From: Parcubacteria group bacterium
GTDB taxonomy: Bacteria > Patescibacteriota > Minisyncoccia > JACPHC01
Assembly (NCBI GenBank): GCA_016188775.1
Contig: JACPHC010000007.1
Coordinates: 28,097-92,096 of the forward strand
Reading direction: 5' to 3'
Length of the DNA stretch: 64,000 nt
In this document: positions 1 through 64,000 of the stretch, one piece after another
Layout of the letters: the number at the start of each line of letters is the position of its first letter
How positions within the stretch are numbered: the first letter of the stretch is position 1
Made by a program: the position numbers and the translations under genes
The notes under the pieces: generated by a model
Told to the model about the DNA's origin: nothing
Databases searched by the model: none
The model's input: only the letters and a program-made list of their open reading frames with translations

Positions 1-622
1 TTCGCGAATTTTTTGGCGGGCTCTGTTTTTCTACGATGGGAATTTTTCGGTCGAACCTCTCCATTATCCGGTTTCAATGGACGCGCCGCTGGCTGATAAA
101 TTTTATCAAACCGCGGTTAATGTTTATAAACAGCAAAGAAGGTGGGGTTGGGGCGTTGAAAACGCGCCTTATATTATTTTTGGTTTTTTCAAAAATAAAA
201 AAATTCCTTTTTTGACCAAGCTTTATTTCAGTTTTAATCAATTGGAGGGCTTTTGGTCTTGGAGCACCAACGCTCTAATAATTTATTTTTTAGGCTGGCT
301 GCCTTTATTTTTGGGCGGATTAAAATTTAATCAGACGATTTTGGCCAAAAGTTTACCACAAATCACGAAAATTTTAATGACTTTGGCTCTCGTCGGCGCG
401 CTCAGTTCCGCGATTTACAGCACCCGGCTTCTGCCGGAAAAAAAAGATAAAAGTATTTGGCAATATTTTTCAGTTTTTCTTCAATGGATTTTACTGCCCC
501 TGACGATTATGATTTTTGGAGCCATTCCCGGCCTGGAAGCTCAAACCCGATTAATGCTCGGCCGATATATGGGATTTTGGGTCACGCCGAAAATTCGGAA
601 AAATGAAAATTATTCCAAATAA
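1..622 (+). CDS. C-terminal fragment of a family-2 glycosyltransferase (processive, cellulose-synthase-like); the gene begins upstream of the window
   Basis: The reading frame is open from position 1. A QQRRW (QxxRW) motif is followed by hydrophobic helices. The listed ORF at 77..622 is only the internal-Met part. Confidence 0.5.
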   Translation, partial: SRIFWRALFFYDGNFSVEPLHYPVSMDAPLADKFYQTAVNVYKQQRRWGWGVENAPYIIFGFFKNKKIPFLTKLYFSFNQLEGFWSWSTNALIIYFLGWLPLFLGGLKFNQTILAKSLPQITKILMTLALVGALSSAIYSTRLLPEKKDKSIWQYFSVFLQWILLPLTIMIFGAIPGLEAQTRLMLGRYMGFWVTPKIRKNENYSK

Positions 623-2686
623 TTATTCCAAATGAAGAATTTTTTGGAATCGTTCCGTCCCTTTCTGAAGCAGGGGATAGTTTTTTAAAACGGGATCGGA
701 TTTTAATATTTTTAAGGCCGATTCTCTGGCCATTTTTATCAAATCAATATCTTTTAGCGAAGCCATGGCCAGATCCGGCAGGCCGGATTGGCGAACGCCG
801 GCCAAATCGCCCGGTCCCCGCAAAACTAGATCTCTTTCCGCCAGATCAAAACCGGAGTCAAATTTTTCCAGAGCTTTTAGCCGTTCCATCGAGTTTTTGG
901 CCGGCGATTCGGTCAGTAAAAAACAATAAGACTGGTGAGGGCCTCGGCCGACCCGGCCCCGGAATTGATGAAGCTGGGCCAGGCCGAAATGTTCCGCGCC
1001 TTCGATCATCATTATTGAAGCGTTCGGGATGTCAATACCGACTTCAACCACTGAAGTGGAAACCAAAATTTGAATTTCGCCTCGAGTAAATTTTTTCATA
1101 ATGGCCTCTTTTTCTTTTGATTTTAATTGGCCGTGGAGCATTGCTATTTTTAAATCCGGAAAAATTTCGCCTGATAATTTTTTGTATTCATTTTTGACCG
1201 CTTTAACCTCGGACATTAAAAGATCATCCCAAGAAGCCTGCCTCGGCATAAAATCTTCAAAATTTTCTTTTATTTTTTCTTCTATCCGCGGACAGATGAC
1301 GAAAACCTGCCGGTTCGCTTCAATTTCTTTTCGGATAAAATCGTAGGCGGCTTTTCTTTTTTCCGGCGGCACGATTTTGGTAATGATTTTTTTTCTGGCT
1401 TTGGGCATTTCTTTAATAAGTGAAATATCCAGATCGCCCCAGACGGCCAAAGCCACGGTGCGGGGAATCGGGGTGGCGCTCATTGAAAGAAAATGAGGGA
1501 CGAGTTTTTGGCTTTTGATCAGAGCGTGCCGTTGCGAGACGCCAAAGCGATGCTGTTCGTCAATAATGACCAGTCCGATATTTTTTAAATTAACGCTTTG
1601 GCTGATTAAGGCGTGAGTGCCGATTAAAAGTTCGGCGTCAAGATTTTCTTTTTTGGAAGAGGTAGCAATGCCGACGCTGTATTTTTTTTCTTGTCTGGCC
1701 ATTATTTCTTTGGCGGTTTTGAAATGCTGTTGGGCCAGTATTTCCGTCGGGCTCATTAAAACCGCCCGATAATTTTGATTCAGGACGGCCATAGCCGCGG
1801 CCAAAGCCACGATAGTTTTGCCGGAGCCGACATCGCCTTGAAGCAGCCGGTTCATCGGATAGGGCTTGTTTAAATCTTGAATGATTTCCCAGAGACTGTT
1901 TTTCTGATCCGGGGTCAGTTCAAAAGGCAGAGTTTTTAAAAATTTTTTTATTAGTTCAATATTAATTGGGATTTGGGGCGATTTTTCTTGGGCCAGTTTG
2001 TGTTTATTTTTTAAAAAAGCCAGCTGAATAAAAAATAATTCTTCAAAAGCGAATCGGCGTTTGGCAATTTCGGCCTCTTGGAAATTTTTCGGGAAGTGGA
2101 TTTGATTTAAAGCCCGCGGCAAATCAATGATTTTTGTCTTTTGTTTTAATTCGTTGGGCAAGGGATCGGGAATGGATTTTATCATTGGAAGCAAGGAACG
2201 AATATAAGTTCTTAGCCATCGGGAAGAGAGTCCCTGCGTTTCCGGGTAGATCGGCGCCAGCCGGGCCGTGTGTGTATTATTCAAGGCGTTTTCATAGGCC
2301 GGATTGGAAAGATAAAGCTCTTCGTCGCGGAAAGCGGTTTTTCCGGAGAGGCTTAAAATCAAGCCGGGTAAAAATGTTTTGGCCAGGTAGGGCTGGTTAA
2401 ACCAGATGGCTTTGATTTGTCCGGTTTGGTCTTCCAGTAAAGCCTCGGTTAGAATCATTCGTTTTTTCCAAGTTCTGACGGTGTTAATTTGTATTATTTT
2501 CGCTTTAATCGAAGCCGTCTCGCCTAAAACTAAATCAGCGATGTTTTTTTGATTGGAAAAATCTTCGTAGCGGTGAGGAAAATGCCACAAAAGATCGCGG
2601 ATAGTTTTAATTCCCAAGCGGTTAAGCCGTTTTTCAACAGCCGGCCCAATCTTGGTTAAAGTTTTGATGGAAGATTCAAGATTCAT
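623..2686 (-). CDS. recG: ATP-dependent DNA helicase RecG
   Basis: Walker A GDVGSGKT and DEQHRFG (DEAH-box) motifs, a wedge/OB-fold N-terminus and a helicase C-terminus; 687 aa. Confidence 0.9.
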   Translation of the reverse strand: MNLESSIKTLTKIGPAVEKRLNRLGIKTIRDLLWHFPHRYEDFSNQKNIADLVLGETASIKAKIIQINTVRTWKKRMILTEALLEDQTGQIKAIWFNQPYLAKTFLPGLILSLSGKTAFRDEELYLSNPAYENALNNTHTARLAPIYPETQGLSSRWLRTYIRSLLPMIKSIPDPLPNELKQKTKIIDLPRALNQIHFPKNFQEAEIAKRRFAFEELFFIQLAFLKNKHKLAQEKSPQIPINIELIKKFLKTLPFELTPDQKNSLWEIIQDLNKPYPMNRLLQGDVGSGKTIVALAAAMAVLNQNYRAVLMSPTEILAQQHFKTAKEIMARQEKKYSVGIATSSKKENLDAELLIGTHALISQSVNLKNIGLVIIDEQHRFGVSQRHALIKSQKLVPHFLSMSATPIPRTVALAVWGDLDISLIKEMPKARKKIITKIVPPEKRKAAYDFIRKEIEANRQVFVICPRIEEKIKENFEDFMPRQASWDDLLMSEVKAVKNEYKKLSGEIFPDLKIAMLHGQLKSKEKEAIMKKFTRGEIQILVSTSVVEVGIDIPNASIMMIEGAEHFGLAQLHQFRGRVGRGPHQSYCFLLTESPAKNSMERLKALEKFDSGFDLAERDLVLRGPGDLAGVRQSGLPDLAMASLKDIDLIKMARESALKILKSDPVLKNYPLLQKGTERFQKILHLE

Positions 2687-2700
2687 TTATCCTGAAACTA

Positions 2701-2730
2701 ACAAAAAATAGCTGGAAAATCCAGCTATTT
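2701..2730 (-). terminator. Rho-independent terminator hairpin (aaatagctgg/ccagctattt), followed on the minus strand by a T-tract
   Basis: A 10-bp stem followed by TTTTTGT, read on the minus strand downstream of tRNA-Arg. Confidence 0.4.
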
Positions 2731-2759
2731 TGTTTCAATTTATTTCTTTTAATTTATTT

Positions 2760-2791
2760 TAGCACTTAATTGCTATCGCTTATAAATGCTA
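2760..2791. repeat. 32-bp palindromic element TAGCACTTA-N13-TAAATGCTA (copy 1 of 3)
   Basis: Near-identical copies at 31724..31755 and 36524..36555. All three sit next to stable-RNA genes. Confidence 0.6.
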
Positions 2792-2818
2792 AATAAATTA
2801 TTGGAAATTATACATATA

Positions 2819-2890
2819 TGCCCCTGCGAGGAATCGGACCTCGATCTCGGGCTCCGCAAACCCACACTCTATCCATTGAGCTACAGGGGC
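2819..2890 (-). tRNA. tRNA-Arg (anticodon GCG)
   Basis: Manual cloverleaf: acceptor GCCCCTG/CAGGGGC, D-stem GCTC/GAGT, anticodon loop TTGCGGA, T-stem CGAGG/CCTCG; CCA is not encoded. The anticodon stem has two G·U pairs and the T-loop has C at position 55. Confidence 0.65.
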
Positions 2891-2894
2891 AAAA

Positions 2895-3410
2895 TTAAAG
2901 TTTTAATTTTTTAACGATAATATCAGTTAAACCTTCTTCCTGCTCTTTTTCCAACAGAAATTTTAAAAGGAATTCCCGAACTTGAAGCGGTTCTTGGTTC
3001 CCTAGCGGAATTTTAATATAAGGAGTTAACGTGTTTTTGCTTTCCAGGCTTAAAGTCGGCGGTTCGTTAAAAATCCAAAAAGACTCCAACTCGTTAAATT
3101 TGTAATGCCGGCTGCCTATCGCAATGCCGTTTGGGGATATTTGGAAATTATAAATTTTTGGCTGTTTTTTATTTTCAAAATAAAAAATCGCGGTAAAAAG
3201 AAAAAAAACCAGAGCGCCCAAATAATTTTTGAAAATAATGGAAATAATAATTAAAGTGGCCGCGCTAATGCCGGCGATCCAATACCAATTTTTCCCCCGC
3301 TCTTTTTTTTCAAAATCCGGGCCTTGCCATTCAAACATTTGATCCGACGAGGCGGCAATTTCAGTTGCTATCTCGGGGGTAGATTGATTTTTCTCAGTTT
3401 CAATATCCAT
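2895..3410 (-). CDS. hypothetical membrane protein
   Basis: 171-aa ORF with two predicted transmembrane helices and no recognisable domain. Confidence 0.4.
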   Translation of the reverse strand: MDIETEKNQSTPEIATEIAASSDQMFEWQGPDFEKKERGKNWYWIAGISAATLIIISIIFKNYLGALVFFLFTAIFYFENKKQPKIYNFQISPNGIAIGSRHYKFNELESFWIFNEPPTLSLESKNTLTPYIKIPLGNQEPLQVREFLLKFLLEKEQEEGLTDIIVKKLKL

Positions 3411-3478
3411 AATGCTAATTTATCACGAGAGGTCTAAAAAATCAATTTTAAAGACCCTACGAGGCATAGGGTCTTATT

Positions 3479-4654
3479 TTATTTAACATAAATTGGATTG
3501 GAAATTATCCAGGGATACCAAGAGCCGGCGATTTGCCGTTCCACTTCAACACGGTAAACGCCCGGCATTCCAATATGGGTTGTCAACGAAGCTGTTATGT
3601 TTTCGTCAATCACTTGGCCGTTTCGGAAGAAACGAATTTTCCCTTTTTGGGTAAGCCGAGTTTCAAAACGTATCATAAAGGCCGTGTCTTCGAGATTCGC
3701 CGTGCCTCCCATCATAAATATTTTGTCCTCTCCCTTTTTAGAAAGAAATTCCGCGTAGAAATTTAACTCATTAAAATTTCCGCCATTAACAATATCGAAT
3801 GAAATATAAGTTCGGCCATTTTTCAGAGCTTCCAGCACCGCGGCTTCTCTTAATTCCGGAGCCTGAACATGAACGCTGACCATATTGAAACTTAACCAAT
3901 ACGGATCCAGTTGCTTTCCCCAAATTTTTACATTTTGATGAGTGTCGTTTCCGGCAATGGCCGTGACGTGGCGGTTTTTTAGATTTTCATCCCATTTTTT
4001 TAAGGCGTTATCAGGCCGATCAAGGATTTGAAGAAAAATTTCTTTTTGATAATTTTTCCAGCAACATAAAATTCTGAAAATATGCCCGGGCCATTTCCAA
4101 AAAGGTTCGGTTAGCGCGTCATCAAAAATGTCGTAAATCTCAATAGCATCATAATCGGCAATTTCAAAATTTTTGTAAAGATAATCCGGATGGGCGATAG
4201 CGATTAAAGAATTTTGACCGCGAAGCTCTTCGGTTATTTCTTCCCAAGTCAATTTGCTTTTATCTATAAATTTTTTGGGCGCGATGGCGAGGATATCGGT
4301 TTTATCTTTGATAATTTCCGTCCCACGAATGAAAAGAATTCCGTCAATCAGTCCTTGAGGCTGGTCTCGAAATATTTTTTGATCGTTGTGATCGTTTAAA
4401 ATGACAAAATCCAAATTATTTTGATGAGCCGCGGCGATTATTTCATCAATTTTCCCTTCGCTGTCATGAGAAATGGAAGTATGGACATGAATAACGCCTT
4501 TATAATCATTGAGTTTAATAGGGTATAATGATCTATTCCTTATGCTAAAATTTTCTAAATCTTTTTTAATCGCTTCTAAATTTCCAGCGCAACCAAAAAT
4601 CAAAAATATGTTAATCAGGCTTAAAGCCGAAATGATAAATTTTTTAAAGAACAT
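3479..4654 (-). CDS. PHP-domain metal-dependent phosphoesterase, probable lipoprotein
   Basis: HVHTSISHD...NDHN polymerase/histidinol-phosphatase motifs; N-terminal signal with a lipobox-like LIFGC. Confidence 0.6.
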   Translation of the reverse strand: MFFKKFIISALSLINIFLIFGCAGNLEAIKKDLENFSIRNRSLYPIKLNDYKGVIHVHTSISHDSEGKIDEIIAAAHQNNLDFVILNDHNDQKIFRDQPQGLIDGILFIRGTEIIKDKTDILAIAPKKFIDKSKLTWEEITEELRGQNSLIAIAHPDYLYKNFEIADYDAIEIYDIFDDALTEPFWKWPGHIFRILCCWKNYQKEIFLQILDRPDNALKKWDENLKNRHVTAIAGNDTHQNVKIWGKQLDPYWLSFNMVSVHVQAPELREAAVLEALKNGRTYISFDIVNGGNFNELNFYAEFLSKKGEDKIFMMGGTANLEDTAFMIRFETRLTQKGKIRFFRNGQVIDENITASLTTHIGMPGVYRVEVERQIAGSWYPWIISNPIYVK

Positions 4655-4687
4655 TCATTCCTCCTTGCCCTTCCGTAGTGAGGGCTT

Positions 4688-5074
4688 TTATTTCGCTTCG
4701 TTATAATATTTAATAACTTTTTCAATTATCGTGTCAATTCTGGCGTTGGCTTTGATTAAAAAATCCGCTATTCCCAGAGCTTTAATTTTATCCACGTCGG
4801 CCATTTGGCTTAAATTAGAAATAACGATCACAGGGACGCTTTTCCAGCTTTCAATTTTTTTTATTTCCGAAAGTATTTCAAACCCGGACGCTCCGGGAAG
4901 CATCAAATCAAGGATAATCACGGTCGGCGGATTGCTTTTCGGGTCTTTTATGTAATTAAGCGCTTCTTTGCCGTTAATCAAAGGTTTTACCATCGCGTTT
5001 TGCTTGGCAAATTTAAGTTGGTAAGCCCTTTGGACCGATTGGTCGTCTTCAATTATGAGAATGTATTTTTCCAT
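4688..5074 (-). CDS. single-domain response regulator (receiver only)
   Basis: CheY-like fold with the DD...D...K residues. It is a close paralogue of the response regulator at 8058..8447. Its start overlaps the stop of the upstream response regulator by 1 nt. Confidence 0.8.
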   Translation of the reverse strand: MEKYILIIEDDQSVQRAYQLKFAKQNAMVKPLINGKEALNYIKDPKSNPPTVIILDLMLPGASGFEILSEIKKIESWKSVPVIVISNLSQMADVDKIKALGIADFLIKANARIDTIIEKVIKYYNEAK

Positions 5075-5460
5075 TACGCTTTTCCTTTATCCATTAACAT
5101 TGAAACTTCATTTATAAGGTTATCAAGTTTCCATTCGCTTTTGACAAAATATTCCAGGACCGAGAGTTTTTTAACTTCGTCTTTGGTGTCAAAGGTGCCG
5201 GAGACCGAGACAACCACCACTTTTTTGTCTTTTAATTCCGGTTCCCCCCTTAATTTTTTCAAAAAATCAAAGCCGGACATTTTGGGCAGCCGTAAATCAA
5301 GCCAAATAAGATCGATTTTTTCCGTTTTAAGCGAATTCATCGCTTCTTCGGCGGTGAAAGCGGAAAATGTTTTAAAGCCTTTTTCTTTAAGTCTTTCCAC
5401 GATAATTGAATTTAAGGCTTTTTCATCTTCAACAACAAGAATTGTTTTCACGTTTTCCAT
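5074..5460 (-). CDS. single-domain response regulator (receiver only)
   Basis: VVEDE...DLIWLDLRLPKMSGFDFL receiver motifs; 128 aa. Confidence 0.8.
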   Translation of the reverse strand: MENVKTILVVEDEKALNSIIVERLKEKGFKTFSAFTAEEAMNSLKTEKIDLIWLDLRLPKMSGFDFLKKLRGEPELKDKKVVVVSVSGTFDTKDEVKKLSVLEYFVKSEWKLDNLINEVSMLMDKGKA

Positions 5461-5488
5461 AAAAATTTATTTTTTTCGTTTTATTAAA

Positions 5489-7342
5489 TCAAGCTAAAGA
5501 GATAGTAAAATAAAAAGTCGCGCCTTTGCCTTCTTCGGATTCAAACCAAATTTTTCCTTCCCATAATTCCACCAATTTTTTGATCAAAGCCAGACCCAAG
5601 CCGTTGCCTTCGGGTATTTCAGTTACGGCGTTGTCGGCTCTGAAAAATTTTTCAAAAATATTTTTTTGCTGTTCTTTCGGTATTCCGATCCCGTTATCTT
5701 TAACCGAATAAATCAAAGTGTTTTCCGTTGCCGGGTCTTTTTCTATTTTTATTTCTATCGCGCCGTCTGTCCGCGTGTAATTTATCGCGTTTGAAAGAAG
5801 ATTAGTTATGACTTGCTCAAGCATAGTCAGGTCGGCCAGGGCATTTGCCAATTCTTTCGGGGGTTCGATAAAATTAACTTTGTGGTTTTTATTTTTAATA
5901 AGAGGGGAAAGATTTTTGACGATGTTATTCGTAACGTCCGAGAGATTAAGGCTAGTCATTTCATTTTTAATTCTGCCGCCTTCTATTCGCGCCAGAGACA
6001 AAAGCATATTAATGGTTTCGTTAAGCTTTAAAATTCCGGCATAAATTTGGCCAACGAAGTTTTTTTGGTCTTCATTAAGGGGCCCGGCATCTTCGCTTTC
6101 TATCATTTCGGTGTACCACCTCATGGTTGTCAGAGGAGTGCGCAACTGGTGGGAAGCGACGGAAATAAAACTGCTTTTCGTTTCGTCAATCTTTTTTTCT
6201 TCTTCGTTGTCCCTGAAAACGATTATGGCTCCGGTTATTCGCCCGGCCTCGTCTTTAAACGGAGCGGCTGTCAGAACAACGGGGAGTCTTTTTCCGGCCT
6301 TAGTTTCAAAATAATAATCGTCTTTTAACGATATTTCCATCGGTTTTCCGGTTTTTAACACGATTGCCGCGGGTCTTTTTTCTTCTTCTATTTTTTTTGA
6401 TCCCTGATAAACAAAAAAAACATCGCTGATTTTTTTTTCAACCGCGTCCGCTGTTTTAATTTCAAGAAGTTTTTCGCCTTTTTGATTGATGAGCGCGATT
6501 TTGAAAGACGAATCAATCAAAAGAACGCCGTCATCCATTGAAGAAATTAAAGTTTTAAACCGTTCGTATTCGTTTCTTATGTTTAACAGAGAGGTTTTTA
6601 GCTTAAGGCGCATATTGTCAAAATCGCCGATAAATTTTCCAAGCTCGTCATTTGATTTGTACGCGATTTTAAAATCAAAATTCTCTTTGCCGATGGCTTC
6701 GGAGCCTTTTTCAAGGATTTTTATCGGATTTTTAATGAATATTTGGAAAATAATGAAAATAGCGATAAAAATAAAAGCCCCGCCGATTCCAAGCGCTAAA
6801 ATAATGTTGTTAATTTGCGTCGTTATCGGGTTTAAAACGGCGTCAAGGACATCGTGAATTTCCACAACGCCCATAATTTGGCCGTTAATATTTATCGGGA
6901 TATAAATATCGAGAAAATCTCCGATTTCTGTTTCTTTAGGCTCGTTTTCATCTTCTTTTTTTTCTTCAAAAAACGATTTTTTTTCTTCCAGCGCGCGGCT
7001 GACATCCCGATGTTTCGGAAAATTTAGTCCGATCAAAGACTTGATGCTGGAAAATAATATTTTTTTATCGGCGCTCCAAATAGAAAAGCGGACTGTCCCC
7101 GGCGTCTTGATGTCTTCGCTGAAAATTTTGAATTTTTCCCGACTGGCCAGATCTTCCGGGTTAGAAAAATTTTCAGACAGAAGTTTTTCTTTTACCTTTT
7201 TATTTACCGTTTCGTTAATTCTTAAAAATTCCTCCTTGATAAATGAATTTTTTAATTGCTGGCGGATAAAAAAACCGATAATGGCAATAATGAAAATTAA
7301 AATTGCGATAACCGGTATCGTTATTTTATAGATAAGTTTCAT
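5489..7342 (-). CDS. sensor histidine kinase: two transmembrane helices, an extracytoplasmic sensor domain, HAMP, PAS, and HisKA-HATPase
   Basis: H-box SHQLRTPLT and N/G boxes (NLLSNAINYT, DNGIGI, GNGLGLALIKKL); two transmembrane helices flank a periplasmic domain of about 150 aa. Confidence 0.85.
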   Translation of the reverse strand: MKLIYKITIPVIAILIFIIAIIGFFIRQQLKNSFIKEEFLRINETVNKKVKEKLLSENFSNPEDLASREKFKIFSEDIKTPGTVRFSIWSADKKILFSSIKSLIGLNFPKHRDVSRALEEKKSFFEEKKEDENEPKETEIGDFLDIYIPININGQIMGVVEIHDVLDAVLNPITTQINNIILALGIGGAFIFIAIFIIFQIFIKNPIKILEKGSEAIGKENFDFKIAYKSNDELGKFIGDFDNMRLKLKTSLLNIRNEYERFKTLISSMDDGVLLIDSSFKIALINQKGEKLLEIKTADAVEKKISDVFFVYQGSKKIEEEKRPAAIVLKTGKPMEISLKDDYYFETKAGKRLPVVLTAAPFKDEAGRITGAIIVFRDNEEEKKIDETKSSFISVASHQLRTPLTTMRWYTEMIESEDAGPLNEDQKNFVGQIYAGILKLNETINMLLSLARIEGGRIKNEMTSLNLSDVTNNIVKNLSPLIKNKNHKVNFIEPPKELANALADLTMLEQVITNLLSNAINYTRTDGAIEIKIEKDPATENTLIYSVKDNGIGIPKEQQKNIFEKFFRADNAVTEIPEGNGLGLALIKKLVELWEGKIWFESEEGKGATFYFTISLA

Positions 7343-7354
7343 CCAAAAAATTTA

Positions 7355-7975
7355 TTAAATTTTTTTGAGAATCATTTTAATTACTAAAATCGAAACGATA
7401 AATCCGGCGGCGAGTTCAACAATGATTTTAGCGCCATTTTTAATGAAAGCGTTATTGATGTCTTTTTTTGTTTGGTTAAATGTTTGATAAATTTCCATAA
7501 CGCCCAAAACATTTTTCTGGCTATCAAGAATTGGGACGTAAGTTTCGGTAAATTCCGTATATTGTCGTTCGCTGGTTCTTTCAGCTTTAGAAAGCGATTT
7601 AAATTCAAACGCCGTTTCTCCGTCCAGGGCCTCTTTTACTTCATCGTTATCCGCGGCTTTCTCGCCGATAATTTCCGTAAGATTTGACCAGATTATTTTT
7701 GGTTCGCGGTCGTAAATTTTTATCCGAAAAAGCCTTGACGATTGGATTTTATCGAAGAAATTTTCAAAGACTCGCGCTTGCTCCTGCGTGGTTTTTTGCC
7801 AGACGGATTGGTCAATTAAAACGCTGGCTTGTTCTTGAATGAATTTTTCATTATCTTCTTTTAGATCGTCAATCGCTTCGTTTTTTATATTGTTGTAGCT
7901 TTTATAAAGCCAAAATCCGCCGCCTAAAATTGTTATAGCGGCTAAAATTAAAATAATTTTTAAATACTTGCTCAT
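7355..7975 (-). CDS. stand-alone membrane-anchored sensor-domain protein, paralogous to the periplasmic domain of the adjacent kinase
   Basis: Two transmembrane helices flank a domain that aligns with the kinase N-terminus (RFSIWSADKKILFSS vs RIKIYDREPKIIWSN; IYIPININGQIMGVVEIHDV vs TYVPILDSQKNVLGVMEIYQTF). It has no kinase core. Confidence 0.55.
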   Translation of the reverse strand: MSKYLKIILILAAITILGGGFWLYKSYNNIKNEAIDDLKEDNEKFIQEQASVLIDQSVWQKTTQEQARVFENFFDKIQSSRLFRIKIYDREPKIIWSNLTEIIGEKAADNDEVKEALDGETAFEFKSLSKAERTSERQYTEFTETYVPILDSQKNVLGVMEIYQTFNQTKKDINNAFIKNGAKIIVELAAGFIVSILVIKMILKKI

Positions 7976-8057
7976 ATTTATTTGAATTAATTATATGTAA
8001 ATTTTTATCGACCCCATAGTCATCTATAATAATAGCGAATATTTTTTATCGTATCAA

Positions 8058-8447
8058 TCAATCCTTCGCTTCGTTATAGTATTTAATAACAAGCTCGATC
8101 ATTTCGTCAATTCTAGTGTCGGCTTTGATTAAAAATTTTTTAATGCCCAGCGCTTTGACTTTTTCAATATCAGCGGCCTGGCTTAGATTGGAGAGCACCA
8201 GAACTGTCGCGTCTTTCCAGCCGTCTCGTTTTTTAATTTCCGAAAGAATTTGGAAACCCGAAGCGCGAGGCAACATCAAGTCAAGTATAATCACGGCCGG
8301 CGGTTCGTTTTTTAGGTTTTTGACGAAATCAATCGCTTCTTGTCCGTCCAAAACGGCTTTAAACGGCAAATTGTTTTTAGCGAATTTTAATTGATAGGCT
8401 TTTTGAATGACCGGATCGTCTTCAATTATGAAAATGTATTTATTCAT
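8058..8447 (-). CDS. single-domain response regulator (receiver only)
   Basis: Starts at MNKYIFIIEDD. The longer listed ORF at 8058..8672 runs into tRNA-Ser and is not real. The protein is highly similar to the one at 4688..5074. Confidence 0.8.
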   Translation of the reverse strand: MNKYIFIIEDDPVIQKAYQLKFAKNNLPFKAVLDGQEAIDFVKNLKNEPPAVIILDLMLPRASGFQILSEIKKRDGWKDATVLVLSNLSQAADIEKVKALGIKKFLIKADTRIDEMIELVIKYYNEAKD

Positions 8448-8537
8448 TGGCGGAGGGTGCAGGATTTGAACCTGCGAGGAGCTTTCGCCCCAACTGGTTT
8501 TCAAGACCAGCGCCATAAACCGCTCGGCCAACCCTCC
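8448..8537 (-). tRNA. tRNA-Ser (anticodon TGA), class II with a long variable arm; CCA encoded
   Basis: Cloverleaf GGAGGGT...CTGGT-CTTGAAA-ACCAG...GCAGG-TTCAAAT-CCTGC-ACCCTCC-G-CCA. Confidence 0.8.
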
Positions 8538-8632
8538 GTTTAAACCACTTCCGCCCAAGACGAACCAGCCTTGGGCTGACAGGCGCGTCTCCGTAATTTT
8601 AAAATTATCATTTATCATCGTTTTAATCAAAT

Positions 8633-8688
8633 AAAGCATCCGCGCCACCCTACGGGTGGCGCGGTATTGCAATAATGCTTTGTTATGA
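8633..8688 (+). repeat. GC-rich hairpin repeat (core copy A): AAAGCATCCGCGCC-loop-GGCGCGG..ATAATGCTTTGTTATGA
   Basis: Related copies at 19515, 42873 (minus) and 58080 (minus). GC-rich stem in an AT-rich genome. Confidence 0.6.
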
Positions 8689-8731
8689 GCGGCTTGATTT
8701 TATCGCGCCGCTGATAGTTTAAACCTATTAC

Positions 8732-9382
8732 TTATTTTTTTTCCAATTTTCCGTTGTTTAAATAATAAAGCGTGTCGCCGAGGTTTTTGGCGTCAGTCGG
8801 GTCGTGAGTGATAATAATGGCTGGCAGACGCAATTTTTTGATGAGCGCTCTAAGCTCTCGGCCCACCGATTCTTTTGTTTCAATATCAATCGCGGAAAGC
8901 GGCTCGTCAAGAAGAAATAATTTGGGCTGTATGGCCAGCGCTCTGGCCAGAGCCACGCGCTGTTTCTCTCCGCCGGAAATTTTTTCAACGTTTCGTTGGC
9001 CAAGTTCGTCGGGCAGTTCCGCGATTTTCAAAAGTTCTCTCACTTTTTTTTTTCGCGCCTCGGCGTCTTGTCCGCGGACGGCTAAACCAAAGCCGATGTT
9101 GTCTTGGACGGAAAGATGCGGAAAGAGTCCGTAATCTTGCGGGACATAGGCGATCTGTTTTTTTTCTATGGGCAAGGAAATTATATTTTGACCGTCAAAG
9201 GAAATTTCTCCCGCTTCAGGAACAATAAACCCCAAAATGCATAAAAGAAGCGTAGTTTTTCCAGAACCGGATTTGCCCATAACCGCGACAATTTCATTTT
9301 CATTGACCGCAAGATTAAGCCCGTCAAGAATTTTTTTATCATTATAGGATTTTGTCAGATTTTTTATTGTCAGCATTGGCAT
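8732..9382 (-). CDS. ABC transporter ATP-binding protein (CysA/ModC/TupC-like importer ATPase, no C-terminal regulatory domain)
   Basis: Walker A GKSGSGKTT, signature LSGGEKQRVALARA, Walker B LLLDEP. Confidence 0.85.
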   Translation of the reverse strand: MPMLTIKNLTKSYNDKKILDGLNLAVNENEIVAVMGKSGSGKTTLLLCILGFIVPEAGEISFDGQNIISLPIEKKQIAYVPQDYGLFPHLSVQDNIGFGLAVRGQDAEARKKKVRELLKIAELPDELGQRNVEKISGGEKQRVALARALAIQPKLFLLDEPLSAIDIETKESVGRELRALIKKLRLPAIIITHDPTDAKNLGDTLYYLNNGKLEKK

Positions 9383-9391
9383 AAAAATAAT

Positions 9392-10171
9392 TTATTCCAC
9401 TTTACGTTTAAAAAGGGAACGGACAATAATAATAGTGAAAAGAGCGAATATCGTTAACAGAGCTGTCGCGGCAAGGGCGAGGAACGGATTCGCGTCTACA
9501 ACTCGGCTGGCGTATGTCGGCAGAATTTCTGTTTTGTAGGAGATCACTCCGGCAAAAATAAGCGAGCCGCCGAATTCTCCCATGGCTCTAGCCCACGAAA
9601 GAGTAAGGCCGGCTGTAATATCGCGGCGAGCTAGGGGGATAAGAACGCGAAAAAGGACATCGCGCGCGCCCGCGCCCAAAGAGCGCGCGACTAAATCCAA
9701 TTTGGAATTTTTTATTTCCCGAAATTTTCTCAAGGTGTATCCGATCGTGAACGGAGCGGAAACCAAGAGTTTGGCAATGACTACCGCGGTGAAAGTGAAC
9801 GCGATATTGATTGGCGAAGACGGCCCCAGCATAAAAAGGTAAATGACGCCGACTGCCACCGGCGGAAAAGTTTGGGGGATATCGATCAAGAGCGCTTCCA
9901 CGAAATTATTATAGCGAAAAGAGCTATAGGTGAGAAAATAGGCTACCGGTATGGCAAAAAAAGCGGTCAGCAACACCACGACAACGGCGGAAGAAAAACT
10001 GATGAGGAAAGCGGACCAAAACCTTCCATCTTGAAGAACGGCCGATGCCGCGTCAAACTTTACAAAAAAAACGACAAAAAGAAATAAATACGGGATAATA
10101 AACCAGGCAATCCAGCTCCATGACGATATTTTAATAAAGAAATTGGTTTTGTCTTTTTCAGTTCTGTTCAT
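9392..10171 (-). CDS. ABC transporter permease (CysTW/ModB family)
   Basis: EAA loop LSWARAMGEFGGSLIFAG; six transmembrane helices. Confidence 0.8.
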   Translation of the reverse strand: MNRTEKDKTNFFIKISSWSWIAWFIIPYLFLFVVFFVKFDAASAVLQDGRFWSAFLISFSSAVVVVLLTAFFAIPVAYFLTYSSFRYNNFVEALLIDIPQTFPPVAVGVIYLFMLGPSSPINIAFTFTAVVIAKLLVSAPFTIGYTLRKFREIKNSKLDLVARSLGAGARDVLFRVLIPLARRDITAGLTLSWARAMGEFGGSLIFAGVISYKTEILPTYASRVVDANPFLALAATALLTIFALFTIIIVRSLFKRKVE

Positions 10172-10379
10172 AAAAAATTATTTCAGACGCTTTTTTCACT
10201 CTGTATAAATAAAATTGATAAAATTTTTGAAATCATTAATTTAATAATTATTGTTTATTTTCAATAAAAATTGGCGGCGTCTGTTTGAAAATATCTCCGC
10301 CAGAGGCGGACAGGCGAACGGAACTGGCTGGGCCCCGCCTGCGTTGAAACTTCGGCGGGCAGGTTGGCGAATTCCTGAA

Positions 10380-11963
10380 CTATCTTTTATAAACGGTTGG
10401 AGAATTGAAAATTAAATTTTCGCTACAGCTTATTTCCTGATGTTCTATTTTTAAAGTTTGATTGTTTTGCAACTGCATCAATATTCTTCCGGAAATCGGC
10501 TTGGCGGAGCTTACTTGTTGGTGACTGCCGCTTTGATAGCAATATATTTGGCCGTCGGCTTTGACTTCGCTCGGTTCACGATTTACAAGTCCTTTGTATT
10601 GCGGCGTGAAATCAATCGAGCCATGATTCGCGATAACTCCCGCCACTCCAATTACGCCGATAGAAGGGTCGGTGTTGTTATGCACGATACCCATAAGGAT
10701 AAGATCATTCAATGAATCCGGCTGGCCTTGAGCTTTCCAGTTGCCCTGAATAGTGCCGGCTTTGTCCTGCATCACCTCGCCGCAGCGCGGCGGAACCTCG
10801 CGGTCAAATTTTTCGTAGAGCTGTTCTTTGAGAGGTGAAGGAAAGTAATCAATCGGGCATGTTGTGTACTGGAGCCGATTATCAAACTGTTCGCCCAGAA
10901 ATCCAAGCTTGGGTATGCGAAAATCATAGACACCCCAGTCTAAGGTCGCCCCGGGGTAGTCGGGTCCGCCGGCAGTGCCAATGATTTCTCCGGGCTTTGT
11001 TATATAATCTATACGATAACTCTTTAGAACGGTTTCTTGATTTCCCTCCATGTCGCTTGCCACAAGCTCTGTGTTTTTGGCATTTTGGACGGCTTGCTTC
11101 AGGGCATCGGAAATGGTCCCCATAGCTTCGAAGTAAAAAAGAACTTCCTTGCAGGGCGTGAACCCTATTGAGTAGTATTTGTCGTCAACAATTACGCCGT
11201 TTACTTTTTTGATAGTTTGACGTACGCCAATGATATGAACTGCGCCCGGCGCTTTGATGTCGGTTAAGATGGGACGCCCCGCGCCCTCGCCCATTTGTGG
11301 CAATAGGTACTCCATGTGATCCATAGGTATCGCATGATGCGGCGTTCCAATATGGCCTAAAGGAATAAGACGGTTTACCATAGAAACATCGATTGGAGAA
11401 TCGGTGAGAAGAATATTCCCGACGCAGGACGAAAGTTTTTCCGTAACGGGTTGATTATAAGTAAAGTCATTGCCTTTTGTGCCTTGGGTCGCGGGACAAT
11501 TTGCCATTATCCAATCTTGTTCGTCTTTAGCAAGCGGCCTTGAAATCCCATTTGTAATGGCCAAGGTCTGGAGACCCTCACGCATTCGTATTTCATCGGG
11601 ACAAGAGAAAGATTTAGACGAGGCTGCGTTCATTTGCTTTGGTGACGACACATTTGATTCGTTGAGTCGAGCTCTCGTTTTCGGGCCGACAACGCCAATT
11701 TGCTCGATCCCATATTTTGCTTGTAATTTTTTTACTGCTTTTTCGGTTAACGCGCCGAAATAACCGCTCACCAGCCCTTCTGGATAAATTTCAGGCATCG
11801 TTTTTAAAACCTGCTGGAGGCGTGCGACTTCATTGCCGGAAGATCCACGCTTTAAATATGATTGGAAAACTGAACTTTCAGCGTAAACTAGCGGGATTGC
11901 CGAAAAGAATAAGAGCAGCAATAAAGTTATGCAAATGAATTTCACGCGCGTTTTATTTCTCAT
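10380..11963 (-). CDS. secreted protein with an N-terminal peptidoglycan-binding domain and a large uncharacterised C-terminal domain
   Basis: Signal peptide; PG_binding_1-like GNEVARLQQVLK...GYFGALTEKAVKKLQ. GC content is clearly above that of neighbouring genes. Confidence 0.55.
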   Translation of the reverse strand: MRNKTRVKFICITLLLLLFFSAIPLVYAESSVFQSYLKRGSSGNEVARLQQVLKTMPEIYPEGLVSGYFGALTEKAVKKLQAKYGIEQIGVVGPKTRARLNESNVSSPKQMNAASSKSFSCPDEIRMREGLQTLAITNGISRPLAKDEQDWIMANCPATQGTKGNDFTYNQPVTEKLSSCVGNILLTDSPIDVSMVNRLIPLGHIGTPHHAIPMDHMEYLLPQMGEGAGRPILTDIKAPGAVHIIGVRQTIKKVNGVIVDDKYYSIGFTPCKEVLFYFEAMGTISDALKQAVQNAKNTELVASDMEGNQETVLKSYRIDYITKPGEIIGTAGGPDYPGATLDWGVYDFRIPKLGFLGEQFDNRLQYTTCPIDYFPSPLKEQLYEKFDREVPPRCGEVMQDKAGTIQGNWKAQGQPDSLNDLILMGIVHNNTDPSIGVIGVAGVIANHGSIDFTPQYKGLVNREPSEVKADGQIYCYQSGSHQQVSSAKPISGRILMQLQNNQTLKIEHQEISCSENLIFNSPTVYKR

Positions 11964-12156
11964 AAAATTATTTTACTAACTCTTTTATTGAAACGCTCAA
12001 TGCTTTGACAATATTATCGAGCCAATGACTTCGTTTTCCAACTGGCGGGACATTCGGGCTAAGTACCCGTGATATACAAGCAGTATAAGGCTTTTTTGAG
12101 CTCTTTTCCAAAACGTGATTTGATGGGGTTCAGTCGTGGTCGAAAACGAAAACTGC

Positions 12157-13665
12157 TTACGGAACTTTAACGAATTGAGGAAGCGTAGCATTGTCTGAAA
12201 TTTTTAAATTTTCTCCGGTAAGCGGATCTAACATCCAAAGCTGGGGAAAAGATGGATCGAGTTTTTCTCCCTTCACGAAATCGCGAGGCGCTACGCGGTA
12301 ATAGAACTTACCGCCATAACTTGAGGCAATCCCCCAAATAAACTGTTCCTCAAGAGGAATTTTAAGACCGCCAATTTTATATTCTTGCAATGTTCTCTTT
12401 GAAGTATCAATTACTGTCAGCCAACTTTGTTGTTTTTCATGTTGTACGTCCTTAATTCTATGAATAGCAAGAAAGCGGCCGTCCTTTGACCAGACAAACT
12501 CGCCAAATAAGCCGGAATATATACCACCCTTAACTTCAAAAAGGAAATTGCCGTCATCATCAAAAAACAATGCTTTCGGGGTTATATAATTTTCGCTTGC
12601 CAAACAACAGCCGCCGTTTACCACAAGTTTTTTGCCATCCGGAGACCACGCTGAAGCAGAAAAGTATTCCGCGCCATTGGCGAGCGACATGGTAAGAATA
12701 GTTTTTACTTGAGTTCCATCCATGCTTGCAAGCCTCACCGCGGCGTTCGCCGTGTACGCAAATTGCTTGCCATCGGGCGAGAAAATTGGCGGGGGCATTA
12801 ATCCCTTCGGAATCCGAGAGAAATCTCCATACGAATCAAATTTCTTAATAGTGTTTTTAACAATATCGAGCTCCCAGAAGAGAATAGTTTGTGTACGCAT
12901 TTGAGAATCTTCGGTCAGCGTACGCAGCAGCGCCTTTTTACCGTCCGGGTACCACGCTTCAAAATCAGCCTTCTCAAAACCCTCGGGAGTTTTTAATTTA
13001 AATAGAGCGGTGCCGTCGGTTTTGACAATATAGAGAGCGGTGGCAATGTCGGTCACCTGCGCTCTCAAGACAGGATCGTATCCTAGCGGTTTTTCTTTCT
13101 CGATGTTTTCAAAAACGATATATTCTCCATCAGGAGAAATGCTATAAATACCCGTAGCTTTCGCTCTGCTGGTTATTTTTTCCTGGGGCCTGAAGGCAAG
13201 ATCTCCCCTCCAGATCTCCCCTTCATTAATGTAGAAAACGCTTGTCGCATTATCTAGAACAGCGAAATCCGCGCTTAGAATGGCCGGCTCCGGAACATTT
13301 AAACGTTTTTTCCGAACCTCATCAAAATAAATGAGGGATTGCCCAGCATTCACGTCTCTGATTCCCACGCCGTAGTAGAAAAGCGGGAATTTTGTTTCGG
13401 AAGGATATTCTTCGAGGAAGGTCAAAGTTGTTGCGGCGCCTGTTTCTCTCTTGAGTTCGCTTCGCTCAATCACTCCCTCGAAGGATCGCCCGGGGGCGCT
13501 AGATTGCCACGTCAACCTCGGCAGTATGAGAAACTTTATCATCATAAAAAGAAGAAATAAAATCGCGGCAATGACGAGCATTGCGACGAGTAATCCGATC
13601 AACCATCTCTTTTTACGACGTTTCCGGTCGTCCCCCTTTTGATTGGGAAACTCGTTTTTCTGCAT
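12157..13665 (-). CDS. membrane-anchored TolB-like beta-propeller (PD40 repeat) protein
   Basis: N-terminal transmembrane helix; repeated SPDGK/WSPDGKK propeller motifs. High GC. Confidence 0.55.
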   Translation of the reverse strand: MQKNEFPNQKGDDRKRRKKRWLIGLLVAMLVIAAILFLLFMMIKFLILPRLTWQSSAPGRSFEGVIERSELKRETGAATTLTFLEEYPSETKFPLFYYGVGIRDVNAGQSLIYFDEVRKKRLNVPEPAILSADFAVLDNATSVFYINEGEIWRGDLAFRPQEKITSRAKATGIYSISPDGEYIVFENIEKEKPLGYDPVLRAQVTDIATALYIVKTDGTALFKLKTPEGFEKADFEAWYPDGKKALLRTLTEDSQMRTQTILFWELDIVKNTIKKFDSYGDFSRIPKGLMPPPIFSPDGKQFAYTANAAVRLASMDGTQVKTILTMSLANGAEYFSASAWSPDGKKLVVNGGCCLASENYITPKALFFDDDGNFLFEVKGGIYSGLFGEFVWSKDGRFLAIHRIKDVQHEKQQSWLTVIDTSKRTLQEYKIGGLKIPLEEQFIWGIASSYGGKFYYRVAPRDFVKGEKLDPSFPQLWMLDPLTGENLKISDNATLPQFVKVP

Positions 13666-13956
13666 ATGTTAAATAATATCTCGAATCGAAAAAGTCAGAC
13701 ACCCCCGCCAAAGGCGGTGGCTTGATGAGTAGAATCGTCTCAAAGACGATCGGCCACGCTTGACGCTAGTGGTTAATGTTTAGAAGGAACCCTCACGGCT
13801 CTCCTCTTGATTTTCAATATACTCCCGAACCTGTTCGACTTCAAATTCGGAACGACTTCGCGCTACCTATGCTATGGCTGCGCGCGAAGCAAAAACCTGC
13901 ACTGTAAGAATGGCTATATAAGGGAAGAGGAATTGATAGACTAACTGGTCAAAGTA

Positions 13957-14208
13957 ATGGATAAAATCGATATCAATGAAATAGGCATGCGGCGCAAATT
14001 CGAAGAAGAAGTATCACGGTTCATGAAATTCCAAAAGAGCTTTTTCACGGGCGCGAAGAAGTTGAAGCCGGAGAAGAATATAGACTTGCGGAGCTACGCG
14101 AAGTACCTGTTACGAGAAGGCAGTGTGATCGAGAAACGCGAATTGCTATCGTGCATCAAAAATAAACTCATCCTAACGCAGAAAGCTCTGACGATAGAGA
14201 AAAAGTAG
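13957..14208 (+). CDS. hypothetical small protein
   Basis: 83-aa ORF with no recognisable domain. Confidence 0.3.
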   Translation: MDKIDINEIGMRRKFEEEVSRFMKFQKSFFTGAKKLKPEKNIDLRSYAKYLLREGSVIEKRELLSCIKNKLILTQKALTIEKK

Positions 14209-14315
14209 AAAAAAATAATACAGCAGAAAAATCTGCTGTATTATTTTGTTTTCGCGTTGAGCGTTCCGGTCTCACTAACGCCATCAGCGAGTCGGTTCTC
14301 GATAGCGAAAATCGT

Positions 14316-14407
14316 TGGCGGTGGGCAGAGGATTCGAACCTCTGTGGGATTTTTTAGATCCCGACGGTTTAGCAAACCGTTGCCTTAAGCCACTCGGCCA
14401 GCCCACC
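14316..14407 (-). tRNA. tRNA-Ser (anticodon GCT), class II; CCA encoded
   Basis: GGTGGGC...ACGGT-TTGCTAA-ACCGT...long variable arm...CAGAGG-TTCGAAT-CCTCTG-CCCACC-G-CCA. Confidence 0.8.
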
Positions 14408-14461
14408 TTTATTTACCCATCATGTTTCAATTTACCCGATTTTTTATTTTTTGGCAATCGT

Positions 14462-14500
14462 AAAATCTATGGGAGTTCAACTCCCATAGATTTTTTTTAT
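14462..14500. terminator. bidirectional rho-independent terminator (atctatgggagt/actcccatagat) between tRNA-Ser and comF
   Basis: 12-bp perfect stem with T-tracts on both sides. Confidence 0.5.
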
Positions 14501-15207
14501 CGGGCAACAACGATTGCCCAGATTTGTTTGGCTCCGGCGGCTTTTAAAATAATAGCGCATTCTTCCAAAGTCGCGCCGATGGTGGAAATATCATCAACCA
14601 AAATTACGATTTTATTTTTGATTATCTCCGGTTTTTTGACAACAAAGGCGTTTTTGATATTTTCTTTTCGTTCTTCAATATTTTTGATTTCCGCTTGCGG
14701 GATGGTATTTTTAAAACGGATTAAAACTTCCGTCTCTAAAGGCAGACGAAAATTATGGGCGATAATTTTTGCCAAGAGCTCGCTTTGATTAAATCCGCGC
14801 CAGCTGTATCTTTGTTTTGAAAGAGGGACGGGGATAATTAAAAATTTTTCCGGCTCTAAATTTTTTGGAAAATAGTTTTTCAGAAAATTTACAAGAAGAT
14901 TGCCAAGCGGTTCGGATAAATCCTTAATAAAATTATATTTAAATTTTCGGATCGCTTTTTTGATAAATTCGTTTTCATAATGATAGCCGGCGAAAAATCT
15001 TCTTATTTTTGTTTTTCGCGAGCAATTTCGGCAGATTTTTCCCTCCGGCGATCTTTTTTGACAGACAAAACAATTAGGAGCGTTGGTCGGAATTTTGGCC
15101 GCGCAGTTTAAACAAAAATAGTTTCCCTCTCGGCCGCAAAAAATACAGGCTGCCGGGAAAAGCAGGTCAAGAATAAATTGATATGTGGATAAAATAGTTT
15201 CGCGCAC
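14497..15207 (-). CDS. comF: ComF-family competence protein (phosphoribosyltransferase-like, ComFC)
   Basis: N-terminal Cys4 zinc finger (CIFCG...CLNC) and C-terminal PRTase motif VILVDDISTIGATL. Confidence 0.75.
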   Translation of the reverse strand: MRETILSTYQFILDLLFPAACIFCGREGNYFCLNCAAKIPTNAPNCFVCQKRSPEGKICRNCSRKTKIRRFFAGYHYENEFIKKAIRKFKYNFIKDLSEPLGNLLVNFLKNYFPKNLEPEKFLIIPVPLSKQRYSWRGFNQSELLAKIIAHNFRLPLETEVLIRFKNTIPQAEIKNIEERKENIKNAFVVKKPEIIKNKIVILVDDISTIGATLEECAIILKAAGAKQIWAIVVAR

Positions 15208-15273
15208 TTTTTATTTATGGTATAATTAAAATAAGCGTTTCGCGCATTTTAAAAAAACGCTGTTTTAAAGTCA

Positions 15274-16347
15274 ATGTTTTTATTCGGCGGAAAAAAAAGT
15301 TTTTTAGGCATTGATATTGGCACGACTTCCATCAAGATGGTAGAATTGGAAAAAGATCGAGTTGCCCGTCTCGTTACTTATGGCGAATTGGTTTTCAGGG
15401 AAAGCGATTCGATCAAATTGCTTGAGTCGGAAATGGCCGATTTTGTCAGGAAAATTTTGAAAGAATCCGGAGCGGCCAGCAAATCAGCCGTGATGTCTAT
15501 TCCTCTTTTTTCGAGTTTTTTAACAGTCGTTGAATTGCCGGCCATGAGCCAAGCCGAATTGGTTAAAGCCATTCCTTTTGAAGCCAAGGAATTTATTCCT
15601 GTCCCGATTGACGATGTCGTTTTGGATTGGCAGATAATCAGGGAGAAATTTTTGCCCAATCCCCGCGGTCCAAAATTCGAGCCGGTTAAAAAAATCGATG
15701 TTCTTTTAATAGTCGTGCCCAAAGAAACTATTTCTCGATATACTCGGATTGCCGAAGAAGCCGGCCTTTCATTGCTGGCATTGGAAGTCGAGCCGTTAAG
15801 TTTGGGCCGTTTGATTAAATTGATTCGGGCCGATGAAAAAGATCCGGGACTGTCTCTTGTTTTGGATATGGGCGAGCGGTATACTAATATCAGTATCATT
15901 GATAAAGGATTGCCGGTTTTGACTCACAGTATCGAGATCGCCGGCAGGGAGCTGACTAAAGCCTTGGTTCAGTCGGTTGGCATTAGCTGGGAAAGAGCGG
16001 AAGAAATCAAGCGCGAGCAGGGCTTGTCCGGCCAAGGAGGGGAGGCGCCGCTTTCCGATCTTTTAATTACGATTACGGATCGTTTAATTGCCGAACTGGA
16101 GCGCGTTATTTCCGATTTTAAACAAAAAAATGAAAAGAAAATCGATAAAATATTTGTTGCCGGCGGATCAGCCGCTCTTCCCGGCTTATCGGATTATTTG
16201 AATAAAAAATTTTCCCTGGCAGTCGTCGCTTTAAATCCTTTTTCAAAAATTGACCACCCAACGGTTTTGGATTCGGCGCTTGATAAATACGGATCGACTT
16301 TAAGCATTGCCTCGGGCCTGGCTTTAAGGCAAATCATCGAATCTTAA
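15274..16347 (+). CDS. pilM: type IV pilus assembly protein PilM (actin-like ATPase)
   Basis: LGIDIGTTSIKMVEL with an ASKHA fold; located in the pilus locus. Confidence 0.85.
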   Translation: MFLFGGKKSFLGIDIGTTSIKMVELEKDRVARLVTYGELVFRESDSIKLLESEMADFVRKILKESGAASKSAVMSIPLFSSFLTVVELPAMSQAELVKAIPFEAKEFIPVPIDDVVLDWQIIREKFLPNPRGPKFEPVKKIDVLLIVVPKETISRYTRIAEEAGLSLLALEVEPLSLGRLIKLIRADEKDPGLSLVLDMGERYTNISIIDKGLPVLTHSIEIAGRELTKALVQSVGISWERAEEIKREQGLSGQGGEAPLSDLLITITDRLIAELERVISDFKQKNEKKIDKIFVAGGSAALPGLSDYLNKKFSLAVVALNPFSKIDHPTVLDSALDKYGSTLSIASGLALRQIIES

Positions 16348-16370
16348 TTATTTTCATTTTTTTTTGAAAT

Positions 16371-16913
16371 ATGGCTATAGATTTATTAAAAAAAACAGAA
16401 GAAGGGTCGGGAGTTTTGCGTTTACGCAGGGTTCCGTCGACTTTGTCCACTTTTTTAGTCAGTCTCGTGACTTTAGTTATTATCAGCTTCGTCGGTCTTT
16501 TAGGTTTTAATTTTATTTTTGATCTTAAAGTTAAAAGTCTTGAGAAGGATATCAGCGAGACTCAAGTTCCGCTAACGGAGGTGGAGAGAATCAATGAGGT
16601 GAAAAATCGTTTGGCCAGTCTTGATTTTTTAATTTCCAATCATCGCCATCCGACTAAATTTTTTAAGTTTATTCAAAAGAATGCCGAGCCTAAAATCAGA
16701 TTTATCACTGTTAACGTTTCCGAGAACGCGTTGATTCTTTCCGGCGAGGCGGAAAATTATTCAGCGCTGGCCAAACAACTTGTTGTTTTTGAAAATAGGG
16801 AAATAAGTCAAGGAGTAAAATCGGTCGAACTCATAAGCCAAGGCTTAGGCGCTCAAGGAAGAATCAATTTCAATTTCCGCCTGGAATTGGAAAAAATTTT
16901 TTTTATTGAATAA
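16371..16913 (+). CDS. pilN: PilN-like pilus assembly protein
   Basis: Single N-terminal transmembrane helix followed by a coiled-coil periplasmic domain, directly after pilM. Confidence 0.5.
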   Translation: MAIDLLKKTEEGSGVLRLRRVPSTLSTFLVSLVTLVIISFVGLLGFNFIFDLKVKSLEKDISETQVPLTEVERINEVKNRLASLDFLISNHRHPTKFFKFIQKNAEPKIRFITVNVSENALILSGEAENYSALAKQLVVFENREISQGVKSVELISQGLGAQGRINFNFRLELEKIFFIE

Positions 16914-16918
16914 AAATT

Positions 16919-17467
16919 ATGTTTTTAAGAAATTTTATCATTACGATTTTGAGTCTGGCTATTATCATTGGCGGTCCGGTTTTTTTATTGAAACCGCAAT
17001 CGGAAAAAGCTTATGAGCTTTGGGTTAGAAATCGGGTTTCGACCGAAGAGTTGAAATTGAAAAGACAAATACAAAATCAAAGCCAGGAATTATCCGGAGC
17101 GCTGGATCAGCACAAAGATGAAATAGAAAACCGGCTTAAAATCGCGATTCCGAAAACTCTTGATAAAGCGAGTTTATTGCCTCAATTTGAAACTTTGGCC
17201 GCCAGTAACGGTTTAAATCTCGGATCAGTCGGTTTTGGCAAAGAAGAAACGATTAACGCTTCAATGGGCCTTAAAGCAACGAGTATTGATTTGACAGTAT
17301 CGGGCAATTTGCCTTCTTTTAGGAAATTCTTGGAAAGCCTTGAACAAAATCTTCGGATTTTTGATGTTAATAATTTCAGTTTTACCGCGCCGGCCAAAAC
17401 CGAAGATTTAATGTCGTTCAATTTAAAAATGTCGGTTTATTTTCAAGGCCGTCCATTAATAAAATAA
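16919..17467 (+). CDS. pilO: PilO-like pilus assembly protein
   Basis: Transmembrane helix plus coiled coil, after pilN. Confidence 0.45.
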   Translation: MFLRNFIITILSLAIIIGGPVFLLKPQSEKAYELWVRNRVSTEELKLKRQIQNQSQELSGALDQHKDEIENRLKIAIPKTLDKASLLPQFETLAASNGLNLGSVGFGKEETINASMGLKATSIDLTVSGNLPSFRKFLESLEQNLRIFDVNNFSFTAPAKTEDLMSFNLKMSVYFQGRPLIK

Positions 17468-17469
17468 AA

Positions 17470-17769
17470 ATGGCTATCATTCCCACAACTTTAAAACAGC
17501 CTTTGATTAAAAGAGAACAATTATTATTCGTTCTTTTGGGCCTTTTTATCGGCGCCGGCGTTTTGGCTCTTTACATTGGCATTTCAATTTCTAAAAAAGG
17601 CGGCGAATTTCTCCGTTTCAGAACCGAAATTCCCCTTGAGGAATTAAAAATTGATTTTTTAATTCTTGAAAATAAAAAATTTAAAGATTTGAAACTTCCG
17701 ATTAATCTCCCGATAAAACCGGAAGGAGGAGGAAGAACGAATCTAGACGATCCATTTTTACCATTTTAA
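17470..17769 (+). CDS. small membrane protein, possibly PilP-like
   Basis: 99 aa, single transmembrane helix, position in the operon. Confidence 0.3.
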   Translation: MAIIPTTLKQPLIKREQLLFVLLGLFIGAGVLALYIGISISKKGGEFLRFRTEIPLEELKIDFLILENKKFKDLKLPINLPIKPEGGGRTNLDDPFLPF

Positions 17770-17770
17770 A

Positions 17771-19516
17771 TTGGCAAAAGAAAAAACATTTTTTGATATT
17801 TTAGAGTCCAAAGGTCTTTTAAAAAGAACCGAGATTGATTTTATCGCCAAAGAAGCGAAAGATAAAAATATTGACCCGGAAGAACTGCTGATTGATAAAT
17901 ATCGTTTTTCAGCCATTGAAATCGCTAAAGCCAAAAGCGAGCTTACCGGCGCTCCCTTTAAAGTCATTCGAGCCGAAATTCCATTTGATGTTTTGCAATT
18001 GATTTCGGAAGAAGCGGCTCGGCGTTATCGTTTTATCCCTTTGGCGAAAACGGATAATATTCTTGAAGTCGGCATGATTAATCCCGAAGACGTCAAAGCC
18101 CAAGAAGCGCTCAAATTTATAATTTTAAGAAGCGGTTTGACCCCCAAAATTTATATTGTCAGCCGTTCCGATTTTGAAGATGTTTTGAAACAATATCGCG
18201 GTTTAAAAGGCGAGGTCAAAAAAGCCCTGAAAGAATACACCAAAGAAGCGGCCGAGGAAGAAATAATTTTGCCAAAATCTCCCTTGATTGAGAATTTAGA
18301 AAGAATGGCGGTTGAGGCGCCGATAACGAAAATAGTCTCGGTTATTTTAAGGCACGCGGTTGAAGGCAACGCTTCCGATGTTCACGTTGAGCCGACCGAT
18401 AAACAGCTTCGGGTGCGTTTTCGGGTGGACGGCATTCTTTATACCAGTCTTTTGCTGCCGGTGGAAATTCATTCGGCCGTTGTTTCCCGCATCAAAATTC
18501 TTTCTAATCTTCAGATAGACGAGACGCGCAAACCTCAAGACGGCCGTTTTCACACCGTTGTTGAAGATAAAGAGGTTGATTTTCGGGTTTCCACTTTTCC
18601 CACCAGTTTCGGCGAAAAAGTGGCGATGAGAATTTTGGATCCAACCGTCGGTCTTAAGAGTTTCAGCGACCTCGGCCTTCTCGGACGCAATGCCGAGGTT
18701 TTGTTTGAAGGATTGAAGCGGCCGTTCGGCTTGATTCTTTTGACCGGGCCGACCGGTTCGGGAAAATCCACCACCCTTTACGCGATTTTACAGTTTTTAA
18801 ACAAAGAGACGGTTAACATTGTCAGTCTTGAAGATCCGATTGAGTATTTTTTGGCCGGAGTCAATCAATCTCAAATTAAACCCGAGATCGGCTACGATTT
18901 CGCCACCGGGTTAAGGCATATTTTAAGAGGCGATCCGGATGTTATAATGGTGGGGGAAATCCGCGATCGGGAAACGGCCGCTTTGGCGGTTCACGCCGCC
19001 TTGACCGGCCATCTCGTTCTTTCCACTCTTCACACCAATGACGCTTTCGGCGTCATTCCCCGGCTGATTGATTTGGGCGTTGAGCCTTTTTTAATACCCT
19101 CGACATTAACCATTGCCATGGCTCAAAGATTGATTCGACGGCTTTGTCCGGAGTCAAGGCAGGAGACTGAGGTTGACCCGGAAAAATCCTTGATGATTGA
19201 AAAAACTTTAGCCGATTTACCCAAAGAAATTAAAGAGAGCGTTAAAATTAAAAAAGGCGCCAAAGTTTATCGGCCATTGGTTTCGCCAACGTGCCCGAAA
19301 GGCACGAGAGGCCGAATTGGCATTTACGAGGTTTTGCGAATGACGCCGGGGTTGGAAAAAATTATTTTGGAAGAACCGTCGGAAGCTCGGCTGAAAGAAG
19401 AAGCTAAAAAACAAGGGATGGTTTCAATGTACGCCGACGGCCTTTTAAAAGCGCTGGAGGGCGTTATCAGTTTTGAAGAACTGCAACAGACTGCCCAAAC
19501 GCCGGATGCCGAATAA
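17771..19516 (+). CDS. pilB: type IV pilus assembly ATPase PilB (GspE family)
   Basis: N-terminal T2SS-E domain; Walker A GPTGSGKST; tetracysteine motif. Confidence 0.9.
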   Translation: MAKEKTFFDILESKGLLKRTEIDFIAKEAKDKNIDPEELLIDKYRFSAIEIAKAKSELTGAPFKVIRAEIPFDVLQLISEEAARRYRFIPLAKTDNILEVGMINPEDVKAQEALKFIILRSGLTPKIYIVSRSDFEDVLKQYRGLKGEVKKALKEYTKEAAEEEIILPKSPLIENLERMAVEAPITKIVSVILRHAVEGNASDVHVEPTDKQLRVRFRVDGILYTSLLLPVEIHSAVVSRIKILSNLQIDETRKPQDGRFHTVVEDKEVDFRVSTFPTSFGEKVAMRILDPTVGLKSFSDLGLLGRNAEVLFEGLKRPFGLILLTGPTGSGKSTTLYAILQFLNKETVNIVSLEDPIEYFLAGVNQSQIKPEIGYDFATGLRHILRGDPDVIMVGEIRDRETAALAVHAALTGHLVLSTLHTNDAFGVIPRLIDLGVEPFLIPSTLTIAMAQRLIRRLCPESRQETEVDPEKSLMIEKTLADLPKEIKESVKIKKGAKVYRPLVSPTCPKGTRGRIGIYEVLRMTPGLEKIILEEPSEARLKEEAKKQGMVSMYADGLLKALEGVISFEELQQTAQTPDAE

Positions 19517-19695
19517 AGCATCCGCGCCGCAAGCGGCGCGGAATTGTGATAATGCTTTGTTATGAAAAGTTCTCGCTCGGCCCTGCCTGCCGGCAAGGCA
19601 GGCCGACCAACTCGCCTCGCTCGATTTAAACTCGTTTCGCTCGTTGCCTTCATCCCCGCGACAAGTCGCGTGGTATTCGGCGAATACATAATAAA
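19515..19695 (+). repeat. full-length (~180-nt) copy B of the GC-hairpin repeat family
   Basis: Its core matches 8633..8688. Its extension matches the reverse complement of 57917..58080 except for a 24-nt indel. The listed ORF MKSSRSA... is its translation. Confidence 0.6.
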
Positions 19696-19846
19696 CGCGA
19701 TAACGATCATGTTTCTTTTAAAAAAACAAAATAAAGGGTTTACCCCGTAAGACAACTTTGAATGCTGTCATTAAATTTTTTGATTAATGACAGTTTCAGG
19801 GCAAGATTATATAAATATGTTTGAATCTTTTAAAAAATCATCAATA

Positions 19847-20293
19847 ATGACAGTAAAAAATTTTTTTCAAAGTTGCTCTACGGGGTTTACTTTGATTGAA
19901 CTTTTGGTGGTAATCGCCATTATCGCTCTTTTAGCCGGCACGGTCCTTTATCTTTTGAGCCAATATCGAGCGCGCTTGCGCGATTCCCAGAGAATCGCCG
20001 CGGTTCGCGATATGGAAAAAGCTCTGGCTATTTATTATAATGGTAATTCTCTTTACCCGGCCGGCGGCTCTTGCGACACTACCGGTTGCGTTGTTGAACC
20101 TGGTAATATTATACTGGAAGGAACATTGGTGAGCCAATTTTTACTTTCCAGATTACCTAAAGACCCGTTCAACGCGACTCCTTATCAACTGATTTATTTT
20201 TCCAGCAGCAACGGCGCCAATTATGTTTTAAATTATTATCTTGAAACCACGTCAGGGGCAGGCAACGCGGGCTTAAACAGCATTCATCCGTAA
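19847..20293 (+). CDS. pilA: type IV pilin (prepilin with N-terminal cleavage/methylation domain)
   Basis: G|FTLIELLVVIAIIALLAG. The start is chosen at the ATG that gives a short leader; the listed ORF begins at 19787. Confidence 0.75.
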   Translation: MTVKNFFQSCSTGFTLIELLVVIAIIALLAGTVLYLLSQYRARLRDSQRIAAVRDMEKALAIYYNGNSLYPAGGSCDTTGCVVEPGNIILEGTLVSQFLLSRLPKDPFNATPYQLIYFSSSNGANYVLNYYLETTSGAGNAGLNSIHP

Positions 20294-20326
20294 ATTTTAA
20301 ATTTATTAAAAATTTCACTACCGAGT

Positions 20327-20728
20327 ATGCCAAAAGAAAAAAAATTATTTGTTTTAATAATAGACGATGATCCGTTTCTTTCCGAAATGTATTCCACTCG
20401 TTTTAAGCAAGATAAATTTGAAGCTGATGTCGCGGTCAACGGAGAAGAAGGATTTCAAAAAGCCAAGGAAAAAAAGCCGGATTTGATTTTGCTCGACGTG
20501 GTAATGCCGAAAATGGACGGTTTTGAAACCCTCAAAGCTCTGAAAGATAACATTGAAACAAAAGGCATTCCCGTTATTTTATTAACTAATTTGGGCCAGC
20601 GCGAAGATGTTGAAAAGGGATTGAAATTAGGCGCGGACGATTATGTTATCAAAGCCCATTTCACTCCGACTGAAGTTTTAAAAAGGGCGGAAAAGGTGTT
20701 AGAATCAAGAAAAAGTAAAAGTAAATAA
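20327..20728 (+). CDS. single-domain response regulator (PilH/CheY-like) inside the pilus operon
   Basis: IIDDD...DLILLDVVMPKMDGFE receiver motifs. Confidence 0.8.
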   Translation: MPKEKKLFVLIIDDDPFLSEMYSTRFKQDKFEADVAVNGEEGFQKAKEKKPDLILLDVVMPKMDGFETLKALKDNIETKGIPVILLTNLGQREDVEKGLKLGADDYVIKAHFTPTEVLKRAEKVLESRKSKSK

Positions 20729-20732
20729 TAAA

Positions 20733-21800
20733 ATGAGTTATTTTGAAGAACTGGAAAAACTTTTAGAAGCGGTGGTTATTCAAAACGGTTCCGATATTCA
20801 TATTAGCGTCGGCCGTCATCCCACGCTTCGGGTGGACGGGGCTTTGATCCCTTTGATTAAAAAACCGATTTTAAACGGCGAAGACGCGTTGGGTTTAATT
20901 CAGGCTCTTCTTAACGAGGAGCAGTTTAATCGTTTTTTAAAAGAAAAAGAACTGGATTTTTCTTACAGTTTTCGCGACCGGGCGCGTTTTCGGGCTAATG
21001 TGTTTTTCCAGCGCGGCTTTGCCGGCGCGGCTTTGCGTTTGATACCGGCTAAAATTAAAACCATTGAAGAGCTTAATCTTCCGCCGGTTTTGCGCGAATT
21101 CGCCCGTTACAGTCAGGGATTTTTTTTGGTGGTCGGGCCGACCGGGCACGGCAAAACCACGACCTTGGCTGCCCTAGTCGACGAGATTAATCATCAAAGA
21201 GACGAACACATCATTACCATTGAAGATCCGATTGAATATCTTTTTTCCCAATCCCGTTCGATTATTAACCAGAGGGAAGTGGGCATTGACACTGCCAATT
21301 TTCATAAAGCTCTTCGTTCGATGTTTCGGGAAGATATTGACGTGGCCATGATAGGAGAGATGCGCGATCCGGAAACGATGTCCGCCGCGGTCACGGCGGC
21401 CGAGACCGGCCATTTGGTTTTTTCCACTTTACACACCAACAGCGCCACCCAGACTATTGATCGGATTATTGATTCTTTTCCGTCCTCCCAGCAATCGCAA
21501 ATTCGCATTCAGCTGGCTTCGTCTTTAATCGGCATTGTTTCCCAGCGTTTGATTCCCCGAATTTCCGGCGGCTTGATTCCGGCCGTGGAGGTGATGATCG
21601 CCAATTCCGCCATCAGAAATTTAATTCGGGAAAATAAAACTCATCAATTAGATTTGGTGATTGACACGTCTTTTCAGGAAGGAATGGTATCTCTTAATCG
21701 ATCTTTGGCTGATTTGACGCGCCGGAAAGAAATCTCCTTAGAAAACGCGATGATTTATTCCACCAATCCGTCGGAATTAAGATTGCTTTTGAAAAAATAA
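20733..21800 (+). CDS. pilT: twitching-motility retraction ATPase PilT
   Basis: Walker A GPTGHGKTTT and PilT-family motifs; 355 aa. Confidence 0.9.
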   Translation: MSYFEELEKLLEAVVIQNGSDIHISVGRHPTLRVDGALIPLIKKPILNGEDALGLIQALLNEEQFNRFLKEKELDFSYSFRDRARFRANVFFQRGFAGAALRLIPAKIKTIEELNLPPVLREFARYSQGFFLVVGPTGHGKTTTLAALVDEINHQRDEHIITIEDPIEYLFSQSRSIINQREVGIDTANFHKALRSMFREDIDVAMIGEMRDPETMSAAVTAAETGHLVFSTLHTNSATQTIDRIIDSFPSSQQSQIRIQLASSLIGIVSQRLIPRISGGLIPAVEVMIANSAIRNLIRENKTHQLDLVIDTSFQEGMVSLNRSLADLTRRKEISLENAMIYSTNPSELRLLLKK

Positions 21801-21805
21801 GTAAA

Positions 21806-23008
21806 ATGCTTTTTCATTACGAAGTTTTAACCAAGGAAGGAAAAAGAGAAGAGGGCGAAATTGAAGCGGCCAATCAAGACGTGGCGGTTGACCTTCTCCA
21901 TCAGCGGGGTTTTGTCATCGCCTCAATAAGCTCAAAGCAAGTTCCTTTTTATCTCCAGCGGCTTAAAATTTTTGAACGCATTTCCCAGAAAGAAGTAATG
22001 ATTTTTTCCAGGCAGCTGGCCACTCTTTTTGAAGCCAAAGTGCCTTTGGTTCAATCTCTTCATGCTTTGGCCGATCAGACGACTAATTTTTATTTTCGGG
22101 AAAGAATTCAAAAAATCGTTTCCGACATTGAAGGCGGGACGACTTTTTCCGAATCTCTTTCTCGCCATCCGGATATTTTCGGCCCTTTGTATTACAATAT
22201 GATTAAATCCGGCGAGGTGGCCGGCAAACTTCAAGAAGTTCTTTTATATTTAGCCGACAATATTGAGCGCGAATTCGATCTTAAGCGCAAGGTAATCTCC
22301 TCGTTAATTTATCCCGCTTTTGTTTTGACCGGTTTTTTCATCGTGGCCGCGATTATGATTGTCGTTATTGTTCCCAAAATCACCGGCGTGCTTTTGGAAT
22401 CCGGACAAGAGCTACCTTTCTCCACTTCTTTAATTTTGGGCGTTTCCACTTTTTTACGCTACGCCGGCCTTCCGCTTTTGATTCTTTTGATCGGCGGCGT
22501 TATTCTGCTTGTCAATTTGATTCAAGTTCCGCGTTTTAGAAAAATTTTTGACGCTTTTTTGATTGATGTTCCGATTTTGGGCGATCTTTTCAGAAAAATT
22601 TATTTAGCCCGTTTTGCCAACAGTCTTGGCACTTTAATGACCGGCGGTTTGCCAATTATTCAAGCGATGCAGATTTCGGCGGACGTGGTTGGCAATTCCG
22701 TTTACAAAGAAATAATTTTATCGGCAGGGGAAGCGGTCAGGGGAGGCCGGTTTATCAGCGCGGTTTTTGACGTCAGCCCGGAAATCCCGCCGTTGGTGAC
22801 TCAAATGATCGCGGTGGGAGAAAAAACCGGAAAACTTGATCAAATTTTAACCAGTTTGGCAAAATTTTACCGCCGGGAAGTTGACGCCGCCCTGGACGTT
22901 TTAGTCAGCTTGATCGAGCCGGTTTTGATTGTCATTTTGGGCATTGGCGTCGGTTTTCTGGTTGCGGCGGTTTTAGTTCCGGTGTATAATTTAGCTGGGG
23001 TTTTTTAA
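21806..23008 (+). CDS. pilC: type IV pilus inner-membrane platform protein PilC (GspF family)
   Basis: Two T2SS-F repeats; 400 aa. Confidence 0.9.
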   Translation: MLFHYEVLTKEGKREEGEIEAANQDVAVDLLHQRGFVIASISSKQVPFYLQRLKIFERISQKEVMIFSRQLATLFEAKVPLVQSLHALADQTTNFYFRERIQKIVSDIEGGTTFSESLSRHPDIFGPLYYNMIKSGEVAGKLQEVLLYLADNIEREFDLKRKVISSLIYPAFVLTGFFIVAAIMIVVIVPKITGVLLESGQELPFSTSLILGVSTFLRYAGLPLLILLIGGVILLVNLIQVPRFRKIFDAFLIDVPILGDLFRKIYLARFANSLGTLMTGGLPIIQAMQISADVVGNSVYKEIILSAGEAVRGGRFISAVFDVSPEIPPLVTQMIAVGEKTGKLDQILTSLAKFYRREVDAALDVLVSLIEPVLIVILGIGVGFLVAAVLVPVYNLAGVF

Positions 23009-23079
23009 GTCTGTGGATAATTTAATAATTTTTGATTTCGGTAAAAAAGGTCGAGACATAAATTTATATTTGCTTTAAA

Positions 23080-23565
23080 ATGATAAAGAAAAATAAAGGT
23101 TTTACTTTAATTGAACTTTTGGTGGTAATCGCCATTATCGGTATTTTAGCCGGCATTGTTTTGGTTTCTCTGTCCACTGTCCGATCTCGAGGGCGGGATG
23201 CCAGACGGCAAGGAGACTTGGAATCGGTCAGGACCGCTTTGGAATTATATTTGGACGCCAATAACACGTATCCGGCTGGAAGCGGCACTACGCTCGCTGA
23301 CACCGCTAACGCGCTTCCCTCCGCTTTATCGCCGACTTATCTTGGCAAAATTCCGGGAAATCCTACGCCCTCCGGTACTCCTATATCCGCCTATCAATAT
23401 TTTGCGGGAACAGCTACTCCTCTTTCCACTTATCTGCTTAGGGTTAGCTTAGAAAATGGAAATTCTGCCGGTATTAATTCACTTCCTACTGGTTTTACTG
23501 CTGGCGGAACAGTAACTTGCGGTGATGGCTCATCAACAGATACAGTGCTTTGTTTCATTCCTTAA
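23080..23565 (+). CDS. type IV pilin (prepilin), second major-pilin candidate
   Basis: KG|FTLIELLVVIAIIGILAG N-terminus. Confidence 0.8.
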   Translation: MIKKNKGFTLIELLVVIAIIGILAGIVLVSLSTVRSRGRDARRQGDLESVRTALELYLDANNTYPAGSGTTLADTANALPSALSPTYLGKIPGNPTPSGTPISAYQYFAGTATPLSTYLLRVSLENGNSAGINSLPTGFTAGGTVTCGDGSSTDTVLCFIP

Positions 23566-23593
23566 ACTGATAAAAATTAGACTGCTAGAAAAT

Positions 23594-23667
23594 GTCATTG
23601 CGAGCGACCGAAGAAAGCGAAGCAATCTAGCTTTCATAAACGAGATTGCCACGGCGTCTTCGACGTC
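23594..23667. repeat. inverted-repeat miniature element (GTCATTGCGAG...GAAGCAATCT / AGATTGCC...CTCGCGATGAC)
   Basis: Imperfect 74-bp palindrome. The same arms flank the GIY-YIG remnant at 52.6-52.9 kb. Confidence 0.6.
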
Positions 23668-23781
23668 TCGCGATGACAAAAAATAAGTTTTCGGATAGTT
23701 TCTGAAAATTTTAAAATTAAAATCCCCTTGATTAACATCAAAGGGATTTTAATTTTAAATCGTTTGAAAATTTAATTAACT

Positions 23782-23911
23782 GTCATTGCGAGGAGCGAAG
23801 CGACGAAGCAATCTCAATAATATTAGCTAAAATACGAGATTGCCACGCTCCTTTCAGTCTCTCGCAATGACGCATGGGATTGCTTCGGCGATTTTATCGC
23901 CTCGCAATGAC
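23782..23911. repeat. second inverted-repeat miniature element (23782..23871) plus an extra half-arm (23878..23911)
   Basis: The same GTCATTGCGAG/GAAGCAATC arms; the half-arm GATTGCTTCGGCGATTTTATCGCCTCGCAATGAC matches 52588..52622 in reverse complement. Confidence 0.6.
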
Positions 23912-23980
23912 GATTGGCTTGCGGATTTTAGCCTAAGATATGATATTTTAATTTTAAACTCGTTAAGGTATAATAGAAAT

Positions 23981-24778
23981 ATGATTTTTTTTCTTTTTTT
24001 TATATTTGGTTTGGCAATCGGCAGTTTTTTAAACGTGGTGATCGCGCGTTTGGATACGAATCAGAGCATTGTGGGAGATCGGTCGCGATGCCCTCATTGC
24101 GATAAAATTCTTCGATGGTACGAATTGGCGCCTTTGATTAGTTTCATTGTCCAGAAAGGCCGGTGTCGAAATTGTCAAAAATCAATTTCATGTCATTATC
24201 CCGTAGTTGAAATATCCACGGGGTCGCTGTTTCTTTTAATTTTCAATCAATTTTCAATTTCTAATTTTTCAATTATTAATTTATTTTCTTTAATTTATTG
24301 GCTGTTTATTGCAAGTATTTTAATAATTATTTTTGTCTACGATTTTAAATATTACATTATTCCGGACAAAATTATCTGGCCCGCGATTTTGATAAGTTCG
24401 GGATTTAACGCCTTAAATTTGTTTTTGGTCCCGGATCCAAAATTTCAAATTTTTCATTTGATTTGGCACATTATTTTTTCTCAAATCGGCGCGATTTTCT
24501 TTTTGATTTTAATAATTATTTCCAAAGGAGAATGGATGGGTTTGGGTGATGTCAAATTGGCCGTTTTAATGGGGCTTATTTTGGGCTGGCCGAAAATTTT
24601 AGCCGCTTTATTTTTCAGTTTTATGATCGGTTCTTTTGTCAGCGTCATTTTAATGATTTTTAAAAGAAAAAACATAAAAGATCGGATTCCCTTCGGCCCG
24701 TTTTTAATTTTAGGGACGTTCATCGCCCTGTTTTTAGGGGATCAAGTTTTGAATTGGTATCTAAAATTCATTTTTTAG
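23981..24778 (+). CDS. pilD: prepilin peptidase PilD (A24 family)
   Basis: CPHCD...CRNC zinc-binding loop plus polytopic peptidase/methyltransferase core. The true start is at MIFFLFF; the listed ORF start at 23840 lies inside the repeat. Confidence 0.8.
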   Translation: MIFFLFFIFGLAIGSFLNVVIARLDTNQSIVGDRSRCPHCDKILRWYELAPLISFIVQKGRCRNCQKSISCHYPVVEISTGSLFLLIFNQFSISNFSIINLFSLIYWLFIASILIIIFVYDFKYYIIPDKIIWPAILISSGFNALNLFLVPDPKFQIFHLIWHIIFSQIGAIFFLILIIISKGEWMGLGDVKLAVLMGLILGWPKILAALFFSFMIGSFVSVILMIFKRKNIKDRIPFGPFLILGTFIALFLGDQVLNWYLKFIF

Positions 24779-24921
24779 ATATTTAAATAATAAATTTAAA
24801 TTTTTTACTAAACTTATTCTACGGCCGTTAAATAAGTTTAGTATCAATGATTTTTCCATCACGCTGTTAATTTTATCAAGAGATTTTAATCATTGTTGAA
24901 TCATTATTTTTTTTGTTATAA

Positions 24922-25515
24922 TTGGCTATGCTTTTTTTTGAGAAAAATGCCTGGTTTGTCCAGCGTTTTATAGAGAAAAAAGAAAGCGCGGGGTTTAGTC
25001 TTTTGGAACTTTTAATGTCAGCCGCGATTATTATGATTATTTCCGGCCTTGTGCTGGTTAATTTTAGAGTTGGTTTTGGAGAGCAAGCTCTGAATCGAGC
25101 AACGCAAAAATTAGTTTTGGATTTAAGAAAAACGCAAAATATGGCTCTGGCCGGAACAGAGATCTCCGGAACCACGCCTTGCGGTTTTGGCTTGGCAATT
25201 CCGGTTTCCGCGTCATTTCCGATTTCGGATTATCAGCTTTTTGCTTATTGGCCGGCTGTTTGTCCCGGTAATAGCCAAAAAAGCGCCGGAGATTCAACGA
25301 TTGAAAATTTGAAAATTTCGGAATCAGCCATTGAAATATCTTCTGCCGATTTTTCGAACGTGATTTTTTTTCCTCCGGAACCTAGAACAGCAATCAGAAA
25401 TTTGAGCGACACCGCCACTTTGTCTTCGGCTACTATTACCTTGCGGATAAAAAATAATCCTTCCAAAACTAAAATTATATTTATCAATGAAGCCGGTCAA
25501 ATTAGCATCCAATAA
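24922..25515 (+). CDS. minor pilin / pseudopilin (prepilin-type N-terminus)
   Basis: AG|FSLLELLMSAAIIMI N-terminal motif. Confidence 0.6.
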   Translation: MAMLFFEKNAWFVQRFIEKKESAGFSLLELLMSAAIIMIISGLVLVNFRVGFGEQALNRATQKLVLDLRKTQNMALAGTEISGTTPCGFGLAIPVSASFPISDYQLFAYWPAVCPGNSQKSAGDSTIENLKISESAIEISSADFSNVIFFPPEPRTAIRNLSDTATLSSATITLRIKNNPSKTKIIFINEAGQISIQ

Positions 25516-26032
25516 GGGACTTGCCCGTCTAAATTTTTCTAAAAACTTAGACGGGTTCACGTTGCTTGAAACCATTGTCGCTCTCGGTGTTTTTACCATT
25601 GCGATTTCCGCAGCTTTGACCTTGGCTAATCAAAGCATTGAATCTTCCCGGGTGGCTAAAGCGCGGTTTATCGCTTCTTCTTTAGCTGAAGAAGGCATTG
25701 AAGGCGTGAGAAACAAACGCGACACGAATTGGTTGGCAAGCCTGACAGGGCCGGATATTGATTGGCGGACCGGCCTATCCGATGGCTCTTACGAACTTAA
25801 TGTTTCGGAGACTGGAATTAGTTTTGCCTCAAACGCCAATCGATTTTTAAAATTTGATTCCGCCACAGGTTTGTACAATTACGCCGGCTCTGGTTCAACC
25901 GCCTATCAGAGAAAAATTGACATTTCAACGGTTAGCGCGGATGAAATGAAAGTCATTTCCACTATCACTTGGCGGTTAAAATCAAAAAATTACAGTTTTG
26001 TTGTTGAAGAACATTTATTTAATTGGAAGTAA
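25487..26032 (+). CDS. minor pilin (PilV-like, prepilin-type N-terminus)
   Basis: DG|FTLLETIVALGVFTIAI N-terminal motif. Confidence 0.6.
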   Translation: MKPVKLASNKGLARLNFSKNLDGFTLLETIVALGVFTIAISAALTLANQSIESSRVAKARFIASSLAEEGIEGVRNKRDTNWLASLTGPDIDWRTGLSDGSYELNVSETGISFASNANRFLKFDSATGLYNYAGSGSTAYQRKIDISTVSADEMKVISTITWRLKSKNYSFVVEEHLFNWK

Positions 26033-26129
26033 TTTATGATTTTTTTTGAATAAGCGAAGGAAAGCGGATTTTTAAAATAAGCAATATGCTAAGCAGTCTT
26101 TATTCAGTTGATGCATAAAAAAATAAATT

Positions 26130-26681
26130 ATGATTGACAATTTAAAATTTAAAAATAAAGAATCAGGATTTTCTTTGATGGAAATGATTGTCGCTATCGG
26201 CGTTTTTCTGATCATTTTTTCAATAATTATCGGCATTTTTATTTCCGCGAGCCGCGTTCAGCGCAAGACTTTGGGCTTAATAAGTATTATTAACGATTCG
26301 CGTTTTGTTTTCGAGCGAATGGGCAAAGAAATGAGGACCGGAAAAACTTTTCAGTTTCCGACCGGCGCTTTAAACGGCTCAAACAAAATTTGTTTCACTA
26401 ACGACAAAGGCATTCAAGTTGTTTATCAATTAAACGCGACTTCGATTGCTCGATACGAAGGAGTTTGCGATAGCGTTTTGCCGGCCAATTCGAAAATTAC
26501 CAGCCAGAACGTTGAAATAACATATTTAAAGTTTTATCTTTCAGGCGAAACTGCCCCGCCGGATACCAATCAGCCTCGGATAACCATAACCGCGGGATTA
26601 AAGTCATCTGGCATTCCCGCAACCGAAAGCAGTACTATCAATATTGAAAAAACGATTTCTCCCATTCCATTAAACGCTTAA
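26130..26681 (+). CDS. minor pilin (PilW-like, prepilin-type N-terminus)
   Basis: SG|FSLMEMIVAIGVFLII N-terminal motif. Confidence 0.6.
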   Translation: MIDNLKFKNKESGFSLMEMIVAIGVFLIIFSIIIGIFISASRVQRKTLGLISIINDSRFVFERMGKEMRTGKTFQFPTGALNGSNKICFTNDKGIQVVYQLNATSIARYEGVCDSVLPANSKITSQNVEITYLKFYLSGETAPPDTNQPRITITAGLKSSGIPATESSTINIEKTISPIPLNA

Positions 26682-26682
26682 A

Positions 26683-29168
<2,486 letters not shown>

Positions 29169-29178
29169 TTAAAGTAGC

Positions 29179-29283
29179 GAAGTCCCGTGCCAAGCTTTAC
29201 TTTGGCGCGTGGATGAAAAAGCCAAGCGGCTTAATGTCAAAATAATCAGAGAAAAAGAATTGCTGAATTTATTAAAAAATTAA
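29179..29283 (+). other. out-of-frame duplicate remnant of the ligA 3' end (BRCT tail)
   Basis: The +1 frame encodes ...VDEKAKRLNVKIIREKELLNLLKN*, which parallels the true LigA C-terminus ...[23 protein letters not shown]. Confidence 0.4.
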
Positions 29284-29300
29284 ATCGTATAAAAAAATTT

Positions 29301-29594
29301 ATGTTTTATGTCAGTCGTGTCGCGAAATTAGTCCGGATCGGATTTTCAAAAGAAGAAGAAAAGCGATTTTCCAAAGAATTGGAAGCGATTTTGGAATTTG
29401 TCAGTCAACTTCAGAAAGTTAACACCGATAACATTGAACCGATCAGTCACATTACCGGTTTAGTTAATGTGACGCGCGAAGATTGGCCGAAAGAAAAAGA
29501 ATTCAGAGAGGAAGACGCGAAAAGAGCGGATAAAATGTTGAAAATAGCGCCGGAAACAAAAAATAATTATGTTAAAGTAAAAGCGATTTTATAA
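29301..29594 (+). CDS. gatC: Asp/Glu-tRNA amidotransferase subunit C
   Basis: Glu-tRNAGln amidotransferase C-subunit-like protein of 97 aa, immediately upstream of gatA. Confidence 0.7.
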   Translation: MFYVSRVAKLVRIGFSKEEEKRFSKELEAILEFVSQLQKVNTDNIEPISHITGLVNVTREDWPKEKEFREEDAKRADKMLKIAPETKNNYVKVKAIL

Positions 29595-29620
29595 TTTTTT
29601 AAGAAAACTAATTTTGTTCT

Positions 29621-29696
29621 ATGGCTGGCGGAGGAGGTTTTTGCCACCTCACTGCTCCGCATGAGGATTCCGTCAAAAACCTCCTCCGCCAGCCAT
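29621..29696 (+). promoter_or_regulatory. large perfect stem-loop (23-bp stem) in the gatC-gatA intergenic region
   Basis: atggctggcggaggaggtttttg pairs perfectly with caaaaacctcctccgccagccat around a 30-nt loop that holds a smaller hairpin. Confidence 0.5.
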
Positions 29697-29710
29697 AAAT
29701 GGAATGAATT

Positions 29711-31129
29711 TTGGATTTTTTTATGGAATTTGATCAATTCACAATTAAGCAATTACATGAAGGACTGGTTAAAAAAGAATTTTCTTCCACTGAATTAACC
29801 AGCGATTTTTTAAATCGCATTCGTGAAAAGGACAAGGCAATTCACGCGTTTTTAAGTTTGAATTCCGAAGAAGCGATTGGGCAGGCGGAGAAAGTTGATG
29901 AAATGATCTCTCAAGGAGAAAAAATTGACGTTTTATCCGGCATTCCTTGCGCGGTCAAAGACAATATTTTAGTCGAGAATTTGCCGGCCACAGCCGGATC
30001 AAAAATTTTGGAAAATTACATAGCGCCTTACGATGCCACGGCGATTAAAAAATTAAAAGAAAAAAAATCGATATTTTTGGGAAAAACGAATTTGGACGAA
30101 TTTGCCATGGGTTCTTCCACGGAAAATTCCGCTTTTGGGCCTACGAAAAATCCGGTTGATTTGAATCGGGTCCCGGGCGGATCTTCCGGCGGTTCAGCCG
30201 CGGCCGTTAAGGCCGGAATGTGCGCGTTTGCTTTGGGGTCGGATACCGGCGGTTCAATCCGCCAGCCGGCTTCGTTTTGCGGCGTAGTGGGGCTTAAGCC
30301 GACTTACGGCGCGGTTTCCCGTTACGGTCTTATGGCTATGGCTTCTTCTTTAGATCAAATTGGGCCGATTACCAAAACCGTTGAAGACGCGGAAATAGTT
30401 TTTGACGCCATGGCCGGTTATGATCTTCTAGATTCCACCAGCGTTAAATTTCCAATTCCAGATTTAAGGTTTAAGATTCAAGGACTGCGAATCGGCATTC
30501 CCAAAGAATATTTTCAAAAAGGATTAGATCCGAAAGTGGACGAGGCCATTAAAAAAGCCATTAAACAATTTGAAGATTTAGGAGCCAGTATCGAAGAAAT
30601 AAGTTTGCCGCATACGTCCGACGCTCTCGCGTCTTATTATTTAATTATGCCCTCCGAAGTTTCAGCTAATCTTGCCAGGTACGACGGCATTAAATACGGC
30701 CTTTCAAAAGAAGGCGATGATTTGATATCGGTTTATTTAAATACCAGAAAAGAAGGTCTTGGCCAAGAAGTCAGAAGGAGAGTGATGTTGGGCGCTTACG
30801 CTTTATCGGCCGGCTATTACGACGCTTTTTATCTTAAAGCCCAAAAAGTTCGCGCGCTGATCAAACAAGATTTTGAAAAAGCTTTTTCCAAGGTTGATCT
30901 TTTACTGACGCCGACCAGTCCTCAAACCGCTTTTAAATTCGGCGAAAAAACAGCTGATCCGCTGGCAATGTATCTGGCCGATATTTACACCGTGCCGGTT
31001 AATTTGGCGGGTCTGCCGGCCATTTCAATTCCAGTTGAGCCGGTTGGCGGTTTACCAATCGGCCTTCAAATCATCGGCCGCTGGTTCGAAGAAAAATTAA
31101 TTTTAAAAGCGGCTCAAGAGTTAAAATAA
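29711..31129 (+). CDS. gatA: Glu-tRNA(Gln)/Asp-tRNA(Asn) amidotransferase subunit A
   Basis: Amidase-signature GGSSGGSAAAV with a Ser-cisSer-Lys triad. Confidence 0.9.
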   Translation: MDFFMEFDQFTIKQLHEGLVKKEFSSTELTSDFLNRIREKDKAIHAFLSLNSEEAIGQAEKVDEMISQGEKIDVLSGIPCAVKDNILVENLPATAGSKILENYIAPYDATAIKKLKEKKSIFLGKTNLDEFAMGSSTENSAFGPTKNPVDLNRVPGGSSGGSAAAVKAGMCAFALGSDTGGSIRQPASFCGVVGLKPTYGAVSRYGLMAMASSLDQIGPITKTVEDAEIVFDAMAGYDLLDSTSVKFPIPDLRFKIQGLRIGIPKEYFQKGLDPKVDEAIKKAIKQFEDLGASIEEISLPHTSDALASYYLIMPSEVSANLARYDGIKYGLSKEGDDLISVYLNTRKEGLGQEVRRRVMLGAYALSAGYYDAFYLKAQKVRALIKQDFEKAFSKVDLLLTPTSPQTAFKFGEKTADPLAMYLADIYTVPVNLAGLPAISIPVEPVGGLPIGLQIIGRWFEEKLILKAAQELK

Positions 31130-31130
31130 T

Positions 31131-31694
31131 ATGTCTCCGTTTCAAGCGCAAATGAGCAACGTTGCCTTAGACCTTTTTTTGCAAGTTTGGGACGATTTTT
31201 TGTTTTATTTATCGTCTTCGTTGGGAGATCAAATTTTATTTGCTTTTAAACTTATCGCCCTGATTATTTCTTTATTGCTTGGCGCGGCCATAGCTTATTT
31301 ATTAATTCAGATAAATCCGGTTGGCAAAAAAATTTCCGACCTGAAAGAAATTTTGCGAAGATCGTCTTTGGAAAAAGGCCGGGTTATCAAGGGCTGGAAA
31401 AAGATAATGGAAAGAATGAGTCAGCCGAACGAAGCGGATTATAAATTGGCGATCATAGAAGCGGACAAACTTTTTGACAATTTGCTTTTGGAAATCGGAT
31501 ACAAAGGAGAGACAATGGCGGAGAAACTGAAAAAAATAAACAAGGCCCAGCTTGCTTCGCTGGACGATCTTTGGCGGGCGCATAAGATAAGAAACGAGCT
31601 TGTCCATAATCCGGATTTTAAATTGGCGCGGCTTGAGGCCGAGGAGGCGATTAATATCTACAAAAAAGCCTTGGAGGAATTTGAAATTTTGTAA
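31131..31694 (+). CDS. hypothetical membrane protein (no gatB follows gatA)
   Basis: 187 aa with one transmembrane helix and no recognisable domain. Confidence 0.4.
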   Translation: MSPFQAQMSNVALDLFLQVWDDFLFYLSSSLGDQILFAFKLIALIISLLLGAAIAYLLIQINPVGKKISDLKEILRRSSLEKGRVIKGWKKIMERMSQPNEADYKLAIIEADKLFDNLLLEIGYKGETMAEKLKKINKAQLASLDDLWRAHKIRNELVHNPDFKLARLEAEEAINIYKKALEEFEIL

Positions 31695-31723
31695 TAATTT
31701 AATACTTGTATAATATATTTATT

Positions 31724-31755
31724 TAGCACTTACTTGCTATCGCTTATAAGTGCTA
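31724..31755. repeat. 32-bp palindromic element TAGCACTTAC-N12-ATAAGTGCTA (copy 2)
   Basis: Same family as 2760..2791 and 36524..36555. It lies about 115 bp upstream of the tRNA promoter. Confidence 0.6.
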
Positions 31756-31838
31756 TATCTGTTTCTATCTCGTAAAATTATCAATGATTCGATCCATTGG
31801 TAAAAAATAAAATTGGACTAACTGAACTAACAAAAAAT

Positions 31839-31867
31839 TTGCAAATTATCAAATTTTAAATTATAAT
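31839..31867 (+). promoter_or_regulatory. sigma70-like promoter for the tRNA at 31873 (TTGCAA-17-TATAAT)
   Basis: The -35 is at 31839..31844 and the -10 at 31862..31867, 5 nt upstream of the tRNA 5' end. Confidence 0.4.
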
Positions 31868-31872
31868 TTTTT

Positions 31873-31943
31873 CGCGGGATAGAGAAGCAGTATCTCGGGA
31901 GGCTCATAACCTCCAGACCCCGGTGCAAGTCCGGGTCCCGCAA
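31873..31943 (+). tRNA. tRNA-Met (anticodon CAT), initiator-like with a C1·A72 mismatch
   Basis: Cloverleaf CGCGGGA-TA-GAGA-AGCAGTA-TCTC-G-GGAGG-CTCATAA-CCTCC-AGAC-CCCGG-TGCAAGT-CCGGG-TCCCGCA-A. The T-loop has G where U55 is expected. Followed by ACA, not CCA. Confidence 0.55.
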
Positions 31944-32005
31944 CATTACGATCCTTTCAGCTTGAATTTTTCAGTGACCACGGTGTCATCCCTTCGGGAG
32001 ATCGC

Positions 32006-32025
32006 CCGCAGGGCGACAAGTCCGG
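32006..32025 (+). repeat. direct duplicate of the tRNA-Met 3' end (T-loop 3' half, T-stem, acceptor 3' strand, ACA), 60 nt downstream of the intact gene
   Basis: caagtccgggtcccgcaaca occurs at 31926..31945 and at 32006..32025. The intervening 60 nt contain two small GC hairpins. Confidence 0.6.
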
Positions 32026-32101
32026 GTCCCGCAACAAATTTTTATCCAGTAAAATTTACAAGGTCGACACAGTGAAATTAATTTTAATTAAATTATAAAA
32101 T

Positions 32102-32569
32102 ATGTTTTTACTTTTACTTATTGGCCGAATTATTTTAGGCGGTTATTTTATAATGAACGGCGTTACGCATTTGTCCGGATTTAAAATGATCAAGCAATAC
32201 GCCGAGTATAAAAAACTCCCGATGCCGGGATTTGGCGTTGTTATTTCCGGCTTGGCTTGGCTTATCGGCGGACTGGCTATTTTGCTTGGCGTTTATATTC
32301 AGTTGGGCATTTGGCTTTTGATTATTTTTCTTCTTGGAGCCGCTTTTAAATTCCACGATTTCTGGAACGAGGCTGATTTTAACGTAAAAATGGCTCAACA
32401 GGCGCATTTTGCCAAAAATATCGCTTTGGCCGCCAGTCTTTTGGTTATTCTGGGACTATTGAAAATCAGCGGAGATAATTTGGCTATTCGCGGTTCAGGT
32501 TTAGTTTGTAAAGTTCGGCCGGGCCTTTGCCAGCCTGTTCCGACCGGTTGGAGAAAGTTTATTTACTAA
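32102..32569 (+). CDS. DoxX-family membrane protein
   Basis: Four transmembrane helices; DoxX-like GGYFIMNGVTHL. Confidence 0.6.
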   Translation: MFLLLLIGRIILGGYFIMNGVTHLSGFKMIKQYAEYKKLPMPGFGVVISGLAWLIGGLAILLGVYIQLGIWLLIIFLLGAAFKFHDFWNEADFNVKMAQQAHFAKNIALAASLLVILGLLKISGDNLAIRGSGLVCKVRPGLCQPVPTGWRKFIY

Positions 32570-33895
32570 CTTTTTGAATTTTTCTCCTCGGATTCTGGAA
32601 TTCAAAAACATATCCAAACTCGCTGAAGCGGGCGAAAAAAGAACAATTTCGTCCGTTTTGGCTTTATTTTGAGCTATAAAAACGGCTTTTTCCAAAGTGG
32701 CTGTTTTTTCTATATTAATATTTTTTTTGGTTCTTGAAGCCGCTTGGGCGATTAAGGAACCAGTTTGGCCAATAGTAATTAAAAATTTGACTTTTTGAGC
32801 TATTTTTTGGCCTAATTTTTTAAAATTGAGATTTTTACTGGCTCCGCCGGCAATTAATATAATCGGCTGTTGAAAAGAATTTAGGGCCGCGATAGTTGAA
32901 ACGGGTGTTGTTGAGGCCGAGTCGTTAAAAAATTTAACGCCGTTTATTTCCCTGACAAATTCAATCCGATGTTCAACGCCGGGGAAATTTTTTATAGTTT
33001 TTTTGATTATAGATTTTGGAATTTTTAGAATTTTCGCGGCTTTAATAACGGCTAAAATATTTTCAAGACTGTGATCGCCGCGAAGAGTTATCGGGATGTT
33101 TAAGCTTTTTAAAATTTTTCTCTCCTTTTTTAAATTAAAAAATATTCTTCGCGCTTTAATTTTTTTTGCGACTTCTAAGCTTTTAAAATTACTTTCGTTG
33201 ATAACGGCGAAATCTTTTTTTGTCTGATTTTGAAAAATTATTTTTTTGGCTTGAATATAATGTCGCAAATTCGGATACCGATCCAAATGGTCTTCGTAGA
33301 TATTGGTCAGGACCGCGATAAAAGGCTTGAAGTTTTTATTGTTTTTTAAAAGTTCGAGCTGGAAACTGGAAAGCTCCAGCAGGACATAAGTTCGCGAATC
33401 AATTTTTTTCAAATCAGAAAGAAGGGATTTTCCCAGATTGCCGCCCAAGATGAATTTTTTATTCGCTGTTTTTAGAAGGCGAGCGATGAGCGAGACAGTG
33501 GTAGTTTTGCCTTTGGCGCCGGTAACTGCGATGATTTTGTTTGTTTTCGGGCTAGTTAGATTTATAAAAATTCCAATTTCGCTCTGGATTTTGGTTCCAT
33601 GTTTTTGAGCGATTTTTAAATAAGGCGAGTTTAACGAAATAGCCGGACTGGCCACGACGATTTCATTTTCTCTGAAAATATTTTTCGGATGTTTGCCCAG
33701 ATAATATTTAATCGGAAGATTTTTTAATTTTTTCAAACTAGGCTCCAATTCCTTTTTTGTCCGCAAATCGGTTATTGTAATTTTAGCTCTTTGTTTTGCC
33801 AAAAATTTGGCGACTGCCATTCCGCCATTCTGAAGCCCCAACCCCATAATCAGTATTTTTTTGTTTTTAAATTCGTTTCGCATAAGTTTTATCAT
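32501..33895 (-). CDS. murD: UDP-N-acetylmuramoylalanine--D-glutamate ligase MurD
   Basis: Mur ligase ATP-binding motif GAKGKTTT; N-terminal Rossmann fold ILIMGLGLQNGG. Confidence 0.85.
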   Translation of the reverse strand: MIKLMRNEFKNKKILIMGLGLQNGGMAVAKFLAKQRAKITITDLRTKKELEPSLKKLKNLPIKYYLGKHPKNIFRENEIVVASPAISLNSPYLKIAQKHGTKIQSEIGIFINLTSPKTNKIIAVTGAKGKTTTVSLIARLLKTANKKFILGGNLGKSLLSDLKKIDSRTYVLLELSSFQLELLKNNKNFKPFIAVLTNIYEDHLDRYPNLRHYIQAKKIIFQNQTKKDFAVINESNFKSLEVAKKIKARRIFFNLKKERKILKSLNIPITLRGDHSLENILAVIKAAKILKIPKSIIKKTIKNFPGVEHRIEFVREINGVKFFNDSASTTPVSTIAALNSFQQPIILIAGGASKNLNFKKLGQKIAQKVKFLITIGQTGSLIAQAASRTKKNINIEKTATLEKAVFIAQNKAKTDEIVLFSPASASLDMFLNSRIRGEKFKKLVNKLSPTGRNRLAKARPNFTN

Positions 33896-34104
33896 AGCAT
33901 TGAAAATTTGATTTTTGAATGCTAAATTATTATTGACCTTTTGCGAAATAATTTTTCGTAATGAAATTTGAAGATTTTGAGCGAAAATTGTGAAGAGTGA
34001 GGAAGCCGTATTTGGTTAAAAATACGGATACGAGCTCTGAACAATTTGCAGCCAAAATATTAAAATTGAAATAGAAAAGATTATTTCGCAAGAGGTCTAT
34101 ATTC

Positions 34105-34176
34105 GCCGGCGTAGCTCAGTGGCAGAGCGAGGCTTTCATAAGGCCGAGGTCAGAGGTTCGAATCCTCTCGCCGGCA
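34105..34176 (+). tRNA. tRNA-Met or tRNA-Ile2 (anticodon CAT), elongator type
   Basis: GCCGGCG-TA-GCTC-AGTGGCA-GAGC-G-AGGCT-TTCATAA-GGCCG-AGGT-CAGAGG? / T-arm GAGG-TTCGAAT-CCTC with acceptor CGCCGGC-A. Position 1-72 is paired. The anticodon stem has an A27·G43 mismatch. Confidence 0.7.
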
Positions 34177-34214
34177 CAAATTGCGTTTTTTGTTTATTTA
34201 ATTAAAATAATAAT

Positions 34215-35060
34215 ATGGAAGAAAACACAGAACATAAATACCATCATATAATGCCTCATCCGCCAAAGGTGATGATTTATTTCGTCAGTTTGTTTTTAAT
34301 AGTTATTTCGTTCAACTATTTTTTAGATTCTATTAAGATTTTAAAATCAATTAGAGCCGAGAAAAAAACTATCTCCGTCTCGGCCGAAGGCAAGCTTAGC
34401 GCGGTTCCGGATATCGCCTCTTTGACCTTATCGGTTATTATCGAAGATAAAGATCCAAAAAAAGTTGAATCGGAAAATTCTAAAAAAGCCAATGGAATTA
34501 TTGATTTTGTAAAATCGCTTGGAGTCAAAAGCGAAGACATAAAAACTTCCAATTATTCTTTAACGCCAAAGTATTATTATCCCTACGATTACCCGAGAAT
34601 TCCTTGTCCGCTTGAATCGGAAGTGATTTCGCCCAAGCCTTTTCTCTGTCCGCCGAAATTTTCTTTGATTATCGGCTATGAGTTGAATCAATCCATTAGT
34701 TTAAAAATCAGAGATTTTAAAATAATCGGCAGTGTTATTTCCGGTTCAATTGAAGCTGGCGCGAATCAAATTAGCGGCGTCAGTTTTTCCATTGAAGATC
34801 CGGATAAATTAAAAAATGAAGCCAAGAAATTAGCCATTGAATCGGCTAAAGAAAAAGCTAAAGAATTGGCTAAGTCCGCTGGCGTCAGATTGGGCCGAGT
34901 GGTTTCTTTTTCCGAAGGAGAAATTTTTTCCCCCCAACCCAGATTCTTAGAAGCCGGAACTGTCGGCGCGTTTAAATCCGAAAGCGCGGTTTTGCCCCAG
35001 ATTGAGCCGGGCTCGGAAGAAGTCAGAGCAACAATGAGCGTTATTTTTGAAATAAAATAA
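34215..35060 (+). CDS. SIMPL-domain (DUF541) membrane-anchored protein
   Basis: N-terminal transmembrane helix; C-terminal region resembles the 26-kDa periplasmic immunogenic protein family (KLKNEAKKLAIESAKEKAKELAKSAGVRLGRVVSFSEG). Confidence 0.55.
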   Translation: MEENTEHKYHHIMPHPPKVMIYFVSLFLIVISFNYFLDSIKILKSIRAEKKTISVSAEGKLSAVPDIASLTLSVIIEDKDPKKVESENSKKANGIIDFVKSLGVKSEDIKTSNYSLTPKYYYPYDYPRIPCPLESEVISPKPFLCPPKFSLIIGYELNQSISLKIRDFKIIGSVISGSIEAGANQISGVSFSIEDPDKLKNEAKKLAIESAKEKAKELAKSAGVRLGRVVSFSEGEIFSPQPRFLEAGTVGAFKSESAVLPQIEPGSEEVRATMSVIFEIK

Positions 35061-35087
35061 ATTTTACCCCTTCTATGTTTTTTAAAA

Positions 35088-35125
35088 AAACGACTTCGTG
35101 AAAACGAAGTCGTTTTGACTTTTTA
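35088..35125 (+). terminator. rho-independent terminator (acgacttcgt/acgaagtcgt)
   Basis: 10-bp stem with a GAAA loop and a T-tract. Confidence 0.5.
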
Positions 35126-35192
35126 GATCAATTAATGTATTTTTAGATTAGATTTTTTGAAAATTAATATTTAACAGAAAAAAGGAGAAAAA

Positions 35193-36377
35193 ATGAAAAA
35201 ATTTCTGTTTATTCTTGTTTTAGCTGTTTTGATTTTTCCAATGGTTTCTTACGCTTATTATGATTTAGGCGTAAATTATTCGTTAAAAGAGAATTATCTT
35301 CAAGGAGAAAAATTAGGGGCCAGTTCAGCGTTGTCTGATTATCTGGTAATGTGGGAAAAAGGCCAGCCGGTTATTTATATTAGTTATTCAATTTCGGAAA
35401 ACTCCGAAGAGAGTAAAAATAATCTTTCGTTAATTAAAAATCGATTTGATTTTGGCGCTTCGATGACGCTTGCTGAAAACTTGAAATTCAAATTCGCCGG
35501 CTCCAATCTTTTAGAAGAAAACACGGATAAATTTTCCGCTTACGGAATGTATTTAATCTGGCGGCCGAACCAATTTTTGAAAAAGATGGAATTGGGAGCG
35601 GAAATGGATACGGAATTAAAAACGTTTTATTTCGCGGCCAGCCGTTTTAATTTTTTTCACAAAGATGACTTCGATTATAATTGGCTGCTTGGATTTTCCA
35701 GTGAAAATACTTCTGATTCTGTTTCACAAAGATTTGGTTTCGGAAGCAATATGGGTCTTGGGGGTTATTCCGCGGTTATTGCTTTGACTCAAAATTTAGA
35801 CGATGGCGGACAGACGAGACTTTATGGCCTTGCGAAAAATAACAGTTTCATCGCGGTTTTTCGCGATAAGCCTGAAAGCGATTACTGGCTAGGCATCCTG
35901 ACTTTAAAGGGGCAAGCGTTAAATCTTAGAGCTAATCAAGAAATTTTTGACGCGTTCTTTGCCGGTTCTTTGTCTGGCACAAGAGTCGTTGCTAATCGGA
36001 ATTTTGATAAAATAGGCCTTTCACCGGCCTATCAAATTCAGGATTATGGAAAATTAGTTTTGAGCGTCAGCGTGTCCAAAATTGATATTGACGGCGCCAA
36101 TCTTTTAAATGACGCTCAAGAAATTGATTGGACTTTGGGCGATGCTTGGAAGATAAAATCTTTTTATCTTTCCGGCGGCCGAGTGGGGGAGACTAATCTT
36201 TTTTATAATTCCTTAAAAATGGGACTGGCCGAAGATTATCAAACAAGTTTGAGTCTCGGTTTTGGCGGCAAGGTTTCAATGTTTGACGTTCCGACGCGCT
36301 TCAGTATTACCAATTTTTACAGCTTAAATCAGTCTAATTGGGCTGGAGTTTCAACCCAGCTGATTTTCTCTTTTTAG
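35193..36377 (+). CDS. secreted hypothetical protein, possibly beta-rich / barrel-like
   Basis: Signal peptide MKKFLFILVLAVLIFPMVSYA; Gly/Ser/aromatic-rich alternating pattern; C-terminal ...LIFSF. Confidence 0.4.
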   Translation: MKKFLFILVLAVLIFPMVSYAYYDLGVNYSLKENYLQGEKLGASSALSDYLVMWEKGQPVIYISYSISENSEESKNNLSLIKNRFDFGASMTLAENLKFKFAGSNLLEENTDKFSAYGMYLIWRPNQFLKKMELGAEMDTELKTFYFAASRFNFFHKDDFDYNWLLGFSSENTSDSVSQRFGFGSNMGLGGYSAVIALTQNLDDGGQTRLYGLAKNNSFIAVFRDKPESDYWLGILTLKGQALNLRANQEIFDAFFAGSLSGTRVVANRNFDKIGLSPAYQIQDYGKLVLSVSVSKIDIDGANLLNDAQEIDWTLGDAWKIKSFYLSGGRVGETNLFYNSLKMGLAEDYQTSLSLGFGGKVSMFDVPTRFSITNFYSLNQSNWAGVSTQLIFSF

Positions 36378-36523
36378 AAGCGTAAATTTAAAAGCAGACA
36401 GAAATGCCTGCTTTTGTTTTTTAATAAAGTCTATATTCTAAGATAACTTGGGCGCTCTCAAAAAAACCAGTAAAAATTTCAAACAACCCTCATTTATATT
36501 ATTTATTTTTTTAGTATTTTATT

Positions 36524-36555
36524 TAGCACTTATAAGCGATAGCAAATAAGTGCTA
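36524..36555. repeat. 32-bp palindromic element TAGCACTTAT-N12-ATAAGTGCTA (copy 3, loop inverted relative to copies 1 and 2)
   Basis: About 145 bp upstream of tRNA-Asp. Confidence 0.6.
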
Positions 36556-36701
36556 AAATTAAAAGTAAATTTAAATAAGTTAAATAAGTTAAGTAAGTTA
36601 ATTAGTTTATCAAATCTAAATATAAAGTTTGCTTCGTATGAGATTTGCGTGTTCAAATAAAATTTGGTAGATTATTATGCCTTAATAATTTTTTAAATTT
36701 T

Positions 36702-36777
36702 GCAGCCGTGGTGTAGTCTGGTCTAACATGCCTCCCTGTCACGGAGGAGATCGCCGGTTCAAATCCGGTCGGCTGCG
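36702..36777 (+). tRNA. tRNA-Asp (anticodon GTC)
   Basis: GCAGCCG-TG-GTGT-AGTCTGGTCTA-ACAT-G-CCTCC-CTGTCAC-GGAGG-AGATC-GCCGG-TTCAAAT-CCGGT-CGGCTGC-G. Confidence 0.85.
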
Positions 36778-36784
36778 CAAAATT

Positions 36785-36947
36785 TAACGCGAACCGTAAA
36801 ACGATATCGCCGGTTTGGCCCGGGAAAGGGGTCGGGAAAACGAGAGTTTTCCCGTGGCGGAAGCAGCGAACGAAGTGAGCGTTGAAACCGCAAGGTTTCA
36901 ACGCGCAGCGAAGCGAGCAGTGAAAATCCGGTCGGCTGCGCAAAATT
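36785..36947 (+). other. 139-nt insertion after tRNA-Asp followed by a 24-nt direct duplicate of the tRNA 3' end (aaatccggtcggctgcgcaaaatt)
   Basis: The 24-mer occurs at 36761..36784 and at 36924..36947. The insert contains an 11-bp perfect hairpin (gcgttgaaacc/ggtttcaacgc) flanked by GCAGCGAA(C)GA(A)G direct repeats. A small terminator follows at 36948..36975. Confidence 0.55.
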
Positions 36948-37164
36948 AAAAATGCCCGAAAGGGTATTTTTTTGATGGATTTTAAGTTTGCTTTTTATTA
37001 TTTTTTTGCTAAAATAAAGATATGCCCAGTAGAAGAATTTCGATAGATTTCTTTTTTTATCATCAGATTATTACTTTTTATCTGGGTATATAATTTATTA
37101 TTAACAATTTCGACTTTCTATCCCAAGAAATCTTAATGATAGAATCGAAATTTCTCTACTGGGT

Positions 37165-37560
37165 ATGTCAGGTCGACGTTATTTCTGGTTTTTTAGCGTT
37201 ATTCTTATTTTATCCGGGATTAGTTTAGCGGGAATTTTTTATATAACCAATCCCAGGGAAGCGGGACTGATTTTGAAATTATTGATTTACGCGAATATTT
37301 TTTTCTTATTTTTCTCTTTTTTTTCGGTTCTATTTCTTAAATTAAGAAGATTTTTTAAACCCGACGGATTGATTTTTGAAGAGGTCAGCGTTTCTTTAAG
37401 GCAAGCCGGCCTTTTAGCTTTATTTTTGGCCATTCTCGCGTTTTTTTCTTCCCGAAAATTATTAAAATTTTATTTCATAATTCCTTTAGGTTCTATTTTT
37501 TTAATTCCGGAAATATATTTTTACTATAAAATAGTTAAAAGGAAAATATTTGGCGATTAA
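37165..37560 (+). CDS. small polytopic membrane protein (hypothetical)
   Basis: 131 aa with three or four predicted transmembrane helices. Confidence 0.35.
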   Translation: MSGRRYFWFFSVILILSGISLAGIFYITNPREAGLILKLLIYANIFFLFFSFFSVLFLKLRRFFKPDGLIFEEVSVSLRQAGLLALFLAILAFFSSRKLLKFYFIIPLGSIFLIPEIYFYYKIVKRKIFGD

Positions 37561-38557
37561 AATGGAAAAAGTTAATCTCAAAAATTTAAAGTTAAAAGCC
37601 GAAGAAGAGATTAAAAAAATATCATCGCTCAAAGAGCTCGATGATTTATATCGTTTTTATCTCGGCCGGAAAGGCGAATTAAATAAAATTTTTGACTCGC
37701 TGAAAATTTTGCCGTTGATTCAAAGAAAAAAAATAGCGGCTGACGCCAACGATTTTAAAAATAATTTAAATAAACTTTTTAAGGAGTATAAAGATCTGAT
37801 AAAAAAGGAAGTGGAAAAAACCGTTTTTAAAATGGAGCGGATCGATGTTTCCAGGCCCGGCCGGGAAGTTAAGATTGGCCATTGGCATCCGATTATCAAA
37901 ATACAGCGCGAGATTGAAGGCATATTTGAAAGTTTGGGCTTTGAAGTTGTTTTCGGTCCGGAAATTGAAACCGAATACTATAATTTTACGGCTCTAAACG
38001 TCGGGCCGGATCATCCGGCGCGCGATATGCAATCAAGTTTTTGGATTGACGAGAAAAAGGGATTGCTTTTAAGGACTCAAACTTCGCCGCTCCAGATTCG
38101 CTATATGGAAAAAAATTTTCCTCCCTTTCGAATGATCGCGCCCGGCCGGGTTTTTCGCTATGAAGCCACGGACGCCACTCACGATATTCAGTTTTATCAA
38201 GCGGAAGGCCTGATGATTGATAAAGATATTTCCGTGGCGAATTTTAAATCCGTGATTCATGATTTTTTCCGCCGGCTTTTTCATCCGAAAATAGAAATTC
38301 GGCTGGTTCCCAGTTATTTTCCTTTTGTCGAACCCGGTTTTGAGATTTATATTCGAGATAAAAACGGCAAATGGCTGGAGGTGATGGGCGCGGGAATGGT
38401 TCACTCGGATGTTTTAAAAAGAGTCGGCATCAATTCTGGGGAGTGGCAAGGTTTCGCTTTTGGCTTGGGGCCGGACAGGCTGGCGATGATTAAATACGGC
38501 ATCAATGATATTCGGCTATTTCATTCAAGCGATTTGAGATTTCTTCATCAATTCTAA
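37550..38557 (+). CDS. pheS: phenylalanine--tRNA ligase alpha subunit
   Basis: Class II aaRS motifs FRMIAPGRVFR and GLGPDRLAMI. Confidence 0.9.
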   Translation: MAIKMEKVNLKNLKLKAEEEIKKISSLKELDDLYRFYLGRKGELNKIFDSLKILPLIQRKKIAADANDFKNNLNKLFKEYKDLIKKEVEKTVFKMERIDVSRPGREVKIGHWHPIIKIQREIEGIFESLGFEVVFGPEIETEYYNFTALNVGPDHPARDMQSSFWIDEKKGLLLRTQTSPLQIRYMEKNFPPFRMIAPGRVFRYEATDATHDIQFYQAEGLMIDKDISVANFKSVIHDFFRRLFHPKIEIRLVPSYFPFVEPGFEIYIRDKNGKWLEVMGAGMVHSDVLKRVGINSGEWQGFAFGLGPDRLAMIKYGINDIRLFHSSDLRFLHQF

Positions 38558-38745
38558 CAAGGCGGTTTTAAATCGAGATCTGTAGATCCCTTACACGATA
38601 ATCTTTTCTACTACAATTATGCCTTTTCGGCTGCAAACAATTCATCGCTCGTCAATGAATATTCTGTATTCATCTCCTCGCGCTTCATTGTTTTCGCTCG
38701 AAAAAGAAGAATTTCGTGACGAAAAATTATTACGCAAAAGGTCTT

Positions 38746-40842
38746 ATGAAGTTTTCATTTAATTGGTTAAAAGATTTTGTTGATATCAAAATAAGGCCGG
38801 AAAAACTGGCCGAGTTTTTGAATTTGCGTTTGGCCGAAACTTTGGCGGAAAAACACGGAAAAGATTATATTTTTGACATTTCTATTTTGCCCAACAGAGC
38901 CCATGACGCGCTTTCGCATATTGGCATGGCCAGAGAAATCAGCGCTATCATCAATTCCCAATTTCAAATTCCCAATTCTAAATTCCAGGAAGATAAAAAA
39001 TTAAAAACAAAAGATTATTTGGATTTAAAAATTGAAAACGCGAAATTTTGTCCTCGTTATATCGGTCGGGTTATTGACAACGTTAAAGTCGGTCCGTCGC
39101 CAAAATGGCTTAAAGGAAGAATTGAAGCGGTCGGCTTAAGATCTATTAATAACATTGTTGACGCGACTAATTATGTGATGCTTGAAACCGGCCAACCTCT
39201 TCATGTTTTTGATTTTGATAAACTTGAAAAGAATAAAGGACGAGTCGTGATTTTCGTTCGTAATGCCAAAAAAGGAGAAAAAATAACAACTCTTGACAAA
39301 GAAAAGTATGAATTGGACGAAAGTGTTTTAATGATTGCCGACGCCCAAGAACCGATCGCCATTGCCGGCATCAAAGGCGGGAAAAAAGCCGAGATAGACG
39401 TCAAGACTCGCAGAGTGGTTTTGGAGGCGGCAAATTTTGATCCGGTTTCCATTCGAAGATCGTCAAAGAAATTAAATCTTGGCACTGACGCCTCTTTGCG
39501 TTTTGGGCAGGGGATTTCTCCGGAATTGGTTAAAATAGCCGAGGAGCGGGCTTCGGCCTTGATTCAAGAGATTGGCGGCGGGAAGATATTTAAGGGCGTT
39601 AAAGATTTTTATCCCAAAAAACAAGCGAAAGTTTTCGTCGGCTTGGAGTTGGATTGGCTGGAAAAATTTTTGGGAGTTAAAATTCCGGAGAGCGACGTAA
39701 AGAAAATTTTAAAATCGCTGGGCTTTAAATTAAAGCCTTTGAATAAAAATAAAATTTTGGTTGAAGCGCCGTTTTGGAGAGTTTTTGACACTAAAGAGCC
39801 GCCGGATTTGGCCGAAGAAATCGGTCGCGTTTGGGGTTATGAAAAAATTCCGGAAACACCGGCCCGAGCCGCTTTAACTTTGCCTAAAACTAACGAATTT
39901 AGAGATTTAGAAAATAGGATTGAAAAAAATCTTTTAGGAATGGGTTTTAGCCAGGTCTTGACTTATTCATTTCATGTTTTTTCAGCGGATAAATTAAGAG
40001 AGTTGGGAGAAAATCTTGCCGATCATTTAGCGGTTCAAAATCCGACCAGTCCGGAGAGAACTTGGCTTCGCGATAGTCTTATTTTAAATATAGTCGAGGC
40101 GGCTTCCCGGAATTTAAAAAATTTCGATGAAGTTCGTCTTTTTGAAATTGGGAAAATTTATAAATCCAACGGCGAAAAAACCATGCTGACCGGCATTTTA
40201 GCTTCTAAAAAAACATCAATCCAAAACAATGAATTTTTTGAGCTCAAAGGCGTTGCTAGCGGCTTGATGGAAAGTTTGGGAGCGGAAGATGTTTGGTATG
40301 ACGACTCAAGTCCGACGCCCTATGATTCTAATGCCTCGCTTTGGCATCCTTATCGAATGGCTGAAATCAAGATTGGGCCGGCCGATAAAAAATCCGAAAA
40401 AATTCGCGAGCATAAGGAAGAGGTCGGATTTTTGGGCGAGATTAATCCTCGGATTCTGGAAAAATTAGACATCAAAGAACGCGTGGCTGTTTTTGACATT
40501 GATCTGGAAAAGCTGGGAAAATTGATCCAAAAAGAATTTTATTTTGAGCCGTTTTCCAAATACCCGGCCGTGCGGCGCGATTTGTCAGTTTTGACGCCGA
40601 ACAATACCCGATTGGAAGACGTCCTTTATATTATTGAGACGGCTGGCGGCAGTCTTTTATTCGATCTTGATGTTTTTGATATTTATGAAGGCCCGGAACT
40701 GCCGGAAGGCAAAATCAATTTCGCTTTTCGTTTAGTTTTCCAATCTTTTGAAAAAACACTGACCGCCGATGAAATTGATGAGAAGATGAAAATAATTATC
40801 AAGGCTCTAGAAAAAAATCCCGAATGGGAAGTGAGAAAGTAA
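38746..40842 (+). CDS. pheT: phenylalanine--tRNA ligase beta subunit
   Basis: Begins MKFSFNWLKDFVDIK, the usual PheT N-terminus; B3/4 and B5 domains and an FDX-ACB C-terminus. The listed ORF starts 30 nt earlier, at 38716. Confidence 0.85.
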   Translation: MKFSFNWLKDFVDIKIRPEKLAEFLNLRLAETLAEKHGKDYIFDISILPNRAHDALSHIGMAREISAIINSQFQIPNSKFQEDKKLKTKDYLDLKIENAKFCPRYIGRVIDNVKVGPSPKWLKGRIEAVGLRSINNIVDATNYVMLETGQPLHVFDFDKLEKNKGRVVIFVRNAKKGEKITTLDKEKYELDESVLMIADAQEPIAIAGIKGGKKAEIDVKTRRVVLEAANFDPVSIRRSSKKLNLGTDASLRFGQGISPELVKIAEERASALIQEIGGGKIFKGVKDFYPKKQAKVFVGLELDWLEKFLGVKIPESDVKKILKSLGFKLKPLNKNKILVEAPFWRVFDTKEPPDLAEEIGRVWGYEKIPETPARAALTLPKTNEFRDLENRIEKNLLGMGFSQVLTYSFHVFSADKLRELGENLADHLAVQNPTSPERTWLRDSLILNIVEAASRNLKNFDEVRLFEIGKIYKSNGEKTMLTGILASKKTSIQNNEFFELKGVASGLMESLGAEDVWYDDSSPTPYDSNASLWHPYRMAEIKIGPADKKSEKIREHKEEVGFLGEINPRILEKLDIKERVAVFDIDLEKLGKLIQKEFYFEPFSKYPAVRRDLSVLTPNNTRLEDVLYIIETAGGSLLFDLDVFDIYEGPELPEGKINFAFRLVFQSFEKTLTADEIDEKMKIIIKALEKNPEWEVRK

Positions 40843-42795
<1,953 letters not shown>

Positions 42796-42816
42796 AAAAA
42801 TATTTTAACGCAAATA

Positions 42817-42852
42817 AAAACCGCGTCTTTAAATTTAGACGCGGTCTTTTTT
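42817..42852 (+). terminator. rho-independent terminator after gyrB (ccgcgtct/agacgcgg)
   Basis: 8-bp GC stem followed by TCTTTTTTG. Confidence 0.6.
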
Positions 42853-42872
42853 GTTTTATTATGTGTTCGTCT

Positions 42873-42919
42873 AGCATTATCACAATGCCGCGTCATCCTG
42901 CGGGTGACGCGGATGCTTT
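42873..42919 (-). repeat. GC-hairpin repeat, core copy C, minus orientation
   Basis: agcattatcacaatgccgcgtcatcctgcgggtgacgcggatgcttt. It overlaps the stop codon of the minus-strand peptidase gene. Confidence 0.6.
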
Positions 42920-44483
42920 ATTTAAACATTTCTATCAATTTGACAGGGTCAGTAAGGGCCGTATTGATTCTGACTGCCAGATGTAAATGAGGAGCGTTGG
43001 AATTGCCGGTTGAGCCAACTTTACCGACGATGTCTCCTTTTTTGACAAAATCGCCGATTTTTACCGAAAATTCGGATTGATGGAGATAAAAAGAAAATAT
43101 TCCGGCGCCGTGATCAATTACCGTGATATTGCCTTCAAGAAAATAATCATAGCCGAGATGGACTATGTGTCCGGCGGCAATGGCTTTAATCGGATAACCC
43201 GCCGGAGCCCGAAAGTCAGTTCCGTGATGAAGTCGAGATTTTTTATTTTTTGGATTGACTCTTTGCTGGCCGAATGGGCTTGTAATTTGACCGATATCCG
43301 CTTGTTTTTCAACCGGCCAATCAAATCCGTCGAGCCAATAATTTTCAGGGCTTTGATTTTGATAAGCTAATATTAATTCTCTATGCTCTTTTTCAATTCT
43401 CGCGTTTTCTTCGTCTGTCCAGTTCCTTCGATTCCATTGCTGACTGACGCTTTTTTTGAATTTACCCTTTTTGACGTTGATGATTTTTTCTTCAATGGGC
43501 CCGTCATTGCCTTTCTGATAAATCGCGAGCGGATAATCGCCCGGCGCCAAATAAAGATCAATGCCAACAAGGGCGTATGTTTTACTGTCTTTTTTAAAAA
43601 AGACAAGATTATATTTTTTCTCTTGAACCGTCAGAAATCCCTCCAGATCGTTCGGATCAACCTCGCTTTTTAAAGGAATTATTACAGGATCGCCTTGGAA
43701 AGCCGAACCGGAGTGGATATTGTTTGAATTCGCGGAAACATCAATGACTATCCTCTGTTTTTCTTTTAGCCAAAGTATATTTTCATTTTCGGAACATTTC
43801 GGATTAATAAATTCGCAAAGTTTTTTCGCGTCTTCTTTAAATAAGCGAATACAGCCGTGCGAGGCCGGATAGCCGGGAAGGTCGCCGCTATGAAGCCAGT
43901 AAGCGATGCCTTGCTCGTCAATGAAAAACATTGATGCGTAGGGCATCGGAATCGCGTTTTCCTCCGCGTCTTTGTAGACAGAGGAAAAATGGTCGCGATG
44001 AAAAGCCAGTGTTTCAAATAAACCAGTCGGAGTTTCACAGTTTTTTATTTTTTTAGTTTTTTCGTCTTGGCAACTTAATCGTCCTGAACTGATGGGAGCG
44101 GAAAAAATTAGTTTTCCTTTTTCGTAAGCTCCCAGCCATTGCTCTTCCAAATTGACTAAAATGGATTTTTCCAATTTTTTTCTTTCTTCAATCCTTTCCT
44201 TAATAAAAGGCGGCATTGGCTCGTAATTTTTAGCCTCCTCTATGTTTTTGGGCGCTTTAATTCTGTCCCCGGAGATTAAATGATTTTTGTCCATCCTGTT
44301 GAAGCGCGCCACCCAAGGCCATTCATTTTTAAATAACTTATAAAATGAATCCCCGGGCCCAACTCGATAATAGCTCCAAGCAATATTATTTTGCGAAGGA
44401 TAAATTGGCAATTCTCGAGCTGAAACTGCGTTTCCATTTAGCCACAAACCGATTAAAAATCCAACGGCGATTTTAAAAAACAT
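42918..44483 (-). CDS. bifunctional cell-wall enzyme: L,D-transpeptidase (YkuD) domain plus a C-terminal M23 metallopeptidase
   Basis: YkuD catalytic SHGCIRL; M23 HxxxD / HLH motifs (HHGTDF...APHLHLAV); signal peptide. Confidence 0.8.
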   Translation of the reverse strand: MFFKIAVGFLIGLWLNGNAVSARELPIYPSQNNIAWSYYRVGPGDSFYKLFKNEWPWVARFNRMDKNHLISGDRIKAPKNIEEAKNYEPMPPFIKERIEERKKLEKSILVNLEEQWLGAYEKGKLIFSAPISSGRLSCQDEKTKKIKNCETPTGLFETLAFHRDHFSSVYKDAEENAIPMPYASMFFIDEQGIAYWLHSGDLPGYPASHGCIRLFKEDAKKLCEFINPKCSENENILWLKEKQRIVIDVSANSNNIHSGSAFQGDPVIIPLKSEVDPNDLEGFLTVQEKKYNLVFFKKDSKTYALVGIDLYLAPGDYPLAIYQKGNDGPIEEKIINVKKGKFKKSVSQQWNRRNWTDEENARIEKEHRELILAYQNQSPENYWLDGFDWPVEKQADIGQITSPFGQQRVNPKNKKSRLHHGTDFRAPAGYPIKAIAAGHIVHLGYDYFLEGNITVIDHGAGIFSFYLHQSEFSVKIGDFVKKGDIVGKVGSTGNSNAPHLHLAVRINTALTDPVKLIEMFK

Positions 44484-44578
44484 TTTTAAGCCCTCCTTGT
44501 AAAGAACTGTAAATAAGATTATTATATGATTAGTTTTTTCGCAAGCCTACTTATTGGTTCTTTAAAAAGGAGATAAAA

Positions 44579-45439
44579 GTGATTAAAAGAATCGCGTTTT
44601 TATTGATTATTTTTTTATTTTTCGGCCTAAAAGAATCTTTTTCTTTGCCGAATTTGCCCGAGGAAATATTTTTTGCCGGCCAAAAAATTGATCTTGAAAA
44701 AACCCGATATTTAAAAGAAAGAGTGGAAGCCGAATTTTATGATTATTTACAAGACAAAGAGAGCGTTTTAACAGCTAAAAGAGCCGGCCGATATTTTCCA
44801 ATTTTTGAAAAAGCTCTAGCCGAAGCCGGTCTTGACGAAGATTGGAAATATTTAGCCATAACCGAGAGCAATTTGAAGCCAATGGCCGGGTCCATGGCCA
44901 ATGCCAGCGGTCTTTGGCAATTTATTCCTTCAACAGGAAAACGTTTTGGTTTAAAAATCAACGCGATTATTGATGAACGTTATGATCCGGTTTTGGCGAG
45001 CGAGGCCGCGGTAAAATATATCAAAGAACTTCTTTCCCTATTTAATAATGATATTTTTTTGGCTATGGCTGGCTATAACGCCGGTGAAAATAATATTACC
45101 AACGCTTTAAAACAGCAGGGGATAAAAGATTTTTGGTCGCTTTATTATAGAAATAAAAATTATCCACACAATGAAACGTTGCGATACGTTCCCAGAGTTA
45201 TTGCGGCAAAAATAATTTTTTCCGATATCGATCGTTATTTCGGCTTATCCGAAAGTGAGCTTTACAAGCCATTTGAATTTAACGAAATATCCGTGGAAGT
45301 TAAGGAAAAATTAAAATCTTTGGTTGAAATAGCTAAAGAGCATAGCAGCGCTTTATTGGATTTAAAAACTTTAAATCCTCAAATAAAAACCGATTATCTT
45401 CCTCGCGGAAAATATAAAATAAAATTTCCCGTGAAATAA
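44579..45439 (+). CDS. lytic transglycosylase (SLT domain)
   Basis: Catalytic ES...GLWQF and AGYNAG motifs; signal peptide. Confidence 0.8.
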   Translation: MIKRIAFLLIIFLFFGLKESFSLPNLPEEIFFAGQKIDLEKTRYLKERVEAEFYDYLQDKESVLTAKRAGRYFPIFEKALAEAGLDEDWKYLAITESNLKPMAGSMANASGLWQFIPSTGKRFGLKINAIIDERYDPVLASEAAVKYIKELLSLFNNDIFLAMAGYNAGENNITNALKQQGIKDFWSLYYRNKNYPHNETLRYVPRVIAAKIIFSDIDRYFGLSESELYKPFEFNEISVEVKEKLKSLVEIAKEHSSALLDLKTLNPQIKTDYLPRGKYKIKFPVK

Positions 45440-45440
45440 A

Positions 45441-45468
45441 CCCGTTCTATTTTTAGGACGGGTTTTGT
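45441..45468 (+). terminator. rho-independent terminator after the transglycosylase gene
   Basis: cccgtt/gacggg stem followed by a T-tract. Confidence 0.45.
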
Positions 45469-45513
45469 GTTAGAATAAAGAAAAAGAATATTATTGTCTT
45501 TAAAGTCAAAAAA

Positions 45514-45912
45514 ATGGAAAAAATAATAATCCAAACAAAAAAATTTAAAGAGATCGTTGATTTAACCGATTTAATCAATAAAAAGATTCAAGAAGATAAA
45601 TTTGAAGAGGGGCTTTGTCATTTGTTTTTGCTTCACACAACCGCGGCTTTAACTTGCGCGGATTTGGATCCGGGAACGGATTTGGATATGTTTGACGCTT
45701 TTGAAGCAATAATGCCGAAATTAAAATATCGCCATTCGCATAATCCGGCTCACACGCCCGATCACATTCTTTCGGCCATGATTGGAGTTTCGCTTTTCGT
45801 TCCCGTTAGAGACGGAAATTTAGAGCTTGGCGAATGGCAAAGAGCGGTCTTGATAGAGCTTGACGGGCCGCGCGAAAGAGAAGTTGCCATCTCTTACGTT
45901 AAAACATTTTAA
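45514..45912 (+). CDS. YjbQ/UPF0047 family protein (secondary thiamine-phosphate synthase-like)
   Basis: HTTAALTCADLDPG...HNPAHTPDHILSAMIG family pattern. Confidence 0.7.
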   Translation: MEKIIIQTKKFKEIVDLTDLINKKIQEDKFEEGLCHLFLLHTTAALTCADLDPGTDLDMFDAFEAIMPKLKYRHSHNPAHTPDHILSAMIGVSLFVPVRDGNLELGEWQRAVLIELDGPREREVAISYVKTF

Positions 45913-45983
45913 TATATTAACCCCGTTAGAAATTATAATGCTGATTTCGCGGAGAGAGATATTAAATATCGAGTTAAAAAAAT

Positions 45984-47282
45984 ATGGAAATACAAAAGCA
46001 AAAAATTTCTAATGGGGTGAAAGAAATTATTTCCGAATTTGAATCTCCGATGCACAAAATCGCCAAAGAGCAGTTCGAAGAAGCGGCTGAAATTTTAAAC
46101 TTGGATCCGAATTTAAGAGACCGGCTAAAAAAGCCCGCTCGGGCTTTGGTGGTTTCTGTTCCCATTAAAATGGATAACGGCCGAGTGGAAGTTTTTCAGG
46201 GTTATCGGGTTCAGCATGATAGTGTTCTGGGGCCGACCAAGGGCGGAATTCGGTATCACCCCGATGTTAATTTAGGCGAAGTGGCGGCTTTGGCGATGTG
46301 GATGACTTGGAAGTGCGCTTTAGTCGGGCTTCCTTATGGCGGAGCCAAAGGAGGTATTCGGGTTGATCCTAATAAATTATCCATAAACGAACTGGAACGG
46401 CTGACCAGAAGGTTTACCGCTGAAATTTTTCCGTTGATCGGTCCGACTCAAGATATTCCGGCTCCGGACGTCGGCACTAACGATCAAATAATGGCTTGGA
46501 TGATGGATACTTATTCCCAGCAAATCGGTTATTCCGTGCCCGGCGTTGTCACCGGCAAGCCGATTTCCATCGGCGGCACTTACGGCCGGCCTGAAGCCAC
46601 GGGTCAGGGTTTGGTTTATGTGATTTTGGAAACTTTGAAAAATATGAAAATTTCGCCCAAAAATTCAACGGCCGTTATTCAGGGATTTGGCAATGTTGGA
46701 GAAAATGTAGCTCGGCTTTTGAGCGAACAAGGCGTTAAAATAATAGCCGTCTCGGACATCCAAGGCGGTATTTATAATAAAAGAGGGCTTAATATTAGCG
46801 AGGTTATAAAATATAAAGAAAAAAATAAAATTTTGCGAGGTTTTCCCAACGCTCAAAATATCACCAACGATGAATTATTGGAACTTTCAGCGACTATTCT
46901 TTGTCCGGCCGCCCTTTCCGGAGTCATTACTGAAAAAAACGCCGATAAAATTAAAGCAAAAGTATTAGTCGAAGGAGCCAATGGTCCGACAACCCCTGGG
47001 GCGGATAAAATTTTAAATAAAAAGAATATATTTATTATTCCGGACATTCTTGCCAATTCCGGCGGCGTGATTGTTTCTTATTTTGAATGGGTGCAGGACA
47101 TCGAGTCGTATTTTTGGGATATAGAGGAAATTAACAAGAAATTGTTTAAAATTATTACCTCGGCGTTTTATCGGGTTTGGGATTTTTCTAAAAAGAAAAA
47201 AGTTTCAATGCGCCAAGCCGCGTTAATGTCTGGCATAAATAAAATCGCCGAAGCGCATAAATTAAGAGGGCTTTATCCCTAA
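45984..47282 (+). CDS. gdhA: glutamate dehydrogenase (Glu/Leu/Phe/Val dehydrogenase family)
   Basis: Catalytic GGAKGGI and NAD(P)-binding GFGNVG. Confidence 0.9.
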   Translation: MEIQKQKISNGVKEIISEFESPMHKIAKEQFEEAAEILNLDPNLRDRLKKPARALVVSVPIKMDNGRVEVFQGYRVQHDSVLGPTKGGIRYHPDVNLGEVAALAMWMTWKCALVGLPYGGAKGGIRVDPNKLSINELERLTRRFTAEIFPLIGPTQDIPAPDVGTNDQIMAWMMDTYSQQIGYSVPGVVTGKPISIGGTYGRPEATGQGLVYVILETLKNMKISPKNSTAVIQGFGNVGENVARLLSEQGVKIIAVSDIQGGIYNKRGLNISEVIKYKEKNKILRGFPNAQNITNDELLELSATILCPAALSGVITEKNADKIKAKVLVEGANGPTTPGADKILNKKNIFIIPDILANSGGVIVSYFEWVQDIESYFWDIEEINKKLFKIITSAFYRVWDFSKKKKVSMRQAALMSGINKIAEAHKLRGLYP

Positions 47283-47288
47283 AAATCA

Positions 47289-47322
47289 AAAACTCCGCAA
47301 AAGCGGAGTTTTTGATTTTTAC
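47289..47322. terminator. bidirectional terminator (aaaactccgc/gcggagtttt) between the convergent gdh and 47335 genes
   Basis: 10-bp stem with T/A tracts on both sides. Confidence 0.55.
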
Positions 47323-47334
47323 TTTTTCTATCTG

Positions 47335-47760
47335 TTAATTGGCTTTTACGTCATCTCCAGCGCTGTCAGCTTTGCCGGTGGCAGGAGGCTTACAGGCGCC
47401 ATTATCTGTTTTGAAAGTATTCCAAGCTGATTTTCTAGAAACGCTTAATATTTGAGTGGCGCTCTTTCTTGAATCTCTCCATTTTTTCCAGGCGTCTTTG
47501 CGAGCGGTTTTTACTTCGCCCACGGTTGATTTACCCCAGGCGGCCACTAAATCAGTCTTAAGAGTGGTGCGAGCTGTTTTTACGGCCGCGGTCCAAACGT
47601 CATAACTAGTCATGAGCGCGTCCTCGCGCTTGGTAACCGCGGTTTGCATGCAAGTTTGCTGATCCGTTGTTAAGGTATCCGTGTCTGAAACCGCTAAAGC
47701 GGGAATGACTCCGGTAAACATCCAAATTAAGGCAGTTAATGATGCGATTATTTTTTTCAT
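47335..47760 (-). CDS. small secreted protein (hypothetical)
   Basis: Signal peptide; 141 aa; two cysteines. Confidence 0.4.
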   Translation of the reverse strand: MKKIIASLTALIWMFTGVIPALAVSDTDTLTTDQQTCMQTAVTKREDALMTSYDVWTAAVKTARTTLKTDLVAAWGKSTVGEVKTARKDAWKKWRDSRKSATQILSVSRKSAWNTFKTDNGACKPPATGKADSAGDDVKAN

Positions 47761-47817
47761 GGTTTTAAATTAATATTAAATCAATAATTCGACCTTTTAA
47801 ACTAATCATATTATATT

Positions 47818-48531
47818 TTAAAGCATATTACCTTTTTCCGCAATTTCTTGAAAGAGTTTATAAACTTCTTTTAGCTGGGTTTTTAATGAATCTATGGCTA
47901 TTTTTATTTCTGGCAATTTTTTATTTGAAAGATTTTTTTCAGCGTCACTATTTTCAATTGAGTTTTTCAATGCAATCACCTGATTTTTGATGGAAGCGAT
48001 TTTAGTGTTCGCGCTATTAAGAATTATTTCCAAGCTCGTTACGTCTTTTCCGTTATTTTTAAGCTCCGAGATTTTATTTTTAATTTTTTCGTTTCTAGTT
48101 TCAGCGTTATCGATAATGTTTTTTTCAAATTTTTCAATTAAAGGAAGCAATTGCGATTTTCTTGTTTGTGGAATATTTTTCCGATACTTTTTTAATTCTC
48201 CGGATATTTTTTTTAGATCTTCTTCTGATTTAACCGATTCGATTTTAATAGCGAGCGGCCTTGCGAGTATCTCATTAATTTGATTAAGCTGCTCTTTTCG
48301 ATTTTCAAAGATTTGTTTTTCAATATCTGGCAATTTTTTTATGGAGTTTTTTTCTTTTTCTTGTTTTAGCCTGCTGAAATTTTTTCTTTTTTCACGAAAT
48401 TTATCAAAAACGTCTTGAAAAAAGAGCCGCGCTTTAATTTCTGGTTTTTTAGCTGACGCGGAAACGGTGGATATTCCGATTATTATTAAAATCAAGACCG
48501 TAATTATTATGAATTTTTTTAAATTTTTCAT
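47818..48531 (-). CDS. secreted coiled-coil protein (hypothetical)
   Basis: Signal/anchor sequence; heptad-rich region; 237 aa. Confidence 0.4.
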   Translation of the reverse strand: MKNLKKFIIITVLILIIIGISTVSASAKKPEIKARLFFQDVFDKFREKRKNFSRLKQEKEKNSIKKLPDIEKQIFENRKEQLNQINEILARPLAIKIESVKSEEDLKKISGELKKYRKNIPQTRKSQLLPLIEKFEKNIIDNAETRNEKIKNKISELKNNGKDVTSLEIILNSANTKIASIKNQVIALKNSIENSDAEKNLSNKKLPEIKIAIDSLKTQLKEVYKLFQEIAEKGNML

Positions 48532-48554
48532 AATTTTTTACTTATTTATCAAAA

Positions 48555-49079
48555 TTAAAATTCTGATAATGCTAGATCAATTTCTTGCATAGCCGCTTCT
48601 TTTGAGAAAAAATCGTCTAAATCTGAATCAAAATTGTTTATTTTTTTTGATTCCGATTGAATCATGGCAAGTTCAAAAACATCCGTTTTTTGAGTCCTGA
48701 AATTAAAAACTGTCAAAGCCAAAAGAATTATAAGCGCGATTCCGGTTGGAAAAAAAATTAGTCGATTGGAGAGGATAGATCTAAATGATTTTGAAAATTT
48801 TTGAAGAGAGAACTTAAAAAGATAACGAATATCTTTTTTGTTTGTGACATTTTCTGATGATAAAGAGATGGAGGCGAGGATTTCGGATAAAAGTTGTTTC
48901 GGCGGAGCGATGTTATCTCTTTGTTTTTTAATCAGCCGCACAATTTCAAAATTTTCTTTGAGATAATCTTTGTCGTCCGGGAAAATTCTCAAAATTTCCG
49001 GAATGGTTTTCCCTTTTTCAATCAATCCAAAAGCTTTATTTAATATTTTTTCTTTTTTTTCTTGTTCGAATTGATTCAT
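48555..49079 (-). CDS. putative membrane anti-sigma factor
   Basis: Overlaps the stop of the upstream ECF sigma factor gene by 4 nt; single transmembrane helix with a cytoplasmic N-domain. Confidence 0.4.
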   Translation of the reverse strand: MNQFEQEKKEKILNKAFGLIEKGKTIPEILRIFPDDKDYLKENFEIVRLIKKQRDNIAPPKQLLSEILASISLSSENVTNKKDIRYLFKFSLQKFSKSFRSILSNRLIFFPTGIALIILLALTVFNFRTQKTDVFELAMIQSESKKINNFDSDLDDFFSKEAAMQEIDLALSEF

Positions 49080-49645
49080 ATTAATTTTTTATTTTTCAAA
49101 TATTGGCGAATTGTTTTAAGCGCCCGGCATTGAATTTGCCTGACTGTTTCTTCTTTTTTCCCCAAAATTCCGGCGATTTCTTTATTAGTCAAATCATTAA
49201 TGAATTTTAAAATAATAACCGTTTGCTGTTCTTCTTTCAAAAATTGGATTGCCTGATAAATTATTTTTTGGTCCTCTTTTTCTTTTAATGATTCTTCTAA
49301 TGTCTGACGAGGCGTTTGAAGTATGTCTTGGTTGTTCGTGAGGATTTCTTTTTTCTTTCGCCAATAATCTATTAAAGTGTTTCTTGCTACCGTAAAAAAA
49401 TAGGCAAGCGGCGTTTTATTTTTTTCTTGGAATCTACCGATGGATTTATAAACTTTTATAAAAACATCCTGCGTTAAATCTTCAGTCACGGTTTTATTTT
49501 TTAATCTGAAATAGATATAGCGAAAAACCGGCGTGAAATAGAGACGATATAGATTATCGAAAGCCGTTTTATCGCCTATTTTCGCCATCATCATTAAATT
49601 TTTCGGATCCTCGGTAATTTCTTCTTTAAAAAAACTAATTTTCAT
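49076..49645 (-). CDS. ECF-type RNA polymerase sigma-70 factor
   Basis: Region 2 DLTQDVFIKVYKSIGRF; region 4 HTH LTNKEIAGILGKKEETVRQI. Confidence 0.8.
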   Translation of the reverse strand: MKISFFKEEITEDPKNLMMMAKIGDKTAFDNLYRLYFTPVFRYIYFRLKNKTVTEDLTQDVFIKVYKSIGRFQEKNKTPLAYFFTVARNTLIDYWRKKKEILTNNQDILQTPRQTLEESLKEKEDQKIIYQAIQFLKEEQQTVIILKFINDLTNKEIAGILGKKEETVRQIQCRALKTIRQYLKNKKLI

Positions 49646-49689
49646 GGAAATATAACGAATAAAGTTTCAATACGTGACAGCTAAATCGG

Positions 49690-51300
49690 CTAATTGGATT
49701 CGGATTTTTTCATTATTTTATAAACCGCGAAAAGAATTAAAGAAGCGATAATGACAGCGCCGGCGCCCAAAAGCGTTTTTAAATTTTCTTTTTGAATTAT
49801 TCCAGAGATACTTGCCGCGATTTGAGACTGAATGGGACTGTTTATTTCTGATTTTAAATCGGCAAGATTTATCGGCGCCGGAGATGATTTTTGAATTTGT
49901 TTTTCTAAAATTACCTTATTAACCGGCATTTTAACGCTGTTTTTATTTTCCGGTTCTTCGGCTGAATTAAAAATATTTTTCCCGCCGGGCGTCGAATTTT
50001 CCGTCCAGCTGAAAGTCCCGTCGGTTTTTCGTCCGGCTGAAAATCCTTCCAGGGCTTTGTCGTAGGCGATTTTATCGGCTATTTCGCCATTGGGATAAAT
50101 AAGATCAATTTCGCCGCCTTTATTATTTAGGGCTAATTTAGTCGTTGGTCGGGATAAAATAAGATAGCCTTTGCCTGAAATAAAAGTTTCTTCGTGAAAA
50201 ATAAAAGCTTTTGAACCGTCCGGCCCGTCGTCTAATTTCCATTGGCTTAAATTTATCAGCCGATTGTTATCATTAAAAATTTCTATCCATTCGGCCTCAA
50301 TGTCTTTGCCGATAGGCGATGGCATAAATTCGTTAATAAAAATGCCCGTTGGCAATATTTGGACGTTTAGCTGATCGGTTTTTGCGGCAACGCCGTCCGA
50401 GATGATTAAAGCGGCAATATAATCGCCTTCATATTTATAATTATGCTCGATTTTTATGCCTTCGCCGGTTTGGCCGTCTCCAAAATTCCATTTATAAGTC
50501 AGTTGAGAATTATTTGGATTTGAGGAATTTGAACCGTCAAAAATAACCGTTTGGCCGGCTTTAGCTTGAACATCTTTTCCGGCATCAGCGGTAAAAGATT
50601 CGGGCGAATTAATCGATTGCGTCTCGGGTGTTGGCAAAGAAGTTTGATTTGAAGAAGAAGTTTGAGTCGTTGTTGCATTGATTGAATTATCAGTTTGAAT
50701 TGTTTGAATCGTTAAAATAGAATTTTGCGATCTGGGAGTGCCGATAATTGGATTTCCAAGCGCGTCTTTTCCGTTAATGGTTATCTGATTATTTGTTTGC
50801 CACGATCCATCAGTTGCTTTTTCCATTGAAGCTTTTAAATCATTCTTTCCGGCTGGCCAGACGGACAAAGCGTCGATTTCATCAATAATATTTCCAGCGG
50901 CGTCTTTTAAAACAAGACGTTCTCCGGCATTGGCCAGCCCGTTTCCGTCGCCAAATGATCCAGAAACATCGGCCTTAATATCGGAAATCGTGCTGTCATC
51001 GGTGCGTTCAATTAAATAATAATTATTAGGAGAAATATTTCCGACCAAAGAAATAATTTTTGTATCTCCGCCGGCCTCGTAAAGAACCCAACCTTCTAAA
51101 TTTATCGTCTCGGAAGTCTTATTGAAAAGTTCAATCCATTCGTCCGAAAAGCTCGCCTTTGTTCCCATCCAGGCGACTTCATTTATAATGACGTCGCCGG
51201 TCGCGGTTCCGTAAGAAATTTTTGGGAAAAAAATAAAATAAAAAGAGATAAAAAATAAACCGGCGCCAGATAGTATAATTTTTAGCGATTTTCTTTTCAT
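49690..51300 (-). CDS. secreted surface protein with two lamin-tail (LTD) domains and a PKD domain, C-terminal transmembrane anchor
   Basis: Two VIINEVAW...EWIELFN LTD patterns; PKD WNFGDG...Y..G.Y. The start is chosen at MKRKSLKIIL (signal peptide); the listed ORF extends to 51381. Confidence 0.6.
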   Translation of the reverse strand: MKRKSLKIILSGAGLFFISFYFIFFPKISYGTATGDVIINEVAWMGTKASFSDEWIELFNKTSETINLEGWVLYEAGGDTKIISLVGNISPNNYYLIERTDDSTISDIKADVSGSFGDGNGLANAGERLVLKDAAGNIIDEIDALSVWPAGKNDLKASMEKATDGSWQTNNQITINGKDALGNPIIGTPRSQNSILTIQTIQTDNSINATTTQTSSSNQTSLPTPETQSINSPESFTADAGKDVQAKAGQTVIFDGSNSSNPNNSQLTYKWNFGDGQTGEGIKIEHNYKYEGDYIAALIISDGVAAKTDQLNVQILPTGIFINEFMPSPIGKDIEAEWIEIFNDNNRLINLSQWKLDDGPDGSKAFIFHEETFISGKGYLILSRPTTKLALNNKGGEIDLIYPNGEIADKIAYDKALEGFSAGRKTDGTFSWTENSTPGGKNIFNSAEEPENKNSVKMPVNKVILEKQIQKSSPAPINLADLKSEINSPIQSQIAASISGIIQKENLKTLLGAGAVIIASLILFAVYKIMKKSESN

Positions 51301-51392
51301 ACGCGTCAATATAAATATCAAACTAAATTTAGTCAAGACAAATTTAACAAACAGAAAATAAAGCGTTAGATTAATTTTCATTATTCATCGGA

Positions 51393-51461
51393 AGGTTTCA
51401 AAATCAATTATAGCATTTTCTTTCATACTACGTAGTATGAAAGAAAATGCTATAATTGATT
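51393..51461. repeat. 60-bp perfect palindromic element with an outer GGTTTCAAAATCAA arm (left terminal-inverted-repeat-like copy)
   Basis: aatcaattatagcattttctttcatactacgtagtatgaaagaaaatgctataattgatt. An inverted copy lies at 63336..63390 and a degenerate copy at 62697..62730. Confidence 0.65.
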
Positions 51462-51699
51462 TTTTTATCTTCTTAAAAGATTTTCTAATTATTTAAAGAG
51501 TTGATTTTTTTCTCATGCTTTTTTAAAAATAGCCTAGTTTGTTGACTTATTGATTTATATATTTATACTGAATTTTAATGAATCCCGCACGGAGCCGCGA
51601 TCGCTTCTTCTTGGGATACGCATAAATATTATAAATTAGAAATTATAAAAATTAATACAAGCGGATTGCGTCTTTTGATCGCGATTTGCTTCGTACGGG

Positions 51700-52320
51700 A
51701 TGAACCAGTTTTCCGAAAAAAATCTTAAATTAGCTATTGCTCTCCATCGTTTAACGACCTTTTTCCCCGAAGAAGAGATTCTGAAAAACCAGCTTCAAGA
51801 AAAAGCCAATGAAATATTTACTAATTCTTATTTGTTGGAAGAAGATGGCTTGAATCTGCCTGACGATAAGAGAATTGATGTTAAATATAATTTATTGGCC
51901 AGCCTTCGTTTAATGAACGGTTTTTTGCTTTTAGCCAAAAATTTGGATTTCCCCAAAAAAGAAAGCCTGGAAATATTGGAAAATGAATATCAGAAAATTT
52001 TCGAACAATTAAAGTATAAATTTGAAGAAAAAATTAACCATTTTGAAAGAGAAATTGATAGCGTTGAAAAAGAAAAGGAGCCGATTTTATCCCAGCTTTC
52101 TTCCCGACAATTAAGAATTATCAAAGAGATTAAGAAAAACAAAGAAATGCGAGTGGGGGATTTGGCCCATACTTTTGGAAACCGGTTTTCTCCCAAAACA
52201 TTTCAGCGGGAACTTCAAGAATTAATGGCTAGAGGATTAATTGAAAGAACCGGAGATTATAAAAACACTTATTATGTTTTATCCCGAGGGCTTGAAAAAG
52301 TTATAAACCCCGTTCATTAA
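51700..52320 (+). CDS. DNA-binding protein with a C-terminal winged helix-turn-helix (possible regulator or replication-initiator-like protein)
   Basis: C-terminal LSSRQLRIIKEIKKNKEMRVGDLAHTFG...ELMARGLIERTGDYKNTYYVL wHTH pattern, followed directly by a repeat array. Confidence 0.45.
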   Translation: MNQFSEKNLKLAIALHRLTTFFPEEEILKNQLQEKANEIFTNSYLLEEDGLNLPDDKRIDVKYNLLASLRLMNGFLLLAKNLDFPKKESLEILENEYQKIFEQLKYKFEEKINHFEREIDSVEKEKEPILSQLSSRQLRIIKEIKKNKEMRVGDLAHTFGNRFSPKTFQRELQELMARGLIERTGDYKNTYYVLSRGLEKVINPVH

Positions 52321-52331
52321 TCAGTAATTTT

Positions 52332-52503
52332 ACGGGACAATTCGGGACATTAATCGGACAATTTATCGGACAAAATATTGTGAAAGAAAATATTTATATT
52401 TGTCCGATAAAATTTATCGCTTTACTCAGATTTTAATTCAAAAATTTTTCAATTTTGTATATTAACAATTTATCAGACAATTTAAGACATTTGTCTGATA
52501 AAT
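52332..52503. promoter_or_regulatory. iteron/operator-like array: at least seven copies of ATC(G/A)GACAA in direct and inverted orientation, including four direct repeats phased at 10-12 bp
   Basis: Direct copies at 52332, 52342, 52353, 52365 and 52471; inverted copies at 52400 and 52491. They form two palindromes, TTATCGGACAA-N27-TTGTCCGATAA and TTATCAGACAA-N11-TTGTCTGATAA. Confidence 0.55.
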
Positions 52504-52554
52504 CGAGTTAAACTTTAATAATATACTTCATTACTCCTAAGCAAAACATTTTAC

Positions 52555-52866
52555 TTGTCGTTGCGAGAAGGTATAAACCGACCCATTTGTCATCGCGAGG
52601 CGATAAAATCGCCGAAGCAATCTTTCAATGGTTATGAACTAAAAGCATTATTATATATACAATATACATACACATTAAAATATAACATTATAAAACTCGT
52701 TTATTACGAAACTTTTGACAGTCCGGAGGTAGCTATTCAAAGAAAAAAACAAACTAAAGGCGGTTCCCGTAAAAAGAAAATATATTTAATAAAAAGCATC
52801 AACCCTGAATTTAAAGATTTGAGTGATTCTCTTTGAGATTGCTTCGCCTTCGGCTCGCAATGACAA
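52555..52866 (+). pseudogene. decayed GIY-YIG nuclease gene bracketed by the GTCATYGCGAG / GAAGCAATCT inverted repeats
   Basis: Retains the C-terminal ...KLVYYETFDSPEVAIQRKKQTKGGSRKKKIYLIKSINPEFKDL of small GIY-YIG proteins; the N-terminal GIY/YIG region is shortened and degenerate (LLYIQYT). Inverted repeats lie at 52588..52622 and 52835..52866. Confidence 0.5.
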
Positions 52867-52927
52867 ATTAAAGTAAGATAATGTTCGCTTATCGGAAAAA
52901 TAACATTACAATTAAATGATATTTTCT

Positions 52928-53000
52928 GTCGTCATTGCGAGGCGATGAAATCGCCGAAGCAATCTCTCAATGACAAAGCAAATTCGGCTCGCAATGACAA
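52928..53000. repeat. further copy of the GTCATTGCGAG...GAAGCAATC / CTCGCAATGAC miniature element
   Basis: gtcattgcgaggcgatgaaatcgccgaagcaatctctcaatgacaaagcaaattcggctcgcaatgac. Confidence 0.6.
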
Positions 53001-53586
53001 GGAGTGGCAGAATTGACATTTTTTGAATTTTAAAATAGAGTGTTTTTCGATTATTGTTTGTTCATTGTTTGACATTGAAAAATTTGTTATTATTAGTTTA
53101 TCAGGCTTTAAAAAAAGTTATCCACAGTTGTAGGCTTGCAGTGAAAAATAGAAGTCGCTATAATAATAAAGAAATGAATTTTAGTCGGCATTTTCTACGA
53201 TGATTAAGCCTTTTTGGCTTATTTTGACATTATAAATTTGAAAGCTTTGCCGGATATTGTTAAAATAAAATTAGCTTGCAATTCGCGAGTTATAATTTAT
53301 AAATTGTAATCCGCGAATTGCAAGTCCGGATCCTTGAAAATTAAATATGAAACAGTATGGTTGAGAGATAAAAGTATTATTAGTATTCTTAAATTTTTTT
53401 CTGTTTGTTAGCTTCGTGGTCGATGAAATTGGAAATCAAAAAAAGTCGAATTTTTTTGATTCAATAATTTCAGCTCTCTCTAAAAATTTGACATTATAAA
53501 TTAGAAAAATAAAATTGACAGGCTTAAGAAGATTGTCGGTTTTCTTAGCCTTGAAAAATTAATTAAAATTAAATCAAAATTAAATT

Positions 53587-56500
53587 ATGGAAAGTATATT
53601 AAGTTCCAGAATGAAAAAAGGGATTTCAAAAATCTCTTCAATCGTTCTGACTTTGACTACTACCATTTGGCTGTCGGGCCTTGCTGCCTTGATGCCAGTG
53701 GCCGTAGTTCACGCGGTTCATACTCCCGCCACCGAAAGTTTCACCTTCAAGAAAACGCTTAAATTCGGTTCGCGGGGCACTGATGTAACCGAACTCCAGC
53801 AAATCCTGATTGACGAAGGATTTCTGGATATAGACGAGCCAACTGGATATTATGGAAGTTTAACAAGAACGGCAGTTATGGATTTACAGGAAGAAAATGA
53901 TTTGCCGAGAGTTGGCGTAGTTGGTCCGTTAACTCGCGCGATATTAAATGATGTTCTTGAAGGAGGAACGGCCACTCCGGCTCCGGCTCCAACTCCGACT
54001 CCGACTCCGACCGCGACAGTTCTCGGAGTAAAAGTAGCTTCAGACACTCCGGCAGCCGGACCGGTGGCTAAAAACTCGCAAGATGTTTCAATGACAAAAT
54101 TAGATTTCACCGCGGGTGATTCAGATGTCACTATTTCATCTTTGAAGGTGACTCGAAGCGGTCTTTCCGCCGACTCAGATGTTTCTAACGTCAAATTATG
54201 GTGGAAAGGCGTTCAAATTGGTTCAACTCAAGCTCTTTCAACCACTACTCACACAGCGACCTTTACCGGTCTTAATGTGGTAGTCGCGAAAAACACGACT
54301 GAATCAATTTTGATCAGCGCTACTATAGCGGCTAGCCCGACCGTTGGCGACACTATTGTTCTTGGTATTGCCGCTCAAGGCGATATCACTTCAACGGTAG
54401 CGTTTTCAGGCACTTATCCTTTAAATGGTAATGCTAAAACAACTGCCGGCATTTCCGTCGGTCAGCTCGATGTTGATAAACAAACAACTCCGGCCGCGGC
54501 CACTATTCTTTCCGGCGCTACCGATCAGTCTATTGCGGCTTGGAAATTCGCGGCCAATGCCACTGAAGGATTTAAGGTTCAGAAAGTCAAAATTACCAAT
54601 ACCGGTTCAGCGGTTCCTGCTGATGTTTCTAATTTGAAACTGAAAATCGGCGCTGACGTGGTCAGTCCGACCGTTACCGCTTTAGGAGCGGATCAGACAG
54701 TCACCTTTGATCTTTCCGCCAGTCCGATTGCTATTACCGCCGGCACCAATAAGATTATCACCGCTTACGCTGATGTCGCGGCTGGAATCAATTCCGCCCG
54801 GACCATTATTTTTGAGATTACCAATGTCCAAGATGTGATGGCCACTGGCGATAATTCCGGCGGAGGCGTCACTATTACTCAATCAAGCGGCACCGCTTAT
54901 GTTAAACAGACCGGCGCTACTATGACTATTGGCCAGGGCACTTTAACTGTTGCTTTGGATACGGCGGTTAATCCGTCAAATAAGACTTATGTTAAGGGGA
55001 CCCCGGGCCGTCTTTTTTCCGCCTTTAAATTCTCAGCTGGTTCTACTGAAGGCGCTCGGATAACGGAAATTACCTTGACTCGGGTCGGCTCCGGCACAGC
55101 CACTGACCTTTCTAATATCACTTTGGTCAATAACGCCACTAACGCGGTTATTGCCACTGGCGGCAGTATTACCGGCAGCACGGTTAAATTCGGTCTTAAC
55201 ACTATTGGCTATGACGCCACTGGTTTGTTTGATGTGCCTGTTTCCGGCAATGTGACAGTTTTAGTTAAAGCTGACATTGCTTCAGGCGCGACTGCCACCG
55301 CGGTTGATAGTTTGGAGATTGCCGCTAATACCGATATTAAAGCTGATGGTCTGACTTCTAAATATGATATTGCCTCAGGCAGTATTACTGATAGCACTGG
55401 TTCGGGCAGTGAGGCCGACCATACCATTGGCGCTAAAGGCGACTTAACCGCCACTTTGTCAGCCAATGCTCCAGCCGCGGCTAATATCGTTAAAGGCGCG
55501 ACTGGTCTTAAATACGCCACCTTTACTCTAACGGCTGGCGATGGCGAAGATGTGGTTGTTTCCGGCTTGACTTTGACTCTTCAGAAATCAACTGGCACAG
55601 CCGCGGGTTCAGGCGACTTTACTAATGTTAAAGTTGTTAGAAGCGATAATAACGTTCAATACGGTTCAACTGTGGCTTCTCCGACCAGTTCCGCTTCATT
55701 CTCCGGTAATTTAGTGATTCCGGCCGGCACAGCCATTGATCTTCAAGTCTACTCCGATGTCCCGACTGGTTCCGCTTCTACCACCAGCCGCGTCACTATA
55801 AACGCCGCGGGCGATTTGACCTTGACCGGTTCTTCATCCAGCGCTTCAATTACCGCTGGCGGCACATACGCGATTAACGCTAACACAATGACTGTTGCTT
55901 CTGGCACGATTGTTCACGCTATGTTGGCTACTCCTCCGGCTTCCAGTTACGTAATCAATGCCGCCGGAGTAACTCTGGCTAAATTATCCTTGACTGCTGG
56001 CACGGCCGAAGATGTTAAAGTGACTACTATCAAGCTGACGGCCGCGACTTCCGGCGATACCGGATTTGTCGGCGCCAGTACTGCTCAGACTGATTTTGCC
56101 GATCTTAAGCTGGTTGACGATTCAGCCGGTACTAATATCTCTATCAGTCCGTCTGTCTTTACCGACGGCACTCCCGACACTATTACTTACACCGGTCTTG
56201 AATACACAGTGCCTAAAGGCATTCAGAAGATTATTCGAGTCGTTGGCACTGTTAAAGCCTCAACCGGAGTCTATATTATCGGTGTTAAAGCGAATGGCGA
56301 TGTTGTTGGTTCAGGTCTAACTTCCGGCGCTTCTATCAGCTCAACCGGCGGCACAGTTGCTTCTAAGAATATTACTATGACAACTGCCGGCTCTCTGGCT
56401 GTGGCTGATGGCGGCTCTCCGGTTAAAACTATTGTCGCTGTTGGAACTAGCGGCAAAACAGGCGTTGACTTTGCCAGAGTTAAGCTGACCGCCACTAATG

Positions 56501-57399
56501 AGGATATTAAGATTTCCAAGATTGTTATTACCAGATCTGGCGGCGCTAATGGAGATTTCTCCGCTGTTAAACTCTATGACACCACTACCAGTTCTACGGG
56601 TACGCAGATTGGTTCAACTATAAATTTTGTCGGCACTGCCACTACTGTTGATTTTAACTTCAATCCCGGATCTGAATTCGTTGTTACTAAAGACACGGAT
56701 AAATATATTACCGTCAGAGCCGATCTTAACGGCACTTCTACCGGTGCGGCTTCCAATGATCAGCCAATCTTGTCGCTTGCCGCTACCACTGACATCACTG
56801 CCACTGGTGTTGCTTCCGGATCGTCTTCAATCACTATTACCGGCACAGTCACCGGCAACGCTCAAGCCTTAGTCAAGGCTAAGCCGATTATTGAAAAAGT
56901 GGCCTTGTCAACTCTTGATATTACTCCGGGCGTTATGACTGTGTTTAAGCTCAAGATTACGGCTGATGGTGGCGATGTTAAATTCTTAAGTTCGACTGCT
57001 TCCAATAATATGAAATTTACCATCGCGCAGGCTGGAGGCACGACAACAACGAGAAATATCAAGATTGTCTTATCAACCGCTCCGGGCACTGTTTATGATC
57101 AAAACGCTAACAGCGCTACAACTGGAGCGGGCAACATTGATTTCACAACCGCTGGCACGGCCAACTTCGGATTTGAAGAAAATGAATTGACTGTTTTCTC
57201 CGGTACGCCGGTTACTCTTGATGTTCAGGCTGACTTGACCGATTACGCCACAGCCGGTGAATCATTCAGGCTTGATATAAATAATGCCAACACTGATCTT
57301 AGTTACAATGACGGAAGCGCGACAACCTCTGATATCAATTTGACAAGTTTCCTTGGTTATGGATTGCCAATTACCGGCGATACTGTGACTAAGAAATAA
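53587..57399 (+). CDS. giant (1270-aa) surface protein: signal/anchor, peptidoglycan-binding domain, TP-rich linker, at least 10 tandem Ig-like repeats of about 95 aa
   Basis: PG_binding_1 pattern (TELQQILIDEGFL...GYYGSLTRTAVMDLQ), linker PAPAPTPTPTPT, then repeated ...LTATLSANAPAAANIVKGATGLKYATFTLTAG...V..L.L type units. GC content is higher than the flanks. Confidence 0.65.
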   Translation: MESILSSRMKKGISKISSIVLTLTTTIWLSGLAALMPVAVVHAVHTPATESFTFKKTLKFGSRGTDVTELQQILIDEGFLDIDEPTGYYGSLTRTAVMDLQEENDLPRVGVVGPLTRAILNDVLEGGTATPAPAPTPTPTPTATVLGVKVASDTPAAGPVAKNSQDVSMTKLDFTAGDSDVTISSLKVTRSGLSADSDVSNVKLWWKGVQIGSTQALSTTTHTATFTGLNVVVAKNTTESILISATIAASPTVGDTIVLGIAAQGDITSTVAFSGTYPLNGNAKTTAGISVGQLDVDKQTTPAAATILSGATDQSIAAWKFAANATEGFKVQKVKITNTGSAVPADVSNLKLKIGADVVSPTVTALGADQTVTFDLSASPIAITAGTNKIITAYADVAAGINSARTIIFEITNVQDVMATGDNSGGGVTITQSSGTAYVKQTGATMTIGQGTLTVALDTAVNPSNKTYVKGTPGRLFSAFKFSAGSTEGARITEITLTRVGSGTATDLSNITLVNNATNAVIATGGSITGSTVKFGLNTIGYDATGLFDVPVSGNVTVLVKADIASGATATAVDSLEIAANTDIKADGLTSKYDIASGSITDSTGSGSEADHTIGAKGDLTATLSANAPAAANIVKGATGLKYATFTLTAGDGEDVVVSGLTLTLQKSTGTAAGSGDFTNVKVVRSDNNVQYGSTVASPTSSASFSGNLVIPAGTAIDLQVYSDVPTGSASTTSRVTINAAGDLTLTGSSSSASITAGGTYAINANTMTVASGTIVHAMLATPPASSYVINAAGVTLAKLSLTAGTAEDVKVTTIKLTAATSGDTGFVGASTAQTDFADLKLVDDSAGTNISISPSVFTDGTPDTITYTGLEYTVPKGIQKIIRVVGTVKASTGVYIIGVKANGDVVGSGLTSGASISSTGGTVASKNITMTTAGSLAVADGGSPVKTIVAVGTSGKTGVDFARVKLTATNEDIKISKIVITRSGGANGDFSAVKLYDTTTSSTGTQIGSTINFVGTATTVDFNFNPGSEFVVTKDTDKYITVRADLNGTSTGAASNDQPILSLAATTDITATGVASGSSSITITGTVTGNAQALVKAKPIIEKVALSTLDITPGVMTVFKLKITADGGDVKFLSSTASNNMKFTIAQAGGTTTTRNIKIVLSTAPGTVYDQNANSATTGAGNIDFTTAGTANFGFEENELTVFSGTPVTLDVQADLTDYATAGESFRLDINNANTDLSYNDGSATTSDINLTSFLGYGLPITGDTVTKK

Positions 57400-57454
57400 C
57401 TTGCTTGACTTAAAAATCTAGTTTCTTTGCCTAGTTTTTAAGCCTGATTTCTTC

Positions 57455-57522
57455 CCTTGATGGTTTAAACCTCAAGGGAGGATAATCAAAAGCCCTTGTT
57501 TTAACAAGGGCTTTTGATTATC
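57455..57522 (+). terminator. tandem rho-independent terminator hairpins after the giant gene
   Basis: ccttga..tcaagg stem, then aaaagcccttgtt/aacaagggctttt as a perfect 13-bp stem. Confidence 0.55.
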
Positions 57523-57607
57523 CAGATTTAAATTATTTTAAATTTTAATTCTAAATTCACGCTTCTACGGACGATCGTCGCTAAATGTGTAAATTTTTTA
57601 GAGTTTA

Positions 57608-57637
57608 TTGACTTTAAACTTTCTACTTTGCTACAAT
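57608..57637 (+). promoter_or_regulatory. candidate sigma70 promoter for hicB (TTGACT-18-TACAAT)
   Basis: Read directly from the sequence; 9 nt upstream of the hicB ATG. Confidence 0.35.
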
Positions 57638-57645
57638 TAATTTAA

Positions 57646-57864
57646 ATGAAAAAAACATCTTTAACTAACATAGTTTGGAAAGAAGGTAAATATTATGTTG
57701 CCCAATGTCTTAACGTTGACGTGTCAAGTTTTGGCAGAACAAAAGCCGAAGCTTTAAAAAATCTTGAAGAAGCGCTTGAACTTTATTTTGAAGATTTTTC
57801 CATTTCTAAAATTATTCGCGTAGAAAAGCCGGTTTTTGTTGAATTGTCTTTTTCAAATGCCTAA
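57646..57864 (+). CDS. hicB: HicB-family antitoxin
   Basis: GKYYVAQCLNVDVSSFGRTKAEALKNLEEALELYFE matches the HicB/UPF0150 N-domain pattern. Confidence 0.6.
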   Translation: MKKTSLTNIVWKEGKYYVAQCLNVDVSSFGRTKAEALKNLEEALELYFEDFSISKIIRVEKPVFVELSFSNA

Positions 57865-57967
57865 GTTTTATTCTTCTCGATACATCATTAAAGTCCTGGA
57901 AAAACAGGGCTTTATTTTTATTATGTATCCGCCGAATACCCCATCTCCCATAAGGAGACGGGATTGA
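57857..57967 (+). pseudogene. hicA: truncated hicA toxin gene (only about 22 native codons) interrupted by the GC-hairpin repeat element
   Basis: MPKFYSSRYIIKVLEKQGFIFI matches the HicA N-terminus (..KVLEK.GF..). The frame then runs into repeat sequence (MYPPNTPSPIRRRD*). Its start overlaps the hicB stop. Confidence 0.5.
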
Positions 57968-58080
57968 GGCGGCGAGCGAAGCGAGTCTGAATCGAGCGAG
58001 GCAAGTTGGTCGAGCCGAGCGAGAACTTTTCATAACAAAGCATTATCACAATGCCGCGCCGCAAGCGGCGCGGATGCTTT
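57917..58080 (-). repeat. full-length copy D of the GC-hairpin repeat family (reverse orientation), inserted into hicA
   Basis: Its reverse complement matches 19515..19695 except for a 24-nt indel. The listed ORF 57812..58033 (MKSSRSA...) is its translation. Confidence 0.6.
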
Positions 58081-58091
58081 ATTTCTCAAAC

Positions 58092-60257
58092 ATGATAAAA
58101 AAAAATATATTAAAGAAAATTATTCGCTTGGGCGTGTATTTAATAATTTTTACCCCTCTTTTAGTTTTTTCTGCCACTATTTATCCTGCTTTGACCGGAA
58201 AAGTTGTTATTTTCCGTATTTTAATTGAAATTTTATTTATTTTTTGGCTTTTCTTGATTTTTTTTTATAAAGAATATCGGCCCAATTTAAAATCTCCGCT
58301 TTTTTTGTCAATTTTTATATTTATATCAGTTTCTTTTATCTCCGCTTTTTTAGGAATTAATCCTTGGCAAAGTTTTTTCAGCACTGCCGACCGTTTAATG
58401 GGTATTTTCACTTGGCTGCATTTTTTTGGTCTTTTTTTGATAATTTCAATTTTCTCTAAAGAGGAGCGGGAAAAATTTTTAAAACTTACCTTATTCGTCA
58501 GTTTTCTCGTTAGCCTTTCCGCGATTTATCAAAGAATTAATCCCGATTTTCTTTCTTTTGGCAGCAGCGAACGTCTGGCCGGCACTATTGAAAACCCGGG
58601 TTTTTTTGCCAGTTATTTAATTCCGCATATTTTTTTGGCCCTGTATTTTGTTTTTCAGAATTATTCCGCATCCAATATCTCAAATTTTATATTTTACATT
58701 TTTTATTCCCAATATTTTTGGCTTCTTCTTCTGGAATCTTTGATGTTGTTTTTTACCGGCACTCGGGGCGCGATTTTAGCTTTTGGATTTACTTTGATTT
58801 TATTAGTTTTTCTTTTTAGTTTTACGAGGCTAAGCCTCGTAAAAAGCGATTTTAAAAATTCGTTTCCGAAGTTTTTTAGACGTCCGGCATCTTTAATTTT
58901 GGCAGTTTTAATATTAATTTTTGCTCTAGGTTTTCTTTTTCGCCATCAACCGTTTTTTTATCAGATTCCATTTTTGAAACGTTTCGCCGGACTTTCTTTT
59001 AACGATCCGACAATTCAGACGAGATTTTTAACTTGGAAAATAGCTTTTAAGGGATGGCAAGAACGGCCATTTTTTGGCTGGGGTCCGGAAAATTTTAATA
59101 TTCCATTTAATAAATATTATGATCCGTCTTTTTTGAAATACGGTTTTCAAGAAACATGGTTTGACCGGGCGCATAATATCATTTTTGATAATTTAATAGC
59201 CGCCGGTCTTTTAGGTCTTATTAGTTATTTGGCTATTTTTTTCAGCGCTTTTTATTTGATTTTTAAATCAAAGGAATTTATAACTCAAAAATTAGTTTTA
59301 ATCGCCGGACTTCTCGCCTATTTTATTCAAAATCTTTTTATTTTTGATACCTTTGTCGGTTTATTGCCTTTATTTTTAGTTTTTGGTTTTATCAATACTC
59401 AATCCGTTTCCCGGCCTTTATTGGAATTATCCGGCAAAACCGGAAAAATTTTAAAATTATTTATTTTTTTTGTCGTCGGAGCATTAATTTTTACAGCCTT
59501 AGTTGTAAATTTTTCCACTTTTAAAAACGCTGTTAGTTTAAGAAACGCCATTTTAGCTGAATTGAAGAATAATTTTAATCTTTCCAGAAATATAACTAAA
59601 AAAAATTTAAGTTCTTTTTATCCTTATAAAGAAGAAACTGGCTTGCAATTTATGGCATTTATAAAACAATCTTTTGATAAAGGGTTAGATAGAGGAGAAG
59701 CGATTCAAGATATAAAATTAGCGGAAGATTTTTTTTCTTTAATCTCCTCCCGCCACAAAAAAAATTCGTTTTTATATTTCCAATATGGCAATTTTTTAAA
59801 TTCAGCCGCTAATTACGATAAAGCTTATCTCGCTAAAACCGATGAAGTGTTTAATAAAGCTTTGGAATTAAGCCCTCGGCGTCAGCAAATTCATCATTCT
59901 CTTGGAGTTAATAAAATAATGGAAGGAGAATATGAAGAGGCGATTTGGATATTTAAAAAATCCGCTTCTTTTTATAACGCGGCTCCCGATCCCCATTTTT
60001 ATTTAGGTCTTGCTTATTTTGCGATGAAAGACGAGAAAAACGGATTTGTTGAAATTGAGAAAGCCTTGGAATTCGGCTACACTGCGAAAACGCCGGAAGA
60101 AGGATTATATTTAGGGGATATTTATGAAAAAAATATTAATCTTCAAAAAGCCCTTTTTTTCTACGAATCGGCTTTATCGCTGGATCCGCAAAACAAAAAA
60201 ATTCAAGCCAAAGTTGAAACGATTAAAAATCAATTAAATAATGAAACTTCCAACTGA
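58092..60257 (+). CDS. polytopic membrane protein with an O-antigen-ligase/polymerase-like (Wzy_C) domain and C-terminal TPR repeats
   Basis: At least 10 transmembrane helices; WGPENF...FDRAHNIIFD (Wzy_C AHN motif); a C-terminal TPR region of about 250 aa. The start is moved to MIKKNIL because the listed start lies inside the repeat. Confidence 0.6.
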   Translation: MIKKNILKKIIRLGVYLIIFTPLLVFSATIYPALTGKVVIFRILIEILFIFWLFLIFFYKEYRPNLKSPLFLSIFIFISVSFISAFLGINPWQSFFSTADRLMGIFTWLHFFGLFLIISIFSKEEREKFLKLTLFVSFLVSLSAIYQRINPDFLSFGSSERLAGTIENPGFFASYLIPHIFLALYFVFQNYSASNISNFIFYIFYSQYFWLLLLESLMLFFTGTRGAILAFGFTLILLVFLFSFTRLSLVKSDFKNSFPKFFRRPASLILAVLILIFALGFLFRHQPFFYQIPFLKRFAGLSFNDPTIQTRFLTWKIAFKGWQERPFFGWGPENFNIPFNKYYDPSFLKYGFQETWFDRAHNIIFDNLIAAGLLGLISYLAIFFSAFYLIFKSKEFITQKLVLIAGLLAYFIQNLFIFDTFVGLLPLFLVFGFINTQSVSRPLLELSGKTGKILKLFIFFVVGALIFTALVVNFSTFKNAVSLRNAILAELKNNFNLSRNITKKNLSSFYPYKEETGLQFMAFIKQSFDKGLDRGEAIQDIKLAEDFFSLISSRHKKNSFLYFQYGNFLNSAANYDKAYLAKTDEVFNKALELSPRRQQIHHSLGVNKIMEGEYEEAIWIFKKSASFYNAAPDPHFYLGLAYFAMKDEKNGFVEIEKALEFGYTAKTPEEGLYLGDIYEKNINLQKALFFYESALSLDPQNKKIQAKVETIKNQLNNETSN

Positions 60258-62427
60258 AAAAAAACTTATTCAAATTTCAGTCATTCTTATTTTTTTATCA
60301 TTATTCTTGCCATCATTTCGTTTTAAAAGTCAGCTTTTTATTCCTTTTAAGTCTTTGCTTTTTCAATTTTTTGTTAGTTTATTATTTTTGATTTATTTTT
60401 ATCTGACGCTTAATAATTCCAAATTTCGTCCTAAATTTTCCTGGTTAAACTTAGCTGTTATTTTATTTTTAATCTCTTCTTTAATTTCTTTATTTTTTGG
60501 GGTTAATCCGGAGAAAAGTTTCTTCGGAACTCTTGAAAGAATGGGGGGATTTCTCTCTCTTTTTTATTATGGCGTTCTCTTTTTTATTTTAAGTCATTTA
60601 TTTAAAGGAGAATACCAAGAAAAATGGCGAAAATTTATAAATTGGAGTTTAATCGCCGGCTTTCTCGCTGCTTTTTGGGGAATAGGACAATGGCTAAAAA
60701 TCTCTTTTTTATTTTTTGAAGGAGAACGGGTAAGCGGGCCGATCGGCAATCCGATTTTTTTCGCTGCTTATCTTCTTTTTATGGTATTTTTTAGTTTATT
60801 ATTTTTTTTGGAATCAAAAACAAAACAAGCAAAAATTTTATACAGCTCTGTTTTGATGATTTCTGTCTTCGCGATCATTCTTTCCGGAAGTCGGGCAGTC
60901 TCCCTCAGTCTTATTTTAGGGTTAATTTTTTTCAGCCTTTTTTACGCTTTTTTAACTCAAAATAAAAAAATAAAAAAAATTTCCGTCGCCGTCGCGATTT
61001 TTATTATTTTGATATTCGGTTCAATTTTATTTTTTAAAAATCAGCCTTTTATTCAAAATAATTTTTATCTTTCTCGATTAGCTCTCGGTTCTTTAAAAGA
61101 TTTTCGGAATCGGTATCTCGCTTGGCAGATCAGTTGGGAAGCTTTTAAAGAGCGGCCCGTTTTTGGCTGGGGCGAGGAAAATTTTAAAATCGCTTTTAAC
61201 AAATATTTTAGTCCAGCCTATTTTGACACGCCAACAGCGGAAGTTTTTTTTGATCGCGCCCATAATGTTATTTTTGATCGCTTAACAAGCATTGGAATCG
61301 TTGGCCTTTTGAGCTATCTTTTTATTTTTCTCGCTATTTATTTGACAGTTTTTCAATTAAAAAAAGGAAAAAAAATAAACGAAGGCCAATTTGTCATTTT
61401 TCTTGTTTTGCCCGCGGCGTATTTTTTGCAGAATTTTTTCGCTTTTGACACCTTCCCGACCTATCTTAAGTTTTTCTTTTTTTTAGCGTATTTAAATTCG
61501 TTTGTTTTAGGTGGCGAGCCCAAAAATAAATTTGAGTTTTTTAAAAAAATAAATTTTCCGTCTCAATATCGTCTTTTTATTTTTATTCCGGTTTCTTTTT
61601 TGATATTTTTCGCGATTTATAAATTTAATATTAAGCCGCTAATTTCAATTTTTTATTATGTTAAGTCTCAAAACGTCCAATTATTGCCAGAAGCGTTGAA
61701 ATACTACAAAAAATCCGTTTCTTTTAATACCTTCGCCAACGCTGACATTCATGATTATTTTTCAAGGCGGTTTTTTCAAAATGTCGCCAATGATTTTATA
61801 AAAACAAAAGAAGAGAAACAAAAATATCTTTTAATGGCCGAGGAGGCGATGCGAAAAGCCGCGATTCTAGACCCCCAAAATTCTGATTTTTGGCTGAAAT
61901 TAGCCGGAATTCAAATAATGCTTGTAGAAAATGACATTAAAGAAGGACTGGAAAGAGCGGAAATTTCTTTAAAAAAAGTTTTGGAATTAAGTCCAAATAA
62001 TTTGCCCGCCCTTCTTGATCTAGCGGAGGTTAAAAGACTTCAGGACCGGCCGGAAATATTTTTAGAGCTGGCAAAAAAGGGCGTAGCATTAAATTCGAAA
62101 TCATCCGTGGCGCATTGGTATTTAGCCGCGGCTTATATCGCGAATAAAAATGAAATTGACGCGCAAAAAGAATTTGATATCGCTTACGGTTCAGGCTACA
62201 AAGAGGATATTCGAGATTTAAGATATCTGGCGGGCATTTATCGAAAATTAAATCAATGGCAGAAAGTCGCGAAATTTTACGAAGAAATTATAAAAAAAGA
62301 TTCAACAAACGCGGATTTTTATCTGCGACTGGCTGAGGCTTATTATAATTTAGGAAAAATCGATCAAGCGGAGAAAATTTTTGAAAAAGCGAAAACGATT
62401 AATCTCGATTTGGAAAAAATAAAATAG
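60241..62427 (+). CDS. tandem paralogue: Wzy_C-like polytopic membrane protein with C-terminal TPR repeats
   Basis: WGEENF...FDRAHNVIFD; same architecture as the upstream gene; 17-nt overlap with it. Confidence 0.6.
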   Translation: MKLPTEKKLIQISVILIFLSLFLPSFRFKSQLFIPFKSLLFQFFVSLLFLIYFYLTLNNSKFRPKFSWLNLAVILFLISSLISLFFGVNPEKSFFGTLERMGGFLSLFYYGVLFFILSHLFKGEYQEKWRKFINWSLIAGFLAAFWGIGQWLKISFLFFEGERVSGPIGNPIFFAAYLLFMVFFSLLFFLESKTKQAKILYSSVLMISVFAIILSGSRAVSLSLILGLIFFSLFYAFLTQNKKIKKISVAVAIFIILIFGSILFFKNQPFIQNNFYLSRLALGSLKDFRNRYLAWQISWEAFKERPVFGWGEENFKIAFNKYFSPAYFDTPTAEVFFDRAHNVIFDRLTSIGIVGLLSYLFIFLAIYLTVFQLKKGKKINEGQFVIFLVLPAAYFLQNFFAFDTFPTYLKFFFFLAYLNSFVLGGEPKNKFEFFKKINFPSQYRLFIFIPVSFLIFFAIYKFNIKPLISIFYYVKSQNVQLLPEALKYYKKSVSFNTFANADIHDYFSRRFFQNVANDFIKTKEEKQKYLLMAEEAMRKAAILDPQNSDFWLKLAGIQIMLVENDIKEGLERAEISLKKVLELSPNNLPALLDLAEVKRLQDRPEIFLELAKKGVALNSKSSVAHWYLAAAYIANKNEIDAQKEFDIAYGSGYKEDIRDLRYLAGIYRKLNQWQKVAKFYEEIIKKDSTNADFYLRLAEAYYNLGKIDQAEKIFEKAKTINLDLEKIK

Positions 62428-62585
62428 TTATCCACATTGACACGATTTTTCAATATGAAATAATTAAAATAGAGCAGATGATTATTTACGATCTTTCAAA
62501 AAATAATGAGCGAGTCGTCATCGCTTGTTAAAATTAAAAAGTTTAAAACTTAAATTTAAAAATTTATGTTTTAAACAAAACCTAG

Positions 62586-62624
62586 ATGGCAGCCAAGAAA
62601 AAGGCCAAGAAGAAAAAGAAGTAA
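62586..62624 (+). other. micro-ORF encoding MAAKKKAKKKKK followed immediately by a strong terminator
   Basis: A 12-codon Lys-rich ORF; the terminator hairpin at 62633..62667 begins 9 nt after its stop. Confidence 0.2.
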
Positions 62625-62632
62625 TTTTATTT

Positions 62633-62667
62633 CAACCTCTCCTAATAATAGGAGAGGTTGATTTTTT
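62633..62667 (+). terminator. rho-independent terminator (aacctctcc/ggagaggtt)
   Basis: 9-bp stem, 8-nt loop, T-tract. Confidence 0.55.
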
Positions 62668-62696
62668 ATTCTTTAAATTATAATTTGACAAAAACT

Positions 62697-62730
62697 TTGA
62701 TACTACTTAGTATTAAAGAAAATGTTAAAA
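62697..62730. repeat. degenerate copy of the 60-bp palindromic element (tttgatactacttagtattaaagaaaatg)
   Basis: Differs from the core tttcatactacgtagtatgaaagaaaatg at 3 positions. It lies about 55 bp upstream of the yerC-like gene. Confidence 0.45.
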
Positions 62731-62782
62731 AATAAAATATAAATTGTATTAAATTAATTTTTTTTAAATATCCTAAATTTAG

Positions 62783-63313
62783 ATGGCTAAATTTTTAAAA
62801 AGGAATCGTTTAACCAAAGAAGAGCAAGAAAAAGCGGTGCTTACTCTTTGCCAGGCCTTGGTTGTTATTAAAGATTTTAATGAGGCGGCAAGTTTACTTG
62901 TTGATCTTTTTTCACGTCAAGAAATGGAAATGATAGCCAAACGTTTAATGATTGCTAAATTTCTTATTCAAGGGAAAAGTTACGATGATATTCGTCAAAA
63001 TCTAAAAGTGAGTCATGCTACTATCGCGAGGGTTAGCTCTTGGCTAGAACAATCCGGCGCGGGGTATCGTTTAGTGATTGAACGGTCAAAAAATTTAAAA
63101 TTATCAGAATTATCAAAAAGCAAGATTTCCAATTGGAGTCAATTGAGACGACGTTATCCTTTATATTTTTGGCCCCAGATTCTTCTTGAAGAAATAGTTC
63201 GTAAAGCGCAAAAAAGAGATCGAGATAAATTACTTAATACCTTAGATGTATTGAAAAAAGCGGGAGAAAAGAATCAACTTTTTAAACAATTAGAAAATCT
63301 TTTAAGAAGATAA
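62783..63313 (+). CDS. TrpR-related YerC/YecD-family DNA-binding protein
   Basis: AKRLMIAKFLIQGKSYDDIRQNLKVSHATIARVS matches the Trp-repressor-like HTH pattern; 176 aa. Confidence 0.5.
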   Translation: MAKFLKRNRLTKEEQEKAVLTLCQALVVIKDFNEAASLLVDLFSRQEMEMIAKRLMIAKFLIQGKSYDDIRQNLKVSHATIARVSSWLEQSGAGYRLVIERSKNLKLSELSKSKISNWSQLRRRYPLYFWPQILLEEIVRKAQKRDRDKLLNTLDVLKKAGEKNQLFKQLENLLRR

Positions 63314-63335
63314 AATTTAATTATATTAATTATTA

Positions 63336-63390
63336 CATTTTCTTTCATACTACGTAGTATGAAAGAAAATTTAATTTTGATTTTGAAACC
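63336..63390. repeat. right (inverted) copy of the 60-bp palindromic element, with the GGTTTCAAAATCAA arm on the outside
   Basis: cattttctttcatactacgtagtatgaaagaaaat plus ttaattttgattttgaaacc. It is the reverse complement of the left copy's outer arm. Confidence 0.65.
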
Positions 63391-63588
63391 CCCTGATGAA
63401 AATGAAAATTTCATCTAACGCCTTATTTTCCGTTTGTTTTTCAAAACAGATTATCTCCATTACAATTTATGATGACAATTCAGCCGGAGTTATTACCTAT
63501 TAATTTGCCTCAGGAGTCCAAAATTGGGTGGCATTATGCATTGATTTGACATTTTATTATCATTTGTTAGTTTTAAATTTATCAAAAT

Positions 63589-64000
63589 ATGATTAAAAAT
63601 ATATTCACAAAACAAAATTTAAAGCGAGTCGGGATTGTTATTTTAGGTCTTCTCGCTCTTTTTTTTATCATTATCTTAGCCGGGGATAAATATTACAAAT
63701 ATAGCCAAGAAAAAGCTCAAAAGAAACTTGTTGAGGAAATGAACAGGCCTTATTTGGAAGATACTTATGGAGGAAAAACGCCGGAGGAGACTTTCGCGAT
63801 GTTTTTGGACGCGCTTAAAAAAGGAGATATTGAATTGGCGAGTAAGTATTTTGTGATTGGTAATTTTCAAGAAGAGAATAAAAAATATCTAAAAATATTA
63901 GAAGAAAAAAATAATTTATCACAGTCAATTCAACAATGGGAAGACGCATTAATCTCCGGAACCAAATTTGAAGGAGAAAAAAATGATTATTCTATAACCT
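63589..64000 (+). CDS. membrane-anchored hypothetical protein; the 5' part of a gene that continues past the window end
   Basis: ATG at 63589, a transmembrane helix (VGIVILGLLALFFIIILAG), and an open frame to position 64000. It is not in the ORF track because there is no stop in the window. Confidence 0.4.
   Translation, partial: MIKNIFTKQNLKRVGIVILGLLALFFIIILAGDKYYKYSQEKAQKKLVEEMNRPYLEDTYGGKTPEETFAMFLDALKKGDIELASKYFVIGNFQEENKKYLKILEEKNNLSQSIQQWEDALISGTKFEGEKNDYSIT

Follow-up and report, generated by a model that had tools for sequence, protein, structure and literature searches.

Repressors of the DeoR/GlpR family, such as DeoR, GlpR, AgaR, and SrlR of Escherichia coli, are oligomeric proteins that use several operator sites. 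In the pho boxes of PhoB, the sites of OmpR, and the met boxes of MetJ, short sites are arranged head-to-tail about one helical turn (10–11 bp) apart and are read by a small DNA-binding domain that is present in several copies. The Rep proteins of iteron-type replicons (e.g. RepA of pPS10, RepE of F, and π of R6K) likewise combine a winged-helix protein with an array of direct and inverted repeats beside AT-rich DNA. To our knowledge, almost nothing is known experimentally about gene regulation in the CPR/Patescibacteria, a large and mostly uncultured group with tiny genomes, and CPR episymbionts possess few transcription factors.

Here we analyze a 64-kb stretch of CPR DNA (termed the window, i.e. 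the whole stretch studied) in which an odd repeat array follows the gene of a winged-helix protein. This array led to a candidate regulator-operator pair recurring in more than 1,000 protein clusters, and yielded a site consensus, three specificity variants, and putative target genes (an ECF sigma operon with genes for giant surface proteins as its neighbors, and the gene of an enzyme resembling GalU). From the comparison of related loci, we consider it probable (about 0.7) that the array is a multi-site operator bound by the winged-helix protein encoded upstream, that it controls the downstream gene, and that both belong to one inherited CPR module. This gene-plus-array arrangement occurs in the chromosomes of hundreds of these ultra-small bacteria, normally ahead of a gene for a stress sigma factor or for sugar activation.

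Most of the CPR family members compared match the HTH type of the DeoR/GlpR repressors. In the CPR family, however, the HTH is C-terminal, so that the domain order is reversed, a four-helix bundle replaces the DeoRC sugar-phosphate sensor, and the regulator gene is followed by the sites. The likeness to PhoB, OmpR, and MetJ is a mechanistic one: the CPR family shows no homology to these proteins and has no receiver domain, inverted copies are part of its array, and its multimerization is proposed to occur through the four-helix-bundle core.

The site array in the window

The regulator gene HYV52_02745 (positions 51700–52320, + strand) is an open reading frame of 206 amino acids. Behind it, the sequence between 52331 and 52500 contains a word of the type (T)ATC(G/A)GACA(A) eight times, in the order ++++-++-. 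The first two direct copies, site 1 (52331–52340, +; TACGGGACAA) and, 10 bp past it, site 2 (52341–52350, +; TTCGGGACAT), are degenerate; site 3 (52352–52361, +; AATCGGACAA) lies 11 bp past site 2, and site 4 (52364–52373, +; TATCGGACAA) 12 bp past site 3, the GGACA cores of the four starting at 52335, 52345, 52356, and 52368. An AT-rich spacer of 26 nt (52374–52399) separates site 4 from site 5 (52400–52409, -; TTGTCCGATA, which is TATCGGACAA on the minus strand). Sites 4 and 5 form the left and right arms of a first palindrome, whose perfect 13-nt arms (52362–52374 and 52399–52411) are 24 nt apart. A second palindrome, with perfect 13-nt arms at 52468–52480 and 52491–52503 placed 10 nt apart, has site 6 (52471–52480, +; TATCAGACAA) as its left arm; its right arm is site 8 (52491–52500, -; TTGTCTGATA, which is TATCAGACAA on the minus strand), with which the array ends. 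Between them, 10 bp past site 6, lies site 7 (52481–52490, +; TTTAAGACAT), which together with site 8 makes a tighter inverted pair, AGACA-TT-TGTCT at 52485–52496, with the same layout as the GGACA-N(0–4)-TGTCC pairs of relatives. An earlier note on this DNA had described a 9-mer array after the winged-helix gene, with four direct copies phased at 10–12 bp and two palindromic pairs, and each of these features was recovered.

The array is real and non-random. The exact word ATCRGACAA occurs seven times in the 64-kb window against 0.84 expected, a count of at least seven being reached in 0 of 100 shuffles, and five of the seven matches fall within the 147 bp from 52353 to 52499. When the pattern is relaxed, five sites fall in the most crowded 200-bp segment and at most two in any other segment of the window; a second cluster of the TCRGACA 7-mer was not found anywhere in the 64 kb.

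The regulator protein and its family

HYV52_02745 is predicted to begin with a four-helix bundle (residues 3–131), which a linker connects to a DeoR-type winged helix at the C-terminus (residues 135–194) with SPKTFQRELQELMA as its recognition helix. The AlphaFold2 model has a pLDDT of 90.3 overall and of 88–98 in the N-domain, and in the winged-helix region it places helices at 135–177 and a beta wing at 181–194. Foldseek searches with the C-domain retrieved the winged-helix repressors ArsR, MecI, and MarR. In Pfam, HTH_DeoR and MarR matches of HYV52_02745 remain below threshold (19.7 bits vs a cut-off of 21 for PF08220); among 40 family members, 38 match this DeoR-type HTH (best E 3e-11), and the GlpR/AgaR/SrlR HTH regions of NCBIfam are matched by family members as well. 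The C-terminal winged helix, already proposed in the earlier note, is supported by these results. No match to the DeoRC domain was found in HYV52_02745 or in family members.

In Foldseek, the N-domain (N-terminal 105–110 residues) superposes on the structures 2GSC and 2RLD with TM scores (target) of 0.73–0.79 and an rmsd of 2.1–2.2 Å over 103–108 columns. These two belong with the PF05635 four-helix-bundle proteins, a group comprising the 23S rRNA intervening-sequence proteins, 2RLD (BT_0352), 2GSC (XCC0516), and the DGR accessory protein Avd. At the sequence level, no PF05635 match to the N-domain was obtained at E ≤ 0.01 for HYV52_02745 or family members; weak matches were seen to NF008911 in 2 of 40 members (E = 5e-4) and to the Avd model in 1 of 40 (E = 6.5e-4), and a profile matched 2GSC at a weak E = 0.03. 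A search for a solved structure of a sequence relative found none. The PF05635 proteins are single-domain proteins without an HTH, unlike the CPR family, and Avd works with a reverse transcriptase, whereas no retroelement is located near HYV52_02745. The crystals of 2GSC and 2RLD contain five chains, and Avd is a pentameric barrel (PMC6182149). By analogy with the five-chain assemblies of PF05635/Avd proteins, the N-domain is proposed to make the CPR proteins oligomerize. A bundle like that of Avd joined to a winged helix in one protein is an unusual architecture.

A phmmer search with HYV52_02745 retrieved 617 representatives at 50% identity, and at 90% identity the family amounts to no fewer than 1,671 clusters. 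The window protein matched the A1 family profile over its full length (hmmsearch, E = 5e-54). These relatives were obtained by exhaustive HMMER searches; a single-protein word-index search returned HYV52_02745 alone. We collected approximately 160 related loci, all on CPR chromosomal contigs, and our search of the literature found nothing on the family, including no binding experiment on any of its members. As judged from these searches, the family is large, uncharacterized, and specific to CPR bacteria.

The earlier note had suggested, as one option, a remnant or active plasmid-like replication or partition unit with the layout of an iteron-type origin. On this reading, the plasmid would have integrated or left a remnant, and the winged-helix protein would be its Rep- or ParB-like initiator or centromere-binding protein. 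Superficially, the locus does resemble iteron systems in the phasing of its direct repeats, the inverted copies of the same word, the AT-rich DNA, and the winged-helix gene beside them, and a gene followed by its own site array recalls sopB-sopC and parB-parS. We nevertheless rejected this explanation, which we regard as extremely improbable. The contig is a Parcubacteria chromosome. No signal of Rep_3/RepA (at a meaningful E-value), ParA, ParB/KorB, or DnaA was detected in the protein or its neighbors with Pfam, NCBIfam, PHROGs, or a fold search, and no plasmid, phage, or viral match was found, at the DNA or protein level, in 72,556 plasmids, 50,697 phages, and IMG/VR. The sites of the window measure 9–10 bp and recur every 10–12 bp, compared with 17–22 bp every ~22 bp for iterons. 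The chromosomal regulatory context of the module is conserved, being fixed in ~130 loci from many CPR lineages ahead of an ECF sigma or nucleotidyl-transferase gene. The array has AT-rich spacers, but neither clustered DnaA boxes nor a dnaA gene could be detected; GC skew is uninformative, with no switch at the site, and dnaA/dnaN are not located nearby. The neighbors in the window include no ParA or ParB that could indicate a ParABS partition locus.

Sites in related loci

In order to compare arrays, we used 83 non-redundant genome loci of the main subfamily. In 75 of these, copies of RRTAGGACA span the region from the regulator stop codon to the next gene, and an unbiased 7-mer enrichment over the same 83 loci ranked TAGGACA first (75 loci, 80-fold). 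The density of AGGACA reaches 13–25 per kb within 50 bp on either side of the regulator stop, against ~0.3 per kb elsewhere. Three or more sites are present in 67 loci; sites are wholly absent in at least five (L014, L016, L024, L034, and L039), and two more (L048 and L054) appear site-free by eye. The spacing of direct copies peaks at 10–11 and 19–22 bp, corresponding to one and two helical turns. Direct copies usually come first, followed by an inverted copy, and the window has the same layout. The half-sites of inverted pairs are separated by 0 to 6 bp, a variability that is unusual for a rigid dimer.

Among 55 copies overlapping the last codons of the regulator, 26, 21, and 8 fall in the three respective reading frames, and in 26 the TAG of the motif doubles as the regulator stop codon. 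Since overlapping copies are found in all three frames, it is the DNA word that is conserved, not a peptide. The last site often lies 4–20 nt before the next start codon or overlaps it, a closeness that would also fit control at the RNA level. The earlier note had offered a multi-site autoregulatory operator as a further option. Comparison of ~160 related loci strongly supports a multi-site protein-binding element paired with the adjacent winged-helix protein. Tight autoregulation, however, is not the best reading: the sites occupy the 3' end of the regulator gene and the DNA that follows it, up to the next start codon, and are hardly enriched around the promoter of the regulator itself. We could not place a convincing sigma-70-type promoter inside the arrays.

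The inverted pairs could instead act by folding in the transcript (or as cruciforms), thereby terminating or attenuating transcription or masking the start of the next gene, in which case the direct copies would be incidental. Indeed, the RNA of the window array folds into two 13-bp stems (MFE -39.5 kcal/mol, z = -3.4 vs shuffles), the single position that differs between the two palindromes (G vs A) is compensatory, the 0–6 nt gap of the relatives varies as a loop would, and the palindrome ends 4–50 nt ahead of the next start codon, with a site overlapping the ATG of the next gene in a second subfamily. However, direct copies are conserved like inverted ones, and phasing at 10–11 and 19–22 bp is a property of double-stranded DNA. 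The complementarity of the arms stops at the 9-mer, and flanks are shared as frequently between direct neighbors, a pattern that agrees with a site for a protein, not with a stem in RNA. Moreover, the stem sequence is conserved instead of freely co-varying, no consistent U-tract follows it, a terminator scan found none in the array, and no Rfam family matched, either in the whole window at gathering thresholds or in 51300–53700 at E ≤ 1. Together with the correspondence between site variants and the regulator's recognition helix described below, these observations make an action through hairpins very unlikely.

Genes downstream of the arrays

In 80 of 82 main-subfamily loci, the gene following the array is that of an ECF sigma factor; in 52 loci of the second subfamily, it encodes a GalU-like nucleotidyl transferase (NTP_transferase). 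That main-subfamily arrays immediately precede an ECF sigma gene raises the question of whether a different factor binds the sites, either the neighboring ECF sigma with RNA polymerase (as promoter elements) or another regulator, the linkage with the winged-helix gene being positional only. ECF sigma factors commonly autoregulate, and GGACA bears a loose likeness to -35 elements (TTGACA/GGAAC). Against this, the regulator gene is followed by similarly built arrays whatever gene comes next, be it a nucleotidyl-transferase gene or, as in the window, neither this nor a sigma gene. The distance from GGACA to TGTCC (0–6 or ~23 nt) is incompatible with a -35/-10 pair, and the ECF promoter reading was rejected on this basis. 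The site variants, furthermore, follow the recognition helix of the regulator, so that we find binding by a different factor quite improbable.

The sites fall into three variants, one for each of three subfamilies: TAGGACA, TCGGACA/TCAGACA, and ACGACA/GCGACA. Loci with the helix SKRTLRRD contain 271 copies of TAGGACA and 2 of TCGGACA; those with SSKTIQRD contain 25 of TCGGACA, 14 of TCAGACA, and 18 of TAGGACA; and those with SIKTLQRD contain 16 of [AG]CGACA and none of the other variants. The window, with the helix SPKTFQRE, contains three TCGGACA, two TCAGACA, and one TAAGACA, and matches the second variant. Recognition helix and site thus co-vary between subfamilies, the three clades representing few independent events.

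In the window, the genes around the array encode an LTD/PKD protein, an ECF sigma factor, small membrane proteins, and a surface protein. The ECF sigma factor gene (49076–49645, - strand) is displaced and inverted, being located upstream of the array behind the LTD/PKD gene (49690–51381). Downstream, the last site is followed by an open reading frame of 93 residues (52555–52836) without a family match, then by repeat-rich DNA; a by-eye assignment of this frame as a GIY-YIG remnant found no Pfam support and was discarded. The first large gene 3' of the array encodes a surface protein of 1270 amino acids with a PG_binding_1 domain (53587–57399, + strand), similar to the giant protein that comes after the sigma operon in canonical loci. 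About 1.1 kb of mostly non-coding DNA lies between 52501 and the start of this gene at 53587, and neither an ECF sigma gene nor a nucleotidyl-transferase gene occurs within ~50 nt of the last site, the latter gene being absent from the entire 64 kb. The DUF5667 domain of the canonical cluster was undetectable in the 237- and 174-residue proteins of the window.

These rearrangements suggest another interpretation, in which the array of this genome is a decoupled relic, the sigma operon having moved away and the extra reading frame and repeats having been inserted downstream. The inverted operon behind the LTD gene and the ~1.1 kb filled by a frame without family match and by repeat-rich DNA agree with this, and the assembly of another sample breaks in the same region. 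In opposition, all eight sites, both perfect 13-nt palindromes, and the regulator reading frame are intact, which argues for continued selection, and the giant surface-protein gene, normally part of the same cluster, is still present downstream on the same strand. We therefore consider a relic unlikely, although the array could be functionally orphaned in the window given that its usual target is no longer downstream.

Proposed mode of action

The conservation of the sites, their position, their phasing, and their co-variation with the protein all point to the array being the cognate multi-site operator of the upstream winged-helix protein. Each site comprises 9–10 bp, in which the core is GACA and the 5' flank differs between subfamilies, TATC(G/A)GACA(A) being the form in the window, and a typical array consists of head-to-tail sites about one helical turn apart followed by at least one inverted copy, extending from the regulator stop toward the start of the next gene. 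We infer that the regulator is oligomeric, the N-terminal four-helix bundle, with the fold of the pentameric Avd and 23S intervening-sequence proteins, providing the contacts, and that a linker of variable length would let several winged helices bind sites that are irregularly spaced and oriented. The direction of regulation is likewise a matter of interpretation: the nucleoprotein complex would control how transcription enters the downstream gene, whether by covering a promoter situated between the sites or by blocking read-through coming from the regulator's own gene. In the main subfamily, its target would be the ECF sigma operon, and in the second one the GalU-like nucleotidyl transferase; in the window, where the sigma operon has been relocated and inverted, the array now faces the mostly non-coding DNA and the giant surface-protein gene.

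A bolder version of this model, which we advance only tentatively, is that these proteins form an undescribed class of multivalent regulator, in which a pentameric Avd-like barrel with five flexibly tethered winged helices would wrap the array and serve as a self-encoded gate, metering how far transcription reads through or initiates into the ECF sigma operons and the genes for envelope sugars. Such a system could be a core circuit for the envelope and host contact of CPR episymbionts. If confirmed, the regulator-operator pair would rank among the first cis-regulatory codes for CPR bacteria and would offer a handle on the control of the episymbiont cell surface.

Two further elements were noted around the regulator gene. 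The spacer between sites 4 and 5 contains a putative -10-like TATATT at 52395–52400, as read from the sequence, and the word GTGAAAGAAAAT of this spacer is also present in a 64-nt palindrome at 51400–51463. The latter was considered as a bidirectional extended -10 promoter, but this idea was dropped, its core recurring as a post-gene hairpin at 63335–63372. The same hairpin at 51400–51463 gave the sole Rfam result, consisting of sub-threshold miRNA-like matches.

Array of sites downstream of the regulator gene

Reading of the sequence 3' of the stop codon of the gene for a winged-helix protein (51700-52320, + strand; hereafter the regulator) revealed eight copies of one word. Four direct copies on the + strand, TACGGGACAA (52331), TTCGGGACAT (52341), AATCGGACAA (52352), and TATCGGACAA (52364), have GGACA cores that start at 52335, 52345, 52356, and 52368, i.e. 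with spacings of 10, 11, and 12 bp. They are followed by an inverted copy, TTGTCCGATA (52400), and, after ~60 nt of AT-rich DNA, by two further + strand copies, TATCAGACAA (52471) and TTTAAGACAT (52481), and a last inverted copy, TTGTCTGATA (52491). A repeat search found two perfect 13-nt inverted pairs (52362-52374/52399-52411 and 52468-52480/52491-52503), and TATATT is located between sites 4 and 5 (52395-52400). The window contains the word ATCRGACAA 7 times, compared to 0.84 expected, and none of 100 shuffles had as many; five of the seven occurrences lie inside 147 bp, and no second cluster of the relaxed word was found anywhere in the 64 kb. The array described in the earlier note, with its helical-turn spacing and inverted pairs, is thus confirmed.

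The same note had proposed an iteron-type replication origin or a partition unit, a reading that was not borne out, as the array and regulator differ from such systems in every feature that could be tested. Genes for Rep, ParA/B, DnaA, and DnaN are absent from the window. Searches of plasmid, phage, and viral collections gave no matches at the DNA or protein level, and the gene content of the window is that of an ordinary chromosome (type IV pilus genes, tRNAs, and cell-wall enzymes, among others).

A widespread family with a helical bundle and a winged helix

The regulator is identical to NCBI HYV52_02745 from a Parcubacteria-group MAG, where the contig measures 94,994 bp. A word-index search retrieved only the protein itself, an exhaustive HMMER search 617 representatives at E<=1e-3, and a profile search 1,671 clusters at 90% identity. 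Sources that name these proteins use "DeoR family transcriptional regulator" and list them under Patescibacteria or Nealsonbacteria. Common to all members are a helical domain at the N-terminus (~110 aa; motif LTLALYRVTxxFPxxEPLK..REKA) and a C-terminal HTH, separated by a linker whose length varies more than that of any other part; 38 of 40 members matched PF08220 (HTH_DeoR). The AlphaFold2 model of the regulator (mean pLDDT 90.3) has a four-helix bundle at aa 3-131, followed by a winged helix made up of three helices (135-147, 152-158, and 165-177) and a wing (181-194). In Foldseek searches of the PDB, the N-domain matched 2GSC and 2RLD of the "23S rRNA IVS / S23" four-helix-bundle family (target TM-score 0.73-0.79, rmsd 2.1-2.2 A), and the C-domain matched the ArsR, MecI, and MarR repressors. 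At the sequence level, matches to the IVS/S23 bundle proteins are weak, as are those to DGR Avd. The crystals of 2GSC and 2RLD contain five chains, and Avd forms a pentameric barrel (PMC6182149). Neither a solved structure of any member nor a description of the family in the searchable literature was found.

Conservation of the sites in related loci

Three long contigs have, 3' of the homologue and on its strand, genes for an ECF sigma factor, a DUF5667 protein, and a giant surface protein, frequently with an LTD protein nearby; the genes of this cluster are also present in the window, in rearranged order, although DUF5667 was not detectable in its 237-aa and 174-aa proteins. A k-mer screen of these three loci found clusters of TAGGACA precisely where the regulator gene ends. 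We then fetched 80 genome loci through an alignment of the main subfamily (T1, recognition helix SKRTLRRD), which contains no information on the DNA word, and computed site statistics over 83 non-redundant loci. AGGACA reaches a density of 13-25 per kb in the 50 bp on either side of the stop codon versus ~0.3 per kb elsewhere, TGTCCT peaks just 3' of the stop codon, and an unbiased 7-mer enrichment ranked TAGGACA first (75 of 83 loci, 80-fold). At least three sites were found in 67 of the 83 loci (logo RRTAGGACAW), usually as direct copies spaced by 10-11 or 19-22 bp and then an inverted copy after a gap of 0-6 bp (mode 3). In 55 cases the copy begins within the last codons of the gene; all three reading frames are used, and in 26 of the 55 the TAG of the word doubles as the stop codon, indicating that the conserved entity is the DNA word. 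The gene that follows is homologous to the ECF sigma gene of the window in 80 of 82 loci, with a median of ~25 nt from the palindrome end to the sigma start codon. In one locus (L069) the inverted sites lie inside a perfect ~56-nt palindrome and in another (L083) GC-rich hairpin repeats are inserted between sites; hence, arrays tolerate, or attract, palindromic insertions.

For the second subfamily (T2, SSKTIQRDL...GEKRWTxYSL), 80 metagenome loci were fetched, 52 of which have a GalU-like nucleotidyl transferase gene (PF00483) downstream. The T2 sites (TCGGACA, TCAGACA, TAGGACA, or AAGGACA) are ~15-fold enriched at the stop codon, and the final one frequently shares bases with the ATG that starts the following gene, e.g. 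A-TGTCCGATA. The third subfamily (T3, helix SIKTLQRDL; L122, L128, L136, L137, and L150) has ATAA[AG]CGACA in the same direct-then-inverted layout, just 3' of the regulator stop codon. Seven T2 loci (L114-L117 and L143-L145) have no sites 0-200 nt past the stop; they share instead a conserved non-coding stretch, ttgacagggt..agctagccgatatagttga..gtgtggaaaagtgctattgctacga, which gave no Rfam match and may represent either a promoter region or an RNA that has escaped annotation.

Between 60 nt before and 200 nt after the stop codon, TAGGACA, TCGGACA, TCAGACA, TAAGACA, and [AG]CGACA occur 271, 2, 1, 4, and 8 times, respectively, in 82 T1 loci; 18, 25, 14, 5, and 6 times in 53 T2 loci; 0, 0, 0, 0, and 16 times in the five T3 loci; and 0, 3, 2, 1, and 0 times in the window. 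The window words are T2 variants, in line with the recognition helix of the regulator (SPKTFQREL), which resembles that of T2; overall, the protein is ~30% identical to T1 and T2 members alike. We infer that the adjacent protein binds the array, mainly from this co-variation of helix and site between subfamilies, and also because the array stays with the regulator gene whatever lies downstream.

Nature of the sites and proposed mechanism

The array could alternatively function as RNA hairpins: the window RNA would form two of 13 bp (folding z = -3.4), and the gaps between half-sites vary in length as loops do. However, the direct copies are helically phased, and agreement between arms is confined to the 9-mer (72% at positions -4/-3, background further out), while neighboring direct copies agree about equally often (57-63%). 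Moreover, a terminator scan found neither a U-tract nor a terminator call in the array, and Rfam returned no family match. Double-stranded DNA sites are therefore favored.

What the loci show is that the regulator gene is conserved and is flanked on its 3' side by presumptive sites, in an array that extends up to the start of the next gene. Judged from sequence, the module is predicted to be a transcription factor with its operator array. The regulator would bind cooperatively and control transcription into the next gene, either by occluding a promoter between the sites or as a roadblock against read-through from its own gene. As to the first possibility, T1 loci commonly have AT-rich TACATATATA-type spacers, and the window has the TATATT between sites 4 and 5; a promoter scan placed no convincing sigma-70 promoter in the arrays. 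The protein may form an oligomeric core bearing several winged helices on flexible linkers, an arrangement from which variable gaps and mixed orientations would be expected.

By analogy, the module may work like other multi-site operators, such as the direct repeats (~11 bp) of PhoB/OmpR, which are read by tandem winged helices, or the met boxes of MetJ. The HTH is of the DeoR type; unlike in the DeoR family, however, it is C-terminal, and the protein has no DeoRC domain. The searchable literature contains no description of this combination: a winged helix joined to an Avd-like bundle, a stop-to-start site array, conservation across the CPR, and a linked ECF sigma or GalU-like gene.

Genes and repeats around the array in the window

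With both array and regulator ORF intact, the module in the window is probably still active, although its present target is uncertain. The sigma operon, with the gene of an LTD/PKD surface protein at its head (49690-51381, - strand) and then the ECF sigma gene (49076-49645, - strand), is inverted and lies upstream of the array; two genes for small membrane or coiled-coil proteins come further along the - strand. The array faces a 93-aa ORF (52555-52836, + strand), repeat-rich non-coding DNA, and the gene of a 1270-aa PG_binding_1 surface protein (53587-57399, + strand). The 93-aa ORF has a TTG start and no Pfam match, and its C-terminal half is reminiscent, by eye, of GIY-YIG/UPF0213 proteins. 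It is flanked by the 42-nt repeats GTCATYGCGAGGCGATRAAATCGCCGAAGCAATCT (52589, 52931) and by TTCGGCTCGCAATGACAA (52849, 52983), and the same sequence, in an independent Logan assembly, stops within 52555-53000.

A 64-nt perfect palindrome (51400-51463; imperfect arms to 51391-51472) separates the divergent LTD and regulator gene starts. Its 34-nt core, ATTTTCTTTCATACTACGTAGTATGAAAGAAAAT, recurs at 63335-63372, directly 3' of the stop codon of a Trp-repressor-like gene (62783-63313). It scored as a bidirectional terminator-like hairpin, matched only miRNA precursors below threshold in Rfam, and is apparently a palindromic element that occurs repeatedly; a region of divergent promoters is an odd location for it. 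The spacer inside the first array palindrome contains GTGAAAGAAAAT (52380-52391), nearly the same word as in an arm of the 51400-51463 palindrome (14 of 16 positions identical over 52376-52391); this likeness may be due to chance, since 39 matches in the window, versus 28 expected at 2 mismatches, do not amount to a clear over-representation. A GC-rich imperfect inverted repeat read from the sequence, CCCGCACGGAGCCGCGATCGC ... GATCGCGATTTGCTTCGTACGGG (51586-51606/51679-51699), encloses ~70 nt of AT-rich DNA, ends at the regulator ATG, and may represent either a repeat element or a 5' leader with secondary structure.

The giant surface-protein gene is preceded by two copies (53223-53243 and 53487-53507) of a direct repeat of 21 nt that resembles a promoter, TTTGACATTATAAATTWGAAA (TTGACA-N16/17-TAAAAT), with a 50-nt palindrome (53275-53324) between the copies. 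Downstream of this gene, two tandem paralogous genes (58074-62427) in a low-GC stretch (0.31) encode proteins of ~727 aa that combine Wzy_C (O-antigen ligase-like) with TPR.

Follow-up and report, generated by a model that had tools for sequence, protein, structure and literature searches.

The 64-kb stretch of DNA analysed here (hereafter the window) very probably carries a decayed Ssn/SRM module, that is, a nuclease gene lying between inverted hairpin repeats, with gene-less copies of the same repeats in intergenic DNA. The locus is a new example of a module whose kind is already known. [quoted passage not shown] 2025, Nat Commun, PMC11893778). In Neisseria, where SsnA is NMV_0044/NMB0047, the repeat is called NTS (CGTCATTCCCGCGMAVGCGGGAATCYRG), and the general name for such repeats is "Ssn-related motif" (SRM) (PMC11893778). 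In purified form, Ssn proteins from three Neisseria species and from Wolbachia bound the hairpin and cleaved single-stranded DNA (ssDNA) exclusively, on one strand, just upstream of the repeat; SsnA neither cleaved double-stranded DNA (dsDNA) nor bound RNA in vitro, and its cleavage modulates natural transformation in N. meningitidis (PMC11893778).

The nuclease gene of the window is a pseudogene (52634–52836, plus strand), whose ancestor encoded a single-domain GIY-YIG protein of about 96 aa. It opens with an ATG at 52634, has a TAA at codon 3 (52640–52642), and closes with the stop codon TGA at 52834–52836. Alignment of the DNA with two intact genes, from loci L001 and L002, revealed that 88 nt were deleted after approximately 52665, which shifted the frame and removed the segment MTNK...VEG with the YIG, Arg, and His positions. 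The start codon, the C-terminal half (52669–52833), and the stop codon were retained, and the 55 codons of this half were 78%–85% identical to the intact GIY-YIG proteins P0001–P0003 (86–96 aa). These results bear out the preliminary description of this DNA, which had proposed a decayed GIY-YIG gene with a conserved C-terminal half and a shortened N-terminal half. The proteins P0001–P0003 come from Parcubacteria/Patescibacteria-type assemblies.

A 93-aa open reading frame (ORF) starting at TTG 52555 was rejected as a real gene and regarded as an artefact; its reading frame runs through the repeat, and it had no Pfam or NCBIfam match, because the catalytic half is missing. The Logan contig L003, an independent assembly from another data set, was 100% identical across positions 51434–52791 of the window, indicating that the pseudogene is not an assembly error. 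The organism also occurs in the SRA runs SRR12113420 and SRR12113424. The dN/dS of the surviving C-terminal half was 0.08, that between two intact genes was 0.025, and one nearly invariant Glu of the remnant was changed to Lys, which suggests that ssn function in the window was lost fairly recently. No second ssn copy was detected within the 64-kb window, where the single copy is dead. The locus is intergenic, located between a 206-aa ORF and the gene for a 1270-aa PG_binding (wall-binding) protein.

To place the protein, we used as the SsnA reference a 94-aa ORF of N. gonorrhoeae, which was taken as the orthologue on three grounds: its length, the NTS copies flanking it, and the lack of any other match in the chromosome. 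The intact protein P0002 aligned with this ORF without gaps over 85 of 94 residues, with 42% identity, a BLASTP E value of 1e-28, and an hhalign probability of 99.7%. Operationally, an Ssn protein is recognized when BLASTP aligns it with Neisseria SsnA at E < 1e-10 and the alignment covers no less than 75% of the protein (PMC11893778), and P0002 is therefore an Ssn protein by this measure. The remnant in the window was itself 40% identical to the N. gonorrhoeae orthologue over its 50 residues (E = 6e-11). Given the 42% identity to the NTS-flanked SsnA orthologue, the system corresponds to the Ssn nuclease and SRM of Chenal et al. 2025.

The repeats stand out clearly from the background of the window. 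When one mismatch at most was allowed, the box GTCATYGCGAG occurred 12 times in 64 kb against 1.09 expected, and none of 100 shuffles reached 12; the box GAAGCAATCT was found together with it. The hairpin-forming repeat is 26–40 nt long; its unit of about 35 nt consists of YGTCATTGCGAG, a variable stretch of 8–16 nt (the apical hairpin), and GAAGCAATCTC, as exemplified by GTCATTGCGAGGCGATGAAATCGCCGAAGCAATCTC. Chance as the origin of the repeats was ruled out by the shuffle counts and by the permuted stem-partner control described below.

As the preliminary description had claimed, the remnant is bracketed by inverted repeats. A forward (F) SRM-like unit, GTCATCGCGAG-GCGATAAAATCGCC-GAAGCAATCT, was located at 52589–52624 on the plus strand, 9 nt upstream of the ssn start codon, and a reverse (R) SRM-like unit, reading GTCATTGCGAG-CCGAAGGC-GAAGCAATCT on the minus strand, was located at 52836–52864 and overlaps the ssn stop codon. 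A T>C change disrupts one basal-stem pair of the F unit, and the R unit folds into a two-tier hairpin of −6.4 kcal/mol. Directly upstream of the full F unit there is a 5ʹ half-unit (52557–52588, plus strand), composed of the GTCGTTGCGAG box and about 20 nt without the 3ʹ box. Such a "stutter" of 5ʹ boxes was observed in 47 cases in 18 of 84 ssn loci.

The gene-less elements that had been reported earlier are all present, but some of their coordinates required small corrections: the first ends at 23677 instead of 23667, the stretch 23782–23911 holds three units, and the third element spans 52931–52998. The last is a doublet, in which a forward unit (52931–52966, plus strand; −8.9 kcal/mol, z = −2.2) is followed by a truncated reverse unit (52964–52998, minus strand) retaining the 5ʹ box and adjacent bases only, and no hairpin was obtained when the latter was folded alone. 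The group at 23594–23911 is intergenic and lies between the genes for a type IV pilin (N_methyl) and a prepilin peptidase (A24), in agreement with the earlier placement of gene-less elements between a pilin gene and pilD. Its first doublet, downstream of the pilin gene, consists of a forward unit (23594–23629, plus strand) and its reverse partner (23644–23677, minus strand), which has the variant 3ʹ box GTGGCAATC and a T>C change in the basal stem; the doublet folds into one long hairpin of −25.3 kcal/mol (z = −5.8). There follow a forward unit at 23782–23816 (plus strand; GTCATTGCGAGGAGCGAAGCGACGAAGCAATCTC) and reverse units at 23836–23871 (minus strand; 3ʹ box GTGGCAATC) and 23877–23911 (minus strand; −8.9 kcal/mol, z = −3.1). 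The last of these is near-identical to the gene-proximal unit 52589–52624 and shares 97% identity with units of L002 and L003.

Each unit is laid out as a tag (YGTC), a 5-bp basal stem (ATTGC/GCAAT), a purine-rich internal loop with GAG on one side and GAA on the other, a variable apical stem that often ends in a GAA-type triloop, and a tail (CTC). When the elements were folded, as the preliminary description had proposed, 4 of the 10 window units formed two-tier hairpins (basal stem, internal loop, and apical stem) as ssDNA, while the others were degenerate, and the window doublets formed long hairpins with z = −5.8, −5.1, and −2.9, the last value being that of the whole doublet 52931–52998. 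Anchors without a perfect partner made up 4 of 10 in the window versus about 10% in intact loci; this fits with decay, although the numbers are small.

To avoid circularity in testing the basal stem, we used only the 5ʹ half of the unit as the anchor (GTCAYNNNGAR) and sought its partner within 64 nt. For 267 of 298 ATTGC anchors, GCAATC was present downstream within 64 nt. Among 184 anchors with variant stems (ATCCT, ATTCT, ATTTC, ATTCC, ATGCT, ACCCC, and others), 78 had their own exact complement, whereas permuted partners gave 2.9 on average and 9 at most. The variant stems thus had their own complements far more often than in the permuted control, indicating that the stem is maintained by compensatory change, and the basal hairpin stem was shown by these comparative counts to covary across units. 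With DNA energy parameters, the strand that carries the tag gave a better fold than the opposite strand in 291 of 321 distinct units, and the commonest apical loops among the 321 were the triloops GAA, AAG, and GCA. In the same set, position −1 was T in 208 and C in 78 units (T or C in 286 of 321), and the base after the fixed A was T in 315; GTC and A were invariant in these counts because the search demanded both. The 3ʹ side ends with AT, followed by a tail of C and then T/C, and unit lengths peaked at 26, 32, and 37 nt within an overall range of 24 to about 70 nt. Upon comparing the basal-stem variants with the protein phylogeny, the nearest neighbour was of the same stem type in 0 of 18 proteins, and this sample thus offers no evidence that basal-stem sequence follows the protein phylogeny.

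We further investigated whether intact relatives of the gene carry the same repeats. Scanning one genome per species yielded more than 584 relatives, and the loci of the best 80 were analysed. These 80 proteins were 57%–73% identical to the CPR protein and came from approximately 18 phyla, and their ranking followed no taxonomic order. The intact relatives were 86–106 aa long, with PF01541 as the sole Pfam domain. Hosts among the best 80 of the more than 584 included cyanobacteria, Chloroflexota, Bacteroidota, Patescibacteria, Omnitrophota, Planctomycetota, and several proteobacterial classes, as well as Atribacterota, Elusimicrobiota, Nitrospirota, Deferribacterota, Spirochaetota, Bacillota, and others.

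With a generic unit definition (GTC, a 5-nt stem, a gap, the stem complement, and C), the 200 nt upstream of the gene contained an F unit in 57 of these best 80 loci and the 200 nt downstream an R unit in 65, against a chance expectation of about 0.04 per side. Units were present on both sides in 50 and on at least one side in 72 of the 80. The module is compact: the start codon follows the F unit after approximately 10–30 nt, and the R unit reaches the stop codon. For L001 and L002, the gap between F unit and start codon was about 10 nt and the R unit overlapped the stop codon, and in 11 loci among the best 80 the R unit began 1 nt past the stop. Of 63 gene-bracketing unit pairs, 38 had the F...R arrangement, and the remaining three arrangements together accounted for 25. 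The F...R brackets were spaced 297–350 nt for a gene of about 285 nt, with their GTCAT tags facing outward from the gene. As a control, we used 517 kb of loci without ssn, picked for a T2SS gene related to one in the window. The ssn loci, about 0.75 Mb in total, contained 345 paired units and the control loci contained 2, a density approximately 100 times higher in the former. The preliminary description had asked both whether intact GIY-YIG genes in relatives are bracketed and whether the repeats are tied to the nuclease gene, and both were answered positively by these counts, which support a specific association of the repeat with the small GIY-YIG gene as a family-wide trait. Its remark that this association would be worth documenting was correct in that the association is real, but the association had already been published (PMC11893778).

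The repeats of the window were then compared with the published SRM search pattern, HGTCWYN(0-2)YYVSBRHN(0-5)WNVSBRGN(0-2)RNCYNB (PMC11893778). This pattern recovered 9 NTS copies in 3.3 kb of N. gonorrhoeae, had no match to the window units, and had none within 200 nt of the best-80 genes. It matched 9 times in 688 kb of loci, and three of these matches flank a second, NTS-type paralogue in the Omnitrophota contig L080, in which two adjacent paralogues each have their own repeat type, one of them NTS-like. The lack of a match, together with the interrupted stem and the variable apical hairpin, indicates a separate repeat subtype. As the pattern is a search device and not a definition, the mismatch marks a subtype and does not exclude membership. 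Neither this subtype nor the outward-tag geometry was found in PMC11893778, PMC3733652, or literature text searches, and a literature search with the repeat string returned unrelated primers only.

Other explanations of the locus were weighed against a decayed Ssn/SRM module. The repeats might act mainly at the RNA level, as terminator, stabiliser, or regulatory hairpins in the manner of classical REPs, with their adjacency to the nuclease reflecting its regulation only. The positions of the units agree with such a role, as they lie in untranslated regions, the first doublet (23594–23677) being preceded by the stop codon of the pilin gene and followed by a strong hairpin at 23718–23760; the F and R units would put complementary hairpins at both ends of the ssn mRNA, and REP-type functions have been reported for CGTC-tagged repeats (PMC3733652). 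However, a search of the repeats against Rfam at gathering and permissive thresholds yielded no family, only tRNAs and sub-threshold noise, and a terminator scan of the pilin–pilD spacer called no terminator-like site. The units occur in either orientation to neighbouring genes and also inside an ORF, and SsnA failed to bind RNA in vitro (PMC11893778). Moreover, GAA-type triloops and G/A-rich internal loops are present on the strand that folds better, and such features are typical of stable DNA mini-hairpins. We therefore consider a primarily RNA-level role improbable.

It is more improbable by far that the gene represents a free-standing I-TevI-type double-strand homing endonuclease with the inverted repeats as homing-site remnants, even though the GIY-YIG catalytic domain, the small size, and the patchy distribution would suit such an enzyme. 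The protein is a single 96-aa domain without a DNA-binding extension, its gene is intergenic and neither splits a host gene nor lies within an intron, and the repeats are multi-copy and dispersed. Its nearest characterised relative, SsnA, leaves dsDNA uncut, and to our knowledge the literature on the Ssn family reports no double-strand cleavage at an insertion-site allele that is unique and lacks the repeat. The homing element envisaged in the preliminary description was thus not sustained, as the protein belongs to the Ssn family, the tested members of which are site-specific ssDNA nucleases.

A different question is whether the decayed Ssn/SRM module was also mobile, and the Ssn paper itself raises the hypothesis of the module as a mobile element (PMC11893778). 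According to this idea, the SRM-ssn-SRM module would be mobile on its own, and the nuclease would mobilise in trans the module's non-autonomous derivatives, namely the gene-less units and doublets. This reading overlaps with that of a decayed Ssn/SRM module, and both can hold. Besides the compact layout of F unit, gene, and R unit and the occurrence of proteins 57%–73% identical to the CPR copy in about 18 phyla among the best 80 of more than 584, several observations are in its favour. The closest intact copies among the matches listed are in unrelated gene neighbourhoods, with no synteny to the window. A Planktothrix plasmid copy is placed between genes of a DISARM operon, and two in-frame arrays lie in a Planktothrix 1560-aa MmeI-like ORF, where a segment of about 75 aa is absent from six homologues, although these are just 59%–71% identical to that ORF. 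At one orthologous site, the number of units is 1, 2, or at least 3 depending on which of three Nostoc species is considered. Within the window, the doublet 52931–52998 is structured like an internally deleted module: its first 42 nt (to 52972) match the left end of the window module at 39 of 42 positions, including the 8-nt gene leader, its left end is identical to that of the intact L002 module at 43 of 43 positions, and 52982–52999 agrees with the module's right end at 18 of 18 positions, with 10 nt separating the left and right parts.

On the other hand, no target-site duplications were detected beyond the shuffled control, and the break points of the Nostoc indels are inside repeat boxes, as unequal recombination between repeats would give. 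The gene-less neighbours are arranged as F-R in 58 and R-F in 64 cases with 5–20-nt linkers, forming alternating BIME-like arrays. There was no close relative among 2.9 million viral contigs, and weak matches to the ssn protein in GenBank phages were limited to Rhizobium phages (about 32% identity). We also know of no GIY-YIG nuclease with strand-transfer activity, which counts against mobility of the module. Regarding the neighbourhood of the window locus, relatives detected in a metagenome scan with the adjacent T2SS F protein reached 45% identity at most, and exact matches to the window neighbour proteins were either absent or on contigs shorter than 2 kb that end short of the repeats.

On this mixed evidence, mobility of the Ssn/SRM module is unproven, and we regard the autonomous element with its non-autonomous derivatives as possible but rather doubtful. 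A bolder version, in which the arrangement of outward hairpin, ssn, and outward hairpin is a self-mobilising element whose GIY-YIG nickase, not an HUH transposase, spreads the hairpin ends and gene-less arrays within genomes and across about 18 phyla, including in-frame coding insertions, with the half-unit "stutters" as copying footprints, appears slightly less likely still. The earlier proposal of internally deleted, MITE-like derivatives accordingly stands for the doublet 52931–52998, with its 39/42 and 18/18 matches to the two module ends, but not more generally, as there are no target-site duplications and the units form alternating arrays, not discrete MITEs. As to the insertion polymorphism that it anticipated, unit content differs at orthologous Nostoc sites, with break points inside the repeats.

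By analogy with the Neisseria and Wolbachia homologues, we infer that enzymes of the window-type subfamily would cleave ssDNA. An intact ssn enzyme would bind the hairpin on the tag-bearing strand only, and would do so only when the DNA is single-stranded, as in replication, transformation, or repair; the better folding of this strand in 291 of 321 units lends indirect support to strand-specific action. It would then nick a few bases 5ʹ of the tag, a cut position deduced from the homologues. As the tags face outward, nicking would take place immediately beyond either end of the module, once on each strand. Since the enzyme gene of the window is dead, the local repeats would either be relics or be acted on as substrates by the enzyme of another copy elsewhere in the genome.

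The Ssn system was described only in 2025, and its enzymes are the first known site-specific nucleases that cut ssDNA exclusively. To this picture the window adds a repeat subtype that was missed by the published pattern and is found with close nuclease homologues in many phyla, and the published counts of "SRM-flanked" genes may therefore be underestimates. It also adds the outward-tag geometry and a case of decay that removed the gene but spared the hairpins. Two questions are sharpened, namely, whether the nuclease spreads its own repeats and what role it plays outside Neisseria, for which the in-frame insertions in Planktothrix, the variation of unit number in Nostoc, and the paired nuclease/hairpin sets in one Omnitrophota contig provide leads.

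Compared with known systems, the closest resemblance is to Ssn/NTS, which shares a single-domain GIY-YIG protein of about 94–96 aa, flanking multi-copy hairpin repeats with a 5ʹ unpaired (C/T)GTC tag followed by a stem starting with AT, and gene-less repeat copies that are both dispersed and clustered. The two differ in that NTS is a simple 8–9-bp stem with a short loop, whereas the window subtype is a two-tier hairpin, and in that the nearest copies in N. gonorrhoeae point their tags toward the gene, whereas those of the window subtype point outward. The hosts recorded here also differ, including CPR/Patescibacteria, cyanobacteria, Chloroflexota, and others, and the window copy is a pseudogene. 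The small GIY-YIG proteins of UPF0213 (BH0048, PDB 1zg2; EF2693, PDB 1ywl) are similar in single-domain fold and size and were the nearest solved structures in a profile search (E = 2e-9 for 1zg2 and 6e-6 for 1ywl), but they are far more distant than SsnA, and we know of no link between them and these repeats.

In architecture, the module resembles REP/REPIN-RAYT systems, BIMEs, and IS200/IS605 elements, in which one small nuclease gene likewise lies between short hairpin repeats that are multi-copy elsewhere; doublets forming long hairpins, alternating arrays, the absence of target-site duplications, and a single-strand biology are also shared. REPIN-RAYT and IS200, however, use an HUH/Y1 tyrosine transposase, whereas the gene here encodes a GIY-YIG nuclease, and the tag is GTAG there and GTC here. 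The repeats themselves can be compared with the superfamily of CGTC/TGTC-tagged REPs, which includes Neisseria dRS3 and Rickettsia RPE-4/-6 and was said to "lack a dedicated transposase", with no dedicated enzyme gene identified (Di Nocera et al. 2013, PMC3733652). Both have an unpaired (C/T)GTC tag, a stem opening with A-T and then T-A pairs, a short tail, and frequent inverted dimers that can fold into larger hairpins. The CGTC/TGTC-tagged REPs have a continuous 8–9-bp stem with a 4–5-nt loop and are mostly head-to-head dimers, whereas the window subtype has an interrupted stem and a variable apex, with both dimer types equally common. Judged by these shared features, the repeats of the window subtype fit into the CGTC/TGTC-tagged REP class, with the difference that here, as in the Ssn paper, the associated gene encodes a GIY-YIG nuclease.

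Truncated 5ʹ half-units of the GTCAT repeat, one to three in tandem, were observed abutting the 5ʹ side of full units. Each half-unit was made up of a GTCAT box and 10–30 nt of frequently pyrimidine-rich sequence, and such stutters occurred in 47 cases distributed over 18 of the 84 loci, with a period mostly of 20–30 nt. They were present in the window at 52557–52588 and, among the loci from other assemblies, in L001, L019, L021, L031, L054, L167, and others. In L167, a locus on a Planktothrix agardhii plasmid (NZ_LR882964.1), GTCAT-repeat arrays at 15405–15596 and 17094–17273 lay within an uninterrupted 1560-aa MmeI-like ORF belonging to a DISARM operon, and the reading frame was kept through the repeats (translation VILSETKDLS...). 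The array segment was absent from six homologues of this ORF, and further homologues carried other insertions at the same spot.

Other repeated elements were also found in the window. Two copies of a repeat of about 150 nt, centred on the perfect palindrome ATTTTCTTTCATACTACGTAGTATGAAAGAAAAT, were located at 51384–51535 (+) and 63245–63396 (−), with a mutual identity of 89%; this repeat is unrelated to the GTCAT repeat. An AT-rich spacer at 52315–52503, located 3ʹ of a 206-aa ORF with weak HTH matches, contained at least six copies of a 13-nt box (TTTATCGGACAAA / TTTGTCCGATAAA) in direct and inverted orientation, a cluster that looks like an operator array. In the pilin-pilD spacer, the two repeat groups were separated by a perfect hairpin at 23718–23760 (AAAATCCCCTTGATTAACATCAAAGGGATTTT). 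This hairpin is probably the pilin terminator, which would place the first repeat doublet within the pilin 3ʹ untranslated region; a simple terminator scan made no call at this hairpin.

As for the source replicons, L084 (NZ_CP119140.1) is a Neisseria gonorrhoeae chromosome of 2.17 Mb that the plasmid collection lists among its plasmids, a labelling error. Several more megabase-scale replicons carried the plasmid label, some of which are probably chromosomes.

Two of the compared loci contained paired ssn genes. L050 harbored two tandem copies (5001–5279 and 5427–5705), each with a forward and a reverse unit of its own. At 52589–52998 of the window, the pseudogene module was separated from the gene-less doublet by 66 nt, and this region may ancestrally have been organized as L050 is. 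In L080, an Omnitrophota MAG locus (JAUSED010000008.1), two adjacent ssn paralogues were located at 5001–5924. The first was flanked by GTCATTCTGAG...GAAGAATC units and the second by NTS-like TGTCATTCCCGCGCAAGCGGGAATC units fitting the published SRM pattern (PMC11893778); L080 is a case of two neighbouring nuclease/hairpin pairs.

What the first reader, a model, noticed from the sequence alone, without database searches (positions are those of the whole stretch)
53587..62427. Giant peptidoglycan-anchored Ig-repeat surface protein followed by two tandem Wzy_C-TPR membrane proteins: a candidate surface-glycoprotein system
The 1270-aa protein has a signal/anchor sequence, a peptidoglycan-binding domain, a Thr/Pro linker and at least ten Ig-like repeats rich in Thr/Ser/Ala/Gly. 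It looks like a fibre or S-layer-like adhesin. It is followed, after the hicB remnant, by two overlapping paralogous genes. Each encodes a polytopic membrane protein of 10 or more transmembrane helices with the O-antigen ligase/polymerase (Wzy_C) AHN motif, fused to about 250 aa of C-terminal TPR repeats. Wzy_C enzymes include the O-oligosaccharyltransferases that glycosylate pilins and other Ser/Thr-rich surface proteins (PglL/PilO family). Co-localisation with a Ser/Thr-rich giant protein and with a pilus locus elsewhere in the window makes O-glycosylation of this protein, or of pilins, a testable hypothesis. The duplicated Wzy_C-TPR pair is unusual.
Basis: inference. Interest (0 to 1): 0.55.

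Follow-up and report, generated by a model that had tools for sequence, protein, structure and literature searches.

The report
Surface protein with candidate glycan-attaching enzymes
In an uncultivated ultra-small (Parcubacteria/CPR) bacterium, the gene for a large cell-wall-bound surface protein is followed by two related membrane enzymes of the type that transfer ready-made sugar chains onto surface molecules, and comparison with related genomes suggests, without proving, that they glycosylate this protein much as Gram-positive bacteria glycosylate their S-layers.

Summary
The 1270-aa ORF has a signal peptide, a PG_binding_1 domain, a Thr/Pro linker and an all-beta body. That body has 6 clear modules plus one divergent module of about 140-170 aa, not ten or more Ig repeats. 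The two overlapping ORFs are full-length paralogues (29% identity). Each has a Wzy_C domain, 13 predicted TM helices and about 250 aa of TPR. The AF2 model (pLDDT 92) matches the WaaL ligase structure. A profile of the membrane domain hits only two solved structures, WaaL and a 610-aa "oligosaccharyltransferase". The catalytic-type DRAHN histidine and the conserved arginines are present in both copies. The extra 13th helix places the TPR outside the cell, beside the active-site loop.

This architecture is common in Patescibacteria. It sits in Und-P-type glycan clusters in 40 of 51 metagenome loci and in 6 of 6 annotated loci. The giant protein belongs to a conserved Parcubacterial family, and 13 of 16 loci have a sugar cluster directly downstream. 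In one complete genome that cluster ends in Wzx, the initiating transferase and Wzy_C-TPR. A giant gene followed by Wzy_C-TPR recurs in 6 other loci, and every tandem pair with visible upstream context follows a giant gene. The window itself has no sugar genes, and a link to pili is not supported.

Best reading: an S-layer-like glycoprotein system analogous to Firmicute slg/WsfB. The acceptor is unproven.

The parts
53488..53515 (+). Promoter-like site (TTGACA-16-TAAAAT, 11 of 12 matches), 72 nt upstream of the giant gene's ATG.
   Evidence: This is a consensus match only.
53587..57399 (+). Giant surface protein, 1270 aa. It belongs to a conserved Parcubacterial family of about 1350-1450 aa and is a candidate S-layer-like protein.
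   Evidence: for the ORF; homologues at 35-45% identity over about 85% of the length; family alignment.
53587..53718 (+). Signal peptide or membrane anchor (aa 1-44, ...MPVAVVHA|VHT).
   Evidence: Read from the translation. Not run through a dedicated predictor.
53773..53946 (+). PG_binding_1 domain (aa 63-120).
   Evidence: E 7.1e-12, 45.8 bits against a cutoff of 23.
53962..54024 (+). Thr/Pro/Ala linker (aa 126-146).
   Evidence: read from the sequence.
54034..56829 (+). Six divergent beta-sandwich modules (aa 150-290, 295-425, 455-596, 624-772, 782-925, 955-1081).
   Evidence: module HMM, i-E 1e-8 to 1e-18 for cross-matches between modules. AF2 pLDDT 87, all beta; multi-Ig matches.
56830..57396 (+). 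C-terminal region (aa 1082-1270). It contains a weak seventh module and the conserved W1240 and D1242. A loop at aa ~1165-1185 has low model confidence.
57453..57523 (+). Two adjacent strong hairpins just after the giant gene's stop codon. The second has a perfect 20-bp stem. They may act as a terminator or as an mRNA-stabilising 3' structure.
   Evidence: -48.2 kcal/mol, z -8.7, 0 of 200 shuffles fold as well.
57646..57864 (+). 72-aa HicB-like ORF with its own promoter-like site (57608-57637). It is followed by a short HicA-like stub (~57861-57920). This is an insertion between the giant gene and the enzyme pair, not part of the system.
   Evidence: DUF7387, 26.8 bits against a cutoff of 27.9.. 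The HicB/HicA resemblance is judged by eye.
58074..60257 (+). Wzy_C-TPR enzyme A (727 aa; probable start at 58092, giving 721 aa). TM1-13 span aa 1-~497, the catalytic-type motif is F363-D-R-A-H367-N, and the TPR domain spans aa ~498-721.
   Evidence: (AF2 pLDDT 92, pTM 0.91).
60241..62427 (+). Wzy_C-TPR enzyme B (728 aa), a paralogue of A. Its FDRAHN motif lies at aa 337-342 and its TPR domain at aa ~472-728.
62632..62668 (+). Intrinsic terminator-like hairpin (13-bp stem followed by a T-run) after the enzyme pair.
   Evidence: -21.6 kcal/mol, z -7.4.

Best explanation
The locus encodes a secreted surface protein and two enzymes that probably glycosylate it.

The surface protein is non-covalently bound to peptidoglycan and is built of about seven beta-sandwich modules. 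It is a candidate S-layer or sheath subunit of this Parcubacterium.

The two paralogous enzymes belong to the WaaL/PglL (Wzy_C) superfamily. Their active-site loop and their C-terminal TPR domain both face the outside of the cytoplasmic membrane.

Proposed mechanism:
1. A glycan is assembled on undecaprenyl phosphate by an initiating phosphoglycosyltransferase and GT4/GT2 transferases encoded elsewhere in this genome.
2. Wzx flips the lipid-linked glycan to the outer face.
3. The Wzy_C-TPR enzymes transfer it en bloc from Und-PP. The conserved DRAHN histidine and the arginines bind the pyrophosphate and activate the acceptor.
4. The acceptor is Ser/Thr hydroxyls of the Thr/Ser-rich surface protein as it emerges from Sec.
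5. The TPR solenoid docks the protein acceptor.

What is shown: the fold, the conserved residues, the outward-facing topology, the embedding of the family in Und-P-type glycan clusters, and the recurrent synteny with the giant family.

What is inferred: that the acceptor is protein, and this protein in particular; that transfer is en bloc; and what the two paralogues each do. They might handle two glycans or two acceptor classes, or divide the work as polymerase plus transferase.
For: FOLD AND RESIDUES
- Wzy_C scores are above the Pfam cutoff.
- AF2 gives pLDDT 92.
- The only membrane protein among the top 50 Foldseek PDB hits is WaaL 7tpg_B (TM-score on target 0.66).
- The N-domain profile hits only WaaL (7e-14) and 9rmk_A 'Oligosaccharyltransferase' (1.1e-12) among 177,635 PDB sequences. 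H367 aligns with the histidine of their xHxHN motif, and R231 and R317 align with their arginines.
- R107, N174, R317, D364 and H367 are invariant in 67 homologues, both window copies included.

TOPOLOGY
- The WaaL-like 12-TM core is followed by a 13th helix (aa 458-497).
- The K/R-rich loops lie on the cytoplasmic side.
- Together these place the TPR outside the membrane.

PATHWAY CONTEXT
- 6 of 6 annotated homologue loci lie in sugar clusters. Four of them include Bac_transf and three include Wzx. None lists Wzz or LCP.
- 40 of 51 metagenome loci have sugar genes. 12 of 62 have a divergent initiating transferase directly upstream.

LINK TO THE GIANT PROTEIN
- 13 of 16 giant-family loci have a sugar cluster downstream.
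- In CP179889.1 the order is giant, then a 19-kb sugar cluster, then Wzx and the initiating transferase, then Wzy_C-TPR, then a 565-aa giant paralogue.
- The giant gene is followed by Wzy_C-TPR in L002, L024, L084, L087 and L109, as well as in the window.
- All 4 tandem pairs with visible upstream context follow a giant gene.

PRECEDENT
- WsaB and WsfB, the predicted O-oligosaccharyltransferases (O-OTases) for S-layer proteins, have Wzy_C. WsfB and PglL carry a C-terminal TPR motif. S-layer genes are monocistronic and can lie close to slg clusters (PMC2943079).
- Dedicated O-OTase genes lie directly downstream of their pilin acceptor genes, and they require a conserved histidine (PMC9829042).
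- A studied Parcubacterium lacks lipid A genes, so the WaaL acceptor is absent (PMC5220378).
Against: - No glycan-synthesis gene lies anywhere in the 64-kb window.
- The giant gene and the pair are separated by 675 bp. That gap holds strong hairpins, a toxin-antitoxin remnant and a separate promoter-like site, so they are not co-transcribed.
- Wzy_C cannot be split by sequence into ligase, O-OTase and polymerase. The family is equidistant from WaaL and the oligosaccharyltransferase.
- Only 7 of 51 Wzy_C-TPR loci have a giant-family gene nearby. Most family members therefore act without this neighbour.
- The synteny could equally reflect a wall polysaccharide that the surface protein needs.
- TPR domains also occur in polysaccharide-export machinery.
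- There are no glycoproteomic data.
Confidence: 0.5

Rival explanations
1. The Wzy_C-TPR proteins act on a non-protein acceptor. They would be either Wzy-type polymerases or ligases for a cell-wall or sheath polysaccharide, for example a secondary wall polymer or a lipid-anchored glycan. The giant protein is linked only because it sits in, or binds to, that polymer. With two paralogues, one could polymerise and the other ligate.
For: - Pfam Wzy_C covers polymerases as well as ligases, and sequence does not discriminate between them.
- The family sits in classical Wzx plus initiating-transferase clusters with many GTs.
- Most loci have no giant-family neighbour (44 of 51).
- In Firmicutes, S-layer genes also cluster with secondary-wall-polymer genes (general knowledge).
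- TPR domains occur in polysaccharide-export proteins. The weak NCBIfam TPR hits include PgaA and PrsT.
Against: - No Wzz/PCP or LCP family is listed in the six Pfam-annotated neighbourhoods.
- Two clusters hold other polytopic proteins without a Pfam assignment that could be the polymerase: L003 (561 aa) and L028 (510 aa, weak PMT_2 match).
- Where the sugar genes have moved away, the giant gene and Wzy_C-TPR stay adjacent (window and L024). This fits an enzyme-substrate pairing better.
- Among characterised Wzy_C proteins, a TPR motif is reported for the protein-targeting members WsfB and PglL.
Confidence: 0.3
2. The pair glycosylates type IV pilins in the manner of TfpO/PilO/PglS. The pilus locus at 15-26 kb in the window would supply the substrates.
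For: - A complete T4P locus with several pilins is present in the window.
- Known pilin O-OTases are Wzy_C proteins.
- A general O-OTase could modify pilins as well as other proteins.
Against: - The pair lies about 32 kb from the pilin genes.
- Dedicated pilin O-OTases lie directly downstream of their pilin.
- Only 3 of 80 Wzy_C-TPR loci have pilin-like genes within 10 kb.
Confidence: 0.07
3. The adjacency has no functional meaning. The Wzy_C-TPR genes were displaced from their sugar cluster and landed next to the giant gene by rearrangement, as the toxin-antitoxin remnant between them hints. Alternatively, they have a role unrelated to glycans, for example IctB-like transport.
For: - They are separate transcription units with a mobile-type toxin-antitoxin remnant between them.
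- The window has no sugar genes.
- Protein B has a weak IctB-family hit (38 bits against a cutoff of 366).
Against: - The same adjacency occurs in five other loci that are only about 30% identical.
- Catalytic residues are conserved in both copies.
- The IctB score is far below its cutoff.
Confidence: 0.1

Closest known systems
S-layer protein O-glycosylation (slg) systems of Bacillales: WsfB of Paenibacillus alvei, and WsaB with WsaA of Geobacillus stearothermophilus, with their S-layer genes spaA and sgsE
   Same: - A monoderm-type envelope.
- A Wzy_C-domain transferase predicted to move a Und-PP-assembled glycan onto Ser/Thr/Tyr of a large secreted surface protein.
- A C-terminal TPR motif in WsfB, or a separate TPR protein (WsaA).
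- An S-layer gene that is monocistronic and, in Geobacillus, lies close to the slg cluster.
(PMC2943079.)
   Different: - A different phylum (Patescibacteria).
- The acceptor is an unrelated family anchored by PG_binding_1 rather than SLH.
- The TPR domain is a full solenoid of about 250 aa, attached after an extra 13th TM helix.
- There are two tandem paralogues.
- No sugar genes lie in the 64-kb window.
PglL/PglS/TfpO/TfpM O-oligosaccharyltransferases of Proteobacteria
   Same: - Wzy_C domain with an essential conserved histidine.
- En bloc transfer from Und-PP-glycan at the outer face of the membrane.
- Dedicated enzymes are encoded directly downstream of their acceptor gene (PMC9829042).
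- The profile hits the 610-aa 'oligosaccharyltransferase' structure 9rmk_A at E 1.1e-12 over profile positions 128-410.
   Different: - Identity is only about 15-20%.
- The acceptors there are pilins or periplasmic proteins of diderms.
- Those enzymes have no long TPR solenoid.
- I take 9rmk to be Neisseria PglL from memory of the sequence. This is not verified.
WaaL O-antigen ligase (Cupriavidus metallidurans, PDB 7TPG)
   Same: - Best structural match: TM-score on target 0.66 over 468 columns.
- Profile E 7e-14.
- The same 12-TM core, with an external loop carrying Arg/His.
   Different: - WaaL has no TM13 or TPR.
- Its acceptor, lipid A-core, is not expected in CPR bacteria.
TPR-bearing protein glycosyltransferases (eukaryotic OGT, SPY, TMTC1-4)
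   Same: - The TPR solenoid is fused to the catalytic module and is used for protein-substrate recognition.
- The TPR part of the model matches OGT and SPY TPR domains best.
   Different: The catalytic folds and donors are unrelated. This is a functional analogy only.

Membership tests
Wzy_C / WaaL-PglL superfamily (O-antigen ligase-like) | Pfam PF04932 match above the gathering score | tested here: met
   A scores 71.8 bits and B scores 70.6 bits against a cutoff of 31.7.
Wzy_C / WaaL-PglL superfamily (O-antigen ligase-like) | 12-TM WaaL-like fold | tested here: met
   AF2 pLDDT 92; 7tpg_B at E 5.9e-6, probability 1.0, TM-score on target 0.66, 468 columns.
Wzy_C / WaaL-PglL superfamily (O-antigen ligase-like) | Conserved histidine and arginines in or near the large external loop | tested here: met
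   R107, R317, D364 and H367 are invariant, and R231 is conserved in at least 90% of sequences; these align to the WaaL and OTase motifs; the motif is present in both window copies.
Protein O-oligosaccharyltransferase (PglL / TfpO / WsfB type) | Transfers Und-PP-linked glycan to Ser/Thr/Tyr of a protein | not testable with these tools
   Needs glycoproteomics or a heterologous transfer assay.
Protein O-oligosaccharyltransferase (PglL / TfpO / WsfB type) | Genetic linkage to the acceptor gene and/or to a glycan cluster containing an initiating transferase and a flippase | tested here: inconclusive
   the giant gene is followed by Wzy_C-TPR in 6 loci; the family lies in sugar clusters. The window itself has no sugar genes, and most loci lack a giant neighbour.
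Protein O-oligosaccharyltransferase (PglL / TfpO / WsfB type) | Extracytoplasmic protein-interaction module (a TPR motif, as reported for WsfB and PglL) | tested here: met
   TPR at aa ~498-721. The topology argument puts it outside. One search gives the literature basis. This feature is supportive, not diagnostic.
Wzy O-antigen/capsule polymerase | Works with a Wzz/PCP co-polymerase in the same cluster | tested here: not met
   the Pfam lists for six neighbourhoods show no Wzz/PCP. Precomputed Pfam only, limited sample.
Wzy O-antigen/capsule polymerase | Polymerises Und-PP-linked repeat units | not testable with these tools
   Biochemical assay required.
S-layer protein | Secreted, with a cell-wall-binding module | tested here: met
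   signal sequence. PG_binding_1.
S-layer protein | Self-assembles into a 2D lattice and is among the most abundant proteins | not testable with these tools
   Indirect evidence only: a family of constant length, strong flanking promoter-like and hairpin signals, and cryo-EM of Nealsonbacteria showing 'an apparent S-layer'.
   only DUF7387, at 26.8 bits against a cutoff of 27.9; no NCBIfam hit. The resemblance is judged by eye.

The most novel reading that the evidence does not exclude
The ~1300-1450-aa PG_binding_1 / beta-sandwich family is the long-sought S-layer or sheath protein of Parcubacteria. The Patescibacteria-wide 13-TM Wzy_C-TPR family would then be a phylum-level protein O-glycosylation machinery, with the outward-facing TPR solenoid selecting protein acceptors. 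The conserved tandem pairs next to the S-layer gene would be specialised paralogues, for example for two glycans or for a polymerase-plus-transferase division of labour. This would give CPR bacteria a glycoprotein envelope built by an enzyme class not yet characterised in any monoderm outside Bacillales.
Probability: 0.35. Interest if true: 0.6.

Novelty: new member of a known kind. Interest (0 to 1): 0.42.

Why it matters
The make-up of the CPR/Patescibacteria cell envelope is still unclear (PMC5220378). S-layers have been seen by cryo-EM, but their genes have not been assigned. This locus and its relatives nominate a concrete structural protein family, a conserved sugar cluster and a terminal transferase. 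Each can be tested by metaproteomics or in E. coli glycoengineering strains.

If the transferases are O-OTases with a TPR acceptor-binding module, they would also be a new source of enzymes for bioconjugation.

If they are polymerases or ligases for a wall glycan, the finding is ordinary surface-polysaccharide biology.

Tried and rejected
- Self-BLAST of the giant protein found no repeats. A family-derived module HMM was needed to detect them.
- A full-length profile (A1) searched against PDB sequences was swamped by TPR proteins. A single-sequence search with the N-terminal domain found nothing. A 15-sequence alignment of the N-terminal domain alone (A4) was required.
- I tried to extend beyond the window to look for sugar genes. 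P0001 is not on record. Protein B occurs only on 5.3-kb Logan contigs. The ORF running off the window end at ~63600 is a small membrane protein, not a GT.
- NCBIfam gave no equivalog for any of the three proteins, only sub-threshold TPR or IctB noise.
- Pfam on polytopic neighbours without a family assignment in other clusters, which are possible separate polymerases, gave only a sub-threshold PMT_2 hit.
- Literature searches for CPR Wzy_C-TPR, for Saccharibacteria O-antigen ligase, and for PDB 9RMK found nothing specific.
- One-to-one orthology of window A and B with the conserved copy-1 and copy-2 subfamilies of L084, L087 and L042 was not found. B is weakly closest to copy 2, and A is not closest to copy 1. 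The window's duplication may therefore be independent or simply older.
- The pilin-glycosylation reading is rejected as the conserved role on synteny grounds.

Full report
**What is there**

The window is chromosomal DNA of a Parcubacteria-group (CPR/Patescibacteria) MAG. Protein A is 100% identical to an NCBI record named [quoted passage not shown] on a 94,994-bp contig.

The rest of the window carries housekeeping genes: RecG, LigA, GatA, MurD, PheST and GyrB. It also carries two-component systems, a type IV pilus locus at 15-26 kb, and wall enzymes.

The three ORFs of the finding exist as described.

**The giant protein**

The giant protein (53587-57399, 1270 aa) has these features:
- A hydrophobic N-terminal signal ending in VHA|VHT.
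- A PG_binding_1 domain at aa 63-120.
- A Thr/Pro/Ala linker.
- A Thr/Ala/Gly/Ser-rich body (47% TSAG).

- Self-BLAST sees no repeats.
- An HMM built from one module of the family alignment finds six clear modules of about 130-150 aa, plus one weak C-terminal module.
- AF2 on aa 140-1270 with 53 homologues gives pLDDT 87.4 and an all-beta chain.
- That model matches only generic multi-Ig or beta-sandwich proteins in the PDB: mastigoneme, alpha-2-macroglobulins, PrgB Ig-like domains, integrins and AgI/II.

The protein belongs to a conserved family of rather constant length (mostly 1350-1450 aa). Members share 35-45% identity over about 85% of the length. They occur in Nealsonbacteria, Spechtbacteria, Portnoybacteria and Kazan, among other groups.

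**The two enzymes**

A (58074-60257; the likely start is M7 at 58092) and B (60241-62427) overlap by 17 nt. They are full-length paralogues at 29% identity. Both pass the Pfam Wzy_C cutoff and carry C-terminal TPRs.

AF2 of A with 67 homologues is confident (pLDDT 92, pTM 0.91). It shows thirteen TM helices followed by a TPR solenoid.

Structural and sequence comparison:
- The only membrane protein among the top 50 Foldseek PDB hits is the WaaL O-antigen ligase 7tpg_B, with probability 1.0 and a TM-score on target of 0.66 over 468 columns. The remaining hits are TPR proteins, led by OGT and SPY.
- A profile of the membrane domain alone hits exactly two PDB sequences: WaaL (7e-14) and 9rmk_A, a 610-aa "Oligosaccharyltransferase" (1.1e-12). 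I believe 9rmk_A is Neisseria PglL, from memory and unverified.
- The family's DRAHN histidine aligns with the histidine of their xHxHN motif, and R231 and R317 align with their arginines.
- R107, N174, R317, D364 and H367 are invariant across 67 homologues, both window copies included.

Topology: WaaL has 12 TM helices with both ends in the cytoplasm. Here a 13th helix (aa 458-497) follows a K/R-rich loop. The TPR domain is therefore extracytoplasmic, on the same side as the active-site loop. This is inference from the model and the positive-inside rule.

**How common the architecture is, and where it sits**

The Wzy_C-TPR architecture (about 660-790 aa) is abundant in Patescibacteria. A capped search returned 425 hits, and nearly all of the 120 best hits listed carry the same domains.

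In six Pfam-annotated neighbourhoods from other CPR genomes it always lies inside a sugar cluster.
- The clusters contain NeuB, DegT, epimerases/dehydratases, GT4/GT2/GT9 transferases and methyltransferases.
- Four of the six have a Bac_transf initiating phosphoglycosyltransferase, and three have a Wzx flippase.
- None lists Wzz or LCP.

In a metagenome scan of 80 loci:
- 40 of the 51 loci with at least 8 kb of flank have recognisable sugar genes.
- 17 of those 51 have the initiating transferase.
- In 12 of the 62 loci with at least 1.5 kb upstream, a divergent initiating transferase abuts the gene.

The family is therefore the membrane-embedded terminal enzyme of Und-P-dependent glycan pathways in this phylum.

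**The link with the giant protein**

From the giant-protein side (22 genome loci):
- 13 of the 16 loci with at least 4.5 kb downstream carry a conserved sugar set just downstream of the giant gene. The set is a divergent GT4, UDP-Glc dehydrogenase, two epimerase/dehydratases, DegT and further GT4s. A shorter paralogue sometimes intervenes.
- In the complete Nealsonbacteria genome CP179889.1 the layout is contiguous. The giant gene lies at 227.5-231.6 kb. About 19 kb of sugar genes follow, then Wzx and the initiating transferase, then Wzy_C-TPR at 251-253 kb, and finally a 565-aa giant-family paralogue.

Arrangements in which the giant gene is followed by Wzy_C-TPR, as in the window, occur in five other loci:
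- L024: a tandem pair, cut short by the contig end.
- L002: a second Wzy_C without TPR, followed by sugar genes.
- L084 and L087: a tandem pair, followed by the GT4/epimerase/initiating-transferase set.
- L109: a single copy, followed by GT4s.

Tandem pairs are rare, at 4 of 80 metagenome loci. Every pair whose upstream context is visible follows a giant-family gene: the window, L024, L084 and L087.

In L084, L087 and L042 the first copies are orthologous to each other (44-47% identity). The second copies are also orthologous to each other (38-62%). First and second copies are only about 30% identical. The pair is therefore old and conserved in that clade. The window's A and B cannot be assigned cleanly to these two groups.

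**What weakens the link in this window**

- There is no sugar-pathway gene anywhere in the 64 kb. I could not extend the sequence.
- The giant gene has its own promoter-like site and is followed by two very stable hairpins (-48 kcal/mol, z -8.7).
- Next come a promoter-like site, a 72-aa HicB-like ORF, a HicA-like stub and a GC-rich stretch, and only then gene A.
- The pair ends with a canonical terminator.
- The giant gene and the pair are thus separate transcription units.
- That is also the rule for Firmicute S-layer genes and their slg clusters (PMC2943079).

**Interpretation**

The closest known system is S-layer O-glycosylation in Bacillales. The predicted O-OTases WsaB and WsfB are Wzy_C proteins. 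WsfB, like PglL, has a C-terminal TPR motif. WsaB is preceded by a separate TPR protein. In Geobacillus the S-layer gene lies near the slg cluster.

Dedicated proteobacterial O-OTases (TfpO, TfpM, PglS) lie directly downstream of their acceptor gene and need the conserved histidine.

CPR bacteria studied so far lack lipid A synthesis, so the canonical WaaL acceptor is missing.

I therefore rate a protein O-OTase role, with the neighbouring surface protein as a main acceptor, as the best explanation (about 0.5).

The main rival (about 0.3) is polymerisation or ligation of a wall or sheath polysaccharide. Sequence and fold cannot exclude this, and it would explain the synteny about as well.

Pilin glycosylation is not supported as the conserved role: only 3 of 80 loci have pilin genes nearby.

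**Novelty**

The enzyme class, its fusion to TPR, and the layout of a surface-protein gene beside a glycosylation cluster are all known in kind. I found no paper that describes them in CPR.

What appears to be new:
- The assignment of a concrete candidate S-layer family.
- Its conserved sugar cluster.
- The recurrent enzyme pair.

This is a new member of a known kind, of moderate interest mainly for CPR envelope biology.

Noticed in passing
L026-L028 and 23 of the 51 metagenome loci with at least 8 kb of flank (e.g. L037, L045, L048, L051, L097): In many Patescibacteria, secA lies 0.3-8 kb downstream of Wzy_C-TPR on the same strand. This could be inherited synteny, or a link between Sec export and the transferase.
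   Followed up: partly
window 10380-11963 (-): A second, 527-aa protein with a PG_binding_1 domain is weakly related to the giant family (HMM E 2e-6). Shorter giant-family paralogues of 420-600 aa also lie just downstream of the giant gene or of Wzy_C-TPR in many other genomes (L004, L006, L018, L020, L021, L026, L050, L085, L086, L105).
   Followed up: partly
window 51700-52320 (+) and L010 7456-8229: A winged-helix (DeoR-like) regulator upstream of the giant gene is homologous in the window and in the complete Nealsonbacteria genome (25% identity, E 2e-14). In L010 an ECF sigma factor and a DUF5667 protein lie between the regulator and the giant gene. In the window an ECF sigma factor lies nearby on the opposite strand (49076-49645).
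   Followed up: partly
window 57930-58073: A GC-rich stretch that is unusual for this AT-rich region. It ends in a perfect 8-bp GC hairpin (58054-58073) that abuts the first ATG of gene A. The NCBI start is 18 nt further on. Its function is unknown; it might be a remnant or a regulatory structure.
   Followed up: partly
window 57646-57920: A HicB-like 72-aa ORF with its own promoter-like site, followed by a truncated HicA-like stub. It appears to be a decayed toxin-antitoxin insertion between the giant gene and the enzyme pair.
   Followed up: partly
window 54001-56000 compared with 58001-64000: The giant gene has 49% GC, against 31-32% in the Wzy_C-TPR genes and flanks. The Thr/Ala/Gly-rich composition probably explains this, rather than foreign origin, but I did not test it.
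   Followed up: no
window 49690-51381 (-): A further secreted-type protein of 563 aa with lamin-tail (LTD) and PKD domains lies just upstream of the locus. Giant LTD proteins also lie near Wzy_C-TPR in L001 and L003.
   Followed up: no
L008, L009, L019, L024, L025: Giant-family loci sit in MAGs labelled Saccharibacteria, Aminicenantia or Gammaproteobacteria, yet they have typical Parcubacterial gene content. These are probably mis-binned or mislabelled.
   Followed up: no
L003 354-2039 and L028 1427-2959: Polytopic membrane proteins with no confident Pfam family lie inside the sugar clusters: a 561-aa protein with crude hydropathy peaks (11-14 counted, some overlapping) and a 510-aa protein with a sub-threshold PMT_2 match. 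They could be the true polymerases or further GT-C enzymes.
   Followed up: partly

What the first reader, a model, noticed from the sequence alone, without database searches (positions are those of the whole stretch)
57646..58091. hicB antitoxin with its hicA toxin gene truncated by insertion of a GC-hairpin repeat element
The gene at 57646..57864 has the HicB N-domain pattern. An overlapping ORF begins MPKFYSSRYIIKVLEKQGFIFI, which is the HicA N-terminus. After about 22 codons the sequence becomes the ~165-nt repeat element (57917..58080), whose reverse complement matches the element between pilB and pilA at 19515..19695. This directly shows the repeat behaving as an insertion that inactivated a toxin gene and left an orphan antitoxin. 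Because the repeat also supplies the ATG-containing 5' end of the downstream Wzy_C-TPR gene ORF, it may influence that gene's expression.
Basis: partly seen in the sequence, partly recalled or inferred. Interest (0 to 1): 0.6.

Follow-up and report, generated by a model that had tools for sequence, protein, structure and literature searches.

The report
Toxin gene cut by mobile repeat
In a Parcubacteria (CPR) genome, a small hicB-hicA toxin-antitoxin pair has lost its toxin: a GC-rich hairpin repeat sits after codon 22 of hicA and the rest of the gene is deleted, which is a tidy but ordinary case of gene decay.

Summary
hicB (57646-57864, 72 aa) is intact and has a good promoter. The overlapping ORF at 57857 matches the first 22 residues of the HicA toxins that partner this HicB family elsewhere (custom profile E 2.3e-7, match ends exactly at codon 22).

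From 57917/57923 the sequence is a repeat. A full inverted copy lies at 19512-19695, a short copy with both ends at 42855-42922, and a 3'-module-only copy at 8628-8687.

All three copies with both ends are bracketed by TTTATT. Removing the element plus one TTTATT restores HicA codons S23-Q24, which argues for a clean insertion.

Insertion alone does not explain the locus. HicA codons 25-72, including the conserved SQKGSH stretch, are missing, and the remnant abuts the Wzy start at 58092. A separate deletion is therefore needed, and its order relative to the insertion is unknown.

The idea that the repeat supplies the Wzy start codon is not supported. The deposited 721-aa protein and the neighbouring paralogue both favour ATG 58092, outside the element.

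The element has no terminal inverted repeats and matched no Rfam family at threshold. It was not found in any other collection searched, and no transposase was found among the 30 window ORFs scanned with Pfam.

Verdict: a degenerate class-2 hicBA locus plus a lineage-specific MITE/REP-like repeat. Modest interest.

The parts
57608..57637 (+). Promoter-like site for hicB: TTGACT, 18-nt spacer, TACAAT with TG upstream. It ends 8 nt before the hicB ATG.
   Evidence: 10 of 12 consensus matches. Consensus match only; function not tested.
57646..57864 (+). hicB, an intact small (72 aa) class-2 HicB antitoxin with no DNA-binding domain.
   Evidence: It retains all 26 invariant columns of a 30-member alignment. 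Homologues are followed by a PF07927 HicA gene.
57857..57922 (+). hicA remnant, codons 1-22. The start overlaps the hicB stop by 8 nt.
   Evidence: E 2.3e-7, profile positions 1-22. A chimera of this fragment with the L022 C-terminus scores 62.4 bits on PF07927, against 59.6 for native L022.
57917..57922 (+). 5' TTTATT, which is also hicA codons F21-I22. Putative target site or direct repeat.
   Evidence: Sequence. The same hexamer precedes ATGT in copies B and D.
57923..58077 (+). Repeat element copy A proper (155 nt). It contains hairpin 57925-57939; hairpin 57940-57962; three CGAGCGA motifs at 57973, 57993 and 58016; and the 3' module from 58031.
58031..58085 (+). Conserved 3' module. The outer stem pairs 58037-58043 with 58074-58080. 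A 10-nt asymmetric loop follows. The inner GC hairpin is 58054-58073 and is followed by AUGCUUUAUUU, which looks like a terminator.
   Evidence: Covariance model R1, 78.7 bits. Fold of -21.5 kcal/mol, z -4.25. Terminator pattern hit. Two compensatory pairs across 4 copies.
58078..58083 (+). 3' TTTATT, a direct repeat of 57917-57922.
   Evidence: Sequence. Present at the 3' end of all four copies.
58084..58091 (+). TCTCAAAC. TCT CAA A continues HicA as S23 Q24 (K25) once the element is excised. The deletion junction follows, directly before the Wzy ATG.
   Evidence: Sequence, compared with HicA ...FISQKGSH. Chance of Ser-Gln here is about 0.003 (own estimate from base composition).
58092..60257 (+). 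Wzy_C (O-antigen ligase-like) plus TPR membrane protein, 721 aa. The probable start is 58092, not 58074.
   Evidence: P0121, 100% identity and coverage at 721 aa.
19512..19695 (-). Copy B, full length, lying between pilB (T2SSE ATPase) and a pilin gene. It carries an extra 21-nt hairpin and a different hairpin 2. Its 3' TTTATT (19512-19517) contains the pilB TAA stop (19514-19516).
42855..42922 (+). Copy D, internally deleted. It has a 12-nt 5' end joined to the 3' module and is flanked by TTTATT on both sides. Its 3' TTTATT contains the TAA stop (42918-42920) of the convergent YkuD/M23 peptidase gene.
   Evidence: A Logan contig spanning it is identical.
8628..8687 (-). Copy C, 3' module only, lying between an ABC-ATPase gene and a tRNA.
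   Evidence: (86.3 bits).

Best explanation
The locus is a degenerate class-2 hicBA toxin-antitoxin module in a Parcubacteria genome.

hicB is intact and probably still transcribed from its own promoter.

hicA was hit by a short, non-coding, hairpin-rich repeat of 155 nt. The repeat integrated at a TTTATT hexamer (codons F21-I22) and left TTTATT on both sides.

A second event deleted hicA codons 25-72 and everything up to the start codon of the downstream Wzy_C-TPR gene.

The surviving hicA product would be 36 aa: 22 HicA residues plus 14 residues read from the element. It lacks the conserved SQKGSH stretch and all downstream residues, so the toxin is dead and hicB is an orphan antitoxin.

The repeat belongs to a small, modular family (4 copies in 64 kb). 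Its ends are conserved, its internal hairpins vary or are missing, and its 3' module is a two-tier GC hairpin followed by a U-rich tail. It behaves like a non-autonomous mobile element of the MITE / REP / IS200-IS605-derived kind that prefers TTTATT sites, which are often the AATAAA around TAA stop codons.

What is shown: the homology of the fragment, the breakpoint, the repeat family, the TTTATT flanks and the absence of the HicA C-terminus.

What is inferred: that the element is mobile, that TTTATT is a target or duplication, the order of the two events, and any effect on Wzy expression.
For: - HicA homology ends exactly at codon 22.
- The hicBA layout, including the 8-nt overlap, is the family norm. 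Six of 7 distinct homologous loci have an intact 70-72 aa hicA.
- The repeat family is defined.
- Copy D keeps only the two termini, as expected if the termini are what matters for spread.
- TTTATT flanks copies A, B and D.
- Excision restores S23-Q24.
- In B and D the 3' TTTATT holds the TAA stop of a convergent gene in the same register, and both proteins are domain-complete. This fits a host-derived target rather than sequence carried in by the element.
- Four independent Logan assemblies all break at window 58033, inside the repeat, as expected for multi-copy sequence.
- The HicA C-terminus is absent from all six frames of the window.
Against: - No empty site, no polymorphic copy and no autonomous element were found, so mobility is not demonstrated.
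- Only 3 junction pairs exist, so TTTATT could simply be part of the element.
- The S-Q restoration rests on 6-7 nt.
- There are no terminal inverted repeats, so this is not a classical MITE.
- A deletion ending 1-2 nt before the Wzy ATG is a coincidence that a one-step mechanism would explain more economically. Candidates are an element-mediated adjacent deletion or recombination between two copies.
Confidence: 0.7

Rival explanations
1. One-step, element-mediated rearrangement. The hicA 3' part was lost through homologous recombination between a copy in hicA and a second direct copy upstream of Wzy. Alternatively, it was lost through an intramolecular transposition that deleted DNA adjacent to the element. 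The TCTCAAAC after the element would then be native Wzy upstream sequence, and its Ser-Gln reading would be chance.
For: The missing 48 codons and the position of the junction 8 nt before the Wzy ATG. Copies share 39-70 nt of near-identical sequence, which is enough for recombination.
Against: The post-element codons TCT CAA match HicA S23 Q24 exactly, with a chance of about 0.003. There is no second junction or chimeric copy structure to point to.
Confidence: 0.18
2. The repeat is not mobile DNA. It is a family of paralogous small-RNA genes or terminator cassettes spread by duplication, with a TATTAT -10-like box at the 5' end and a hairpin plus U-tail at the 3' end. On this view hicA was truncated by an unrelated deletion that happened to end at such a unit.
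For: A terminator-like hairpin in all four copies. Compensatory changes in the stem. A promoter-like hit that uses the element's TATTAT. Copies A, C and D lie downstream of same-strand genes.
Against: Copy B is antisense to the genes on both sides of it. Copy D lacks the whole body and copy C lacks the 5' end, so no common RNA is conserved. The precise TTTATT bracketing and the S-Q restoration fit integration. No Rfam family reaches threshold.
Confidence: 0.1
3. The 22-codon HicA-like ORF is fortuitous, and hicB was always solitary here.
For: Pfam alone does not detect the 22-aa fragment. Solitary hicB genes exist (PMC10865869).
Against: Family-specific profile E 2.3e-7, against E about 1 for the next-best ORF segment in the window. 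The ATGCCTAA overlap with the hicB stop is identical to that in homologous loci. The fragment substitutes for a native N-terminus in the PF07927 score.
Confidence: 0.02

Closest known systems
Class 2 hicBA modules (small HicB without a DNA-binding domain, followed by HicA; Gerdes, mBio 2024, PMC10865869)
   Same: The gene order is hicB then hicA. HicB is 72 aa, within the 63-103 codon range. The genes overlap. In homologous loci the partner is a 70-72 aa PF07927 HicA.
   Different: Here hicA is reduced to 22 (+2) codons and lacks the conserved SQKGSH stretch and everything after it, so only the antitoxin half is left. That paper also notes solitary hicB genes.
Bacterial non-autonomous repeats: MITEs such as Neisseria Correia elements, Rickettsia RPEs and pneumococcal RUP/BOX, and mosaic REP/BIME elements of enterobacteria (comparison from my own knowledge)
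   Same: Short (55-172 nt), non-coding, multi-copy, GC-rich hairpins, modular or mosaic structure, mostly at gene ends, occasionally inside a gene, able to carry terminator- or promoter-like signals.
   Different: No terminal inverted repeats (checked by eye on the ends; one search shows none). A constant 6-nt TTTATT on both sides rather than TA or a variable duplication. No sequence relative found anywhere.
IS200/IS605-derived palindrome-associated elements and REP/RAYT systems (comparison from my own knowledge)
   Same: Asymmetric ends, each with a subterminal hairpin. No terminal inverted repeats. A fixed orientation relative to an asymmetric AT-rich target in the three copies with both ends. 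The 3' hairpin lies about 10 nt from the end.
   Different: These families insert 3' of the target without duplicating it, whereas here the same hexamer is on both sides. The hairpin sequences at the two ends are unrelated to each other. No Y1 transposase was seen among the window proteins scanned.
Rfam RF02770 Ysr224 (Yersinia sRNA)
   Same: The 3' module aligns to both stems of the model: ACAAAGC...CCGCGCC-loop-GGCGCGGA.GCUUU.
   Different: 26 bits against a gathering score of 70, and 58 model positions are missing. This is a shape resemblance, not membership.

Membership tests
HicB antitoxin (small, class 2) | Sequence match to curated HicB-type profiles | tested here: inconclusive
   Pfam DUF7387 at 26.8 bits against a cutoff of 27.9; UPF0150-like at E 0.19; nothing useful in NCBIfam. 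A profile search against PDB gives a HicB-family chain (9svk_B) only at E 0.14. NCBI names the identical protein a HicB family antitoxin, and JGI names several close homologues (64-71% identical) RNase H-like HicB family nuclease.
HicB antitoxin (small, class 2) | Encoded in an operon with a HicA (PF07927) gene | tested here: met
   In 6 of 7 distinct homologous loci hicB is followed, with an 8-nt overlap, by an intact 70-72 aa HicA. The seventh has a hicA pseudogene. In the window the partner is the truncated remnant.
HicB antitoxin (small, class 2) | HicB N-domain (partial RNase H-like) fold | tested here: inconclusive
   The AlphaFold2 model from a 30-sequence alignment has mean pLDDT 50.2, too poor for a fold search.
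HicA toxin (PF07927) | N-terminal region homologous to HicA | tested here: met
   Custom profile E 2.3e-7 over positions 1-22. The chimera test gives 62.4 against 59.6 bits on PF07927.
HicA toxin (PF07927) | Complete domain, including the conserved ...SQKGSH... stretch and the C-terminal strands | tested here: not met
   Homology stops at codon 22, and no C-terminal match exists in any frame of the window. This is a pseudogene, not a functional member.
Classical MITE | Terminal inverted repeats | tested here: not met
   The 5' end ATGTATYCGCC and the reverse complement of the 3' end (GCATCCGCGCC) are not similar. No terminal inverted-repeat pair appears.
Classical MITE | Flanking direct repeat (target-site duplication) | tested here: inconclusive
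   TTTATT is present on both sides of A, B and D. Because it is the same hexamer each time, it could be a specific target, a duplication, or part of the element. The hicA frame and two stop codons suggest it is host-derived.
Classical MITE | Short, non-coding, multi-copy, with internally deleted derivatives | tested here: met
   Four copies of 55-172 nt, with no frame conserved between A and B.
Classical MITE | A cognate autonomous element or transposase in the genome | not testable with these tools
   None among the 30 window ORFs scanned with Pfam.
IS200/IS605-type PATE or REP | Subterminal hairpins at both ends and no terminal inverted repeats | tested here: met
   5' hairpin 57925-57939 (a perfect 7-bp stem in copy B) and 3' hairpin 58054-58073.
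IS200/IS605-type PATE or REP | Insertion 3' of a specific short target without duplication, plus a Y1 transposase or RAYT | tested here: inconclusive
   The constant TTTATT 5' of the element fits. The same hexamer at the 3' end does not obviously fit. No Y1 gene was seen in the window.
Intrinsic terminator | GC-rich stem-loop followed by a U-tract | tested here: met
   Pattern scan hit at 58054-58073 plus ATGCTTTATT. Stable fold in all copies. Activity was not tested, and copy B is antisense to its neighbours.
Rfam Ysr224 | Score at or above the family gathering threshold | tested here: not met
   26.3 and 26.6 bits against 70. No hit at gathering level.

The most novel reading that the evidence does not exclude
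The repeat may be a previously undescribed kind of small mobile element in Patescibacteria. On this reading it integrates in one orientation at TTTATT (frequently the AATAAA of TAA stop codons). It carries its own terminator-like two-tier hairpin and a -10-like box. It thereby rewires transcription units in a tiny genome, here replacing the whole upstream region of a Wzy-type cell-envelope gene while silencing a toxin. Its mechanism could be single-strand or site-specific integration unrelated to known MITE families.
Probability: 0.2. Interest if true: 0.5.

Novelty: new member of a known kind. Interest (0 to 1): 0.3.

Why it matters
The locus is a clean, codon-resolved example of how toxin-antitoxin modules decay into orphan antitoxins in reduced CPR genomes. 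A second route to the same outcome appears in a related locus, L016/L017, where hicA carries a nonsense mutation plus a frameshift.

It also documents a lineage-specific, hairpin-rich repeat family in a phylum where small mobile repeats are, to my knowledge, little described.

In practical terms, the repeat breaks short-read assemblies: four Logan contigs end inside it. It also creates a misleading upstream ATG for the neighbouring Wzy gene.

None of this overturns current understanding.

Tried and rejected
- **Relatives of the element.** All searches came back empty or with chance hits only.
  - blastn against phages: no match.
  - Two pattern scans of GTDB species genomes: 0 hits, then 2 chance hits without a hairpin.
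  - Two scans of JGI metagenomes: 0 hits each.
  - Two scans of viral contigs: 4 chance hits in coding sequence, then 0.
- **Translation trick.** I searched the 5.8-billion-protein set with all open frames of the element, hoping to catch spurious ORFs called over other copies. Nothing was found.
- **Synteny test.** The closest Wzy homologue is 38% identical.
- **Empty-site or polymorphism search in Logan contigs.** The hicB contigs all stop inside the repeat. The contig across copy D is identical to the window. The pilin protein is not on record.
- **Rfam.** Only tRNAs at gathering level. At E up to 10, only a sub-threshold Ysr224 resemblance. The literature on Ysr224 was uninformative.
- **HicB fold.** The structure prediction was too poor to use (pLDDT 50). 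The single-sequence PDB search was empty.
- **Inversion between copies A and B.** I looked for a HicA C-terminus next to copy B and anywhere else in the window. None was found.
- **The element as coding sequence.** Rejected, because no frame is conserved between A and B: there is a 4-nt length difference in hairpin 2 and there are stops.
- **DnaA-box reading of TTATCACAA.** Rejected by eye. It is one base short of TTATNCACA, and the motif differs in copy C.

Full report
**Setting**

The window is 39% G+C. Its proteins' identical or nearest database entries are named Parcubacteria / Patescibacteria. The genome has no close relative in the collections available: apart from the identical deposited protein, the best homologue of the Wzy_C-TPR protein is 38% identical.

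**The antitoxin**

- ORF 57646-57864 (+) encodes 72 aa.
- The identical protein is on record as a 'HicB family antitoxin' of a Parcubacteria MAG, and 3936 homologues were found, nearly all 72 aa.
- Curated profiles are only borderline: Pfam DUF7387 at 26.8 against a 27.9-bit cutoff, and UPF0150-like at E 0.19.
- A profile search of PDB reaches a HicB chain only at E 0.14, and an AlphaFold2 model was too poor to use (pLDDT 50).
- The best evidence for HicB identity is therefore genomic. In 6 of 7 distinct loci that encode 69-72% identical proteins, the gene is followed by an intact 70-72 aa PF07927 HicA gene, with an 8-nt overlap.
- This is the 'class 2' hicBA layout of Gerdes 2024 (PMC10865869): a small HicB without a DNA-binding domain, placed upstream of HicA.
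- The window's HicB keeps all 26 invariant columns of a 30-member alignment.
- A strong promoter-like site, TTGACT-18-TACAAT with TG, ends 8 nt before its ATG.

**The toxin remnant**

- ATG 57857 overlaps the hicB stop in the same ATGCCTAA arrangement as the homologues.
- Its first 22 residues, MPKFYSSRYIIKVLEKQGFIFI, align to residues 1-22 of the partner HicAs.
- tblastn gives E 8e-5 within the window.
- An HMM built from seven partner HicAs gives E 2.3e-7 over profile positions 1-22. The next-best ORF segment in all six frames is at E about 1.
- Pfam's HicA model cannot see 22 residues on their own. When the fragment replaces the native N-terminus of a real HicA (L022), the PF07927 score is 62.4 bits against 59.6 for the native protein.
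- The next residues expected are SQKGSH. Instead the ORF reads MYPPNTPSPIRRRD and stops.
- No HicA C-terminal sequence exists anywhere in the window.

**The repeat**

- From 57917 the sequence matches the reverse complement of 19512-19695, between a T2SSE ATPase (pilB) and a pilin gene. The blastn E-value is 1e-34, identity is 74% overall, and the last 70 nt are 96% complementary.
- Two further copies exist. Copy D at 42855-42922 has only the 12-nt 5' end fused to the 3' module. Copy C at 8628-8687 has only the 3' module.
- A covariance model of the 3' module finds exactly these four copies at 77-86 bits (E 5e-15 or lower). Every other window hit scores below 29 bits, and several of those are the same palindromic modules read on the opposite strand.
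- The 5' motif TTTATTATGTRTYCGYC occurs three times against 0.15 expected.
- The central CGAGCGARRCRAGT motif occurs only in A and B.
- The element is non-coding, since no frame is shared by A and B.
- It is strongly structured. The 3' module folds in all copies as an AGCAU/AUGCU outer stem, a conserved 10-nt asymmetric loop and an 8-11 bp GC hairpin (-21 to -29 kcal/mol, z -3.8 to -5.4). Two stem positions change in a compensatory way.
- Hairpin 2 has the same shape in A and B but an unrelated sequence, and B carries an extra 21-nt hairpin.
- No Rfam family is matched at threshold. The 3' module resembles Ysr224 at 26 bits against a gathering score of 70.
- There are no terminal inverted repeats.

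**Junctions**

- In A, B and D the element proper (ATGT...GGATGC) is bracketed by TTTATT on both sides.
- In A the 5' TTTATT is hicA codons F21-I22.
- Excising 57923-58083 joins it to TCT CAA A, which is S23 Q24 and the first base of K25. This matches ...GFIFISQKGSH of the L022 HicA. By my estimate from base composition, the chance of Ser-Gln there is about 0.003.
- In B and D the 3' TTTATT contains, in the same register, the TAA stop of a convergent gene: pilB at 19514-19516, and a YkuD/M23 peptidase at 42918-42920. Both proteins are complete against their Pfam domains.
- Together these observations suggest that TTTATT is host sequence, meaning a preferred target that is duplicated or recognised, rather than cargo.
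- With only three junction pairs this is inference, not proof.

**What insertion does not explain**

- After TCTCAAAC (58084-58091) comes the ATG of the Wzy_C-TPR gene (58092).
- About 145 nt of hicA (codons 25-72) plus any intergenic DNA are therefore gone.
- The simplest account is two events: an insertion at TTTATT and a deletion, in unknown order.
- A one-step alternative is an adjacent deletion made by the element, or recombination between two direct copies. It cannot be excluded, and it would make the S-Q match a coincidence.

**Start of the Wzy gene**

- The longest ORF starts at ATG 58074, inside the 3' arm of the element's stem.
- The deposited protein is 721 aa, which corresponds to 58092.
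- The tandem paralogue at 60241 has an N-terminus of matching length.
- Start codons in this genome are usually preceded by A/T-rich sequence without a Shine-Dalgarno motif.
- I therefore regard 58092 as the start.
- What is true is that the element, with a terminator-like hairpin, now occupies the whole region upstream of this gene. The gene must be transcribed either by read-through from the hicB promoter or from within the element. This is untested.

**Mobility and distribution**

- Four independent Logan assemblies (SRR12113420-24) carry hicB and all end at window 58033, inside the stretch that A and B share. This is the signature of a multi-copy sequence.
- I found no empty site and no polymorphism.
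- I found no copy outside this genome.
- No transposase appeared among the 30 window ORFs scanned with Pfam.
- The family is thus lineage-specific as far as these data go, and its mechanism of spread is unknown.

**Comparison and verdict**

- The locus works like, and is, a decayed class-2 hicBA module.
- A related Patescibacteria locus (L016/L017) has reached the same state by a nonsense codon plus a frameshift in hicA. Solitary hicB genes are also known (PMC10865869). Toxin loss with antitoxin retention is therefore recurrent and unsurprising.
- The repeat resembles bacterial MITE/REP-type elements in size, copy behaviour, hairpin content and modularity. It fails the terminal-inverted-repeat criterion of classical MITEs.
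- Its asymmetric hairpin ends and constant AT-rich flank are closer to IS200/IS605-derived elements, but the identical hexamer on both sides is not typical of those either.
- I file it as a new member of a known kind, with modest interest.

Noticed in passing
window 23595-23911 and 52589-53000: A second family of GC-rich hairpin repeats, about 35 nt each. The arms are conserved (GTCATTGCGAGG ... GAAGCAATC) and the inner stems vary. At least 8 copies occur in both orientations in two intergenic clusters. The second cluster surrounds ORF 52555-52836, which looks by eye like the C-terminal part of a GIY-YIG (YhbQ-like) nuclease; that reading was not tested.
   Followed up: partly
window 51346-51527 and 62678-62723 / 63251-63438: A perfect 30-nt palindrome, TTTCTTTCATACTACGTAGTATGAAAGAAA, occurs three times and flanks a Trp-repressor-like gene (62783-63313). 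About 180 nt at 51346-51527 form an inverted duplicate of 63251-63438. These are possibly operator sites.
   Followed up: no
window 2758-2794, 31722-31758, 36522-36558: A 37-nt conserved inverted repeat, TTTAGCACTTA...TAAGTGCTAAA, lies in three intergenic regions, two of them near tRNA genes. It is a candidate regulator binding site.
   Followed up: no
window 33931-34101 and 38583-38743: Segments of about 70 nt are repeated in inverted orientation (73-78% complementary), next to the tRNA at 34105 and upstream of the gene at 38716.
   Followed up: no
L016 1117-1340 (same sequence in L017): In another Patescibacteria hicB locus (HicB 72% identical), hicA is a pseudogene with a stop at codon 7 and a frameshift in an A-run, while hicB is intact. 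This is an independent case of toxin loss.
   Followed up: yes
window, all gene starts: Most genes have A/T-rich sequence and no Shine-Dalgarno motif before the start codon; only about five show GGAG-like sites. The hicB promoter's -10 box ends 8 nt before the ATG, which suggests a leaderless or near-leaderless mRNA.
   Followed up: partly
window 4692-4991 vs 8065-8364: A 300-nt direct repeat at 71% identity. The 4692-4991 arm lies within the receiver-domain (Response_reg) gene 4688-5074, so the 8065-8364 arm is likely a paralogous copy (not scanned with Pfam). ORF 8058-8672 as listed overruns the tRNA at 8451-8537 and repeat copy C, so it is over-extended.
   Followed up: no
window 58092-60257 and 60241-62427: Two tandem, overlapping Wzy_C-TPR paralogues of 721 and 728 aa lie downstream of a 1270-aa protein that carries a PG_binding_1 domain. 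This looks like a cell-envelope gene cluster.
   Followed up: no
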